Origin: Nemertoderma westbladi | Lineage: Eukaryota > Animalia > Xenacoelomorpha | DNA length: 64,000 nucleotides | Assembly: GCA_032718475.1 (NCBI GenBank) | Contig: JAUCBJ010001318.1 | Location: 56,904-120,903 of the forward strand | Reading direction: 5' to 3' | Shown: in pieces, positions 1 to 64,000 of the stretch | Position numbering within the stretch: the first letter of the stretch is position 1 | How the letters are laid out: the number at the start of each line of letters is the position of its first letter | Translations under genes and position numbers: made by a program | The notes under the pieces: model-generated | The model's database searches: none | Seen by the model: only the letters and a program-made list of their open reading frames with translations | Told to the model about the DNA's origin: nothing

Positions 1-3000
1 ACCCGGGACACTAAATTTACACCCGTGACACTAAATTTACACCCGGGACACTAACTTTACACCCGGGACACTAACTTTACACCCGGGACACTAACTTTAC
101 ACCCGGGACACTAGCTATACACCCGGGATACTAGCTATACACCCGGGACACTAGCTTAGCTATACACCCGGGACACTAGCTAAACACCCGGGACACTAAC
201 GTGACACCCGGGACACTAACTTTACACCCAGGACACTAACGTGACACCCGGGACACTAACTTTACACCCGGGACACTAACTTTACACCTGGGACACTAAC
301 TTTACACCCGGGTCACTATCTATACACTCGAGACACTACCTATACACCCGGGACACTAACGTGACACCCGGGACACTAACGTGACACCCGGGACACTAAC
401 TTTACACCCGGGAGACTAACTTTACACCCGGGAGACTAACTTTACACCCGGGAGACTAACTTTACACCCGGGACACTAACTTTACACCAAGGGACACTAA
501 CTTTACACCCGGGACACTAACTTTACACCCGGGACACTAACTTTACACCCGGGACACTAACTTTACACCCGGGAGACTAACTTTACACCCGGGACACTAA
601 CTTTACACCCGGGACACTAAATTTACACCAGGGACACTAACTTTACACCCGGGACACTAACTTTACACCCGGGACACTAACGTGACACCTGGGGCACTAA
701 CGTTACACCCGGGACACTAACTTTACACCCGGAAGACTAACTTTACACCCGGGACACTAACTATACACCCAGGACACTAACTTTACACCCGGGACACTAA
801 CTTTACACCCGGGATACTAAATTTACACCCGGGACACTAAATTTACACCCGGGACACTAAATTTACACCCGGGACACTAACTTTACACCCGGGACACTAA
901 CTTTACACCCGGGACACTAACTTTACACCCGGGACACTAGCTATACACCCGGGATACTAGCTATACACCCGGGACACTAGCTTAGCTATACACCCGGGAC
1001 ACTAGCTAAACACCCGGGACACTAACGTGACACCCGGGACACTAACTTTACACCCAGGACACTAACGTGACACCCGGGACACTAACTTTACACCCGGGAC
1101 ACTAACTTTACACCTGGGACACTAACTTTACACCCGGGTCACTATCTATACACTCGAGACACTACCTATACACCCGGGACACTAACGTGACACCCGGGAC
1201 ACTAACGTGACACCCGGGACACTAACTTTACACCCGGGACACTAACGTGACACCCGGGACACTAACTTTACACCCGGGACACTATCTATACACCCGAGAC
1301 ACTAGCTATACACCTGGGACACTAACGTGACACCCGGGACACTAACGTGACACCCGGGACACTAACTTTACACCCGGGACACTAACTTTACACCCGGGAC
1401 ACTAAATTTACATCCGGGACACTAACTTTACACCCGGGAGACTAACTTTACACCCGGGACACTAACTTTACACCCGCGACACTAACTTTACACCCGGGAG
1501 ACTAACTTTACACCCGGGAGACTAACTTTACACCCGGGAGACTAACTTTACACCCGGGAGACTAACTTTACACCCGGGACACTAATTCTACACCCGAGAC
1601 ACTAACTTTACACCCGGGAGACTAACTTTACACCCGGGAGACTAACTTTACACCCGGGAGACTAACTTTACACCCGGGACACTAACTTTACACCCGGGAC
1701 ACTAACTTTACACCCGGGACACTAACTTTACACCCGGGACACTAACTTTACACCCGGGACACTAACTTTACACCCGGGAGACTAACTTTACACCGGGGAC
1801 ACTAACTTTACACCTGGGACACTAACTTTACACCCGGGACACTAACTTTACACCCGGGACACTAACTTTACACCCGGGACACTAACTATACACCCAGGAC
1901 ACTAACTTTACACCCGGGACACTAACTTTACACCCGGGACACTAACTTTACACCCGGGACACTAACTTTACACCCGGGATACTAAATTTACACCCGGGAC
2001 ACTAAATTTACACCCGGGACACTAAATTTACACCCGGGACACTAACTTTACACCCGGGACACTAACTTTACACCCGGGACACTAACTTTACACCCGGGAC
2101 ACTAGCTATACACCCGGGATACTAGCTATACACCCGGAACACTAGCTATACACCCGGGACACTGGCTAAACACCCGGGACACTAACGTGACACCCGGGAC
2201 GCTAACTTTACACCCAGGACACTAACGTGACACCCGGGACACTAACTTTACACCCGGGACACTGACGTGACACCCGGGACACTAACTTTACACCCGGGAC
2301 ACTATCTATACACCCGAGACACTAGCTATACACCCGGGACACTAACGTGACACCCGGGACACTAACGTGACACCCGGGACACTAACTTTACACCCGGGAC
2401 ACTAACTTTACACCCGGGACACTAACTTTACACCCGGGACACTAAATTTACACCCGGGACACTAACTTTACACCCGGGAGACTAACTTTACACCCGGGAC
2501 ACTAACTTTACACCCGCGACACTAACTTTACACCCGGGACACTAACTTTACACCCGGGAGACTAACTTTACACCCGGGAGACTAACTTTACACCCGGGAG
2601 AGTAACTTTACACCCGGGACACTAACTTTACACCCGGGACACTAACTTTACACCCGGGACACTAGCTATACACCCGGGATACTAGCTATACACCCGGAAC
2701 ACTAGCTATACACCCGGGACACTGGCTAAACACCCGGGACACTAACGTGACACCCGGGACGCTAACTTTACACCCAGGACATTAACGTGACACCCGGGAC
2801 ACTAACTTTACACCCGGGACACTGACGTGACACCCGGGACACTAACTTTACACCCGGGACACTATCTATACACCCGAGACACTAGCTATACACCCGGGAC
2901 ACTAACGTGACACCCGGGACACTAACGTGACACCCGGGACACTAACTTTACACCCGGGACACTAACTTTACACCCGGGACACTAACTTTACACCCGGGAC

Positions 3001-3558
3001 ACTAAATTTACACCCGGGAGACTAACTTTACACCCGGGAGACTAACTTTACACCCGGGACACTAACTTTACACCCGCGACACTAACTTTACACCCGGGAC
3101 ACTAACTTTACACCCGGGAGACTAACTTTACACCCGGGAGACTAACTTTACACCCGGGAGAGTAACTTTACACCCGGGACACTAACTTTACACCCGGGAC
3201 ACTAACTTTACACCCGGGACACTAACTTTACACCCGGGACACTAACTTTACACCCGGGACACTAACTTTACACCCGGGAGACTAACTTTACACCCGGGAC
3301 ACTAACGTGACACCCGGGACACTAACTTTACACCCGGGACACTAACTTTACACCCGGGACACTAACTTTACACCCGGGAGACTAACTTTACACCCGGGAG
3401 ACTAACTTTACACCCGGGACACTAACTTTACACCCGGGACACTAACTTTACACCCGGGACACTAACTTTACACCCGGGACACTAACTTTACACCCGGGAC
3501 ACTAACTTTACACCCGGGAAACTAACTTTACACCCGGGAAACTAACTTTACACCCGCG
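1..3558. repeat. 20-bp minisatellite (consensus CACCCGGGACACTAACTTTA), intronic, truncated by window start
   Basis: Tandem 20-nt unit read directly; variant blocks recur with higher-order periods (~826 bp: 151 vs 977; 560 bp: 2101 vs 2661). Confidence 0.98.
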
Positions 3559-3779
3559 TAAATCTTGAATTCACAACAGGACTTACTACACGTAAGTTAA
3601 TGATCACTTTTGTTGACATTTTTATTTTCTAACATAGTTTTTGTGCTGATGGCAAGAAATCATAATAAGAAAACAACAATTTAGGAAGGAAAAAAAAGGT
3701 CTTTTAACAAAATGTTCTACCGTTTTAATTATAACTACATTAATTATAAATAAACACAATTTCATGATTTACGACTTAC

Positions 3780-3918
3780 CTTCTTATCATTAGTGAGCGG
3801 CATATTCATCTTGATAAGTCGTTGATAGGCAAGTTTGTAAGGACACTTACGGCCAAGGCCAAGAGGTGGGGCTAATATTCGCAGCATTTCATACATGTCT
3901 GTATACAAGATCCGGCCA
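3780..3918 (-). CDS. Cav2 exon: EF-hand/pre-IQ region ([46 protein letters not shown])
   Basis: cag acceptor, gtaagt donor; 139 nt, phase 2-0. Confidence 0.95.
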
Positions 3919-6900
3919 CTGAATAAAAAAAAATAGAAATTAAATAGGAAAAATTAATGGTTCGTGGATGTTCACTTTTTTTTAGCTGTTTTGTACGTTG
4001 ATAAAAATACCGAAAACAAATTAATTCAATAAAATAAAGATTACGATAAATAAATAAATAGGTTAGATTAATGTCGTATAGAAATTAGTCGAAAATAAAA
4101 TATTATGGGGCATTCCGGAATTTCACGGCAAGGGTCGTGGAAAGAGGTGGTTGAGGAGACATGGAAAAGTAATAATTATTAGGTTACAGTATTTATCTGG
4201 TGAATAATGGCGGTCAGTCAAACACGATCGGTAAAATAAGTATAAAATAACTATAGTTACATTATTTCCTGAAAAAAAAGAGTTATGACCTAAGAACATT
4301 AATGTACCGAACGAGCGCAACGAAGGAAGTTTAAATAAACAACGGTTTTTAAACATGTAGCACATGGATCGTATAGAGATTAACTTACGTAGCACATGGG
4401 TCGTATAGAGATTAACTTACGTAGCACATGGATCGTATAGAGATTAACTTACGTAGCACATGGGGATCGTATAGAGATTAACTTACGTAGCACATGGGGA
4501 TCGTATAGAGATTAACTTACGTAGCACATGGGGATCGTATAGAGATTAACTTACGTAGCACATGGATCGTATAGAGATTAACTTACGTAACACATGGGGA
4601 TCGTATAGAGATTAACTTACGTAGCACATGGATCGTATAGAGATTAACTTACGTAGCACATGGGGATCGTATAGAGATTAACTTACGTAGCACATGGGGA
4701 TCGTATAGAGATTAACTTACGTAACACATGGGGATCGTATAGAGATTAACTTACGTAGCACATGGATCGTATAGAGATTAACTTACGTAGCACATGGATC
4801 GTATAGAGATTAACTTACGTAGCACATGGGGATCGTATAGAGATTAACTTACGTAGCACATGGGGATCGTATAGAGATTAACTTACGTAGCACATGGATC
4901 GTATAGAGATTAACTTACGTAGCACATGGATCGTATAGAGATTAACTTACGTAGCACACGGATCGTATAGAGATTAACTTACGTAACACATGGGGATCGT
5001 ATAGAGATTAACTTACGTAGCACATGGATCGTATAGAGATTAACTTACGTAGCACATGGGGATCGTATAGAGATTAACTTACGTAGCACATGGGGATCGT
5101 ATAGAGATTAACTTACGTAACACATGGGGATCGTATAGAGATTAACTTACGTAGCACATGGATCGTATAGAGATTAACTTACGTAACACATGGGGATCGT
5201 ATAGAGATTAACTTACGTAGCACATGGATCGTATAGAGATTAACTTACGTAGCACATGGGGATCGTATAGAGATTAACTTACGTAGCACATGGGGATCGT
5301 ATAGAGATTAACTTACGTAGCACATGGATCGTATAGAGATTAACTTACGTAGCACATGGATCGTATAGAGATTAACTTACGTAGCACACGGATCGTATAG
5401 AGATTAACTTACGTAACACATGGGGATCGTATAGAGATTAACTTACGTAGCACACGGATCGTATAGAGATTAACTTACGTAACACATGGGGATCGTATAG
5501 AGATTAACTTACGTAGCACATGGATCGTATAGAGATTAACTTACGTAGCACATGGGGATCGTATAGAGATTAACTTACGTAGCACATGGGGATCGTATAG
5601 AGATTAACTTACGTAGCACATGGGGATCGTATAGAGATTAACTTACGTAGCACACGGATCGTATAGAGATTAACTTACGTAACACATGGGGATCGTATAG
5701 AGATTAACTTACGTAGCACACGGATCGTATAGAGATTAACTTACGTAGCACATGGATCGTATAGAGATTAACTTACGTAGCACACGGATCGTATAGAGAT
5801 TAACTTACGTAACACATGGGGATCGTATAGAGATTAACTTACGTAGCACATGGATCGTATAGAGATTAACTTACGTAGCACATGGGGATCGTATAGAGAT
5901 TAACTTACGTAGCACACGGGTCGTATAGAGATTAACTTACGTAGCACATGGATCGTATAGAGATTAACTTACGTAGCACATGGGGATCGTATAGAGATTA
6001 ACTTACGTAGCACATGGGGATCGTATAGAGATTAACTTACGTAGCACATGGATCGTATAGAGATTAACTTACGTAGCACATGGGGATCGTATAGAGATTA
6101 ACTTACGTAGCACATGGGGATCGTATAGAGATTAACTTACGTAGCACACGGGTCGTATAGAGATTAACTTACGTAGCACATGGATCGTATAGACATTAAC
6201 TTACGTAGCACATGGGGATCGTATAGAGATTAACCTACGTAGCACATGGGGATCGTATAGAGATTAACTTACGTAGCACACGGATCGTATAGAGATTAAC
6301 TTACGTAGCACATGGGGATCGTATAGAGATTAACTTACGTAGCACACGGGTCGTATAGAGATTAACTTACGTAGCACATGGATCGTATAGAGATTAACTT
6401 ACGTAGCACATGGGGATCGTATAGAGATTAACTTACGTAGCACATGGGGATCGTATAGAGATTAACTTACGTAGCACATGGGGATCGTATAGAGATTAAC
6501 CTACGTAGCACATGGGGATCGTATAGAGATTAACTTACGTAGCACACGGATCGTATAGAGATTAACTTACGTAGCACATGGGGATCGTATAGAGATTAAC
6601 TTACGTAGCACATGGGGATCGTATAGAGATTAACCTACGTAGCACAATGGGAATCGTATAGAGATTAACTTACGTAGCACATGGGGATCGTATAGAGATT
6701 AACTTACGTAGCACATGGGGATCGTATAGAGATTAACTTACGTAGCACATGGATCGTAATCGGCCCAAACGCGAATAAATTCATCTAAATGATGCGGCCC
6801 GAGAATAGATTCGTCTCTCGTCAAATATTCGAAGTTATCCATAATTACAGCAACAAATAAATTTAACATCTGCATAAAATATAAATATAAAAATATGTGT

Positions 6901-9900
6901 GTTAGGTTGTATGACAATGGTTAATGTTGTTTTATCATAATCTGGTTATTTTCTATAAATTAATTAGGTTATAAGTAGCATGTAACAATGATATAAGTAA
7001 AGCGATGTGTTTAATATAAAGATAATAAAGATGTTTTAAATGAATAAGGAAGTGTCAGGGGAAAGTATGATTGGATCTGCTTAAATCTAAATAAAAAATA
7101 AAATATGTAATATTATTTAATACGGTTAGTTCCATCACCGGTATTAGCTCAACCAATATATTTAACCATAACAGAGACAAGTCGGTCAAGTTTTTATAAT
7201 ATAATAAAATCGAATGCCTTAAAAATTAAATACATCAAAATAATGGCGGTTGTTTGTAGACGAAGTGTTGGAACAACGTTTATGTGGTTATTGTATTTCA
7301 TTTTATTTTATTTTAAACAAAATATAACAACAATTACACCGTATCAGACCATGCATGGACTGGTCACTCTCTACTCTTCCTTCCTGTAGTTGCCAGTACT
7401 TGCCTATACCGGTCTGATGCAGACCGGTAGGTTGAAAACGTTTAACTATCTTTAATTAATTTAAATTAACCAGCTAAAGACCCTCAAATTTTTATTATTA
7501 TCATTCGTACATAATGTTTTGAAGCTGTGATATCAAACAATTTCAATTAATAATAATATATATATAAAATAAAACTCCAACTTTTGTTACTATAACAACA
7601 TAGCACATAGATATGAAAGAAAGAAGATTCATTAAAATGGTTGCAAAGAATAACAATCAAAAACGAAACTCACCAAAAATGAACTAAGGAAGACAAATGA
7701 AACGAAGTACAGATAGGAAGCTTGGTTTCCGCAGCTGTGGTCCAAACCATCGGACAGATGGTTGGTTGGACTCAGGAAGTCAGGGTGACAAGGTACACCA
7801 GTATAACACGATAGCATGATCTCCTGCCACCCTTCACCAGTGGAACATCTAATACACGAAAAACAAGAGTAAGCATTTCGGCTAGGGTCACCCATTCACC
7901 AATTGAACATAAATTAAAAAAAGGAAAACTAATTGAGGTATGACATATACATATATGGAGGGGGGGTCACCCGTTCACCAAAACACAGGTATACCAATTG
8001 CAACTCAACCATCATATCTGCAACAAAGCTATACACTAAACAATAAACATGGTGACACATTTCAATGCAATCTTACTAGCGGGGTTACTTTCAGAATCGA
8101 TTAAAATTATTGTATTTAACCACTAGAAACTATCACAACCTCCACCACAACAGAAATTGATCACCACAAAAAGGGGCCTCCACCGAAGGGAACAAAATAT
8201 CCGAAATTAACTAAACATACCAAAAATGAACAAAGGAATATGAATGTAACGAAATATGAACTGGTTACTGGAGTATTGAAGCCGCATTCATTCTTTGAGA
8301 CGCAGTCAGTGTAGGTTGTATGATTGCGGACTTCTTCTATAGTCCATCCTTTCTCTTCTTGCAGCTGGCGATGTACTTCCAAGCAGTAAACCAGATCGCA
8401 AGGGGCAGGGGAAGCACAACTTACCATGATGAGTTGCCAAGACTCACCTGTGGCACAACTAAACAGATAAATATCACATACAGATACACAATGATATCAG
8501 TGTCTTTTTTTCATTCATTCACAAACATTCAATTATTAATACATACATATCGGTCACACCACTCACTAGGTTGCATTCCAGGATGTCTCTGCAATGAAAC
8601 TCCGCCACAATCTGCGATTAGCCATGTATATAACCAATTCATCTCCATTAAAAATTAATTATCAAGAAAAAAATCAATTAGTTGTATGTACTTACCGGAA
8701 CAATAACAGAAAAGCCATAAGAATGTTACTGAAGTTATTATTACGGGTTATAGCAGATCCAACAACATCCAGTTGCAAATTACCAAATAACTAAAATGGA
8801 AACGAAATTGTAGGATTCCACAAAAAGATAAAATATGGATTAAATAAAATAATTAAAATTAAATACCAAACATTAAATGAACTTGTAAATATGACCAAAA
8901 ATGTAAAAATAATAACTACTATTTAATAAATAATCAATTACATTGATATAATTCATTAAATATATATTTTTCCTTATTAACATAGAAAAGTTAAATGCTT
9001 CGTCTATCTACTGTATAATGTTAAACATGTTTGTTTAATATTATTTAACATGTTCAATGTTCTTTATTAGTTATCTGTTTAGCAAGCACGAAAAATTTCG
9101 TCGAATTTCATTAATTTTTGACAAAGTTATTGTTGAACAAAGAAAAATGGTATTATTTAAAATAGCGCGAAGGTTTAAATTGATCCTTAAACTTTAAACA
9201 CCTTTATCTCAGAATTACGTTTTTTTCATGAAAAGGGCTATTTCTCCGCAAATTGTAACTGAAATTGGTTGAAATTTGATGCACTTGTTCAGAATACCCT
9301 TGTCCATAATTCTTCAAAAGAAATTTGGCTGGAAATGCCCTGGAGCCTTTTTTCATCAAAAAGGCCCAAAAAAGCCATTTTTGGGTCTATTGTTTGGGAA
9401 AATTGGCCCAAACCATTTTCAGTTAAAAACGTTCAGAAGAATTGGATACAAGGGTCTTTTGAATCTTTTATTCTAAATTTCGACAAATTCCAACAAATAT
9501 TGGTGAACAAATAGCCTTTGGGCGCAAAACCGCACTTTTGGCCATTACAGAGCCATTTTGGGGCCAATCTTAAAAATATTTGGTTTGGCTATTCTTATGC
9601 AAATCAGACGTTGTTTAGTAGACAAAAAATAATTTCCACCCAATTTTAGGGACCAGAGACACCTAAATATGAGGTTACAATTGGGGGTGCACTCCCCCTC
9701 CCCCCCTTAATATTATTTAACACGTGTAATATTATTTAACAAGTTTAATATCATTTAACATGTTTAATTTTATTTAACACGTGTAATATTATTTAACAAG
9801 TTTAATATCATTTAACATGTTTAATTTTATTTAACACATGTAATATTATTTAACAAGTTTAATATCATTTAACATGTTTAATTTTATTTAACACGTGTAA

Positions 9901-12900
9901 TATTATTTAACAAGTTTAATTTTATTTAACACGTGTAATATTATTTAACAAGTTTAATATCATTTAACATGTTTAATTTTATTTAACATGTTTAATTTTA
10001 TTTAACATGTTTAATTTTATTTAACATGTTTAATTTTATTTAACATGTTTAATTTTATTTAACACGTGTAATATTATTTAACAAGTTTAATATCATTTAA
10101 CATGTTTAATTTTATTTAACACGTGTAATATTATTTAACAAGTTTAATTTTATTTAACACGTGTAATATTATTTAACAAGTTTAATATCATTTAACATGT
10201 TTAATTTTATTTAACATGTTTAATTTTATTTAACATGTTTAATTTTATTTAACATGTTTAATTTTATTTAACACGTGTAATATTATTTAACAAGTTTAAT
10301 ATCATTTAACATGTTTAATTTTATTTAACACGTGTAATATTATTTAACAAGTTTAATATCATTTAACACGTGTAATATTATTTAACAAGTTTAATATCAT
10401 TTAACATGTTTAATTTTATTTAACATGTTTAATTTTATTTAACATGTTTAATATTATTTAAAGCGCTTCACGTCACCCTGTGGAGAAACCTCCCGAGATA
10501 GCCTCCCATCAAAAACAAAAGCCTACTTTCGATCAACTCATAACTGAATGTAACTTTTATGTCTATCCATTTTCTATTATATTATATTCCAAAGTTTCTA
10601 TTTTCATTTTAATTATGGAAATCGTATTTATCGATAGGACTTTGTTCGAAATAATTACTAAATAAAATATATTCGTGAGGAGGCCATTATTTATGTTGCA
10701 CCATAAAACTAAAATGTAAACAGACACATGCAGACTAACACAGAATAAACAAGGAACATGCTGAAAACATGGCACGTGTAAGAAGAGAGAAATAAGAACA
10801 ATAAAGAAATCCAACCTGCATTCCAATAATTGCATAAATGTAGAATAACAGACCGATAAGTAGACAGACATACGGTAGACACTTAAAGGCCTGGATGAAT
10901 GTCCACATAAGTATACGGATGGTAAATCCGAGACGAAGGAGTTTAACAAGTCGTGCAGCTCGAAACAGTCGTAGAATTGCGATGTTGGGAATAATTCTGG
11001 CACCTGAGCCGTGATCCTGAGAGATGGTTAATGCGAGAAGGGTTAACAAACCCTTATAAGATTACTATATAACGCACTCAATATATTTCAAATGATATGA
11101 AATACAATATCTTTTAGAGTAGCCTAAATATTTACTAAATCTACCTCAAATACAACCTTCAATCACACACAAACCATTCATTAATGTCATCTTGTATTGT
11201 ATAATACTTGCGAATGTTCAACACCTCCATTAGAATGCGGTGTGGTGCGTTTTATATAAGTATTTCTTCGTTGATTGAATTATAAAGTTATCTATCACAA
11301 CTAGGATCGGCATGCTGCATTTTTAAGTCGTCCACATGCTCAAGCATACCATCCTTTGAGCTTATGCACTTTGAGCTTGTGTTCTATCACAAGGTCCGGT
11401 AGGTTGTTTAATTACAGAGATTTCGATCGATCCAAACCACCATTGCTGGCATTTTATGGACAATAGGAAATAGAATTTCGTACTTCGTTCACCTCAAATA
11501 CAGGAATACATAACAGTTACCATCTGTGTTTTGAATCTGAACGTCATGTTTTATATTGATCTTTAATAATGCACATAAGCTTTGTCGGTTGTCCAAACTC
11601 AAACCCAAATGCCTTAGAACATTACAACGGTTCGCTGTTCACACAGTATCAAGATCCTGATAAATTGTGGCACCATCGTACAACAGAAAGGGTGAGATGA
11701 GTTCACTTCCGCTAATTAAAACCAATAAAGAAGTGTCATAACTCAACTATAAGATTTAGTAAATAATTTAACATGCAAATTTAAGCAGAAGAGGAGAGAG
11801 AAAATTTAACTATTAATTAAAAATAATTAAACTAAAAAGAAAACAATTCAATGATACTGTTGTAAAATAGTTGTTAGCTGCGTGAGATGCAAAGAGATAG
11901 TCAGTGAGTGAAATAAGCACTAAAACGAAACAAAGTCAAACAGTTGAGAGGTTAAGAACTCATGTTGATTGTTGCGTCGCACCTGCATGCCGACAATGGC
12001 GTAGATAAAGTACAGCACCCCAATGAGCAGACAGACGTATGGGAGAGCTTTGAAGGCCTGCACGAAGGTGTACAAGAGCACCCGGATGGTGGAACCCTGG
12101 CGAAGGAGCTTAATAAGCCGAGCAGCTCGGAAGAGTCGCAGAACTCCGAAGTTTGGTAGTTTCTTCTCAGCTCCAAGGTCAGCCTATATCGCGCACAAAA
12201 CCAATCAGTCACAATATGCACAACCGCAATGAAAATCACTGCACCAACAGAATTCGGCAATTATTTTCCTTAAGTGTAATTAAATTAGGTAATTGTTTTG
12301 GTTAGAAAAAGTAATAAATATGTACACTACTGTAAAACATTGATTATATTTATATTTAATACAGTACAGGTATTCATAGTTTTGTGACCATTTCCTACCC
12401 CCCCCCCCCCCCCCCCCCCCCACGTCATACTACAACCTCCACAAAGAGAAGTCTCCGTGTCATCACTCACAACAGTACATACGCGCGCGAGCACACACGC
12501 GAACATAGACTCCGTCACCCATAACAAGTATTTATTGACAAACATGTGTGTGTAAAGGTGTAATTATCCGACGTCATGGTTATTGACGTGTACAACATCA
12601 CCACGGTTACTAACAAACCCAAACCCAGTCACCATGGCTACTAATTAACAAGTACCCAGGCACCAGTACAAGAACAAGCCGTCAGATATCCCGTAACCAT
12701 GGCTACCAGCTGACCTGTACCCCGACGCAGGCGTAGATAAAGAACATCATGAAAATCAACAAGCACACGTAGGGTAAGGCCTTGAAAGCCTGGATGAAGG
12801 TCCAGAGAAGGACACGGATCTCGGAGCCAAGACGGAGCAGTTTAACCAATCGCGCAGCGCGACACAACCGCAACACTCCCAGATTGGGTAAAATGTCAGC

Positions 12901-14439
12901 CCCGATAAACCCCTGTATGTATTATAGTGGTGGTGATATTACACCAATGTAATGTACATCTACTGTTTGGAATAAACATAAACATACTTAATATGCCGCT
13001 TATTAATATCGACACTACTTTAATTTATAATTTAAATAAATAATATAATATAAAAAATGTAGGTCATGTATACAATTATAATATAATTGTTAGAGTTAGA
13101 TTAACTTACAAACTTCTCGACGATGGAGACACCGACATCGGCGATGCTACCGAGAACTGTGATAAAGTCGAACACGTTCCATCCATCATAGAAGTAATAC
13201 TACAAAAATAAAAGAGTTAACGATAACTAACAGTTGTGTAGCTATGACACTGATAAAATGGGAAAAAACGTTTCAGATGACGCGATATACAACATTACAT
13301 GCTGGAAGGAATTTAACAATGAGAAAGAAATAATTCAGAACAAATATCAAAATGTTAATATAAATTAACAATCAAGTGAGGTAGTTCATACTGTATAGAG
13401 GCCAACCCCGACAACTTTAGGACTATAAGTTTTAAGTAAACCTACTACTACTACTACTACTACTACGATAGGTAAACAAGCCGGCACAGCATTCTTAAGT
13501 GAACCTAATTGTAAACAAACAGTCTTTACGAAGTTTTTATGGAAAATTATCCAACATATAATATAATATAAAGAGTGGGTTCCTACAGTATCATATTCAT
13601 AATATAAATAATATCCGTTCATAATAATTGCTACAAAAAGAATGTGGCAAACTGAAAAGGAATTAAAAGCAAGCTATAAGAGTAGTATGAGAAGATAGGA
13701 ATGGAAATTATAACAAAGATCAGTAAGTCAGACAAGCAATCAACACGCACTACATAAATATTAGGGCAAACTAAATAATAAAACTACTAAATAAAAAATA
13801 CCCTCAGACTATAAGCTACTCAACGCTAGTCGGATATGCGGTTCTTTTGTAAATCGAAAAACTACCACCTCCCTCCCCTAGCACAAGCACCCCTTGGTCG
13901 CTAGGTTATTTCCAATTGGAAGTTACAAAATTGACAATCAAATTTGGGAGCACTGAAATGTAATTCGCACAAATAAATCGTAGATAGACAGGATTTGATA
14001 ATGATAATTTTTGCTAAAACTGTGATATTCAACCTGATATTATTCACCAACTAAATCACACACCATAACAAATGCAGCAAAGATAGGGAAATATCAGGCA
14101 TTGCATAATCGTTAAAGTCAAGGAAATGTGAGGAAAACATAAGAAAAAAGTTAAATCATATCGAAAAAAAAAGAATCAAGTAGGAAAAATGATAATACAG
14201 TAGTAGGAAAACATTGTGATTTAGTAATAATAAAGTGTTATAAAGTTTAGGAGGCCAAAGCTGAAATTCATATGAAAAGAGTTAAGTGAGAGACAAACAT
14301 TCGCATAACCTATTATATCAGCTACCGGTACCTGACTCAAAGCGATTATTTTTAGAACCGCTTCTAGTGTAAAGAATACAGTGAATGTGACATTCACATA
14401 GAAGAGACCAACATCAATACTTTCGTCCATTTCGTAAAA
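3780..14439 (-). CDS. Voltage-gated calcium channel alpha-1 subunit, Cav2 (P/Q/N/R, cacophony/unc-2-like) family; partial, multi-exon (domain IV to EF-hand region)
   Basis: Ten GT-AG exons with compatible phases translate to Cav2 domain-IV hallmarks: [40 protein letters not shown], FRCxTGExWQ, [39 protein letters not shown]. Confidence 0.95.
4357..6758 (-). repeat. 32/34-bp minisatellite whose unit is the last ~17 nt of the 6742-6869 exon plus its GTAAGT splice donor
   Basis: Minus-strand unit TACGATCC(CC)ATGTGCTAC|GTAAGTTAATCTCTA; about 70-75 copies by length. Confidence 0.97.
6742..6869 (-). CDS. Cav2 exon: end of IVS6 and start of C-terminus ([43 protein letters not shown])
   Basis: cag acceptor, gtaagt donor; 128 nt, phase 0-2; near-invariant Cav motif. 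Confidence 0.96.
7674..7848 (-). CDS. Cav2 alternative exon pore-B: [20 protein letters not shown]...[14 protein letters not shown]
   Basis: tag acceptor, gtgagt donor; 175 nt, phase 2-0; TGE retained. Confidence 0.9.
8221..8458 (-). CDS. Cav2 alternative exon pore-A (IV P-loop to S6): [20 protein letters not shown]...[13 protein letters not shown]
   Basis: tag acceptor, gtatgt donor; 238 nt, phase 2-0; selectivity-filter TGE retained. Confidence 0.88.
8696..8790 (-). CDS. Cav2 exon: IVS5-P loop ([32 protein letters not shown])
   Basis: tag acceptor, gtaagt donor; 95 nt, phase 0-2; NNNF and LLLFR motifs. Confidence 0.93.
9707..10461. repeat. AT-rich ~19-bp minisatellite (TTTAACATGTTTAATTTTA and variants), quasi-palindromic
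   Basis: Tandem units read directly. Confidence 0.93.
10816..11016 (-). CDS. Cav2 alternative exon S4-c: [67 protein letters not shown]
   Basis: cag acceptor, gttgga donor; 201 nt, open, phase 0-0; lies within ORF-track entry 10735..11049. Confidence 0.9.
11983..12183 (-). CDS. Cav2 alternative exon S4-b: [67 protein letters not shown]
   Basis: tag acceptor, gtgcga donor; 201 nt, open, phase 0-0. Confidence 0.9.
12715..12912 (-). CDS. Cav2 alternative exon S4-a (IVS3-S4 linker, S4, S5): [66 protein letters not shown]
   Basis: cag acceptor, gtcagc donor; 198 nt, open, phase 0-0. Confidence 0.9.
13110..13199 (-). CDS. Cav2 exon: IVS3 ([30 protein letters not shown])
   Basis: tag acceptor, gtaagt donor; 90 nt, phase 0-0; WNxFDF motif. 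Confidence 0.95.
14332..14439 (-). CDS. Cav2 exon: IVS1-S2 loop and IVS2 ([36 protein letters not shown])
   Basis: tag acceptor at 14440-14442, gtaccg donor; 108 nt, phase 0-0; [12 protein letters not shown]2 motif. Confidence 0.92.
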
Positions 14440-14512
14440 CTATAAAAAATAAAAATATTATTTAGTTAACCAACAAGTTTAAGGGAATTATAGAAGATTA
14501 TAGTACCAACCA

Positions 14513-16021
14513 CATCATTCCAATATATTTATTTGTTTTATAACGCAAAACATGTTTTACGGTGGGAAGCATAACCGCACAAGATCAATTAATAGCCATA
14601 CTTTAGTATTAATGAAAAATCCGAGAGACAGTCTATCGGTTTTAAATTTCGCGAAGCAAATGTTACCAGGACAGACCAAATTTTTAGTTGATTCCTATCA
14701 AGATGCAACAATTGAGCCATTTTCACATTTCTTAATTGATTTACGACAGGAAACACCCGAACATTTAAGATTTAGATCGGATATATTTCGTAATCATAAT
14801 TGTTACATTAAAAATTACATTGACTATAAACGTAGCGAAAATAATAATAATAATAATAATAATGATAAATAATTAATATTTTGTGACAATTTTCAATAAT
14901 GTTGCAACAATGAATAGACTTGTGCAGAAATATCGTAACGAACTGGAATTTCTACGCAGCGCTACCCCTCAACAAAGAACTTATTTTATTAACCATACCG
15001 CCAGTAACGAATTAATACGACACATTGTAAATACTGCATTAAATGTTCTAAAAGGCAATGTACAATTGACCCCTCATTCATTTAGAAATATTCGCCGCTA
15101 TAAGAAGGTATTGAAATCACTCAACCGTAAGACAAAAAATATATCAAGTTACAGAAAAAAGTTAAGCAATCAATCTGGAGGCATACTACCGTTTCTAATA
15201 CCCTTACTCGGCATTGGTGCGAAACTAGCCGCAAGTGCCGGAGCCGCTGCCGCTGGGGCGGCTATTGCGAAAAAAATTAACCGTGGACGGTAGGCAATAA
15301 TGGTTAAAACAGGAGTAACATTTAGAAAATTATATTTAGTATCGAGTAAACCGTTAGCTACTGATTTAAAACCACAAGATATACCTAGAGTAAACACTAC
15401 AAAAAGAAAACCCTTTAAAACATCAACTTCGAAGAAAATAATTAAAAAATTTCAATTGTTCTTACGGTGATGCCCTTTATAAGAGATTTGAATATACATA
15501 TTACTTGTGGTTGTCGAAAAGATGCCTCGCAAGATGAAACCGATTTTAAGCCGAAGCTTAGACAAAAAACTGTTAAGAATTTATTTAGATCCTTCATCCC
15601 CCGCGGGATTTGCAAGTGTTGCAAAATTAGCAAAAGCTGCAAACATCAAACCGACGCAAGCTCAGAAATGGTTGAGCTGACAAAAGACATACACCCTTCA
15701 CGCTCAACGTAGACAACATTATCCAACATCTAAAATATTTACGGGAGGCATAAAAGATATATATATGATAGATCTGGTGGATATGCAGCAATATAAGTCA
15801 CAAAATAATAATTATAACTATATATTAACATGCATTGATGCCTTCAGTCGGCTTGCTTTTGGCTATGCTATAAAAACAAAAAAGGGTGATGAAATTATTA
15901 GTATATTGCAAAAAATATTCCAGAAAGGAAAACCAAACAGAATCGCCACGGATCAAGGGTCTGAGTTTCTAAATAAATCTGTAAGGAAATATTTAGATAC
16001 GTTAGGTATACAGTATTACGT
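14513..16021 (+). mobile_element. Internal fragment of a Polinton (ATPase 3' half, core-like ORF 14910-15293, small basic ORF, 5' part of integrase with a nonsense codon), inverted relative to the main copy
   Basis: Reverse-complement match to ~32580-34080 (about 95% by eye); ORF-track proteins nearly identical to those at 33727, 33306 and 31993; TGA at ~15678 interrupts the integrase. Confidence 0.93.
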
Positions 16022-19000
16022 AAACTTAAAATTTTTCACAAAGTCATTAACTGAAAACAGTATCTAGCATATATCCAACGTTTAATTTTACATTTTTTTT
16101 TTTAGTCAAAGGTAGATTCACTGACATTGTTCTAGAACTTAATATAAATCTGAGCTAGACATTGAAGCACTATCTTAAGGTTGGTGTGACAATGTGTGAA
16201 ATATATTTCATGTATTATGATCAAGTGAGATATTTGTTGTGATTATAAAAGCTAGTATGTTTGTTTAGTTAATAAAATAATAATAAGGTTATGAAATTTT
16301 ATTTCTATCTGACTAAACTTACATTTCTTTTGTTTCAACTTCAGATTTACTTTCTTAATCCGTTGTAAGACAAGTTTCAGATGAATCAGGTGCTCTGTAA
16401 ATGTAATTGATTTTACTAATATACAGTATCATCAATAAATACATGGAATTGTTTATCTTCTTCAGTTGAAATGCCGTTCAATAATTTCTCCATAGTTTGT
16501 TGGAAAGTAGCTGTTTCTACAGAGTGATGCTGGGTTTTAGCACTACTAATTTGATATTTTTTTATTGCGAAATTAGATTCACTGAAAAATTCCATGAATA
16601 AACTTTGCGAGACAATCCTCAACTATTCTTTGACAACAAACTGTCTATCTACAGTATTTATTTTGAGTAAAAAATGTGAAAATTAAAATGTAAGCTTTAA
16701 AGCTGAGTAAGTACTGTTATATTTATTTAAAAATATGAAATTTCGTCAGTAAATGTGAGACTGTTGTAATCAGCTATTTTTTTAGTAAAAAATAATAATC
16801 TTACAGTATATATGTTTAAAACCAAACATCACCCTATAGAAACAATATTAACTTATATACTATTTACTTAAAATTCTTCACAAACTTATTAACTGAAAAC
16901 AGGTTTTCAACATATATACTGTAAGTTTATTATTTTTTACTAAAAAAAATAGATGATTACAGCAGTCTCGCAATTACTGAAGAAATTTCATAAGCCAAAA
17001 AAATTCATTCTTCTTGAAAAGCCATTCATCTTGCCCTCCAATCAATCCCAAGGAGAGAAGCATAGCTGTTCGAAACTGGGTGGCTAAGAACATGTAGGAA
17101 AGATTTTCGAATTACACAACCAGTATACACTTCTCATTCTCAATCTGCTTCCCAAAAGAAGGGAACGGAACATCATAACACTTGAAAGGCTAGCAAGATT
17201 AACCAACGCAATCATCGTCGCACCAATTCATTAGATAACCTTCCCTACACAAAGCCTGTTGCTATTGAAATCGGGTGTGACAGTGAAGCACATAATAATA
17301 TTAGGCTCAGGCAGCAGTTTATTTATCAAGAACCAAATCCGAGGAATCCAGCTATGAATTCCCTGAAGACACAACCAAAGGAAACATCAACAGAGGCAAT
17401 GAATATGACTCTGACAAAACTAAGCAAAGCTATGACATCATATGAATTCATTGAAACAGCCAGGGCGGAGAGCATCATGCAAAATCCAAAAGAAATGTTT
17501 GCTAGGTCCCTAGTGCCACTTGGTTTAGAAAAAGTCCACAACTTCTACAACTGACATATCTAGAAGTCCACAACTTCTACAACTGACATATCTTCACCAT
17601 CAGAGACTGATGAGTATATAACAGTAGATAATATATCAGACAATTCAAATGAAACTGAAATAGATCCTACTTACTCATACAGCATAAAGGAAAATAAAGG
17701 TGAATCCCTGCAAGGAAGTCAGGTACCAACAAACATAAGAAAAGACTCTGTAATAATCACAAACCCATCAGTGAAATGTCCCTCTACTCTAGTACAAGTC
17801 CTCAAAAACAATGACACCTGGCAAGAACCAAAAAGACCTGCCAAACCAACCTTCAAATCAAAGATCCAGATGCAGCACAACGTTAAGACTGAAAACAAAT
17901 ATAGTGAACTAGATAATGATACCAAAATTGTCATACTTCTACAACAACAGACTGATTTCTTGGCGAATCTAAATAATGTTTCCAAAGAAACTGTCAATCT
18001 AAGAAAATCACAAGGTAGTAGCAAGAATGAACACAACAACTTTAAGCAACATCAAACGAGATACGAACAAGAAACCCAACGAAGCACCCCATCCAACAAA
18101 CGGAAGCAGTAGAAGCAGCACAGATATGAAGCGGAATAATAAAGGGTTTGATCTACACTACAAAACCTCTAGGGATTCATACTGACACAATAACATTCAA
18201 GCCAACTATAATGGTAATCAATATAAATCTATCCCGCAAGATAATAATAGGCATACGGAGTATGTGAGGAACTCTTGGAGACATGCCTCAGAATCATCTC
18301 GACACTAAAGTCAAACATACCAGCAGTAACAGAAGCACAGAGTGAGTAGACATGATTATCCACATCAACACTTCCCAAACCCTCATCTAAGAGACCAATC
18401 TGAACATACCTCGTACCCCAGTAAGGACCAATGTGACATAACCTATGACAACAGGTATTACAACCGATCCAACAGAAGTCATATGGCTAGGAATCGTTTT
18501 TAAGCTAGCCCCGAGTATCACAACTGGAGACCTAAATTTCAAAAATGCTGGAAATACGTGTAATATTTTGCAGAGAAGTGAAATCAGTCGCCATAGGTAG
18601 CATATGAAGGATGATTTGCAACATGACAGCAAATTCTATTAAGTTCTAGAACAATGTCAGTGAATCTACCTTTGACTAAAAAAAAATGTAAAATTAAACG
18701 TTGAATATATGCTAGATACTATTTTCAGCTAATAATAAGTTTGTGAAGAATTTTAAGTTAATATTTTTCTGTAGCATGATGCTTGGTTTTCAACATATAT
18801 ACAGTAAGTTTATTATTTTTTAGTAAAAAATAGATGATTACAGCAGTATCGCATTTACTGACGAAATTTCATATTTTTAAATAAATATAACAGTACTTAC
18901 TCAGTTTTTAAGACTTGCATTTTAATTTTCACATTTTTTACTCAAAATAGATAGATAGACAATTTGTTGTCAAAGAATAGTTAAGGAATGTCTCGCAAAG

Positions 19001-19086
19001 TTTATTCATGGGATTTTTCAGTGAATCTAATTTCGCAATAAAAAAATGTCAAATTAATAGTGCTAAAACCCAGCATCACTCTGTAG
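16022..19086. repeat. AT-rich inverted-repeat (foldback/MITE-like) region enclosing ~1.6 kb of decayed ORF-like sequence
   Basis: 16022-16150 and 16517-16900 are reverse complements of 18630-18760 and ~18740-19086; local hairpin 16735-16825 vs 16900-16992. Confidence 0.7.
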
Positions 19087-19684
19087 AACCAATATATTAT
19101 AAAAAAAAATGTAATATACTATATTAACACTGACACATTGACTTACCTACACATAGTTGCAACACTACAGTGTATACATGAGACATTGTTTCATAATGTT
19201 ACATATCGAATAACACTATTACTGCTATATCTAGCACATACTCACAACAATCAATACCCTACATCTAAACATTAATTATCATTCCATCTTATATTCAAAC
19301 GTAATTAACCTGTCAATATTGTAATGATACTGTATGTAGAACAAGTAAATTATTATTATTAGTTAGATGTATTTCGTATTAATTAATATGCATTTTATGC
19401 TATCGAAATCATTAGAATAATTGGATCTTGTTGGTAACATATGCTATAGTATAGAATTCAATGAACAATAATTTATAATTGATACTACCACAAGCTATTT
19501 GTAAACATCTGCGACCAGTTATGATGAATAAATCGATATTGAATAATTATTACTTGGCATTCAACAGCTATAACTCGGATATTTATCGCCTTTTTCTCTC
19601 GAGGTTGGGTGGAAGAGTGGGTGACGAGTTGTGAGGAGTTATAACAGTCCCGAGTTCGAACCCGTTTGAATATTTTGTTATCTG

Positions 19685-20098
19685 AAAAATTGCGAAATTA
19701 AATTTAGTTACTGGTGAAAAATAGTAGAAGTTACCTGTAGACACCTCTAGCGTCTGTAAAATAAAGGTTGGTAAATATGAAAATACTGGTTGCTGAAAAA
19801 TAGCGATTTGAAAAATAGTAGACGTTACCTGTAGACACTCGTAGCACCTGTAAAATAAAGGCTTATGATTGGACGGATGAGTAGCGTTGGGTGACTAATA
19901 ACGCCTCTAGCGGAAGATGCGGGAACTTGAGAAGTTGCCATGGTTACGGATTAAATGCTGACATCTGATTGGTTGAAATAATAACGACTACCGCTAAAGG
20001 TTGAAATAGTGGCTTCTGATTGGACAGAGTACCAGAAATGGACGGTAATGATGGGCTACGGGTGACCATACCGTAGTGTCATAGCATTCTATACTACT
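19685..20098 (+). repeat. Polinton terminal sequence ending ...ATACTACT, in DIRECT orientation relative to the main element's right terminus
   Basis: Colinear similarity (~85% by eye) to 36328-36648; ends with the canonical Polinton ACTACT terminus. Confidence 0.85.
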
Positions 20099-20099
20099 T

Positions 20100-20679
20100 A
20101 TGGGACTATGGGAGATTTCAGCTAGATATTCTGATGCTATTGGTCTTAGGTATTATAATGGGTTTAACTTAACAGCATCGGAAGTAAATTCATTGTGGTA
20201 TGAATGGAATTATGAAATTAGTAACGAAGGTGTCTTTTCAGAGCTAGATACGGACGATAAAGCTTTATCTGACCGACTTAAAGTAAAAATAAATGTACAA
20301 GAAAAAAAAAGTAATTATTACAGACAAGGAAAGCAAATATTTACAGTTACATTACGATAAAGACATACTACATATAGAGTTTCTCTACGATATGATGTTA
20401 AAGGTTTCATCAACTGATATAGCAGACGGTTTCGCGATTCTATATCAACCAACTTGGAAGTTTAAGGTTAATAAGTCATTTCCAGAAGTAGTTTCATCCA
20501 CATTTAATCCAAAGACATACATCGAAGAGACATCGAGTGATAGAAAGCGCAGATCTACATCTCAAACATCTTCCATTCCCAACAATGATTCTATACCTAC
20601 AAAGAAAATAAAAGTTACAAAAGCAAGTGAAGAGGTAGCAGATTACAATAAGGAACATATAAAAACAGTATCAGATTGA
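20100..20679 (+). pseudogene. Polinton ORF of unknown function, frameshifted in an A-run near 20305 and probably 5'-truncated
   Basis: Overlapping ORFs 20100..20360 and 20293..20679 join at a poly-A tract; begins immediately after the 20098 terminus. Confidence 0.5.
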
Positions 20680-21233
20680 TTTATTATTAACTAGAGACTT
20701 TTCTTTTTCAGTTTCACACTGACTTGTAAAGGTAACTTTTTATCGCAAAGCGTGATTATTATAAAGTATTTGCATGTAAAGGTGACTTTATTGAGTAAAT
20801 ATTGGTGATAGTTTATATTTAATGTGAGCACGGGATTAGGTATAAAACATTCGCATGTAAATGCATGAGTTTACACCACCATAATAAAACATTAGCATGT
20901 AAAACCTACTTTATCAATGAAAATTAAAAACGCATTATGCACATCTTGGTTTAGACTTGATTTTATTATAAAGAATTCAGTTGTAAAAGCAACTTTATTT
21001 ATGATATTAGTTTCCAATGTAACTGTTATTTATGATTGGTTGGTATAAGTAGAAACTTGAAATATATATATATAAAGAGCTCAACTGATTCAATCGAGCT
21101 CATTCTGAAAATATTAAATTAATTAAAGTTTAGATATTATATTTTATTTGTGTTGAGTAGCTTATGAATTTTTTTGATTATATATATAACAATATTCATA
21201 TTAATTTTAAATTGTTTTTAGGATAATAAAGAG

Positions 21234-24200
21234 ATGGATAAACAATTGAAATGTCCATTTTGTCCTCTTCAAATAGACACTTCAAGAATACAATTGTTTT
21301 AATTGTCGAGTGAAATGTTCACGTGAAGAAATATGTAAACGACATGAATCAACTACGGGATGTAAAGAAATGAAGTTTTGCGTGTATGAAAAAACATGCC
21401 CTACTTGTAATAAAGAGTATTTATATGAGAATTACTTACGTCACGACTGTCACCAACGTTATTATCATGTTAGACCACCACCACAACGGAACCAAAACAA
21501 TACTATCGTATCTAGAAAAAGACTGAAATCTGGTCAAGGTTCATCAATTTTTAACATTGAACGAGCCGCACACGATAACCGTTTAGAAATCTATGTTTAC
21601 AATCTTCCGAATGATGAAGATTTTCCTGATATTCATTCATCATTAATTAAAATTCTACCTCACATCCAAACTTTATTATTAGGAAAACTTAGCGAAATGA
21701 ATGTACTTAGACCCTGGCTAGGTGTGAATATACTCATGTATCGATCACATTTTTCAGAGGGTGATCAAGAAGAAGCTTTCTATTTTAGTTCTTCAGGTGG
21801 TGCAGTTAATACCGTAGATTCACATGAAAGTTTTGACACATGGTTTGAGTATGTATTAGAAAAATTAATGCAAAAAATAGCCATGTTTAACACTCGTGGC
21901 TCAGGGTGGCGTGTTAAATCTTTATTAAGGGTTGAAATTAAAGTAGCGGAATCCAAGTGTAGGTCGTTACTATATAAGGGGCATGGATATATGGAATTAC
22001 CTAAGGCTCTATCAGGTAAACAGTGTGTTATAAATATACAAACGGCTGATAATGATTGTTTTAAATGGGCAATTATAGCTACAAAATTTAGTAGCAAAGT
22101 GAAGATAAACAAAAACCGTACTTCACAGTACAAAAATTATATGAGTCATTTCATTTTTGACAACGGCAACAAAGATTATCCAACAGAATGGCCGCTTGCA
22201 ATTAAACTTTTTGAAAAACAGAATTCAGCATATATAATTAATTTATTACTCTACGACAACAATCGAGTATCTATATTAAGACAGGCACCATTTAGTAAAA
22301 TCACTCCAGATAAAGAGTTATTGAATATATTACTTGTAAAAAATAAGAATACGAGTAAACAATCACATTATGTTTGCATAACTAACTTGAATCGTTTGAT
22401 GAATACGAGAGCTCTTCATACTCGTGGTAGGAAATATTGTGAACGGTGTTTGGCGCCTTTCTACACCAATGATGTTCTAGAACGTCACCGTCTTGCTTGT
22501 TATCGAGGAAAAAGTCAAGTTGAGAAGCTACCGTCTGAAAAAAGAACTCACATTAGCTTTAGAAATTTAGACAGAACATTACCAGCATTGTTTGTAATAT
22601 ATTTTGACATAGAATCTGTTTTGGAGCCAGCCACCAACAGTAAATTTATTCAGAATCTTATTCCATGCGCTGTAAGTTATTTAATTGTTCCTAGTGCCGA
22701 ATTAATCAATCCACCAAAATTTTATTTGAAGACCTTTACAAAAACAATCGACAACAACTGTATTCAAGACTTTTTAGACTCTGTATATAATGACATCACC
22801 CAATTATATAAGTGGTCAGAAACCCACACGAGAGAGAGAATGATACTTAATGATGTAGATAAGTTAAGTTTTTGGAAAGCTAAAACTTGCTTTTATTGCA
22901 ATGTTTTATTTAAGGATAAGTCTGAGAAAAACAAACATCACTCACATATTACTGGTAACTATATAGCGGCCGCTTGTAACGCATGTAACCACTCTTTATC
23001 GTTGAAACGACACATGTATATACTTGCTGCACACAACTGCAATCTCTACGATTTGCATTTTCTTTTGCAAGTTGGTTTTACCAACAACCGATATTCCGAT
23101 TGGGATATAAAGGTAATCCCTAAAAATTCTGAAAGGTATATTTCACTAAGCATGCATATACCAGTGAAAGATGAAAAAACTAAGATCGAGCTATGTGTCT
23201 TAGACACATATCAATTTTTATCCTTTTCCCTAAGTACTTTAGTTGATTGTTCAACAAAGGATATAGACAGCGAGGATATAACATCAGTTCTAACAATTAC
23301 TGAACAGCAAATGAAATATTTTTATCCAAATTTAAATAATGCAACAATTAAACGAAAAGGTATATTTCCCTACGAGTATCTGACAGATTTAAATAAATTC
23401 AATGATTTGAAATTACCATCAATAGACAAATTTTATAGTAAATTAACACAAAATACCTGTACACCCGAGGAATATAGTTTTGCCAACGCATCATGGAGTC
23501 AGTTTGACTGTGTGAATCTCAAGGATTATCTTTTAGCATACTTAAAACTCGATGTTTGTCTCCTCGCTGATATATTTGAGAACTTTAGGAGAGTGTGTAG
23601 ACAAAACTACGAATTAGAAGTAGTTTATTATTGCAGTATCGCAGCTTTCACTTATGATTGCGCCCTGAAATACAATAAATGTAAGTTAACATTAATAAAA
23701 GATTACCAAACATATAGAGATTTTGAAGCATCTATTAGACGAGGGGTTTCATTCTGTCGAAAGCATTACATAGAATCAAATATACCAGATACTGATAATT
23801 ATGATCCAAGCAAGGAAGAGTGTCATATTTTCAATATAGATTTTAATTCCTTGTATTCGGGAAATTTAAGTAAAAAGCTACCTGTTTCAGGTTTTGAACA
23901 AGTCAACGTTACATATTTAGAGAATGCTGCTCCAGAAGAACTGATAAAATATTTAACAAATCTTGATACTGAAGGTGATATTGGGTTTTTCTTAATTTGC
24001 GATTTGAAATATCCCAAAGATATTCACGATCGTACATTAGAACTACCCTTAGCTCCAGAACATTTAAGTATAAATGAGACAATGCTTTCACCTTATATGA
24101 GGGAACAATTTAACAATGTTTGTAAACAAAGAGGCACTAATAGCAAGTATAAGATGTGTGCACCGAAACTTATGTTGACACAATTCGATAAAGAATTCTA

Positions 24201-25205
24201 TCATGTAAATTTAAAACTGTTAAAATTTTATATAAAACAAGGTTTAATTGTTACTAAGCTCCATAAATTATATTCTTTCCATCAAGACTTTGTATTTAAA
24301 CCCTATATAGATTTTAATATTAATCAAAGGCGACTAGCAAAAAGTTATATTGAAACAGCTGTCGCGAAATTGCTGAACAATTCTTTATTTGGTAAAACTA
24401 TAGAGAATATACGGGATCGATGCAACTTTCGTATTGCAAATAGTAAAGAAAAATGTGACCAATTAGTCAAACAAATAAATCATGAAAATTTCATGATTTA
24501 TAACGATTCCTTATCGGGACATTTATTAGTGAAAGACTCTGTAACTCTCGATAAACCAGTCTATGTAGGTAGTACTGTCTTGGACTTGGCTAAATTGGAT
24601 ATGTATCAGCTGTATTACGATAAATTGTACCTATTGAGAAAGAATTAAACTGCCGAATTGAAATTGTAGCATCAGACACGGACTCTTTAATAGGTTGTTA
24701 CTATAATACATCGCAGAGTAATTTCGTAAAAGCCTTAATTAAAAATAATATTTTAGATACATCCAATTACCCCAAGGATCACCCTCTCTACAGCGATAAA
24801 AATAAATCCAGGCTCTATTACTGTAAAGACGAACTAGCCTCACGTGAAATTAAACAAGCGGTATTTTTAAGACCAAAGTTATATTCAATTTTGGAATTCA
24901 ATGAAACAAATATACGACGGGCGAAAGGAATAACAAGAGCTGTCGTGGATAAAAATATTTGTCACAAAGATTATTTGAGGGCATATTACGATAACGAAGA
25001 AATTTCAAAAGAAACACATCAATTTCAGAGTAAATTACACAAAGTGTATACTATAGCACGAGATAAGTTTGCTCTCAGCGCATTTGATGATAAACTTTAT
25101 TGGGTTAATAAAAATCATTCGCTTCCCTGGGGTCACTATCAAACAAAGGTCGAAAAACCCATGAAAAAAAAACAATATACCAATTTATCGGGAACCAAAC
25201 AATGA
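21234..25205 (+). pseudogene. Protein-primed family B DNA polymerase (pPolB) with terminal-protein, vOTU-like and endonuclease-VII-like domains; frameshifted
   Basis: GSGW, DCFKWAI...HYV, YFDIES (ExoI), CxxC...HSHITG...CNACN, HNxxxYD, KGIFPYEY, DFNSLY, KLLNNSLFGK; frameshift near 24630 separates the catalytic SDTDS (~24672) and C-terminal LRPKLY/AKGI/FDDK motifs. Confidence 0.95.
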
Positions 25206-25747
25206 ACTATCAGATAGTCAATAAGAATGTAAGTTGCCAGCAAGTGTCAGCGATTAATTTGAAAGAATTAAAAAATCAATTATCTGGTAAACACATACTC
25301 AAACCAAATCAGTTTATATATAAGATATTTGGTGCCACATTATTAATATTTAAAAATGGTCGTATTACATTATTAGGTAGTAAGTATAATTTCCAAAAAG
25401 TAAAAAAGCATATATTTGATAAAACTAGTATTAATTTGATTTTAAAATCTGTTAATTTATGTACTTATATTTTTAGTATTAAGTCTGTAGTCTATAGGTT
25501 ATTGATAAACAATACCGGGTTTTATGTTGTCTTTGATAATGTGCAACTTCAAGTTATATATGAACCTGAAATTTTTAATAATTGCAAAATAAGAATAAAT
25601 AATACCGTAGTCATTTGCTGCTTTCATACCGGTAAATGTACTTTAATGTGTTCACCTAGCAAATTTCACATTTATTACCCTATATTTAGTAAACTTGTTA
25701 ATTATTTATTAATGTTTGGTGTTGTGACTTTAGGTGTTGGTGATTAG
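25202..25747 (+). CDS. Divergent TATA-box-binding protein (TBP)-like protein encoded by the Polinton
   Basis: 181 aa two-repeat pattern: QIVNKNVSC...INLKEL, TLLIFKNGRITLLGSK (cf. TBP TALIFSSGKMVCTGAK), YEPEIF (cf. YEPELF), CFHTGKCTL (cf. IFVSGKVVL); ATG overlaps the pPolB stop (ATGA). Confidence 0.72.
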   Translation: MNYQIVNKNVSCQQVSAINLKELKNQLSGKHILKPNQFIYKIFGATLLIFKNGRITLLGSKYNFQKVKKHIFDKTSINLILKSVNLCTYIFSIKSVVYRLLINNTGFYVVFDNVQLQVIYEPEIFNNCKIRINNTVVICCFHTGKCTLMCSPSKFHIYYPIFSKLVNYLLMFGVVTLGVGD

Positions 25748-25837
25748 AAGGTGAAAATTAAACATTATTATTTTTCGATCAATCAATCAATCGGTAGTTA
25801 GGGAAAACTAACCTCGTTTGAATAAGCATGACTCTCA

Positions 25838-26815
25838 CGGGCTGACTGCGTGTCTAGCTGCATGGCTGGCTGCGTGCCGCGAGGCTGACTGCGTGCCGCG
25901 AGGTTGACTGCGTGCCGCGAGGCTGGCTGCGAGGCTGACTGCATGCCGCGAGGCTGACTGCGAGGCTGACTGCGTGCCGCGAGGCTGACTGCGAGGGTGG
26001 CTAGACGGCTGCGAGGTGGACTGTTTCCCAGCAGTGTGGCTGACTGCGCGCACATCCGATTGTAACTGGCTCACGATATTGTATACATTGACTCAGTTTG
26101 TTACTGCGGGTACTGTTACATTAATACTGTGGTACCGGTACCGTACTGCAGTACAATGCTAATCAAAAGAAATCAGCATGCTCTATCTGACAATGCTGTT
26201 ACATCAAGAACAGCGACAGTACTGCAGTACTGTATTGTTTGGGTAGGTGATCTAATCCCTATATGTGAGAGCCACGCGTCCCTTCTAGGTTATGACAGCA
26301 GTATGCTAATCAAGGTTCGGGTAGACAGCAGTATCCTTATAGGTGAAAAAAAAAACAAATGCTATTACATCAGATTACTGCTGTACTGATAAAATGGATG
26401 ACAGTTGTGGATAGGAGCTGCGAGGTTGACCACATCCCCCGCAGTGTGGCTGACTGCGTACACATCTGATTGTAACTGGCTCACGATATGTATACATTGG
26501 CCTAGTTTGTTACTGCGGGTACTGTTACATTAATACTGTAGTACTGGTACTGCGGTACAATGCTAATCAAAGGAAATCAGTATGCTCTATATGATTATGC
26601 TGTTACATCAAGAACAACGACAGTACTGCAGTACTGTATTGTTTGGATAGGTGATCTAATCCCTATATGAGAGACCCCTGCGTGTAATCCAGATCATGAC
26701 AGCAGTATGCTATTGCTTCAGATTACTGCTGTACTGATACCAGTAGACTGTGACTACAGTGTTGGAAGAGTAAAACACTACCAGTACTGATAAAGCGGAT
26801 GACAGTTGTGGTTAG
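25838..26815. repeat. GC-rich GCGAGGCTGACT/GCGTGCC micro-repeats followed by a diverged ~420-bp tandem duplication in the Polinton convergent intergenic region
   Basis: Units at 25840-26015; ~26010-26415 repeated at ~26420-26815. Confidence 0.85.
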
Positions 26816-27180
26816 GCTTATAATAAATTATTGAATTTATCAGTACCGGTACCAACAGGTTAACACTACATCCTATACAGTTTTTGTTGCATTTCTGACT
26901 AATATTACTAGTCAACTACTGTATGTGTTATTAGTTTGCGATGTATAGGATGTTTCGCAATACCAGTATATCTATATTAGAATGATATCGAGAATACTTA
27001 CTGTACATGTTACGTCTACGTCATATTGTTAAATGTGCATGGTTAACCTACCGCAATTGACTCTTTTTAGAGAACTTGTTGTAAAAAAATTATATTTTAT
27101 TATATTTTTATATTAACATCAAGATCATCACCAAAATAAAATTATATTATATCCCATCACATTACATGCTTAGAGTAAAC

Positions 27181-27780
27181 CTACAGTACATCTTCCACCG
27201 CAGTTATTTCTTTCTGTTTATCATCATCATCAGTCGCAGTTAAACGCTTTCTCATGAAAAAATGTAGCATCTCATACCCCCCAACGCGTTTTGCTGAGCA
27301 ATACCGCAGACAGTTATCCTTTGTGTTTAAGTGGAACGCACATTTATTTTCCAGTGGAATAAATTGATCGTGAAAGCGACAGGGGGTTAAATATTCGTGA
27401 TATTGCTTATATATTCCCAATCTCTCCACCGAATTTGGCGCGAGAACATCGAGTTGGGAAACTAATATTGCCCGCTTCAGCAACCCAAATACATGAATGT
27501 TTTTTTTATATTTTAAATGTCTCTTCATATATTTTTTAAAGTCATCTTGAGAAATGTCCCCGTAGTCCCAGGGCAAGTGAGAAGTCATATCCCGTAAATT
27601 GTTTACGTGGGCTGCATCTAAAGCTGATAACTTAATATTAGGTGGGCCTTTAATTAAAAACGTCTTTATATTAGTTTTGGTGTAATTAGAATCGAATATA
27701 GCAAATTCTTTAAATACTACCGGATACTCCTTATTGTCTATCTTATAATATTGAAAATCAACAAAAATAATATTATCCAT
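27181..27780 (-). CDS. Polinton accessory protein, putative DEDD/DnaQ-like nuclease fold
   Basis: Intact 199-aa ORF; IIFVDFQ...FKEFAI, LPWDYGD and a C-terminal CxxH...C pattern. Confidence 0.55.
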   Translation of the reverse strand: MDNIIFVDFQYYKIDNKEYPVVFKEFAIFDSNYTKTNIKTFLIKGPPNIKLSALDAAHVNNLRDMTSHLPWDYGDISQDDFKKYMKRHLKYKKNIHVFGLLKRAILVSQLDVLAPNSVERLGIYKQYHEYLTPCRFHDQFIPLENKCAFHLNTKDNCLRYCSAKRVGGYEMLHFFMRKRLTATDDDDKQKEITAVEDVL

Positions 27781-27811
27781 TTTATCTGATAAACAAAAGT
27801 TAAATAATTAA

Positions 27812-28203
27812 TTACAACGCTTGTTGGTTTATTTTATAATAATTAACAAGCCATTTATATAATATTATTTCATTTATTTCCACATTATTTGTAAACGCTC
27901 TCATTGGATAGATTGTGTGAATACGATTTACCAAATAATACAGACAGTACAGACCGCATGTGGTCCTCCTAGGGTCTTGAAATTGTTTGCGAGTAGTACG
28001 CCACCTTGCGGAATTTTTCTCAAGCCATTTTTGATGCATATCGCGATCCAATGAATCCCAGGCAGATGCTCTTTATCGGTATTTACTATTAAGCCATAGT
28101 CTCTTCACTTATTATTATCTAATTTAGGTAATTTGTTAGCTGGAAACGCACCCAAATAGTGACCACCCACTGGAAACATATCAAGGTCCTCTGTAGATAA
28201 CAT
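27812..28203 (-). pseudogene. Adenain-like cysteine maturation protease, frameshifted and internally deleted
   Basis: YLGAFPAN; in a shifted frame LIVNTDKEHLPGIHWIAI (catalytic His); QDPRRTTCGLYC (catalytic Cys); the expected YFDS segment is missing. Confidence 0.85.
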
Positions 28204-28205
28204 AC

Positions 28206-29465
28206 TTAATCGATATGTATTTCTTTCCTGCTATTTAAACTTAATGATTGATCATAAATATTAAAAACGATTACATTTATGGTTTCAACCAACGGTTCAG
28301 CAAATCTTAATTTTAATTGGCCATTAGTATATATCGACGGTTGCGGATCTCTAACATAGCCGTCGGCGGTTAAGTCCCAGGATAGGATGGGGCAATTACC
28401 TAAGTAGGTTTCATGGTCTATATTATTACCTCCATAACCGTTAATATATGTATTAATGTTCTTCATTAATTGAGTATACTCAAAAATATATGTTCCATCT
28501 GTAAAATTAGGCTCGTATATTACACCACCTACTGGAAGACCGTCTACAATCAGTTCCGCGCGTCTAAGGTTAAAATGTTCAAATTTCAAGGGATTGCTAA
28601 TTAATTCTCCCGAATAAGCGTTATTTGTTATGAAGCCAATAATAACTAATTTGGGTTTTTTACCATCAAATATGTTTGTTTGGGTGTAATTTGTGGTTTG
28701 AGCGGGAAAAGTAAATGTTGTCACCTCCTTTTTTTGAAATTGATATTCAATATCGTAACTCTCTAAACCTTTTAGGTGACTGCTTTCTATTACAGGATTA
28801 ACCTCCATTCTAGGGATTAGAATCTTTATTTCATCTAATTCTAGTCAAAGATTTGTCACCGCGTTTGCGTTTGGAGTGATTTTAAAAATAAACGAATTTG
28901 ATACTTTTCTAAAATGCATTCTTAAATCATACCCGGGTTGTATTATTTTAGTTTCAGTATCAAAATCAATCGTCAATCCACTTACAAATTGCATTTGTTT
29001 ACTAAAGGCAACGTCAATAGGATGCGTGCCAGGATCAATTTCATTTCCGTGCTCAGATAAAGGTTGATGAAAGCCACCCGCAACCAGTAGCCCATTTTTT
29101 TCCTCGTAAGTTGTAAATAATAAATTGGATAAGTACGACTTGTAGAAATAATGGTTATTGCTATTTTCAACCTGCTTCTCATTAAGGTCTATTTTAATAT
29201 CACTCCACATAGTTTCAGCGGGGTAATTCAGCATATATATATGGGAGTTTTCAAGTCGTCTATCCCATCGTACAGTACATTTTGTAATTAATAACACATC
29301 TTGTAGTTTCGTATAGAATTCATTGGATCTCGGTACAAGGAACGTGACCTCCCTAGATTCACTTCTGAGATTAGATACGGGGTAAATTGTTTCATAATGC
29401 TTTGCTTTAAATTCAGTCTGTATTGGCTGTGTAGAAAATAAATCTAATTCCTTAATAATTGACAT
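28206..29465 (-). pseudogene. Polinton major capsid protein (double jelly roll) with one in-frame TGA
   Basis: ELDLFSTQPIQT N-terminus, PKLVIIGF, NPLKFEHFNL, WDLT, LKLRFAEPL; ORFs 28845..29465 and 28206..28808 are the same frame split by TGA at 28845-28847. Confidence 0.88.
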
Positions 29466-29467
29466 TA

Positions 29468-30028
29468 TTAAAAAATACTTTTTTCGCAGTGTTTCAATTT
29501 GCCTTTTATATTTCTCTTTTTACTACGTCGATGATGTATGTTCATAGACATTGGTCTAGCGGGTCGCTTTAAATCTCTATAAACTTTTTCTACAACTGAC
29601 CTTGTTGACTGTTTCATTTTATTTAATGCTTTATTAATAACCGTATTAGCCTGCTGATGTAAGACCCGCTTACCTTTTGGTATTACGTGTTGTCTCATAA
29701 ATTTTGTGGTAAATGGTAAATCTTTCTGTAAAACTTTTTTAGCTAATGGCTTACCAAATTTTTTCAATGTCGATAAAGCGTCTGTAAATATACCTTCTCC
29801 GTGTTGATTTGCCCGCATACCTCTACGATAACGCTGAAAACGACGTTGTTTTAAGTTTGTACCAAATGTGCCAATTTGTTGACCGTAAGGGTCAATATAT
29901 GAACCACCTCGAAAAACAGGAACTTGCGTCGACCCTCTGGTACTTCTTCCACCTTTAAAAACAGCAAGATTCGAGTCTGCACCACCATATTGAGGTTTAC
30001 TGTATCTTTGAAATAAATCAGAATCCAT
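29468..30028 (-). CDS. Basic virion core-like protein with putative adenain cleavage sites
   Basis: K/R-rich; QYGG, FKGG, FRGG, QHGEGIF motifs; lies between penton and MCP as in other Polintons. Confidence 0.65.
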   Translation of the reverse strand: MDSDLFQRYSKPQYGGADSNLAVFKGGRSTRGSTQVPVFRGGSYIDPYGQQIGTFGTNLKQRRFQRYRRGMRANQHGEGIFTDALSTLKKFGKPLAKKVLQKDLPFTTKFMRQHVIPKGKRVLHQQANTVINKALNKMKQSTRSVVEKVYRDLKRPARPMSMNIHHRRSKKRNIKGKLKHCEKSIF

Positions 30029-30029
30029 T

Positions 30030-30884
30030 TTAATTTATTCGTTTAAAGTGTAATGTAATAGATGTTGTCCCGTATTCAAAATTCAAATCTTTTCCTTCTT
30101 TGTCTGTTATTTCAATATGAATGTATGTTATCTTATATGATTTTTTTACAGGGATATAATGAATTGTATCCTTGACAAATTCTTTATTTATTACGCTATC
30201 ATATTTCACGTCATCAGGTATCGCAACACGGCGAAGTAAAGCTAAACCAAAGTCATTAATATATTGATTTTCAATTATATTAGTAGTCACGTACATGTTC
30301 GACTTAGGTTCTGGAATAGAATTGGGTGGTTGAGGGCATAAAAATACCATCTGGTAAGCTTTTTCTCCATTTCCGATAACCTTTATTAAATAACCCTTTA
30401 TGTTATTTTTCGTCTTCAAAATAATTTTAAAATTTGGATTTAAATTCGCGCCGAGATTATTTTCAGTAATTCCAAAATAATAGGCTAATTGTTGACCTAT
30501 AAATAACTCTCGCACAGTTTTCCCTAAAATAAATTGCAGCCTATTTTGCTGAGTATTTTCAACTATTTGTAATTTATCTTTCAACGCCCCTGTGTTAAAA
30601 TAATCTATAATGTCATTGATACTGTAGAACAAACCGGATGGAAGTGTATCCTCAAAATTTTTTTTTCCTTTTTTTAATAAAATAACATTCTCTACATTGT
30701 TATACATGGACGGCAACGTTGCTAAGTAAAATATACTTTTTATACCTACCACCCAGTTTTCGTTTGGGTTTATAGGTAAGGCGCCATGGAAATTGATCTG
30801 ATAATTACTAGCGCTATTGCGGGGAAACTCAATTGGACAGGAGTTACTTGGTAGTCTTACGTAGAATTCATCCATCACTGCCAC
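30030..30884 (-). CDS. Minor capsid (penton-like) protein 2
   Basis: FYVRLPSNS..EFPRNSASNY N-terminus, W.VG, MYVTTNIIE, LLR, Y.PV, I.I.ITD..G, ITLHFKR C-terminus. Confidence 0.85.
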   Translation of the reverse strand: MAVMDEFYVRLPSNSCPIEFPRNSASNYQINFHGALPINPNENWVVGIKSIFYLATLPSMYNNVENVILLKKGKKNFEDTLPSGLFYSINDIIDYFNTGALKDKLQIVENTQQNRLQFILGKTVRELFIGQQLAYYFGITENNLGANLNPNFKIILKTKNNIKGYLIKVIGNGEKAYQMVFLCPQPPNSIPEPKSNMYVTTNIIENQYINDFGLALLRRVAIPDDVKYDSVINKEFVKDTIHYIPVKKSYKITYIHIEITDKEGKDLNFEYGTTSITLHFKRIN

Positions 30885-31740
30885 CCCGTATTAACTTAAG
30901 TGTTATAACAGTGCGACCTCCGCTGAAGTTAATTAATTGGCCTTGCCCATCACGTAAAGTAATTAAGATTGTTTTTAGTTTTTTATTCAACAACGGGTAA
31001 TAGCAAATGCTCTCGTATTCGTGATTAATATATTTTCGATTTAATTGCGTTAAAGGGCAGGTTCTTAAGAGCGGAGCTAAAGCGTCACCAACAAATGAGC
31101 TCTTAATAATATCTGTGTATATAAAGATAGTGTCTTTATTACGTGTTATATTCGTGGGAGCTGGAAAATCTAAAATGCCAATTTCCGAAATTTTTGGCCC
31201 ACTATAATTTAAAATTAATATCGGCTGTTCTATATTGCTTAATTCATCTACTGTAGTGGTACTGTATATATCCCAATTCGGAATATCCGGATGATTCCGA
31301 TCCAATAACGGTTTTAAGCCTAGAATTTGTATTAAATCACCACGTAGACTTAATTGTATTTTTTTCAACTGTTTAGGAAATTTAAATTTAATTCTAGAAT
31401 TATTTGTATTATAAATGAATTCGAAATCTCTATATTTCGCTTCAGAATTAAACAGTTTATTTATATCATCAATAATGACTTGAATAGAGTTATGCATACC
31501 AGGAAATAAACTATATAATTTGGCATCTTTTGCATCTACCCCGATTGACAGTGAGATTTGAGTTTGCAGCGTAATATTACTGTATGTTGCTTGGTATTGA
31601 AGCTCGGCAAGCCCAATTTTAGCGTTTGGACCAATATATAATTCTTCGGCTAAATCAACAGTAAACTCGCTAGGATTATTATTGGGGTAAGTGTTTAATG
31701 AGCTATCTGAAAGTAGAGTGATATATGTATCTGTGGCCAT
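30868..31740 (-). CDS. Minor capsid (penton-like) protein 1
   Basis: YITLLSDSSLNTYPNNNPSEFTV, IGLAELQY, FIYTDII..SFVGD..APLLR, YYPL, LRDGQG..INF. Confidence 0.88.
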   Translation of the reverse strand: MATDTYITLLSDSSLNTYPNNNPSEFTVDLAEELYIGPNAKIGLAELQYQATYSNITLQTQISLSIGVDAKDAKLYSLFPGMHNSIQVIIDDINKLFNSEAKYRDFEFIYNTNNSRIKFKFPKQLKKIQLSLRGDLIQILGLKPLLDRNHPDIPNWDIYSTTTVDELSNIEQPILILNYSGPKISEIGILDFPAPTNITRNKDTIFIYTDIIKSSFVGDALAPLLRTCPLTQLNRKYINHEYESICYYPLLNKKLKTILITLRDGQGQLINFSGGRTVITLKLIRGGSDG

Positions 31741-31992
31741 TATTATTATTATTATTTAAGCTCTCTCTCTCTCTACTTGACTCCATTGTACATACAGTAT
31801 AATGTTAAATTATAGACATCTGTGACCACGTTCATTGTCGTGCATCTTCTACAGTATATGCGTGGGATCAATATTTTATTGGCTTTATTTAAAACGGATG
31901 AACTATAGATATAGTAATATCATTCGAGTTAATATTGATTAATTACGGTCATATGCGACCAAAATGAATTAATATACAGTATAAACCTAAGC

Positions 31993-33081
31993 TTATTGAA
32001 TATGCTGTACCCACGACTGTTTCTTGGATCCGATGAATCGGACTAAATATTCTTTCTTCCCATTGCGTACACGTTCTTTAAGTTTGCCAATATTTTTATC
32101 AATTGCTAGATAAATATTACTATTCGGGTGGACCTTTTGGAGTTCGTGAGAATAAAATGAGCCCTTTATTATAGCTCCAGCGCTGTCCTTATTATCGAAC
32201 ATTACAGCAGGTACTCTATCCAACCTGACACGATGAATAATAAATAATTCACGTGTCCATTGTTCACGATAGCCTTTAGCAAAAGCAGTACGAGCGATAG
32301 ATAATCGTACTGTATCTCCAACTTTAAATTTTATTTTCTTATGATTAATCTGTCTATATTTCCCATATAATCTATTCATTAATTCAGTTTCAATAAATTT
32401 ATAAACTTCAATAGGTGTCATTTTTATTGTCCTATGATATGACCTATTATAAGCCGAGATAAGCTTAGGTAAAATTTTAATCCAAACATTATTTCCTCGT
32501 TGTGTAAAAATTTTGAACATCTTTGTTTTTAATGTTCTATTGAATCTCTCGACAATAGCCGCCTTATTCACAGAATACATTACGTAATACTGTATACCTA
32601 ACGTATCTAAATATTTCCTTACAGATTTATTTAGAAACTCAGAACCTTGATCAGTCGCGATTCTGTTTGGTTTTCCTTTCTGGAACATTTTTTGCAATAT
32701 ACTAATAATTTCAACACCCTTTTTTGTTTTCATACCATAGCCAAAAGCAAGCCTGCTAAAGGCATCAATACATGTTAATATATAGTTATAATTATTATTT
32801 TGCGACTTATATTGCTGCATATCCACCAAATCTATCATATATATATCTTTTATGCCTCCCGTAAATATTTTAGATGTTGGATAATGATGTCTACGTGGAG
32901 CGTGAAGGGTGTATGTCTTTTGCCCGCTCAACCATTTCTGGGCTTGGGCTGGTTTGATGTTTGCAGCTTTTGCTAATTTTGCAACACTTGCAAAACCCGC
33001 GGGGGATGATGGATCTAAATAAATTCTTAACAGTTTTTTTTCTAAGCTTCGGCTTAAAATCGGTTTCATCTTGCGAGGCAT
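31993..33081 (-). CDS. Polinton retroviral-like DDE integrase with C-terminal chromodomain-like tail
   Basis: IDLVDM, CIDAFSR, TDQGSEF, ERFNRTLK, YNRSYHRTIKMTP, FKVGDTVR, EYLVRFIG. Confidence 0.95.
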   Translation of the reverse strand: MPRKMKPILSRSLEKKLLRIYLDPSSPAGFASVAKLAKAANIKPAQAQKWLSGQKTYTLHAPRRHHYPTSKIFTGGIKDIYMIDLVDMQQYKSQNNNYNYILTCIDAFSRLAFGYGMKTKKGVEIISILQKMFQKGKPNRIATDQGSEFLNKSVRKYLDTLGIQYYVMYSVNKAAIVERFNRTLKTKMFKIFTQRGNNVWIKILPKLISAYNRSYHRTIKMTPIEVYKFIETELMNRLYGKYRQINHKKIKFKVGDTVRLSIARTAFAKGYREQWTRELFIIHRVRLDRVPAVMFDNKDSAGAIIKGSFYSHELQKVHPNSNIYLAIDKNIGKLKERVRNGKKEYLVRFIGSKKQSWVQHIQ

Positions 33082-33132
33082 CTTTTCGACAACCGCAAGT
33101 AATATGTATATTCAAATCTCTTATAAAGGGCA

Positions 33133-33303
33133 TCACCATAAGAACAACTGAAATTTTTTAATTATTTTCTTTGAAGTTGATGTTTTGAAGGGTTTTCTTT
33201 TTGTAGTATTTACTCTAGGTATATCTTGTGGTTTTAAATCAACAGCTAACGGTTTACTCGATACTAAATATAATTTTCTAAATGTTACTCCTGTTTTAAC
33301 CAT
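33133..33303 (-). CDS. Small basic Polinton ORF (MVKTGVTFRKLYLVS...), 56 aa
   Basis: Open and conserved in both the main copy and the inverted remnant (starts at 15300). Confidence 0.55.
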   Translation of the reverse strand: MVKTGVTFRKLYLVSSKPLAVDLKPQDIPRVNTTKRKPFKTSTSKKIIKKFQLFLW

Positions 33304-33305
33304 TA

Positions 33306-33689
33306 TCACCGTCCACGGTTAATTTTTTTCGCAATAGCCGCTCCAGCGGCAGCGGCACCGGCACTCGCGGCGAGTTTCGCACCAATGCCAAGTAAGGGTA
33401 TTAGAAATTGTAGTATGCCTCCAGATTGATTGCTTAACTTTTTTCTGTAACTTGATATATTTTTTGTTTTACGGTTGAGTGATTTCAATACCTTCTTATA
33501 GCGGCGAATATTTCTAAATGAATGAGGGGTTAATTGTACGTTACCTTTTAGAACATTTAATGCAGTATTTACAATGAGCCGTATTAATTCGTTACTCGCG
33601 GTATGGTTAATAAAACAAGTTCTTTGTTGAGGGGTAGCGCTGTGTAGAAATTCCAGTTCATTACGATATTTCTGCACAAGTCTATTCAT
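33306..33689 (-). CDS. Polinton conserved core/membrane-lytic-like protein
   Basis: LNVLKGNVQLT motif and QSGG|IL.FLIPLLG, a cleavage site followed by an amphipathic tail. Confidence 0.75.
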   Translation of the reverse strand: MNRLVQKYRNELEFLHSATPQQRTCFINHTASNELIRLIVNTALNVLKGNVQLTPHSFRNIRRYKKVLKSLNRKTKNISSYRKKLSNQSGGILQFLIPLLGIGAKLAASAGAAAAGAAIAKKINRGR

Positions 33690-33726
33690 TGTTGCAACAT
33701 TATTGAAAATTGTTACAAAATATTAA

Positions 33727-34407
33727 TTATTTATCATTATTATTATTATTATTTTCGCTACGTTTATAGTCAATGTAATTTTTAATGTAACAATTATGAT
33801 TACGAAATATATCCGATCTAAATCTTAAATGTTCGGGTGTTTCCTGTCGTAAATCAATTAAGAAATGTGAAAATGGTTGAATTGTCGCATCTTGATAGGA
33901 ATCAACTAAAAATTTGGTCTGTCCTGGTAACATCTGCTTCGCGAAATTTAAAACCGATAGACTGTCTCTCGGATTTTTCATTAATACTAAAGTATGGCTA
34001 TTAATTGATCTTGTGCGGTTATGCTTCCCGCCGTAAAACATGTTTTGCGTTATAAATCAAATAAATATATTGGAATGATGAGCTACCTTAGTAAACAATA
34101 CAGTTAATGCTGTACTGGACTCAGTTTCTGTTAACAAATCATCTATAATTAATAAATCTCGACTATTCACTAAACTATCTATATTTTCGGGCAAGCCTTT
34201 GTAAAGGTGAGTAATACCGGGAATAGTCGGGGGATTGCTCCCATAACAATACAATACTCGCAAGGGGGCTTCGTTGAAACAACCATTCTTGTGTTTAATT
34301 AAATTGCTTACAAAGGTTGACTTTCCGGAACCCGATGGCCCTGAAATTATCATACTTGTGCCCATTTGAAAGTTTAAATTATATGGACCTGAATTAAAGT
34401 CAGCCAT
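33727..34407 (-). pseudogene. A32/FtsK-like DNA packaging ATPase with an in-frame nonsense codon
   Basis: Walker A GPSGSGKST, Walker B LLIIDD; TGA at 34057-34059 is TGT (Cys) in the remnant copy at ~14534. Confidence 0.92.
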
Positions 34408-34683
34408 TTATTATTATTAAGATATATCAACAATACAATACAATATAATATAAATATCAATATCAAATTATTATTAAGATATATCAACAATACAATATAA
34501 TATAATATAAATATCAATATCAATATCAATAAACCCTCACCATTACTATGTATATAACAATAATTGTTGCAACTACAATATTAGAGTACTGTATATTTAA
34601 TTAACATATGACGCCGCTACAGTATGTGACGCTCGCTGCAACAAAAGGTGCTATTTCCAATTATAGTATAGACTGATGTAATT

Positions 34684-35136
34684 TCAAGCATGGTGAGCAT
34701 CTTTATACGCGAAATAATGATAGGTAACATCAGCGGATTGGAAATCACTTCCCGAGAATTTCGCGCTAATGATTTTTTTATGTTCACTGCTAAAAAAATA
34801 AGGAATATAGTAGCAACAGCGTCGTACTACATTTCTATAAAAAATATTCTCCAATATTGTAAATAAATCTCCCGGATCATTACTTTCTGCAGAAATATAA
34901 GTTATATTTCGAAGCTCTTTCCAATAATAGGGTTGATAACTTGCCAACTTTATATTAAACTTAGATATGGGTGCGCGACAAATAGGACAAATTTTAGAAC
35001 AATAATTATTCATTTCGGAATATTGTACAATACATTGTACGCAAGTTGCATGTTTATTTTCACATTTATAATAATCTCGATGTTGTTGCAATAACTTAGA
35101 ATAGCAAACTGGACATTTTTCATTTAAAATATCCAT
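34684..35136 (-). CDS. RING-finger (C3HC4-like) protein, putative E3 ligase
   Basis: CPVC...CENKHATCVQC...CPICR; likely start MDILNEK at 35136. Confidence 0.8.
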   Translation of the reverse strand: MDILNEKCPVCYSKLLQQHRDYYKCENKHATCVQCIVQYSEMNNYCSKICPICRAPISKFNIKLASYQPYYWKELRNITYISAESNDPGDLFTILENIFYRNVVRRCCYYIPYFFSSEHKKIISAKFSGSDFQSADVTYHYFAYKDAHHA

Positions 35137-35299
35137 TTTTCCAAATTTTAAAGTAAATTGAAAATAATTACCACAATACACAACAACAACAAACAAATCT
35201 GTTATACTGTATATACAATTACTACTACAATTTTCGATTATTTAAGAACATCAAAATTTTATATATAATCATAAAATATTTATAATATAGAGGGAAAAG

Positions 35300-35743
35300 T
35301 CAAGAATCAATGATATTATCAACATATTCAACATTATCTGTTGATTCTTCAGGTTCGACAAAGGATTCTTTTGAAATCATTACAATAAAGAAAGACATAA
35401 TTTCGTAGGGGCTATGCCGATTTAGCCGTATTTCAAACTTTTCACCAGCTTCGTTGTATTGTGTAATAACAATTAACCCCTCTATCATGGATAATAGTAA
35501 GATGTTGCTTAATTTTCCCTCATGCTCAACTTTCAGGTTGTAATCTAAGAGATGAATACTATTATCAGAAGCATCAATATCAATTGAGCTTAAAACTTTC
35601 CTGGCTTTTTCAGAAAACTCAATTTTATATTTATCATCTCCCTGACGGTAAATTATATAATCAATAACAATATAGGCTTGACCATCTTCTGCAAAAAATG
35701 AATGCCTTACTATTGGCATAACCATATCGGAATCAGAAGACAT
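35300..35743 (-). CDS. Acidic Polinton protein of unknown function
   Basis: Intact 147-aa ATG ORF with the same AATAATG start context as neighbouring Polinton genes. Confidence 0.6.
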   Translation of the reverse strand: MSSDSDMVMPIVRHSFFAEDGQAYIVIDYIIYRQGDDKYKIEFSEKARKVLSSIDIDASDNSIHLLDYNLKVEHEGKLSNILLLSMIEGLIVITQYNEAGEKFEIRLNRHSPYEIMSFFIVMISKESFVEPEESTDNVEYVDNIIDS

Positions 35744-36327
35744 TATTTAATTAAATTTATTGTAAATCAAACAAACAAAGTAAAAACTTTTTAAACTAAA
35801 ACCATTACAAATGATTAATTGCGATTAAAGCAAGAGATTATATATAAGATATTTTCAAAAATAATACAGGTCTTCAACTGAAAAATAGCCTAAATTCGGT
35901 TTATTGATTGGTTGATTAGCCGGTAGGGAACTACTGTATAATCAAAAATTATTGCGTAATAATAATAATCACTAATGCTCGTATACGCGTAGCTGGAACG
36001 TGACGGAATCTCATGTATCATACTGAGTGGTTGGTTTGTTGGTTTGGCGACGGCTGTCGTGGAGTTGGCAATCGATATAATATAATATATGCACGATGCG
36101 AGTAGTTGGTGGCCACGTTGTCACCATATACAGTATACAGTGGTGGTGGTAACGTGGCAGTGGTGGTAACGTGGTGAAAAGGTGAATAACCGTAGGGTTA
36201 GGCAAGCATCGCTGTTGATTGGTTGGTTGGTGAGTGGTTGGGTGGGTAACAGCTGTGGATTGAGTAGCGATGGGTTGGGGGCTAGCCATGCATCGTGAGG
36301 TTAGGCTATGTGAAGATGAATATGCAA

Positions 36328-36648
36328 TGGTTGGTGAAAAATTGCGATTTGAAAAATAATAGAAGTTACCTGATGCTAAGTGTAGACACCCGAACACCTG
36401 TAAAATAAAGGTTGGTGATTGGATGCAGTACTAGCGTTGGGTGACTAATAACGCCTCTAGCGGAATAAGCGGGAACTTGAGAAGTTACCATGGTTACGGA
36501 TGAAATGCTGACATCTGATTGGTTGAAATAATAACGACCACTGCAAAAGGTTGAAATGGTGGCTTCTGATTGGATGCAATACTAGAAATGGATGGTAATG
36601 ATGGACTACGGGTGACCTTGATGCCAGGGACATGTAATATATACTACT
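36328..36648 (+). repeat. Polinton right terminal repeat ending ACTACT
   Basis: Canonical terminus; LTR sequence starts at the very next base. Confidence 0.88.
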
Positions 36649-37852
36649 AACCTGCCAAATTTAGATGTCTTCTAGATTATAAATCGACTTTAGCCTATGA
36701 CAAATATTTGATACACTACATTAGCCGAAGCCAGTATATGCGCGACCATTCACCCGCTGGATATACCCGGGAGACTGGATTCGGAAGCTTGACCTTATTG
36801 CGGTGTAGGCCTACTGTATTATTCGACTGATCGTTAAGATATAATTTCTGACCAATATTATTCACTTTCGGGAAATATTAACAGTTCCTTTAGGACGTGG
36901 CGCTCTAAATATATAAACAGAGTTATGTCTTACACTAGACACAACGGGATGGCTATGGATTCACGTATAAAGCGCATTCTTTAGGAGATGCTTTGTTATC
37001 AATCACAATCATGCACACTACCGCACAATACTGCACAATGATCTGCCGACCTTCAGTAATTTTAGTTACATATAAAGAGAACAGTAACCGACTCATGTAG
37101 TGCCTATGAAATAGCATTAGATTCACTCCAAAACCACTTTAATGTAAGTCGCAATTGTTATATGTAACCGGTCTCTCTTACCTTCAGTATATCAAGAAGA
37201 TTGAGGGTTTTATAATTAATTTATCGATATTATCCAATATAATAATATTCCATCAACTGTTATAATTAATGACCGACAGTAAATAGCAGTAAAAATGTGG
37301 TGTTTGTAGTTGACAATATGATAATTATGTAGTGATATGGTTTGGTTTATAATGGTATGATATGTGTGGTTTGGTTTGTAATGGTATGATATGTGTGGTT
37401 TGGTTTGATCACAGATATACGTTTCGATGATCAAGCCTACTAATGTTGGGCTAAAGCCTGAAAACACAGAGATTCCAAAGCCGGTCTTCTGGCATCAGGA
37501 AAAAAGGTAAACATAAACAGTAATGCATTGCGCGATTTCCCGGAGGTTTCTGTACAAATAACAGGAGAATCGCTGTGATTGGTTGTCCGAACAAAGAGAC
37601 AAAGGAAAAGCTACACGTGTACAGATCAGCTGTTAGCCGTCGTCATAGTAACTACACTGTGTCAAGAGGATTTTAGCGTATTGCGACATAAAATTGCTAG
37701 TTATGTCCGCTAAAGTACACATACAGAAGAAATGGCTTTTTATGTCCACTAAAACACCAGTACAGTAATGAAACGGCCTTTTATGCCCGTCAAACCAACT
37801 ACAGAGTACTTTGCGGGGAAAATAACCAGCCAATTCCGCAAAAGCTTTTACA
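36649..37852 (-). repeat. 3' LTR of BEL copy 1 (starts TGTAAAAGC at 37852; cut by the Polinton at 36648)
   Basis: Preceded on the minus strand by PPT-like CTGGGAGCGG (37853-37862); the same TGTAAAAGCTT start is seen at 55697; about 7 differences in 732 bp versus the 5' copy. Confidence 0.88.
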
Positions 37853-37930
37853 CCGCTCCCAGAAAATGGGATTTAATTCTATAAAATATAAAAAATCACA
37901 GTTTCTAAAATATAAAAATACTCTAAACAG

Positions 37931-40900
37931 TTAGTCTTTCTTGCGCGGACGGCGTTTACGCAGTTTTTTGAGGCTAGCAAGAGTCATTTTCTCTTTGGGG
38001 CGAGCCACTTTACTAGGAGGGCTGTAACTCCTGGGTGAAGGGTGCAATACAATTGTATCAGAAGGTTTAGGATTACGATCGGTGTATCCGCCGGTCGAGG
38101 TACCTGGTTGATCGATGTCAACTTCAGTGGAGCGAGGTCTAACGGCCTTTAGGGCACGTCTTAGGACAGCAGCTCCTACTGGTCCCTGACGAGTCGTCTG
38201 GACAATAGCGGTAGGTGAACCGTGAGTGGTGACAAACTTCCTCGGTTTAATGGTTCTTTCCAGCTCGCGTTCTCTGGCTCGATATTCGTAGGGCCGTTGA
38301 GATACTTCCTGTAACTCAGGGTGCGAGTTGATAAATAAATCACCATACTCAGGGTCTTGACGGATGAAATTGATCAAATGGTATGAATTAATATCGTTAG
38401 GATTGACGTTCCTGAGATATTTTCGAACAAATTTGGTGGAAATACACTCACCAACACGCTTCATTAGTTCATAACTCGGTGTGCGTGTTTTTTGTTCAAC
38501 AGACGCGAATAGATATGGATGGAACGCGTAAACTCCCTCGTAGGCGCGTCCAGGGTAATAGCGATGGTGTGACTCACAATGCAAATCCGCGTTCGCTTCC
38601 CAAGCTCGGATGTAGCGCAGGGTAATCAACTCATCTACGCTTTCCAAATCGCGGTTAAAAGGGCAATTAAAACTGGCATGTCCTTTAAGTTGACAGTGGT
38701 GGCATTGAGTCATAAATTGGGGGCAGACTGCAAAAATGTGTGAGTTATTAAGTCTGCAATACGCACAATAGATCTCCATCATCGGTTGTTCATGGAAATA
38801 GGAGCAGGGTACGTCTGAGTCCATAGGGGTGAAATGATCTCTCGATGCGCATAATCGGCAACGTTTTCGAGAAACATAGTTGGTGTGCCGATAATCGTAT
38901 GCGGTGAGACATTGTGGACCTTGATACCATTCCAAAACGTAGTCGTTATCGCTGCTCCGGGGTGCTGTAGGCTGAATCTCTTCAGATTCTAAGCATATTG
39001 GTTCGTCCTCCAATTGCATAGTTGAGATAGGTGCGGCTGTCTCCGCAAGCGAACCCACTGTCTGAACTTCCACGACAGAATAACCCGTGGGTATTCGAGG
39101 TCTTTGTATAACAGATGAATGTAAGTTCTGTATACAAACGTCCTTGAAAAGGGCAAATCCCGCACTGTCTAACTTCTCTGCAGCTGAGTCTCTTAGGCTG
39201 AGTTTGGTCAGAGTGCGGTCCTTGAACTGACTATCAACGTTACGGAACGGAGTCAAAAAGCGCCTGAAACATTCGAAGCGGATGAATTTATTGTGTTCAT
39301 CTAGCTTGGCGAGTTTGGTTCCAAGTATTAAGGGATGGGCGCGTATGGTACGACTGCACACATCGGCTAGCCAACCGGCAAGTGCGGCGTTTTCAAAGAT
39401 CGTGTATATAGCTAAGGAGGGACGAAGTGGAACACTCATAAAGCTATACACGGCGCCAGCTGCGGTCAATGGTCCGTCAAAGTATAATCGAGAATAATGA
39501 TCTCCATATACTTGTTGATAGTTAATAGGATTTCCAACCTTGAAATTCCATCCGTATTCTTGAAAGGCAAGATGTCCGATGGAGGTTCGTTGTACTTTAG
39601 TAATGCCGCTGGGTGTATTTGCGTACATAGTGCGGAAGAAACCTCGGCCTTCTGCCCAGGGAGCAATCAGCTGAGTATCAACGAAAGGGTATGGAATGTT
39701 TTCCATGTTCCTAAAGTCGTTTTGGAGATCTCCATAAACAGCTGAGCCGATTTTAAGGATTCTTTCGTTAAACAACATCTCGAGCACGGGCTGGGGTAAC
39801 ATCGATCCATCGATACCCATGGCCGGTTTGCGCTCGGTGTCGGTGACGTAACGCTGCGCGAGTTCGAATTGTCCATGTCGGAGTTTCTTTTGTGTCTCGG
39901 TTAGAGTCTCAAAGGAATAATCAATCACATCGGAACACGCTCGAGTAAATACGTGGGTAGAACCAGCTAGTCCTTGTATGCGCATCATTCGCGTAGTTCC
40001 CAGTTCTCCAACCAGAACGCTACCTTCGTTATCGTAAGTGACAACTCCATACATTTCGATAACGTTAAGAGTCTCATTCCACTCTTTTGTGGCGTTTTCT
40101 AGAGTCATTCCCACTGGATGCCACAAGGTAGCGCATTTGCTAGCGTTAGGTAGATCTCTATACTTTAAATATTGTGTAGTATATGTTTCTAAATCTCCAT
40201 ATCGTTGTATTCTTTCCTCCTCGAATAACACATCGAGATTCCAGTGTACTAATCGAGTTTTGATGAATCCATCAAGATTATACGGAGGTATTGTCTCTTT
40301 CTCTATCCTGGAAACATTATAGGGTTTTCGAAATGAGTTTACTTTAACTAACTGGTCCAGATGTTTCTGCAGTTGTTCAAGTTCGACAAGATCGAGAGGA
40401 TTTATTAGTGGTAGAAACCTCAGACTATGTGTAGGATCTTCCGGTTTTACCATGTAATATTGCGTTAGATTGACATAATAAGGGTGATCTTTGATCCCAT
40501 AAAACGAGTTCGGTAAAGGTCTAGCGCATATGTTAACATCGTGTACCATGCGACGGACAAGATCCGCTCTATTGTCCGGAGGTTCAACGAGTATACCATC
40601 GACACGAGCGGCCTCGATTGGTGGACGTTGCAACATAGGAGCGTCAGCGATAAGATCTCGAGATCTTAGGTTGATATCAACCGGTTGAGGCTGTGCCGTG
40701 GCGAAGAGTTTGTCTCCGAAATGGGGAACCATCGAAGGATGGATGATGGTTTTAGAATAGAGATCCGTTATAAGAATTTGAGCTTCCGGCTGGGCTAAAG
40801 CTGCTTCTTCTCTCTCATCCATTTCTATATGTCTCTCCTCGAGCTGATTTTCCTCTGCTTGCTGTTGTATACGCTCGTCTAGGAACTCTTGTAAAGAGTA

Positions 40901-42178
40901 GGTGCGTCCACGTTCGATGTCTTCCTCGAGATCCTGTATTTCTCTATTGAACTGGGGTAAAGCTAATTCTTTCACCGCTTGGACTTGTTGCTGCAATTTG
41001 CGTTTCTCTAAACAATCGTAAGTTCCTTTTCCGATTTTCTGCCGAATAGCGTCTAAAGCGTTTCGTACAACGCTCTCTTCGACTTCAGTAACGGGTTGTA
41101 TCGGGTTTAAGCCTGGACGGTTGTACGGGTTAAACGGCGATATTAGATGACCGCGTCCTAATCCGGCTAGGCAGGGTTGGCGAATATCTAGTGAGCCCAC
41201 TACCGGAGTGCCACCGATCAACTGTCCGAGTAACACAAGATCCTTAAATAGTGAGTACAGTTCAGGGGGATCCGTTATACTATTAGGATCAAGCGTTTGA
41301 GGTCTCACTAAGGAATGAGGAGGTCTGACCGAGTATTCCGGAACTCTGATCATTGGTTTATTCAAGGATCGTTTGAGTCGAGCGAACGAAGGTGATACAT
41401 CGAACAGGTTTTGCTCAAAACTCCCCTAAGTATATCGTGTAAAACTGTGTTTAGCGCAACGTCTCCGCGGATGTTTGTGTCTTTCCGTTTGCTGATTGGG
41501 CCTAGGGCATTCGTCACAGTAATACCAAAGACACACGTCCTGCAGGGGAAACGCGGGTGATCGTTCTCCAGTTTTACGATATTCCTCCATCTGTTCGAAG
41601 CTATCTGGGACGACAGGTAGCGGTCGATCGGCGGTAAGATACATCATAGTGAAATAGAGTCGTTTGAGTTCTATCATAGGATCATGATGTATACCTTGAG
41701 GATATCGAGTTTCTAGATTTTGTTGACTGGCAATATTGAGATATGTTTCTCTCAGAAATTCCAGATAATCGTCGCTGCGTTTATCCGGCTCTTCAACGTC
41801 TTCTCTTTCGAGTCGGTTTCGAATAGAATTTTAGCATTCGATTCTCAATTTATCGTTCCTACTCCGCTGGGTATGATCTTTAAATAGGACCATTTCCCTT
41901 TCGGTGTCGATATCGTCCAAATCGTGTAAATCGATAGGATGGCCAGTAGTTAAGAAGTCCATATACGTACCATTACGATGCGTATAGCGAGCAGTGAATT
42001 TTCTATAGTCCAATTCATGCGTAAGTTGCTCCTGGGACATTGGCGGTTCGATATAACGACCATCGTCCTCCGTAGTAGTTGGACCAGCGTCGCCGCGTAT
42101 CAAGCTATTGACAAACGCTTGTAAAGGTAGAGTATATCGCTCCCTGATACCAAGATCATCTTCTATCAACTCAGTCAT
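37931..42178 (-). CDS. Extra retrotransposon ORF (~1415 codons, two in-frame stops): coiled region, DEDDy/WRN-EXD-like 3'-5' exonuclease domain, CCHC zinc knuckles, basic C-terminal tail
   Basis: ORFs 41831..42178, 41426..41677 and 37931..41365 share one frame; motifs VVTYDNEG, LPQPVLEMLFNERILKIGSAVYGDL...FVDTQ, PLRPSLAIYTIFE; CRLC..RDH, CAYC.....H....C, CHHCQLKGHASFNC. Confidence 0.75.
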
Positions 42179-42994
42179 ATCTGCTATATGAGTTTATCAA
42201 TATTATAATGAGTTTATATTTAGGCTAGCGGGCGTCGCTGCCTACCCCTCTCTGCCCCCGGACAGTGCAAGATCCTCAGCGCCGATGTACCGTCGTCGCT
42301 GTGTTTTCGCCAACGTCGTAGCTACACAACGACAACGATAACCGGCACAAGTCACTCCACTGTCCGTCCCAAAGGCTTAGATTTACTTCAGGTTCTTGCT
42401 GCAGAGTTAGGGTTACTTTCCCAATTGCGACTCGCTACTGTAAACACACCTTAGTAGTAACATTCACCTATAAACGCACAAATTCCACACAACTGTCACA
42501 AATTATACACATTCGGGCCATTTGTCCGTTAGTCAAGTGCCTTGCAGAATGTCACGTTATTATTATGTATCCTTGGATACTAGCAGTGTGCTATGTGTTC
42601 CCTATGCTATTCAATGGGGCAAGCTTTCTATTGTTCTTTTTGCTCACTTCTAATTCCAGCGTGGTTGTTGCTATGGTGACATTATGGAAAGCTAGCGGTA
42701 GAATTAGAGTAATTCTCATGCATACAGATCTGGGATGCTATTTAATAGTAATTCTTTAATTGTCAATATCCCCTTTATACATGATTTTATAAATTTTATC
42801 GGCTATTGACTATATATTGGAGATTCTTGCGCACTAATACACTTAATAGGGTGAATCTCCGCTCCCATGATCTATTAATTAATGGAATTTTGGGAATGTT
42901 ATAAATTGTATAAAAATGACAATTTATCAAATTCATTAAAACATGAATTTAAATTTATTCCCGTAAATTTTATTATTTAATATTAAATAGACAC

Positions 42995-43290
42995 AATTTT
43001 ATTCCAGAACATGTCTGGGGACTAGGATCCTTGATTCTAGGAAATTGGTCTTTTTAAGAATATCGGTAAGTGCTACGATATCTTAATAGACTAGAATTTT
43101 AAAGGACCTAAAATTTGACAGATTTTGTAAATATTAATAATTAATATTTAGGATGGGCACCAGTTTATTCCAGAACTTGTCTGGGGACGTTAACCACTGA
43201 TTCTAGAATTCGTCTTTCAAGTATATCGGTGGGTGCCGCGATATCTTAATCGACTAGAATTGCAGATGGTCAAAGGGTTTAACAGATTTA
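42995..43290. repeat. Diverged ~166-bp tandem duplication in the spacer between pol and the extra ORF
   Basis: TTTATTCCAGAAC(A/T)TGTCTGGGGAC...GATATCTTAAT.GACTAGAATT at ~42998 and ~43164. Confidence 0.8.
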
Positions 43291-43842
43291 TTTGCGTTAT
43301 ACGCTACTGTTAAAGGGACATCACGCTACTATATGTATTATTTAATATACGGTATGAGAGCAATATCGCACGAAGCAATGTCAGTGAGAAGAGGCAAGTC
43401 GTTTCCAAGGTCTACCCAGAGCTTGGTTTAGACGAGACATGAGGATCTGAATAATGCATTCCTAATACTCTACTTTACCAATAATACTTGAATATAGTAG
43501 GAGCTTTATTGTACTTTAATAAGTACGGAGATTTCATTTTACTGTAGTTACGTATTTGTAATGTAATACGGACAGTAAGGAAAGAGAAAAATAATTATTT
43601 CTCGCCGTCGCTGTAAATATATAATATATAAGTAACTAAGTAATAAACACTAATACATATTGCACTAATCTACTAAATAATCGCTAAAATAACATTCTAC
43701 TAAATAAAATTAAAGAAAACGATTATAATAAAATTACATAATAATACATACATAAATATAAAATAATAAGAATATAAAATAATATAGTCACACACCCACT
43801 CCAGACGTTGTTAAGTTGGGGAGTCCCTAGATGTTTGTTGGA

Positions 43843-46800
43843 TTAGGGAGGTGGTCGTGGGAAGAGTATCTTGCCTTCCATAGTTTCCGGAGAGTTCTCT
43901 GTCTCTTTCCAGGATAAACGACCAACTGGGCGATTGATCTGCTGTGTCTCGAAGACAATTCCCGGTTTCTTGAAGTTACGTCGCATGACGACGAGTTCTA
44001 CCGATCACACCAAACCATCATCCGAGATGTGAGTCTCGATGATACGACCTGTCTGCCACCGCTTACGGGGAAGATCTGAATCCACAATAAGGACCATGTC
44101 TCCAGCGCTGACGTTTTCTTGCTGCGCAAACCACTTAGTTCGAAGTTGTAGCGTGGGCAGATAATGTTTTTCGAAATGGTCAGCGAAACGATGGGATAAT
44201 AACTGCATAAGTTGCCAAGTTTGCCGGCAGTATTCGTCTCCGTCTGTAATTTCCGATCGTGGGAGCATGGCTACAGGTTTCTTCAGTAGGAAGTGCGCGG
44301 ATGTTAGCGCTTCCAGGGAATCGGGACTCGAGGAGACTGGCATAAGCGGTCTCTCGTTGAGATAGGCGGCGATTTCCTCCATTAATGTCCGCAAAAGTTC
44401 GTCGGTGAGATACGCGCGGCAGGGCACTATAAAGTGAAATGCGGTCTTCACGCTCCTGATTAATCTCTCCCAACTTCCTCCCCACCAAGGGGCGTCGGCG
44501 GCGTTGAAAGTCCAGCTAGACGCTGTTACCCTTAGCTGATCGTCCACCTGTCTTTGGTTCCAATCTTTAACGTAAGCTTTGATTTCATTGTTGGCACCAA
44601 TGAAGTTCGTTCCCTTATCAGATCTCATCGTGTTACTAGTTCCAAAGCGAGCGATCTGTCGTCGTAAGCTCAATAGGAAGCTGTTGATAGATAAATCGTT
44701 CACCATATCGAGATGGATAGCTCTACAAGTCATACAAACAAAGATGACACACCATCTCTTGACTATAGTCCTAGCACGATATACTTCAATAGGGCCAAAT
44801 AAATCTACACCGGTATTAGTAAAGGGTGGTTCATAGAAGCTTACTCGTTCCCTAGGTAATTCTGCCTCTCGCTGTGTTAAAGGCCTACTGAATGCTTTCC
44901 TACAGGGTATGCAGTTCCTAAGAACTTGGTTCAGAGCTCTACGGGGTTTATAAAAGTAATAGCGAGTTCGGATTTCGCTAAGAACTCGTTCTCTACCAGC
45001 ATGATAAAGTTTGCTGTGAACATCTACAATCATCTTGATTTGTATTTCAAGATTTCTAATGAGTATGGGAAACTTGGTGTCAAAGGATAATGGAGCATTA
45101 GTTAATCTTCCTCCAACACGTATCAACCCATCTATCATTGTGCTAGAGAAACGATCCCTTAAGCGCATCTGTGGATTTCTCAACAACAGGAAATACTTAT
45201 CGGAATCCTCATAGCATTGCAGGAGTCTCAGCATCTGCTTGTTGGTTTCTTCATGCTCCTGATAACTGATCTTCTCCTTCAGAAACCTGTCGGATATCTT
45301 ATATTTGGGAAGATCATTAACAACATGGACCTGCACAGATGTCAGTGGAGCGGTATCACTAGTGGTCTTCGCCCTGGAGTAGTGATGATGAAAACATCGT
45401 TTTAAATATGTAACGGCCTTACAGAGCCGATTCCAGGAACTGTAGTGATATATCGCTCTCTGCAGGAGAGGTGAGAGTCCTTGCGAGACGTCTGGTATTC
45501 CAGATTTCCAATCCTTCTCTCTGATTTCTACAACCGATTTATTGGTGGCTGAGGGTTTCGGATCCAAAGCGTCGTCTCCGGAAGTGTATAATACAGACAG
45601 ATCTACTACGGGTTTAAATAACTTCGATTTACTCGCCTGAGTTTTAGGTTTGACTTTCTCCGCTCCCTTGGCCTGTCTAATTTCTGCCGTAGTAAGATGA
45701 GGAGGCCATTCATCCTCTTCTTTGCTTAGGAAGTCGGGTCCACCTAACCAGTCTGGAGTATCTATCAGTTCTTGTGGAGTTGTTCCCCTGGAGGCGATGT
45801 CTGCTGGATTAATCGTTCCGGGGCAATGTCTCCATTGATCCATCTGCGTGCGACTAAGTATAATGGCTACTCTGTTGGTAACGAAGACGCTGAACTGACA
45901 GACTTCATTGGTTATATACTCTAACACGAGTAAAGCATCGGTCCAATAGACAGTTTTCTCCAGTGGATAGTCGATCTGTTCTGTTACATTCCGGCCGATG
46001 GCTGTAGCGTATAGAGCCGCTTTTAACTCCGCTCGAGCAACTTTCAACTTGTTGTTTATCAATGCCTTAGAGGTAACCAAGGCGACTTTGATTCCATCCG
46101 GAGTTTCCACTCTTAGGTAGGCTACTATACCTATTCCCATATCGCTGGCGTCTCCAAACACATGGAGTTGATAGGAATACGTAGGGAGAACATGACCAAA
46201 ATATGAACGGGAAATTATAAAGTTCTCGATGGCTGGTAGAGAATCTTCCCATTTCATCCACTTCTTTAATAATTCTCCCTTAAGTGGATCGTCCCATGAG
46301 TGGTTTTCAAGCCACATTTGTTGTACTAAACTCCGAGCAATCAATATAACCGGGCTAATAAATCCCAATGGATCGAAATAAGTGCTCAGGATACTTAAAC
46401 AAATCCGTTTAGTCCGAACTGGATTATCTCGATGTTTTAGCTGGAAAAACAGGATATCTCTCTCTGTCTCCCATTTCAAACCAAGTGTCTTGGTTTCTGG
46501 AAGATCATCTTTGATTAGGTCTAGGTCTTTCGCTCCTCGATCTTCTACCAGGATCGATTCCAGAAACTCACGGGAGTTGCTGGTGAATTTAGTTAATCGA
46601 AATCCACCTCTTTTTAAGCACTCTACCGTTCCTTTGGCGACATCAATGGCTTCCTCCACAGATGGAAGGGACTTTAGATTGTCGTCCATGTATATATCTC
46701 GTTTGATGTTGTCGATCACCTCTTTTGAGAAGGCGTCCCGGTTGTCATCAGCAGTGGTGCGCACCACTGAGCAGGCGTTTGAAGGGCTTGAGATGATCCC

Positions 46801-49800
46801 AAAAGCCTGGATGGTCATCCAATACTCCACCGGTTTCTGGTTGAGGTCTCCTTCAGGCCACCACAGAAATCGTAGGCTGTCTCGATCCCTATCCAGTGCC
46901 TTGACTTGTAAGAACATGCCTTCTATATCGGAGGCGAAAGCAATTGAATATTGTCGTAATCTTCAGAGTATTCCCAACAAGGACTGAAGCAAGTTGGGTC
47001 CTGGTAACAACTCGGAATTAAGGGATTGGCCCATGTAGAGGGCGGAGCCGTCGAATACTACTCGTACCTCATGAGGTTTACCGGGTTTGGGAACGTAATG
47101 ATGTGTCAAATAGTACATTCTTTCAGTTAGGGGTGTTCCTTCCGGTACTCGCTCCGCATATCCCTTATTAATGAATTTCTTCAACTGAGTCTGATACATT
47201 TCTTTAGCTGAAGCATTTGCCATAAGGCGTCGATGTAGTTGAGCAATTCTTTTCTCTGCCAAAGGTCTGTTGTTAATGAACTTTGGTTCTCGCTTTCGGA
47301 AAGGAAGACCGATCTCATATCTACCTTGATCTTTAAGAAAACGTGTAGTTGTCTCCTGGATCTGCTTGGCTCTTTCTTCTTCTACCAATAGGGCCTTATC
47401 GTAGGAATTGGGCTCCACAGCCTCTTGAGTAAAGAATCGTACGGCGTGTTCATCTCGAGTTTTCGCGTTATATCTCTCGATTACGTCATTCAGCTCGTCG
47501 TTATAGTTGACCTGTCCTGATGGACGAATGACTTGACATAGGTTCACTTGGTTTTGCCAAGTCTCGTTTTCCGTAAGGATATCGATTGTATTCTCTTCGT
47601 CGAAGAGCTGATGGATATCGTCATTATCTGAGCAGTATGGTGTTCCCTCAGTTGGGTCGTCAACTTCACTGCTCTCCACTTCCCATTCACTTAATTGATA
47701 TACCCGTTCTTGTGGTAATCTTTCCATTAGAGTTCTACGTGAAGGGCCAGTAAAGTACCAACCTACTCTAGTTCTTCCCGCATAGACTTGCAATGGTTGC
47801 GGTTGAGCAGGCCGTTTCGCTAATGTCTCAAGCACTTCATGCGCATTTTGGCCGATGAGTATTTGCACTCCAGGGTAATCTGTGTTGAATCTAGGTATAT
47901 TAAGCTGCTGGGTGGAATCGTCCTCATCCCAGTTATAAGGTTCTACTTGGCTGGTAGCGAAGTTCTTTATCGCCACCATTTTTACTGACCTTATACTATG
48001 TTCTCCTAGTTCGTCCTGGGGGGTGGACAACGCACCTACATAATAATCAGCTATTACTGTAGATTTCCAAACCTGCATAATTCCTGACATGTTTAACTTA
48101 GTTCGGAACTTGGGTTGTCCAGCAAAGATGTCTTCGGCTAGTTCTTTGTCGATGAATGTTCCTGTGCTACTGGAGTCAAGGAGGGCGTTCACTATATAAC
48201 TCCTTTTAGGTCCCGGGACTCTTAACTGCACTACTGGAAATTCTCGGATTCCTACATTGGAAGTTGGTGCTTTCCAAGATGGTTGTCGGTCAGAAGTAGT
48301 TAGGGGGAGCTCGCTGTCTGTGTCTTTTTCATACGTAAGTGCTCGATACACTGCAGTATTTATCAGGTAACAGGATTCGTTTTCATCGGAGAATTCGTCC
48401 GTATAGAATCCTTCCATCTCAGAACCTTGGTCAGTGTCGTTCACGTCACTGAATTGGACATGCAGTTCGGAATCACTTACCTGACTCGGGCTGTTTCGTT
48501 CGAATTCAGTGTGCAACAAGATATGATGTTTTGCGCCACACTTCGCACACGTTGCGTCGGAGTAACAGGTTCGCCTTTGGTGTCCTTGTCTGAGGCAATT
48601 ATAACACAACCGCTTATCCCACATGACTTCCCGTCTATCCTTTAATGATTTCTTTAGGAATTCATCACACACATTCAAACGGTGGGTCCCGTCACATAGC
48701 GCACATTTCGGTTTGATATTACTTATCTTATTTTGAGTAATGTTGTGCACACTCATTCTTTCTTCGGGCTTTCTTACCTGAATTCTCTTAGGAGACGTAG
48801 GAGGAGTTTTTCTTACCTGTTCTCTCCTGTCATTGGTTCGAGACTTGAATTTACTTACGTCTTTAGGCGTTTTATTGACATAATAAGATCTTTCAGTGTC
48901 TTTCCCGCTGTCTTCTTCTTGAGAAGCCTGGCTTTCGCCGTCGTCGGTATAACACACTGGTGTTACTTTTCTCCTAGAAACTGGTTTCTCACTTACCTTG
49001 TTTTCCGGTGTCTTCTCTCTGGACTGCTTTAGGAGCTGTAATTTCACTTCTCCATCTAAGAATGACATGAGATCAGCCATGGTAGGGTCTCGTCGTTGTT
49101 GTTCCATCATATATAACACTTTCTTATCCCGGCATGTACCTACTCCACGCTTAGGTAAAGTAGAGGCCACGGCTCCAATAACCATAGAACTCTGATATTC
49201 ATGAGACTTACCTAGCCAATCTAATTGTCTACAGATCTCCTGAATCTCATCGGAAAACTCGATAATCCCGCTGCTAATGAACTTTCGGGGCACTACCAAT
49301 TTTGCATACAAATACCTAGCTATGTTATTCCTATTACCATACCTGATGTTTAGTGTATCCCAAACTTGTCTTAATCCATCTGGATGTCCAATAAACTTTA
49401 ACGCCATTAACTTGGGAGATCCTTCCAAGCACTCGATGAGGAATCTCAGTTTCTCTCCGTTAGATAGCACAGAGTTCTGTATGTTATCTTTGTAATATTC
49501 ATTAAAAGGTAACCATTTCATCTCATCTCCATTGAACTTGACGATCTCTCCCACCTTTACCGCTTGACGAGCTTCGGTTCTAGCCATTTGACGCGTAAAA
49601 CTTTCTTGGGCCATCATGTTATTTAATATCGAGTTATCGGTATATAAATTTCTCGGATTATTATCAAGTCTATATGGAATATCATTGTCAACAGGTTTAT
49701 AATTACCCTTAATAGGGTTTACTATAGGAGTTTCCACTTCACTAGCAGTATAGATGCGTGTAGGCTCTACACCTTGTGCATGAGATACTTCAGACCTAAC

Positions 49801-51875
49801 AGGTTGACACATTGTTACCGGGGGTGGTGGTATACCTCTTTGGGTATTTACTAATTTATCGCGTTCTAACGCGATACTTTGCTGCACTTCATGCAACTCT
49901 AACCTACTTTCCCTTACTGTGCCTTTGAATTGCTGAACAGTCTCCTGCATCTGCCCGAGCAGGAGATCCATCCCCCGTCGTCTCTCGTTGTAGCGGGTGG
50001 ACGAGGGACAACAGGCGACAAATCATTAATATTTCGCTCGGAGTCCAGGACATGAACATTTTCAGGGATGGTTCTGTGGGGCACAGGTAGCTTAGTGCTG
50101 TGCAGAGGGAATTTAGAGGTAAGTTCTGGGAGTACAGGTGTCTCTATCACCAAAGGGGTGGCGTCGAGAACAGGCCTAATTATTTCAGGTTCATCTACTA
50201 TAGTAGGGAGTCTTTCTATTTTAATTGTTTGGTCTGTGGGTTCTGTACTACCTAAGTCTGGGTTAGTTAGTTGCTTTCTAACAGCTGGGGGCAAATCAGG
50301 CAATTTCTGACGGTGGGACATTCTTCTACGCCTACTTAGACGAGATCTATTTCCTCCGCCTTCAAGATATGTGGTATCGCCTTCATCAGATGATGTAAAT
50401 CCCTGTCGTTTGGGAGTAGATCGACTCATCATCTGCATTTGACTAGCTGTTAACTGTTTATTGAAGTTGTCCTGCCTCTCTTGAAGATTTTCCAACTCTA
50501 ATTGGGTTGTCTCTTCAGATGCCCTCCGTTCTGCTTCTGCCACTGCCACTTTTCTTTCTGCTTCTGCCGATGCTATTGCCGCCTTTCTTTCCACTTCGGC
50601 CGCTTTTCTTTCCGCTTCTGCCGCTGCCATTGCCGCTTTCTTTTCCACTTCTGCTGGCTTTCTTTCCGCTTCTGCTTCTGCCGCTGCCGCTGCTGCTGTC
50701 TTTCTGTCTTCTATACGTTTTTTCCTTACTTGTTCCTCTTGAACCTTAGTGATGCGGATGCTTTCATCGAATTTAGCTTGGTTCGCAGCTAACATATCCG
50801 CATCGATTGCGTCCAACACAAGCTTGGCTCCTTCACTATTAGGGCTAAGTCCATCCAGCCGTCTCCTCAACTCTTCGTCCCCTACAAATCGTTGATAGTC
50901 TGACAGATAGATGTCAATAGCATCCCTCTTATGCGGTTTCTCTGCTGTCGCTTCGCTTTCCACTTGGGAAAAGGTAGCGTCTGTTGATTCTCCATGGGTT
51001 GAGCGCTCATCCAACTGAGATTTCCACGGGGCAGTTCTTTGAACTTGGAGACTCACCCGCTGAAACCAAGTCTTTACGGCAACTTGCAACGACGTGTCTT
51101 GTCTTCTTTTCGAAGCCTCCTCAAAGGCAGATAAGATTAGTCTGATTCTTAGAATTCTTTCTCTAACTTGATAAAGCAGCTCTCCCTGCTCTTGAGGTCC
51201 TTGTGGTTGTCGAAACAATTGTTCCTCTAATCGCTCCATAGAGCTGAAGAATCCCTGTACGTATCCGGCTGCTGACCTCTTCCATACAGCTGGATCGCTG
51301 GTTTCTTTTGTCACTCCCATCCTGTGTATGTCTTCCCAGGCAGCTTCCGATATGTCAAACGGGAGTCCCGGTCCGGGGAAGTTCCATTGCGACTCGACAA
51401 TAGACTTCAGTTCTTCCCTTGTATATCCCGCATAACTATCCTTGGTCGATCGCTTACTTCTCGCCCAATCAATCTGGTGTTCCTCCACCGCAATCAATAC
51501 CCTAGTGAGTATGGCTGCAGGAAGGATGAGAAGGGGATCCGAATAAACCGCATCTGCCATCTTAGCTCCGCGCTCGGGTGTCAGCTCTACGGTATCCGCA
51601 CTACTGGAGCTGTCGGGCCGCCGAGAAATAAGTTCTCGGCTCGAGTGTTGCTGCTGTTCCGCTGCTTCTTGGTCCCGCTTGACCTGAGCTCGAGTGCCTA
51701 TGATAGACCTACGGTGTTGGACTAGCCTAGGGTCTGATACTACTACTGGAGGGATGATCTTTCTTACAGTAGGAGGTGAGTTGAACTTCGGTCTCACACG
51801 TTCCACACTCCTGTCTGGGTCACAGATGGTTGTATCTAGGAGACTGTCTGACAGGTTTTGCTTTGTGTCAGACAT
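43843..51875 (-). pseudogene. BEL/Pao gag-pol polyprotein (Gag zinc knuckles, protease, RT, RNase H, integrase) with one frameshift (~49975) and two in-frame TGA codons (46963, 44005)
   Basis: Triple knuckle CALCDGTH..C / CYNCLRQGH..C / CAKCGAKHHILLH; ALLDSSS; RVVFD, YMDD; LHVFGDAS, RAEL, YWTD; H..H..CIPC, GVDLFGP, SDKGTNF, WGGSWERL. Confidence 0.96.
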
Positions 51876-52004
51876 GTTTGTTTGTACAGTTGAATGCCTA
51901 CTGCTATATTACAGCTTAAGTAAGTCTAGTAATTCAGTATCACCGTTAGCCTAGTAATTAATTACCGATATCGTTACTCTATGTAACGTGATATATATAC
52001 AATA

Positions 52005-52395
52005 TATTAGAATACCGGTATACAATTATAGTATGTATATAAGTATTATTACAGAATAGGTTTGTCACAGAATACCGGTATATAATTTCAGCACAAATAT
52101 ATAGAAATATATGATAGGCCTATCGTGAATACCGGTATATGACTTACACTTATAGTATATAAGTATAATTATAGACTAGAATTAATTACAGAATACCGGT
52201 ATATAATTTCAGCACAAATATATAGAAATATATAATAGGCCTATCGCAAATACCGGTATATGACTTACACTTATAGTATATATAAGTATAATTATAGACT
52301 AGAATTAATTACAGAATACCGGTATATAATGTCAGCACAAATATATAGAAATATATAATATAATAAGCCTATTGTAAATACCGGTATATCAATTA
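52005..52395. repeat. Tandem ATACCGGTAT-containing ~60-bp repeats in the BEL 5' UTR
   Basis: Seven ATACCGGTAT cores at ~60-bp spacing; counterpart at 58810-59065 in copy 2. Confidence 0.8.
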
Positions 52396-53339
52396 TTTTA
52401 GAATAATTGAATTTCTGAATTTTTAGGGGTTACTTGGTTACTTTACTTTACTTGATTACCGTTATTTAAGCAGTAGTCCAACTGATATTAAGACCTAATT
52501 GATGTATGACAGGCCTATTATTTTAAAAATCGGTTTGAGTTGATTTATAATATTTGTGTACCCGTTTAATGGGTTTTGTCAATATTTGAAATAAATGTTA
52601 TTATTTCTGGGAAGGAGTCACTGCACAGAAGCTGTATGCTCTCAGTGAAGTGCTACTTGTTGGACACTAAAACAAATAATTCTAATTTACCTAAGTTACT
52701 TAATACTACAAATTACGTACAATACGGGGTTAGATTACAATCTCTAAATAAACACAAAAATTACACGTACGAATTTTTAGGGTAATTTTACAAGAAGTCT
52801 ACAAACCAGCCTAACAAAGGGTTAGAATATCTGGTTATTGCAACGGACAGGGTACTACAGTATTTGAAAATAACAAAGCAGTAGTAAATATACTGTGTTG
52901 TCCAGATAGGAAAAATACCACCGTCTGACGACTTATAGCCGTATCGCTATAAGTACTACGTTATGTATCACGGAGTGTTCCTACCTAGAAGTTAATTACC
53001 GCGGTCTACCAGAACCAACGTGCCTATTAACCACTTTACAACACAAATATACTGCCTACACACTAATTACCTTCGGAAAGTATTGTACACTAAACCCTAA
53101 ATTAGGTACAAGTACTTATACAACAAATAACTAGCAGTTAGAAATACTTGTACAGCTAAAAGAACCACGGCATCTGCTGGAGTGACCGGGGCACAAAATC
53201 ACCAGTCTTTACCTACGCCAAGCAGCCCTGATGTAGTACCGGGGTTAATTTAACTATAACGGTATATATAACAAGCACAATTACTGTAGGAATAAACTTG
53301 GGGATATGAATGTTGCGAATAATCGCATAAACTCTGAAT

Positions 53340-53920
53340 AATAAATATTACGCTGCGCGTACAGACTACTCAAACAAAATGCAGACCAAATGCTGACAGA
53401 CTACTATCAAGCCTAAACAAACTACGGTATATGCAGACTCCGAAATGGTTAGTTAGTATGCGTTCTAACCGAGTAGTACGACTTATTCTTTCAGGGGGAT
53501 TGACCTCACAACACTGGAAGCCCCTACGTTCCTAACTAGTACTTTATCGGACATACACTCTACACACACCGCAATCTCTTCAGACCTAACAACAGCAAGG
53601 CAACAATCCAGCCTACAGATTATCTAAATAAGAAATATTACGCTACCCGAACAGACTACACATACAAAATACAGACCAAACGCTGGCAGACTACTATCAA
53701 GCCTAATCAAACTACAGTATATGCAGACTCCGAAATGGTTAGTTAGTATGCGTTCTAACCGAGTAGTACGACTTATTCTTTCGAGGGGATTTACCTCACA
53801 GCACTGGAAGCCCCTACGTTCCTAACTAGTACTTTTTCGGACATACGCTCTACACACACTACAATCTCCTCAGACTTAACAACAGTCAGACAACAGTCCA
53901 GCCTACAAATTATCTGTATA
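53340..53920. repeat. ~290-bp tandem duplication in the BEL 5' leader
   Basis: GCAGACTCCGAAATGGTTAGTTAGTATGCGTTCTAACCGAGTAGTACGAC occurs at 53433 and 53723; counterpart duplication at ~57310-57870. Confidence 0.85.
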
Positions 53921-54225
53921 ATCTGGGCAGGCTTACACGTCTTCTGCTCAATATTAACCTACAAGTAAATAAAACTGACAGAAATAAGTAAGCTCCAAAA
54001 GAAACAAGGGGTGTACAGTCCCTAATCTCTTAAACAGCCTACCGGTATACAATATCACAATCGAAATAATACTAGTACCTGTACTGCAGTAAGTACCGGT
54101 TCGGGTGGTTAGGTAGTTAGGCCTACTAGTTACCAGTCGACCGGTACTTTTGCCCTTTTATTGCCTACGTGCAATAAAGAAACGTATATCTGTTATTGTT
54201 CGCGCTTTCAGACCTTTAGCAGTTT

Positions 54226-54957
54226 AACCTGCCAAATTTAGATGTCTTCTAGATTATAAATCGACTTTAGCCTATGCCAAATATTTGATACACTACATTA
54301 GCCGAAGCCAGTCTATGCGCGACCATTCACCCGCTGGATATACCCAGGAGACTGGATTCGGAAGCTTGACCTTATTGCGGTGTAGGCCTACTGTATTATT
54401 CGACTGATCGTTAAGATATAATTTCTGACCAATATTATTCACTTTCGGGAAATATTAACAGTTCCTTTAGGACGTGGCGCTCTAAATATATAAACAGAGT
54501 TATGTCTTACACTAGACACAACGGGATGGCTATAGATTCACGTATAAAGCGCATTCTTTAGGAGATGCTTTGTTATCAATCACAATCATGCATACTACCG
54601 CACAATACTGCACAATGATCTGCCGACCTTCAGTAATTTTAGTTACATATAAAGAGAACAGTAACCGACTCATGTAGTGCCTATGAAATAGCATTAGATT
54701 CACTCCAAAACCACTTTAATGTAAGTCGCAATTGTTATATGTAACCGGTCTCTCTTACCTTCAGTATATCAAGAAGATTGAGGGTTTTATAATTAATTTA
54801 TCGATATTATCCAATATAATAATATTCCATCAACTGATATAATTAATGACCGACAGTAAATAGCAGTAAAAATGCGGTGTTTGTAGTTGACAATATGATA
54901 ATTATGTAGTGATATGGTTTGGTTTATAATGGTATGATATGTGTGGTTTGGTTTGTA
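54226..54957 (-). repeat. Part of the 5' LTR of BEL copy 1, interrupted at 54957 by a LINE
   Basis: Near-identical to 36649-37380. Confidence 0.9.
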
Positions 54958-55696
54958 GCTGTAGCCCCCGCAACTGATAGATATGAGTATGAGAACCCTC
55001 CAGGAGAAATACCGGCTCGGTCGTCGCCCGGGTCAACAAGGACCGCGTCCCTCAGTGGTACACCAGGCTGGGGTCGATAAATTGGCTACTGGAACAGAAG
55101 ACAGAGAAGAAAGAAGAACCAACCTGTTGAAATGTAAAAAGGCACTAAAGATTGCTACAATGAATGCACGCACGCTGAAAGCACAGAGCAAACAGGGTGA
55201 CACGGTTGCTTTGGCAATGGAATATAACATCGACATCATCTGCATCCAAGAACATCGGATTTGTCATGAAGACACTGCCATGAAGTACAATGACATTGGA
55301 AATGGATGGACGTTAGTAACAAGCTCAGCAGTAAGAAACTCGGCCAATGCATCAATTGGTGGAGTAGGAATTCTGCTAAGCCCATTTGCACTTAAGACCC
55401 TAAACAACATCGAATCTATAAATTCCAGGGTTATGATCGCAACATTTGATGGGAATCCCAAGACAACAGTTATATGTTGCTACAGTCCAACCAATGCATC
55501 AGAGCCAGAACAAGCAGTCAAGTTTTATGAAGAACTGACTGGACTTATTAAGGACATCCCGAAACACAATGTTAAAGTCATTGCTGGTGACCTGAATGCG
55601 CAAATTTGCCCAGAAGACATCAAGGGTTACACCTATAACACCAGTTCTAACAGAAATGGGTACTTACTCTTAGACCTAATGGAAGAATGTGAATTG
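54958..55696 (+). mobile_element. 5' end of a non-LTR retrotransposon (APE endonuclease; RTE-like layout), interrupted by BEL copy 2
   Basis: IATMNARTL, DIICIQEHR, GGVGILLS, CYSPTN, AGDLNAQ, NRNG motifs; reading frame breaks at the TGTAAAAGC LTR start. Confidence 0.9.
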
Positions 55697-58600
55697 TGTA
55701 AAAGCTTCTGTGGGATATAACTGGCCCCTTTTGCTTCGCAATCCAGTTTCCCCCCAGGCGCTGGAATACTCTAAAAAGGTTCTCTAACTGTATATATATT
55801 CCCCTCGCCCGCAAGGTACCGTTACAGGTGTTTTAACGGACATAAAAGTCATTCTGCTATATACGTGTTTTGGCGACATGGTAAGGCAAAAAACCTGTAA
55901 TGCACCAACTACCTTTCACAGCTTAGCCGTGATGATTCATATTACGACATCTAACAGCTGGTTGCTGACATGGAAACAGCCATTGGATGCATGGTTCTTT
56001 GTTTGGCTTGAGCCAATCAGAGCGATTTTTCCTGTCGACGTGTAGCTTTTCAGCCGATCATAAGGAGAGTGTTCAGTCTTACTGCCTTACTTGATACTTT
56101 GTTGTTATTGCTGTCTAAGCCAGAAACACCGGCTTTTTGGGAAGAACTCTAGTAAACTGCTTAGATTATAGAAAGTATAACTGTTACCGGCGGTGTTACC
56201 TCACTTAATTTAACTGCACTAATCATATTGTTTGTACTGCTATTTACCGTCAGTTATTAATTGTATCTATTTGTTGATGGAAATATTGCTCTTTGGAGAA
56301 TACGGATAAATCACCCAAAATTCCCAATTTTCTTGATACACTACAGGTTAGAGAGGCGGGCTATATATAACAATTGCGATTTATATCAATGTGGTGTGTA
56401 TTGAATCTAATGTTATTTAGTAGACACTACCTGAGTCAATTGCTGTTCTCTTTCTGTGTGATCAAATATACTGACGGTCGGCAGAATAGTGTGCATGATT
56501 GTGAGTGTGATGTGACTGGTAACAAAGCATTTCCTAAAGAATGCGACTTATACTTTAATCATAAGCCTTATCGTTGCGTTTAGTATAAGTCCTAGCTCTG
56601 TTTAAATAGATAGAGCGCCACGTCCTAAAGGAACTGTTAATATTTCCCGAAAGTTAATAATATCTGTCAGAAATTAATTATTAGTGATCTATCGAATAAT
56701 ACAATAGGTTTACACTGCAACCTTACACTGCAATAATAAAATCTAAGCATCCGAATTCAGCCTCCCGGGTGTAGATCCATCGGGTGAATGATCGCGCATG
56801 GGCTGGCTTCGGCTAATGTTTTGTTTATTAGCATAAAATATTGTCGTATGCTAAAGGTGTGTTAATTAACTAAAAGACATATAAATTTTGGCAGGTTAAA
56901 CTGCTAAAGGTCTTCAAAAGCGCGAACAGTAACAGTTATAATCTTATTGCAGTAGGCAATAAGGTTGCAAGTGTAGGCATTAAATACAGTTTAATACTGT
57001 TCTGTCGAACAGTAACAGTTAACGATCTTATTGCAGTAAGCAATAAGGTTGCAAAATACCGTAGTGACCGGTAAAACTGAACCGGTACTTCTGCAGGTCA
57101 GTAGGCCTAACTGTCATCACCGGTACCGGTACTGCTGTACAAGTACATTTAGTATTATTTCGATTGTGATCTATTGTATATTGTAGGCTGCCAGGGGAAT
57201 AGGGATTGATCACCCCTCATTCTTTTGTATAGTTTACTTATTTCTGTCGGTTTTATTTACTAGTAGGCTAATATTGAGCAGAAGGCGTGTGACCCTGCTC
57301 AGATTGTTCAGATAATTGTAGGCTGAGCTGCTGTCTGACTGTTGTTGAGTTTGGAGAGATTACGGCGTGTGTAGAGTTGGTCTGATCAAGTGCCGTTAGT
57401 AAGTTGGGGCAGCCATATGCTGAAGGTCAATCCCCTCTTAAAGAATAAGTCGTACTACCGTGTTAGAACGCATACTAACTAACAGTTTCAGAGTCTGCAT
57501 ATACTGTAGTTTATCTAGGCTTGATCGTAGTCTGCCAGTGTTTTAGCCTGAGTTTGTTTGTGCGGTCTGTTCAGGTACCGTAATAGTTATTACTCAAATA
57601 TTTGTAGGCTGGATTGTTGTCTAGCTATTCTTAGGCCTGAAGGGATTGCTGCGTGTGTAGAGTTGGTCTGATAAAGTGCCGTTAGTAAGTTGGGGCAGCC
57701 ATAAGCGGTAAGGTCAATCCCCTCTTAAAGAGTAAGTCGTACTACCGTGATAGAACGCATACTAACTAACAGTTTCAGAATCTGCACATACTGTAGTTTG
57801 TTTAGGCTTGATAGTAGTCTGCCAGCGTTTGGTTTGTATTTTGTTTGAGTATTCTGTACGGGTAGCGTATTATTTATTATTCAGAGTTTATGCGATTATT
57901 CGCAACATTCATGTCCCCAAGTTTATTCCTACAGTAATTGTGCTTGTTATACATACCGTTATAGTTAAACTAACCCCGGTACTACATCAGGGCTGCTCGG
58001 CGTAGGTAAAGACTGGAGATTTTGTGCTTCGGTCACTCCAGCAGATGCCGTGGTTCTTTTAACTGTTCAAGTATATTTAACTACTGATTATTTGTTATAC
58101 CGGTACTTGTACCTAATTTAGGGTTTAGTGTACAGTGCTTTCCGAAGTAATTAGTGTAGGCAGTATATTTGTGTTGTAAAGTGGTTGATAGGCACATTCG
58201 TTAGCTCTATTAGCTTCTGGGTAGGAACAATCCGTGATACATAACGTAGTACCTATAGCGATACGGTTATAGGTCGTCAGGCGGTGGTATTTTCCTATCT
58301 GGACAGTACAATATATTTACTACTACTTATTATTTAAATACCGTAGTACCCTGTCCTTTGTAATAACCAGAAATCTAACCCTTTGTTGGACTGGTTTGTA
58401 GACTTCCTGTAAAATTACCCTAAAAATTTCGTACGTAATATTTTTGTTGTGTTTAATTAGAGAATTAATCTCACCCGTATCGTAAGTAATTTGTAGTATT
58501 AAGTAACTTAGGTAAATTAGAATTATCAGTTTTAGTGTCAAATAAATAGCACTTCACTGAGAGGCGTTCAGCTTCTGTGTAGTGACTCCCCCAGAAATAA

Positions 58601-59195
58601 TAACATTTATTTCAAATATTGACAAAACCCTTTTAAACGGGTATATAAATATTATAAATCAACTCAAACGATTTATAAATAGTAGGCCTGCCATACAACA
58701 ACTAGGTCTCAATATCAGTTGGACTGCTGCTTAAATAACGGTAATAAAGTAAGTTAAAGTAACCAAGTAACCCTAAAATATTCAGAAATTCAATTATTCT
58801 AAAATAATTGACATACCGGTATTTACCATAGGCTTATTATATTTATTTCTATAAATTTGAGCCGAAATCATACCGGTATTCTGTAATTAATTCTAGTAAT
58901 AATTATACTTATATATACTATAAGTGTCAGCTGTATACCGGTATTCACGATAGGCCTATTATATATTTATATATATTTGTGCTAAAATTATATACCGGTA
59001 CTCTGTGACAAATCTAGTCTGTAATAATACTTATATATATATTATAAGCATACCGGTATTCTAATATATTATATATATATCACGCTACACTGAGTAGCAG
59101 TATCGGTAATTAATTATTAGGCTAACAGTGATACTGAATTACTAGACTTGCTTTAACTGTAATATAGCAGTAGGCATTCGACTGTACAATCAAAC

Positions 59196-62100
59196 ATGGC
59201 TGACACAAGGCAAACTCTGTCAGATAGTCTCCTAGAAACAACAGCCTGTTTCTCAGATCAAAGTGTAGAGAATCCCAGACCGAGGTCTGAAACCCCTCAT
59301 ACTGTAAGAAGGGCAACCCCTGCAGTGGTTGTGTCAGAACCTAGGTTGGTAGAAAAGATTTCGCAATTTGCGAAGTTAGTGAAGCGCCGTTGGTCTGCCA
59401 TAGGCACTCGGGCCCAAGTCAAGCGGGATCAAGAAGAAGCTATAAAACAGCAGCAACCTCCTAGCCAAGAACCTAGTTCTCAGCGGCCCGATAGCTCCAG
59501 TAGTTCGGATACTGTTGAGCGGACGCCCGAACGCGGAGTGAAGATGGCGGATACGGTTTATGATGAGCGGCCAACCTATGAAGAATCAACCGACGCCACT
59601 TCTTCTCAAGTGGAAAGTGAGGTGGAAAGCGAAGTGGAAAGTGAGGTGGAAAGCGAAGTGGAAAGCGAGGTGGAAAGCGAAGTGGAAAGCGAATTAACAT
59701 CAGCAGAGAAGCCGCGAACTAGAGACGCTATCGACATTTATTTGTCCGACTATCAGCGATTCCTAGGAGACGAAGAGTTGAGGAGACGGCTGTCTGGACT
59801 TTCCCCTAATAGTGAAGGAACCAAGCTTGTGTTGGACTCAATCAATGCCGAAATGTTAGCTGCAAACCAAGCTGAATGTGATGAAAAACTCCGCCTCATT
59901 AGAGTCCGAGAAGAACAAGTAAAGAAAGAATGGATAGAGAAAAGAAGGGTGGCAGCAGCAGCGGCGGCAGAAGCAGAAGCCGAAAGAAAAGCAGCGGTGG
60001 CAGAAACAGAAGCCGAAAGAAAAGCAGCGGCGGCAGAAGCAGAAGCCGAAAGAAAAGCAGCAGTGGCAGAAGCCGAACGGAGAGCTTCTGAGGAGACTAT
60101 CCAACTGGAGTTGGAAAATCTGCAAGAGACGCAAGACAGTATAAATAAACAGTTTACTGCTAATCAAATGCAGATGATGAGAAAATCTACTCCCAAGCGC
60201 CAGGGATGCCTAAGGAGGTGAGGTCTCTATAGGGTGTCCCTAACAGGCGGCGGTGGACTCGTGAGGGTCTGGGGGCACGTTAAATCGCGCTTATAGTGCA
60301 AGGGAGTTACTGAAGGCCCTCGTGTCTTACGAACCATGAATCAACATGGTGCCGTGGTACCGTCTAGTCGGCCTGTTGCCGTACTGCCAGTCCTGTACAC
60401 AGTAGGGGTGGTGGCATGGCGTGATTTGTGGTTTATGTGGTCTATGTGGTAGGTCTATGTGTGGTATGTATGAGTTGACCAGACTCTTTACTGTCTCCGA
60501 TCGGTTGCCAAAACGTGTTTTTTCCCAGGGTAGCACTATTGGAATGGAGGTGTTGCATCGGAATGGACAGGTTCTGATGATTCTGTTGGTACTACTATTG
60601 GAATGGAGGTGGCACCCGGAATATCGGCTGCAAGGAGGAGTTGGTGTTGTAGTGTGGTCCGAGTGAATGATACTCTGGAATCTGTGGTTTGTGTGTGTAC
60701 GTGGTATACGTGAGTGTATGTATGACCACTGCGAGTGAGTGTGGGAAACCTTGCCGGTTGGTTCAGTCGCCGCCGGTTATTAGTAGGACCATATTTTACT
60801 GCGCCCCAGCATACTTTGTGCACACAAAGTTATTTTACCCTGTCGGTAAAATAAAGTACTCTCGACTTTTTATTAGTCGATACAATTTTGTCCCCTCTGA
60901 TTTTGTCACCGATTATGTCTTCCCCGATTATGTCCACTGTGTGTGCGTGGTATGCGTCAGATTTTGTGTTTACCGTTGTGTACTTGATTTCGTGATCATC
61001 TATTGAGTACACGTGTACAGTGACTGGTAAGTGGTTACTTGTTCCTAGCTTTCGAGCTAGTCAGTATTGTTTGCGGAACCGACTTCCCCTCAATACTGCC
61101 GGCGAGGCGGGTGAAAACGGTCAATATTCCATGTGGGTAGCGCAAGCCCGCTTGGGACAAGACCGTCGGTTTGGCTCAAGGGCGACCTTGATGCTCGATC
61201 GCTATCGACTGGTCCACCCGCCGGTTGACTCTCTGAGTTGGCTCAATGTACAGTCAGGCCACAGTAAGTTGACAGTAGCCGACCATCTGGCTACACCGAC
61301 GAGCTGTGCCGGTGTGATCGGGGGATTGAAAAGTGAACCCGGGAAGCATCGGGCTACCCTCCGGCCCAGTCTGATCGGAGTCGGACTGGCCCCAAGGGTG
61401 GTGGGACAGCGTCCGCCTCATGGGTGCGCCTCGGAGTCATCAGAGAGGAGCCCAGAAGGACGCAAGCGACACATCCTCGGAGGAAGGCGAGACCACCGAT
61501 CCTGAAGGCGGAGGAAATAGATCTCATCTAAGTAGGCGTAGAAAAACATCTTACCGTCACAAATTGCCTGATTTGCCCCCAGCTGTTAGAAGACAGCTAG
61601 CTAGCACAGACTTGAGTAGTATAGAACCTACAGCCCAAAGTATTAAGGTCCAAAGACTCTCTACAATAGTTGATGAGCCTGAGATAATTAGGCCTGTCGT
61701 TCCCAAAGTCACTTCTGTGTTAGAGACCCCTGTACTTCCAGAGCTTAACTCTAAATTCCCTTTACATAGTACTACACTGCCTGTACCCGGTGGAACAGTC
61801 CAAGAGAATATCCCTGTCCAGATAGCAGAGAGAGAAATCAAAGATTTGTCTCCCGTCGTCCCGCGTCAGCCCGCTACTATGTTGGCGACTCCCGCTTCGG
61901 CGGTTGAGTGGGTGGAAGAGGGACGGCGGGGGATGAATCTCCTGCTAGGACAGATGCAGGAGACTGTCCACCAACTTAAGGGAACAGTGAGGGAAGGTAG
62001 AGCAGAGTTGCAAGAAGTGCAGCAAAGTATCGCGCTAGAACGCGACAAATTAGTCAATATACAAAAGGGCATACCAATACCCCCTGTAACATTGTGTCAA

Positions 62101-64000
62101 CCTGTTAGGTCTGAAGTATTACATGCGCAAGGTGTGGAGCCTACACGCATCTATACTGCTAGTGAAGTTGAAACTCCTATAGCAAACCCTATTAAGGGTG
62201 ATTATAGACCTGTTATTAATGATATTCCCTATAGACCTGATAATGATCCGAGAACTTTATATACCGATAATTCGATATTAAATAACACGATGGCCCAAGA
62301 AAGCTTTACGCGTCAGATGGCTAGAACAGAAGCCCGCCAAGCGGTCAAAGTGGGAGAGATCGTCAAATTCAATGGAGATGAGATGAAATGGTTACCTTTC
62401 AACGAATATTACAAAGATAGCATACAGAACTCTGTACTATCTAACGGAGAGAAACTTAGATTCCTCATCAAGTGCTTGGAAGGACCTCCCAAGTTAATGG
62501 CGTTAAAGTTTATTGGACATCCAGATGGATTAAGACAAGTTTGGGATACATTAAACATCAGGTATGGTAACAAAGATAACATAGCTAAGTATTTGTATGC
62601 AAAATTAGTAGCCCCCCGACACTTCCTTAGTAGTGGGATTATAGAGTTTTCCGATGAAATTCAGGAGATCTGTAGACAACTGGACTGGTTAGGTAAGTCG
62701 CATGAATATCAGAGTTCCATGGTCATTGGAGCCGTAGTCTCTACTTTACCAAAGGGTGGAGTATGTACGCGCTGGGACAAGAAAGTGTTGTACATGAATG
62801 AACAACAACGACGAAGTCCTACCATGGCTGATCTCATGTCCTTCTTAGATAGTGAAGTAAAATTACAACTCATAAGGCAGTCCAGAGAGAAAACATCGGA
62901 AAATAAGGTAAGTGAGAAACCCGTTTCTAGGAGAAGGATAATACCAGTGTGTTATACTGACGACGGCGAAAGCCAAGCTTCTCAAGAAGAGGACAGCGGG
63001 AAAGACACCAAACGATCTTACTATGACAACAAGACCTATAAAGACGTAAGTAAATACAAGTCTCGAACCAGTGACAGGAGAGAACAGGTAACAACAACTC
63101 CTCCTACGTCTCCTAAGAGAATTCACGGAAGAAAGCCCGAAGAAAGAACGAGAGTGCAGAACGTTAACCAAGTTAAGGTGAGTAACATCAAACCAAAATG
63201 TGCGCTGTGCGACGGGCCCCACCGTTTGAGTGCGTGTGCAGAATTCCTAAAGAAATCCATGGCAGATAGACGTGGAGTCCTGTGGGATAAGCGGTTATGT
63301 TATAACTGTCTCAGACGCGGACACCAGCGGCGAACCTGTTACTCGGACGCAAGGTGTGCTAAGTGCGGCGCGAAACATCATAGCTTGTTGCACACGGAAT
63401 TCGAACGAAACAGCCCGAGTCAGGTAAGTGAGCCCAAATCACATGTCCAATTCAGTGATGTGAACGACACTGACCAAAGTTCTGAGTGGGAAGGATTCTA
63501 TACGGACGAATTCTCCGATGCCAACGAATCCTGTTATCTAATAAATACCACAGTGTATCGAGCACTTACGTATGAAAAGGACACTGACGAGTTTACTCCA
63601 ACTCCTTTTGACAAACAACCATCTTGGAAAGTTCCAACTTCCAACATAGGAATAAGAGAATTTCCTGTAGTGCAAGTGAGAGTTCATGGTCTCAACAAGA
63701 GTTACATAGTGAACGCCCTACTTGACTCCGGCAGCACAGGAACATTCATCGATCAAGAACTAGCCGAAGATATCTTTGCTGGACAACCCAAATTCCAAAC
63801 TAAGTTGAATATGTCCGGAATTATGCAGGTTTGGAAATCTACCATAACGGCAGATTACTATGTAGGTGCGTTGTCCACCCCCCAGGATAAATTAGGAGCA
63901 CAAAGTATAAGGTCAGTAAAAATGGTAGCTATAAAGAACTTCGCTAATACCCAAGTAGAGCCTTATAACTGGAACGAGGACAAGAGCATCCAACAACTTA
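59196..64000 (+). pseudogene. gag-pol of BEL copy 2, interrupted by a 1.26-kb insertion; the frame from ~61471 appears open to the window end
   Basis: MADTRQTLSDSLL...STPKRQG, then resumes TSSEEGETTDPEGGGNRS; homologous to the 51875 and 49971 ORFs. Confidence 0.9.
60208..61470. mobile_element. Unclassified GC-richer, apparently non-coding insertion in gag of BEL copy 2, no evident TSD
   Basis: Absent from the homologous position of copy 1 (CAG GGA TTT ACA TCA); flanks rejoin in frame. Confidence 0.75.

Follow-up and report, generated by a model that had tools for sequence, protein, structure and literature searches.

The closest functional analogue of the protein described here is ORF24 of the gammaherpesvirus KSHV, a TBP mimic whose viral TBP fold directs host Pol II to late genes and which sets a precedent for a viral TBP driving such genes through the host polymerase (PMC12529657). 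The passages on ORF24 in that paper describe a protein without the TFIIB acids, with a predicted TFIIB clash and extra domains, that works together with ORF34, whereas the protein considered here is a bare core of 181 aa that keeps these acids and, judged from its residues, is not of the herpesvirus ORF24 type. The giant viruses (Nucleocytoviricota) also encode two-lobe TBPs in which the key Phe residues are kept, as at least three of them are in our protein, and structural matches were found in BFVD. According to the sections on viral TBPs in PMC7221094, two acids of the TBP stirrup contact TFIIB, the first of them being conserved in only ~40% of viral TBPs; nearly all TBP-bearing viruses also encode TFIIB, and the TBPs that have lost the acids are mostly paired with a viral TFIIB. 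The same sections describe giant-virus TBPs as mostly without the acidic stirrup and accompanied by a viral TFIIB. Our protein, in contrast, keeps the acids and no TFIIB or polymerase family was detected among the Pfam-screened frames of its element, so that the initial annotation, which called TBP homologs typical of giant viruses, was misleading on this point.

TBP-like genes are also known from mid-size dsDNA viruses, since genes labelled 'TBP' appear in the genome maps of MELD viruses according to the legends of Figs 5 and 6, where the Fig 5 viruses have an adintovirus-like PolB (PMC8502044; bioRxiv 10.1101/697771). The MELD-virus genes are known from the legend entry only, and those passages discuss no function for them. 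Within the full-text literature (most subscription papers lie outside it), the adintovirus paper alone connected TBP with viruses related to Polintons; one supplement of this paper contains no TBP term, and no functional study was found. The accessible portions of 10.1101/2022.05.25.493380, 10.64898/2026.06.19.733378, PMC12220804 and PMC13037468 held no relevant TBP content, and the relevant part of PMC10675990 describes TBPs in other, mirusvirus-linked elements. What is already known are the TBP-like genes labelled for related MELD viruses; what is reported here is an animal Polinton whose TBP is under selection and has been heavily remodelled.

In the window, by which we mean the whole stretch of 64,000 nucleotides of contig JAUCBJ010001318.1 of Nemertoderma westbladi that was analysed, the open frame at 25202-25747 (+) was observed to be intact and to encode 181 aa, with the motifs LIFKNGRITLLGSK, YEPEIF and CFHTGKCTL. 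The product is basic, with a pI of 9.6 and 21 K/R against 6 D/E. It matches PF00352 in Pfam with an E of 3.5e-10 and 40 bits, and since this score is above the cut-off (22.9) and the match falls in two stretches, one for each repeat, it is not a chance match. The NCBIfam TBP models also match, weakly, and hhalign gave a probability of 95% against 28 cellular TBPs. The product belongs to the TBP family and the homology is real; the Pfam and hhalign results bear out the initial annotation, which had recognised the size and the two-repeat motifs of the TBP core. It had also placed the ATG of the intact frame over the pPolB stop and this holds as well, the overlap reading ACAATGAAC and the stop being the TGA of the last piece of a pPolB gene whose frameshift the annotation does not mention. 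A single-protein word-based search found 0 homologues among 40 candidates, a phmmer search of the PDB returned nothing relevant and tblastn against phage gave no match. Near the TBP start, a search for a splice acceptor found four YAG sites, none of them after a clear pyrimidine tract. A poly(A)-signal-like hexamer, ATTAAA (25757-25762, +), lies 9 nt past the TBP stop.

Among 1.84 billion representatives the sole match of the protein was P0002 (31%, E 8e-4), and profile searches reached 12 unnamed mini-TBPs and then the cellular TBPs. A tree was built from 58 of 235 proteins, hand-picked to comprise our protein, the 12 mini-TBPs, 25 eukaryotic and 20 archaeal-like TBPs, with no animal TRF2 or giant-virus rows; our protein has a branch of 8.08 changes per column and is not placed by these 58 rows. 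The mini-TBPs (P0002, P0003, P0005, P0006, P0122-P0124, P0126-P0129 and P0133), which come from short metagenomic contigs, were observed to form their own clade (99/94) apart from the eukaryotic and archaeal TBPs, and they are possibly from small DNA viruses. Like our protein, most of them have 151-180 aa and no N-terminal extension; unlike it, they keep the 17-residue Phe spacing where this was checked, and our protein does not clearly join their clade. When viral contigs were searched with queries made from TBP, pPolB, the integrase and the mini-TBPs, no related Polinton locus came up; the one match that was reported gave no locus. No pPolB, capsid or integrase match was found in 13 other loci, which gave one weak P-loop match, and by ORF content five of six of these loci look archaeal and one giant-virus-like.

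From an alignment of 82 TBP rows, AlphaFold produced a model (pLDDT 75, pTM 0.61) in the form of a two-lobe saddle, which Foldseek matched to TBPs at E 2e-9. The model aligns with TBPs over 161-173 residues in both lobes (Z 11.2-13.8, rmsd 3.5-5.0), whereas the next non-TBP protein has a Z of 7.0. The structure that the initial annotation had proposed to look for, a TBP saddle, is predicted with a Z of about 13 to TBPs, a result that is partly circular because the model used a TBP alignment. A single-sequence model was poor (pLDDT 41), with no TBP among its best 50 matches.

Residues were compared with those of the 28 cellular TBPs using hand-set anchors that are consistent with hhalign. The protein has in common with cellular TBP (PF00352; PDB 1mp9, 1ytb and 1cdw) the size of the saddle, F50, F125, F141, N7, both G(K/R) turns and the YEPE stirrup, but it is only ~20% identical, has Ser for the second Asn, has lost the P-G after the stirrup Phe and has no N-terminal extension. 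The residues kept are N7, K41, T46, L48, F50, G59, K61, V97, E121, E123, F125, R131, V137, F141 and K145, where E121, E123, F50, F125 and F141 fall in columns that are invariant in 28/28 cellular TBPs. The altered residues are N9, T56, L58, S95, N126, N127, K129, C139, T147, M149 and C150. Many of the altered positions face DNA in TBP-TATA structures, and the central Asn pair and the V-x-T-G residues have a role in reading TATA. Of the central pair, N7 is kept and S95 stands in place of the second Asn, which is Asn in 27/28 cellular TBPs, and V-x-T-G is altered in both lobes (T56/L58; T147/M149/C150). With so many conserved positions altered (S95 for Asn, T56, L58, N126, N127, C139, T147, M149 and C150), the protein could have weak or no DNA binding, and although it belongs to the TBP family it does not, by this residue test, appear to be a canonical TATA reader.

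The two lobes were observed to differ in how they have changed. Lobe 1 has a Phe-Phe spacing of 12 residues and lobe 2 one of 16, compared with 17 and 17 in cellular TBPs. The C-lobe pair F125 and F141 is present. In the N-lobe F50 is kept, and F38 aligns with the stirrup Phe by sequence and is followed by a 3-residue deletion, while the model puts F38 inside strand 37-42, the hairpin register of which would turn it toward the core. Because of this deletion, which shortens the first stirrup, and of the position of F38 inside the strand, no more than three intercalating Phe residues out of four are safely equivalent. The initial annotation had singled out the Phe pairs and the TFIIB-binding stirrup, and this was upheld for F50, F125, F141 and the stirrup glutamates; F38 is doubtful and the first stirrup is shortened. 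When TBP reads TATA, the 5' half falls to the C-lobe, which also contacts TFIIB, and the 3' half to the N-lobe. The damage would therefore lie mainly where the 3' half of TATA is read.

No TFIIB or RNA polymerase family was found by Pfam in any of the open frames of at least 40 aa at 19.4-36.7 kb (123/123), a screen that also missed pPolB and the capsid proteins and could therefore have missed a divergent TFIIB. Since the protein still has E121 and E123 and the screened frames of the element gave neither a TFIIB nor a polymerase family, host TFIIB is its likely partner.

The genes of the element are arranged as a plus-strand block, in which pPolB is followed by TBP, and a convergent minus-strand block (ORF147, RING, ATPase, ORF127, integrase, two penton-like, core-like, capsid, protease and ORF199). 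The main piece of pPolB (21370-24648, +) ends at a frameshift near 24624-24648 and has another break near its 5' end (~21270), and the C-terminal piece of 193 aa (24624-25205, +), which has a DTDS motif, is in another frame. The main piece has motifs of the Exo I-III and Pol A/B type, from which we take the gene to be pPolB, and neither a Pfam nor a PHROG family matched it. A repeat-rich non-coding region (25800-27100) lies between the convergent blocks. Beyond it on the minus strand are ORF199 (27181-27780; 199 aa, no family match), presumably exonuclease-like by its motif, a cysteine (adenain-like) protease in pieces (27812-28203, with the start at 28203; weak Peptidase_C5 match, E 0.082) and a putative major capsid protein (28206-29465; in-frame stop at 28845-28847), which we assume to be such from its position and motifs. 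These are followed by a basic protein of 186 aa (29468-30028), which we take to be core-like, and by two ORFs of 281 and 290 aa (30030-31740; no library match) that are presumably penton-like. The remaining minus-strand genes are a retroviral-type integrase (31993-33081; Pfam rve E 1.4e-11), ORF127 (33306-33689; 127 aa), a packaging ATPase (33727-34407; P-loop matches and a weak Pox_A32 match, E 0.0053; in-frame stop at 34057-34059), a RING-finger ORF of 150 aa (34684-35136; zf-RING_2 E 0.005) and ORF147 (35300-35743; 147 aa, no family). A tandem AT-rich duplication of ~57 nt was noticed directly upstream of the ATPase (34410-34530), each unit of which contains GATATATCTTAATAATAAT.

The two genes that mark a Polinton, pPolB by its motifs and a retroviral-type integrase by its rve match, are both present, and among the virion genes the ATPase and protease matches are weak and the capsid labels come from position and motifs. 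Polinton termini are inverted repeats with an AG start. Here the right terminal region (36020-36648) ends in ACTACT and abuts a Pao-type LTR, and a copy of it on the left (19771-20098), 85% alike to 36310-36648 and also ending in ACTACT, is direct and not inverted and lies in a probably rearranged insertion. A contig from public run X3 matches the element from 20099 and has 424 other bases before that point. Because the terminal repeat is direct and this contig diverges before 20099, the left end of this Polinton copy is likely to be rearranged. The copy is also decayed, as pPolB, the ATPase, the capsid gene and the protease are interrupted. ATTGG (CCAAT) boxes, all on one strand and spaced 50-200 nt, occur three times at 19868-20019 and four times at 36218-36569, the latter in the right terminal region; measured against the 2.7 per kb that the element has as background, both strands counted, the excess in the terminal regions is small.

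An inverted copy (95.6%) of the element's ATPase-to-integrase block (32580-34080) was found at 14513-16023 and is a fragment of a second element copy. A Pao/BEL retrotransposon (36648-54957), with 733-nt LTRs that are 99% identical, abuts the right end of the Polinton and carries an extra ORF of 1140 aa (37931-41353) of no clear family, and a further, inverted relative begins near 58-64 kb. Host voltage-gated calcium channel exons (Ion_trans and GPHH matches) were observed at 6738-14440 (-), and the Polinton likely sits in an intron of this gene. The S4-S5 exon of the channel is present in three paralogous copies (~12870, 12138 and 10971), with an upstream AG in each and a GT donor shown in two, and the pore-loop exon in two copies (~8451 and 7841); judged from sequence, these duplicated exons are candidate mutually exclusive exons for the voltage sensor and the pore.

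Copies of the element were examined by aligning contigs from 4/7 public runs to it, where X1 and X3 cover the whole TBP gene and X4 and X5 cover part of it. Public runs of the host show the element to be a many-copy family, with 23,608 contigs in X1 and 6,633 in X3 and 30/30 bins covered in 3/4 runs, and at least two subfamilies were noticed that are ~84% alike across part of the TBP gene. Our count of differences among copies of the TBP gene takes in the 40 best-supported of 63, which lie at 25284-25621. Twenty-two of these 40 differences are silent compared with 9.1 expected (none as high when the same changes were placed at random 20,000 times), 28/40 fall in third codon positions, there are 0 stops and no indels are among those listed. 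Rough arithmetic from the listed counts gives a dN/dS of ~0.27, and residue 121 is acidic in every copy where it varies. The silent excess and the lack of stops and indels among the listed differences indicate that the TBP gene is under purifying selection, which shows that it matters to the element. The gene is thus a maintained component of the element family rather than a host fragment left to drift.

The promoters of the late block were searched for the boxes that such a protein might read. TATAA was found 20-80 nt before 7/11 late-block ATGs, compared with 2.6 expected by position (nominal P 0.005) and 3.8 in dinucleotide shuffles (P 0.021); the enrichment does not hold up once every 5-mer is searched (family-wise P 0.68) and is weaker with a window of 25-150 nt (9/11, P 0.062). 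One of these sites is TATAA(GAG) at 33121-33125 (-), 44 nt before the integrase, and the others begin at 35206, 33768, 31814, 30907, 29510 and 27838 (-); all seven lie 32-79 nt before ATGs. The host consensus is broken after TATAA in 5/7 sites. The late promoters of herpesviruses, which are read by vTBP, have a TATT-type box; here TATTWAA was found before 1/12 starts, with 1.0 expected. Upstream of pPolB there is a canonical TATA run, TATATATATATAAAG (21063-21077, +), a candidate early promoter for host TBP, which confirms the TATA-like site noted initially at ~21065. For a second site noted at ~35840, TATATAAGAT is on the plus strand and points away from the capsid block, though the minus strand does have TATATAA 103 nt before ORF147. 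The capsid block had also been called AT-rich, and with a GC of 0.327 against 0.325 for pPolB it is no more so. The promoter evidence comes from one decayed copy and is weak.

We consider it reasonably probable that the selected and strongly remodelled TBP of this Polinton family serves to recognise promoters. We predict that it brings host TFIIB and Pol II to the genes for capsid, packaging and integrase, whose TATAA promoters are relaxed. Host TBP would start the pPolB-TBP block from the TATA run at 21063, and the element TBP would be made from this early unit, with translation either re-initiating at the ATGA overlap or having a start of its own. The C-lobe, where both Phe residues and the E121/E123 stirrup are present, would bind the 5' half of TATA and dock TFIIB, and the shortened N-lobe stirrup may relax the reading of the 3' half and admit TATAAGAG, TATAACAG, TATAACAC, TATAAACG and TATAATTT besides TATAAAAG. 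The outcome would be an early-to-late switch without a viral polymerase. More tentatively, and with some doubt, we suggest that animal Polintons of this lineage might have a one-protein late-gene switch, in which an altered-specificity minimal TBP plugs into host TFIIB and no viral TFIIB, viral polymerase or helper giant virus is needed.

The acidic stirrup could also serve a different purpose, where a protein that binds DNA poorly would mainly soak up host TFIIB (or Brf-type adapters) and dampen the transcription of the host or of a co-infecting virus. The TFIIB acids have indeed survived, in contrast to the first stirrup and a large part of the presumed DNA face, and the enrichment at the late promoters is weak. 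We nevertheless regard such a decoy, which the initial annotation had offered as the alternative to a promoter factor, as unlikely, as the protein is basic and has kept F50, F125, F141, N7, T46, L48, K41, R131 and V137, which is more than a pure decoy needs, and an element that probably relies on host Pol II would be damaging its own expression.

The symmetric swaps in both lobes, where V-x-T has become T-x-L and T-x-M, suggest a changed specificity, and the protein might read a non-canonical box of the TAAGA type that host TBP cannot use. TATAAGA was observed to precede the integrase by 44 nt and the core gene by 109 nt, and TCTTA, the opposite-strand form of TAAGA, was found in the 25-150 nt range for 5/11 genes (1.3 expected, P 0.003), a post-hoc test in the wrong orientation with scattered spacing. 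On the coding strand, however, neither TATAAGA (2/12 starts, P 0.15) nor TAAGA (4/12, P 0.12) is enriched, and none of the 4- to 7-mers upstream of the late genes passes family-wise correction (P 0.31-0.90), so that a private code of this kind seems improbable to us.

Since the TBP gene is directly behind pPolB on the same strand, its saddle might instead bind the AT-rich terminal or central repeats as a non-transcriptional DNA bender and aid pPolB initiation or integration, and bacterial TBP lobes are described in part of PMC7221094 as having other nucleic-acid functions. This adjacency is normal in a compact element: gene borders of -8 to +2 nt were found at four other places, so that the ATGA overlap is ordinary and the coupling of TBP to pPolB proposed in the initial annotation is not distinctive. 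A DNA bender would also not need to keep the TFIIB-specific acids, and we consider this role very unlikely. That the gene was captured from the host's TBP and now drifts along as a neutral passenger is hardly credible given the silent excess and the absence of stops and listed indels across copies, even though its branch is extremely long and the intactness of one copy proves little for so short an ORF.

The finding bears on whether animal Polintons could live as self-sufficient nuclear viruses and on the way in which their virion genes would be switched on. A selected TBP that keeps the residues for host TFIIB contact, in an element with no detected viral TFIIB, is a small and testable candidate for the switch of the virion genes, and the protein is in itself a natural TBP specificity variant. 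If the one-protein switch is true, it would be a third design beside the TBP-TFIIB pair of giant viruses and the multi-protein complex of herpesviruses, and it would provide direct evidence of Polintons as autonomous nuclear viruses.

What the first reader, a model, noticed from the sequence alone, without database searches (positions are those of the whole stretch)
37931..42178. BEL/Pao retrotransposon carrying a large exonuclease + zinc-knuckle gene in the 'env' position
Seen: between pol and the PPT/3' LTR, on the same strand as gag-pol, lies one ~1415-codon frame broken only by two point stops, the same level of decay as gag-pol. It shows no obvious signal peptide or transmembrane segment, so it is not env-like. 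It has a DnaQ-family DEDDy pattern: ExoI VVTYDNEG (~40025-40050), ExoII region LPQPVLEMLFNERILKIGSAVYGDL...FVDTQ (~39670-39800), and ExoIII-like PLRPSLAIYTIFE (~39393-39430, Glu in place of Asp). Two or three CCHC knuckles (~38660-38865) and a basic NLS-like tail follow. Knowledge: this spacing matches the WRN-exo/EXD/MUT-7(Nibbler)/RNase D group, several members of which trim small RNAs; extra BEL/Pao ORFs I know of are mostly envelope-like. Inference: a retrotransposon-encoded RNA-binding 3'-5' nuclease that could be a counter-defence against piRNA/siRNA silencing or could process the element's RNA or cDNA ends. This is my best candidate for an undescribed system here.
Basis: partly seen in the sequence, partly recalled or inferred. 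Interest (0 to 1): 0.86.

Follow-up and report, generated by a model that had tools for sequence, protein, structure and literature searches.

The report
BEL/Pao retrotransposon with nuclease-like third gene
A large, many-copy jumping gene of the BEL/Pao group carries, where relatives sometimes have an envelope gene, a big extra gene that likely encodes an RNA-trimming enzyme with RNA-gripping zinc fingers, a kind of cargo reported before in other groups of jumping genes but not found described for this one.

Summary
A 1415-codon minus-strand frame (42178-37931, two stops) lies between BEL/Pao gag-pol and a purine tract plus 3' LTR. The LTR starts at 37852, a boundary also fixed by a second copy in the window.

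The element is about 18.8 kb, young (LTR overlap 99% identical) and many-copy. ORF3 is covered in 4 of 4 runs; its nine diverged pieces listed (17% different) have no gaps.

A DEDDy (RNase D/EXD-type) domain is likely, not proven:
- Only ExoII aligns with statistical support (hhalign 90.6%).
- A distant homologue with the same exonuclease plus three-knuckle layout shows ExoI and ExoII.
- Both folds failed; ExoIII has two possible placements, so catalysis is open.

Precedent: DEDDy ORF3s are published for rotifer Juno/Vesta LTR elements and Terminons, and trypanosome RNase D has the exonuclease plus knuckle layout. I found no BEL/Pao case; Repbase and Dfam were unsearchable.

Extra finding: both copies pair the primer-binding position with their own LTR, using different letters, a self-priming signature.

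Verdict: new variant of a known kind; function untested.

The parts
36648..37852 (-). 3' LTR, about 28 bp short at its far end (full LTR estimated at 1233 bp)
   Evidence: 99.0% repeat of 54225-54957 over 733 bp (7 differences); start homologous to copy 2's 5' LTR start; length estimate
37411..37425 (-). LTR segment complementary to the primer-binding position (candidate self-primer)
   Evidence: 15-nt exact complement; 0 of 2000 shuffles reach 13 nt
37853..37860 (-). Short purine tract directly before the LTR start (candidate PPT)
   Evidence: sequence; a loose end at 37853 with mixed flanks (agreement 0.57, 3 contigs of run X4)
37931..42178 (-). ORF3, 1415 codons, broken by stops at 41831-41833 and 41426-41428; main open part 41425-37931
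37934..37969 (-). Basic C-terminal tail, NLS-like (inferred by eye)
38663..38860 (-). Three CCHC knuckles (first and second with atypical spacing), followed by a short motif shared with P0001 and P0002
   Evidence: profile hit to HIV-1 nucleocapsid E=2.4e-4, also Lin28 and Air2; Pfam zf-CCHC_3 E=0.003, below cut-off
39392..39430 (-). ExoIII candidate A (Tyr...Glu)
   Evidence: aligns with P0001's Tyr...Glu
39434..39472 (-). ExoIII candidate B (Tyr...Ser, would lack the fourth acid)
   Evidence: both MAFFT modes
39671..39799 (-). ExoII region, the statistically supported DEDDy segment
40022..40045 (-). ExoI candidate (Asp-x-Glu)
   Evidence: aligned to the RNase D ExoI acids in 1 of 2 MAFFT modes; the equivalent in P0001 aligns by hhalign
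42179..43842 (-). 1.66-kb non-coding spacer between pol and ORF3, with an AT-rich block and a 135-bp internal duplication
43843..51875 (-). BEL/Pao gag-pol, with one frame change near 49950 and stops at 46963-46965 and 44005-44007
   Evidence: Pfam Peptidase_A17 E=2.3e-35, DUF5641 1.9e-16, DUF1759 1.9e-11, Integrase_H2C2 3.6e-7
51876..54196 (-). 2.3-kb leader; its first 18 nt are the primer-binding position, complementary to the element's own LTR
54197..54957 (-). 5' LTR, missing its first ~470 bp, next to a LINE remnant
55697..64000 (+). Second, diverged copy of the family (5' LTR 55697-56928, leader, gag); runs off the window, so its ORF3 is not visible
   Evidence: 76-85% identity

Best explanation
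This is a young copy of a many-copy, roughly 18.8-kb BEL/Pao retrotransposon family whose third gene is kept in frame among diverged copies and likely encodes an RNA-binding 3'-to-5' exoribonuclease of the RNase D/EXD type, predicted to help the element by trimming or sequestering host RNAs that would silence it. Shown: position inside the LTRs, many copies, frame conservation, knuckles, lack of a membrane segment. Likely (about 0.85): the DEDDy fold. Inferred: a separate subgenomic message; nuclear import through the basic tail; knuckles gripping single-stranded RNA 5-9 nt from the 3' end while the nuclease trims, by analogy with trypanosome RNase D. Inferred and weakest (about 0.35-0.4): that it acts in trans on the host's small-RNA or RNA-surveillance pathway. 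I favour this because unrelated mobile elements have picked up the same enzyme class, which points to a general benefit.
For: Integral gene: ORF3 ends 78 nt before an LTR start confirmed by copy 2, leaving no room for the end of a nested element on that side; LTR overlap differs at 7 of 733 positions. Family-wide: 30 of 30 bins covered in each of 4 runs from 3 studies. Constraint: of the 32 pieces listed, the 9 on ORF3 have 720 differences and 0 gaps in 4149 nt; the 10 on pol have 639 differences and 7 gap letters; the 13 on non-coding or LINE-remnant DNA have 148 gap letters and none is gap-free. DEDDy assignment: the only 2 of 18950 NCBIfam models hitting the segment are RNase D (E=0.0044, 0.027); two-sequence profile against 12 bacterial RNase D/PolA exonucleases gives probability 90.6%, E=1.3e-6 versus E=0.57 for an unrelated control; ORF3 ranks first of 191 window frames at 7.3 bits, above the best of 1000 shuffles at 3.6; homologue P0001 aligns over ExoI and ExoII (probability 88.9%), and its ten best Atlas hits with a family share one family or clan, led by PF01612 clusters (Euglenozoa exonuclease plus CCHC, then EXD1-like). 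Layout shared with P0001 and, in degraded form, P0002. Trans action fits high-depth variants that lack the nuclease region (joints 39011-41841 in X4, 38084-40813 in X3).
Against: No structure: both AlphaFold models failed (pLDDT 32 and 33). Pfam gives no hit for the window's exonuclease segment, and the two-sequence profile finds no DEDDy protein in the PDB. All family hits are far below curated cut-offs, and the Atlas top score of 0.86 is a lead only and is for the homologue, not the window protein. ExoI aligned in only 1 of 2 modes and ExoIII has a placement without the fourth acid; P0002 has Lys in place of the ExoI Glu. The pieces are 32 of about 183,000, chosen as the longest, which may favour gap-free ones. 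Codon positions of the 16 listed ORF3 differences show no clear third-position excess (7 of 16). No contig shown bridges pol and ORF3. Nothing here bears directly on piRNA or siRNA. In rotifers the authors found no unambiguous link between such ORFs and copy number (PMC5408684).
Confidence: 0.4

Rival explanations
1. The same nuclease works on the element's own nucleic acids: it would trim the 3' overhang of the self-primer back to the duplex after the first cut, or polish RNA or cDNA ends during replication.
For: Both copies pair the primer-binding position with their own LTR (15 and 12 nt; cross-pairing only 8 nt), so a primer 3' end must be made from the element's RNA. Trypanosome RNase D trims small-RNA 3' ends with this layout (PMC7797062). 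End-processing was proposed for rotifer ORF3s and Dada transposases (PMC3706591).
Against: Tf1 self-priming depends on RNase H cleavage (title of a cited paper seen). Earlier AI notes on self-primed BEL/Pao families mention no nuclease gene in the lines shown (unchecked). A separate 1400-residue gene with a nuclear-type tail is more than primer trimming needs.
Confidence: 0.25
2. The domain is a catalytically dead or weak DEDDy derivative that works by binding RNA, like EXD1 or Maelstrom, as a decoy or as an adaptor that protects or moves the element's RNA.
For: The fourth acid is Glu or Ser depending on placement; about 40 extra residues lie between ExoI and ExoII; P0002 lacks the ExoI Glu; the second Atlas hit for P0001 is an EXD1-like cluster.
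Against: P0001 keeps Asp, Glu, Asp, Tyr and Glu at all five places in both alignment modes, and the window has a matching set under placement A. Rotifer ORF3s also swap one Asp for Glu and were read as intact.
Confidence: 0.22
3. ORF3 is a knuckle-bearing accessory protein whose middle domain only resembles DEDDy enzymes over one short segment.
For: For the window protein alone only 45-49 columns align, at probability 30%; no fold support.
Against: The homologue aligns over 96 columns including ExoI; several methods name the same family at the same segment.
Confidence: 0.1
4. ORF3 is neutral captured cargo, or belongs to a separate element nested in or joined to the BEL element; the AT-rich block behind pol would be an old LTR.
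For: The block at about 43790-43380 follows a purine-rich stretch and looks LTR-like by eye; copy 2's ORF3 is outside the window.
Against: The block has no partner in the window. The same LTR is linked to gag on one side in both copies and to ORF3 on the other. ORF3 is frame-constrained and many-copy.
Confidence: 0.05

Closest known systems
DEDDy-exonuclease ORF3 of bdelloid rotifer LTR retrotransposons Juno and Vesta, shared with Athena/Terminon elements (PMC5408684: passages and whole Discussion read; PMC6431247: passages)
   Same: Non-envelope ORF3 behind pol encoding an RNase D-like DEDDy domain, one catalytic Asp replaced by Glu, same proposed roles (3'-end processing, silencing), activity untested.
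   Different: Juno and Vesta are not described as BEL/Pao in the passages read (I recall them as gypsy-like). No triple knuckle is described in those passages. ORF3 here is 1415 codons.
Trypanosoma brucei RNase D, TbRND (PDB 7C42, 7C45; PMC7797062: passages)
   Same: 3'-5' exonuclease followed by tandem CCHC fingers that bind the RNA substrate; the authors call this combination very unusual. The top Atlas hit of P0001 is a Euglenozoa cluster with this layout.
   Different: A cellular mitochondrial enzyme of about 380 residues with a short linker and four fingers. Here about 180 residues separate the domains, and the sequence match to 7C45 covers the knuckles only (E=0.6), so the likeness may be convergent.
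BEL/Pao retrotransposons, Belpaoviridae (PMC8742986: whole text; PMC3118150: passages)
   Same: Gag and pol domains and order, LTRs, purine tract.
   Different: Described as 4.2-10 kb with an optional env-like third gene and a tRNA-Arg or tRNA-Gly primer site. This element is about 18.8 kb, has a non-envelope third gene and shows a self-complementary primer site. 'Exonuclease' occurs 0 times in the main text of PMC3118150.
Tf1/Tj1 self-primed LTR retrotransposons (PMC4600332: passages)
   Same: Primer-binding site complementary to a segment of the element's own LTR.
   Different: Fission-yeast elements of another lineage; the transcript start here is unknown, so self-priming is a signature, not shown.
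Dada DNA transposons with a DEDDy domain (PMC3706591: passages)
   Same: A mobile element carrying a DEDDy exonuclease domain.
   Different: The domain sits inside a DNA transposase, all four acids are conserved, and it is proposed to process DNA ends.

Membership tests
BEL/Pao (Belpaoviridae) | Pao-type gag-pol domains in the order Gag, protease, RT, RNase H, integrase | tested here: met
   DUF1759, Peptidase_A17, Integrase_H2C2, DUF5641 over cut-off and in this order; RT motif seen in the translation; no RT tree was built
BEL/Pao (Belpaoviridae) | Flanking LTRs | tested here: met
   733-bp overlap at 99.0%; start confirmed by copy 2; both LTRs of copy 1 are truncated and no target-site duplication is visible
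BEL/Pao (Belpaoviridae) | Purine tract of about 10 nt before the 3' LTR | tested here: inconclusive
   An 8-nt tract with one pyrimidine lies directly before the LTR start; no run of 9 or more purines there
BEL/Pao (Belpaoviridae) | tRNA-complementary primer-binding site | tested here: inconclusive
   No TGG start behind the LTR end in either copy; the site is complementary to the own LTR instead; host tRNAs were not available for a direct test
BEL/Pao (Belpaoviridae) | Length 4.2-10 kb as described by ICTV (descriptive, not a formal criterion) | tested here: not met
   16344-bp internal part plus two 1233-bp LTRs, about 18.8 kb (from coordinates; range)
env-like ORF3 | Signal peptide, transmembrane anchor, glycoprotein homology | tested here: not met
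   Highest hydropathy window 1.52; no envelope family in Pfam
DEDDy 3'-5' exonucleases (RNase D/WRN/EXD group) | ExoII segment with conserved Asp | tested here: met
   Asp566 aligns to RNase D Asp85 in both modes
DEDDy 3'-5' exonucleases (RNase D/WRN/EXD group) | ExoI Asp-x-Glu | tested here: inconclusive
   Window: aligned in 1 of 2 modes; homologue P0001: aligned in both modes and by hhalign
DEDDy 3'-5' exonucleases (RNase D/WRN/EXD group) | ExoIII Tyr-x3-Asp | tested here: inconclusive
   No Asp in either placement: Glu or Ser; P0001 has Glu
DEDDy 3'-5' exonucleases (RNase D/WRN/EXD group) | DnaQ-like fold | tested here: inconclusive
   Both models too poor to search; Atlas features of P0001 point to PF01612 at 0.86
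DEDDy 3'-5' exonucleases (RNase D/WRN/EXD group) | Two-metal exonuclease activity | not testable with these tools
   needs an assay
Rotifer Juno/Vesta/Athena DEDDy ORF pool | Common ancestry with those ORFs | not tested
   their sequences were not retrieved; the only homologues found were P0001 and P0002
Tf1-type self-primed elements | Primer site complementary to own LTR, kept with different letters | tested here: met
   15 nt (0 of 2000 shuffles reach 13) and 12 nt (3 of 2000 reach 12); cross-pairing 8 nt; best of 104 and 101 leader windows in each copy; two copies only
Tf1-type self-primed elements | Complementary segment lies at the transcript 5' end and is cut to give the primer | not testable with these tools
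   no RNA data

The most novel reading that the evidence does not exclude
A giant BEL/Pao retrotransposon that primes itself without tRNA and brings its own RNase D-like, zinc-knuckle nuclease as a dedicated enzyme for shaping short RNAs: it matures the self-primer and can also trim the host's silencing RNAs. That would be a transposon-encoded small-RNA trimmer in a widespread family of mobile exonuclease-knuckle proteins.
Probability: 0.15. Interest if true: 0.82.

Novelty: new variant of a known kind. Interest (0 to 1): 0.52.

Why it matters
Animal transposons have few known counter-defence or accessory enzymes. DEDDy ORF3s have been an untested curiosity since 2017. A many-copy, frame-conserved case in a further retrotransposon superfamily suggests repeated selection for this enzyme class. 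It also gives a substrate-testable protein: the nuclease-like and knuckle region is open as it stands. The element is almost twice the described size limit for BEL/Pao and shows a self-priming signature, so it links two open questions: how these elements prime, and what their extra genes do.

Tried and rejected
Homologue searches that found nothing new: word-indexed protein search with the window region (0 of 5660 candidates), with the three-sequence alignment (0 of 7992) and with P0001 (only itself among 1553); viral contigs (0 of 38, no pattern match, 0 of 16, 0 of 93); prokaryote genomes (0 of 600, 0 of 26); phages and plasmids (none or E of 6 or more); PHROGs (unnamed weak hits); PDB with the window protein alone (no relevant hit) and with pol (none). 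The metagenome scan returned only P0002's 3.7-kb contig, L001 (1 of 141), with no other long ORF, so the genomic context of both homologues is unknown.

Folds: two AlphaFold jobs failed, so no fold search was run. The Atlas search with the window's own segment did not complete.

No RNA holder was listed, and no whole genome is held.

A spaced four-motif pattern matched the window and P0001 and 0 of 5000 shuffles, but also 0 of 12 true DEDDy proteins. It was fitted after the fact and is not used.

Codon positions of the listed read differences (7 of 16 third-position in ORF3, 3 of 10 in gag-pol) are uninformative, since most look private to this copy. Depth is not read as copy number.

Rejected readings: the 733-bp repeat as the whole LTR (it is only the overlap of two truncated LTRs); the AT-rich block behind pol as a true LTR (no partner). 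A splice-acceptor scan of the spacer gave 2 weak candidates.

Two papers could not be read.
Full report
Observation. The frame is real. From the ATG at 42178 to the stop at 37931 the minus strand holds 1415 codons with two internal stops, where about 75 would be expected. The two upstream pieces have the same codon-position GC pattern as the main part and as pol. The highest hydropathy window is 1.52 and Pfam shows no envelope family.

The element. Gag-pol (51875-43843) is BEL/Pao by four Pfam families over cut-off. A 733-bp repeat at 99.0% flanks gag-pol and ORF3 together. This repeat is only the overlap of two truncated LTRs. Copy 1's 3' LTR starts at 37852, 78 nt behind the ORF3 stop and right after a short purine tract. 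A second, 76-85% identical copy starts its 5' LTR with the same 11 letters at 55697 and is homologous downstream. One loose end with mixed flanks at 37853 fits this edge. The LTRs come to 1233 and 1232 bp, so the whole element is about 18.8 kb, against 4.2-10 kb given for the family (PMC8742986, whole text). No target-site duplication is visible, as both outer ends are lost. The host is an unidentified eukaryote; no genome is held.

ORF3 belongs to the family and is constrained. All 30 bins of the element are covered in 4 of 4 runs from 3 studies. Of the 32 pieces listed there, out of about 183,000, the 9 on ORF3 show 720 differences and no gap in 4149 nt (2219 distinct bases). The 10 on pol show 639 differences and 7 gap letters. 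The 13 on the spacer or the LINE remnant show 148 gap letters. The leader of copy 1 versus copy 2 has 28 indel events per 289 substitutions, a rate that would give about 70 events in the ORF3 pieces. The pieces are the longest ones, which may favour gap-free matches, and dN/dS was not measured. High-depth variants lacking the nuclease region exist (joints in X3 and X4). No listed contig bridges pol and ORF3. Whether the two stops are private to this copy stays open.

What the protein is. Among 1.84 billion representatives only two proteins scored E of 0.001 or better. P0001 has the same order, a nuclease-like domain, then three knuckles and a shared short motif, in 648 residues; pairwise E is 1e-14 for the nuclease part. 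P0002 has a degraded N-terminal domain and two knuckle blocks. Both are single-member clusters without names, and their context is unknown. The window segment hits only RNase D among 18950 NCBIfam models (E=0.0044), far below cut-off, and nothing in Pfam; P0001 hits PF01612 at E=0.2 in the same segment. The two-sequence profile against 12 bacterial RNase D and PolA-type exonucleases gives 90.6% over 49 ExoII columns. P0001 alone gives 88.9% over 96 columns including ExoI, the window alone 30%, an unrelated control E=0.57. An HMM of those 12 ranks ORF3 first among 191 window frames, above all 1000 shuffles. The Atlas places P0001 nearest a Euglenozoa exonuclease-plus-CCHC cluster (0.86, a lead only), then an EXD1-like cluster. 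Against this: both folds failed, the PDB profile search found no DEDDy protein, ExoI aligned in 1 of 2 modes, and ExoIII has two placements, Tyr-x3-Glu or Tyr-x3-Ser. I put the DEDDy fold at about 0.85 and catalytic activity at about 0.55. The knuckles match retroviral nucleocapsid, Lin28 and Air2.

Self-priming signature. I first saw a 15-nt inverted match between the LTR and the start of the leader. Earlier AI notes on self-primed BEL/Pao elements led me to test it. In copy 1 the match begins 3 nt behind the inferred LTR end (0 of 2000 shuffles reach 13 nt). In copy 2 a different 12-nt match begins directly at it (3 of 2000 reach 12). Cross-pairing reaches only 8 nt, and the first window is the best of 104 and 101 leader windows. 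This resembles Tf1 and Tj1 (PMC4600332, passages). It rests on two copies and an LTR end chosen by eye, and the transcript start is unknown.

Mechanism. By analogy with trypanosome RNase D, whose knuckles hold nucleotides 5-9 from the 3' end while the nuclease trims (PMC7797062, passages), ORF3 would be an RNA 3'-end trimmer. The substrate is not shown. I favour host silencing or surveillance RNAs (0.4), because DEDDy domains recur in rotifer LTR elements, Terminons and Dada transposons and because the tail looks nuclear. Trimming of the element's own primer or ends (0.25) and a dead RNA-binding domain (0.22) remain close rivals.

Known and new. PMC5408684 (passages and whole Discussion) already reports DEDDy ORF3s in LTR retrotransposons and raises both 3'-end processing and silencing. 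Unchecked AI notes list further gypsy cases, including Rrp6-like plus knuckle and dead DEDDh versions. I found no BEL/Pao case in literature searches (listings only, apart from the papers named), in the main text of PMC3118150 (passages) or in the scan's notes. Repbase, Dfam, GyDB and subscription papers could not be searched, and no supplements were read; the BEL/Pao sequence supplement of PMC3118150 may bear on this. I have an unverified recollection that some nematode Cer (BEL) elements were reported with an exonuclease-like extra domain; the papers were not held. If true, novelty drops to a new member of a known kind.

Verdict. A real, constrained accessory gene in a giant BEL/Pao family: a new variant of a known kind, with likely DEDDy identity and untested function. 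Interest 0.52.

Noticed in passing
window 54179-54196 with 37411-37425; 56929-56940 with 56176-56187: Both BEL copies pair the primer-binding position with their own LTR, using different letters: a tRNA-independent self-priming signature.
   Followed up: yes
window 14513-34080: A Polinton/Maverick-like element with 1.5-kb inverted repeats at 95.6%, an rve integrase and a polymerase-B-like ORF and capsid-like ORFs recognised by eye from the translations; several ORFs look broken.
   Followed up: partly
window 25112-25747 (+): Inside the Polinton-like element, an ORF with two TATA-binding-protein repeats (Pfam TBP E=5.3e-10).
   Followed up: partly
window 27181-27807 (-): Polinton ORF of about 200 residues with an N-terminal acidic motif that looks DEDD-nuclease-like by eye; no Pfam hit.
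   Followed up: partly
window 34684-35241 (-): ORF with a RING-finger-like motif just outside the Polinton repeat; weak Pfam hits below cut-off.
   Followed up: partly
window 43380-43800 (-): AT-rich block behind pol that starts after a purine-rich stretch and looks like an LTR; no partner in the window. May be an internal promoter or a relic.
   Followed up: partly
window 54965-55720 (+): LINE endonuclease remnant between the two head-to-head BEL copies; copy 2 starts inside its reading frame.
   Followed up: no
window 49914-51908 (-): About 650 residues of low-complexity, coiled-coil-like sequence in front of the recognisable Gag domain, with no family hit.
   Followed up: no
window 53333-53921 and 52010-52395: A 290-bp tandem duplication in the leader, present in both copies, and ~120-bp repeats that differ in number between the copies.
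   Followed up: no
window 1-3500, 4357-6758, 9707-10461: Tandem arrays: a 20-bp unit near the window start and two further arrays.
   Followed up: no
L001 79-2025 (P0002): Homologue with a degraded exonuclease-like N-terminus and two copies of the triple-knuckle block, alone on a 3.7-kb contig.
   Followed up: partly
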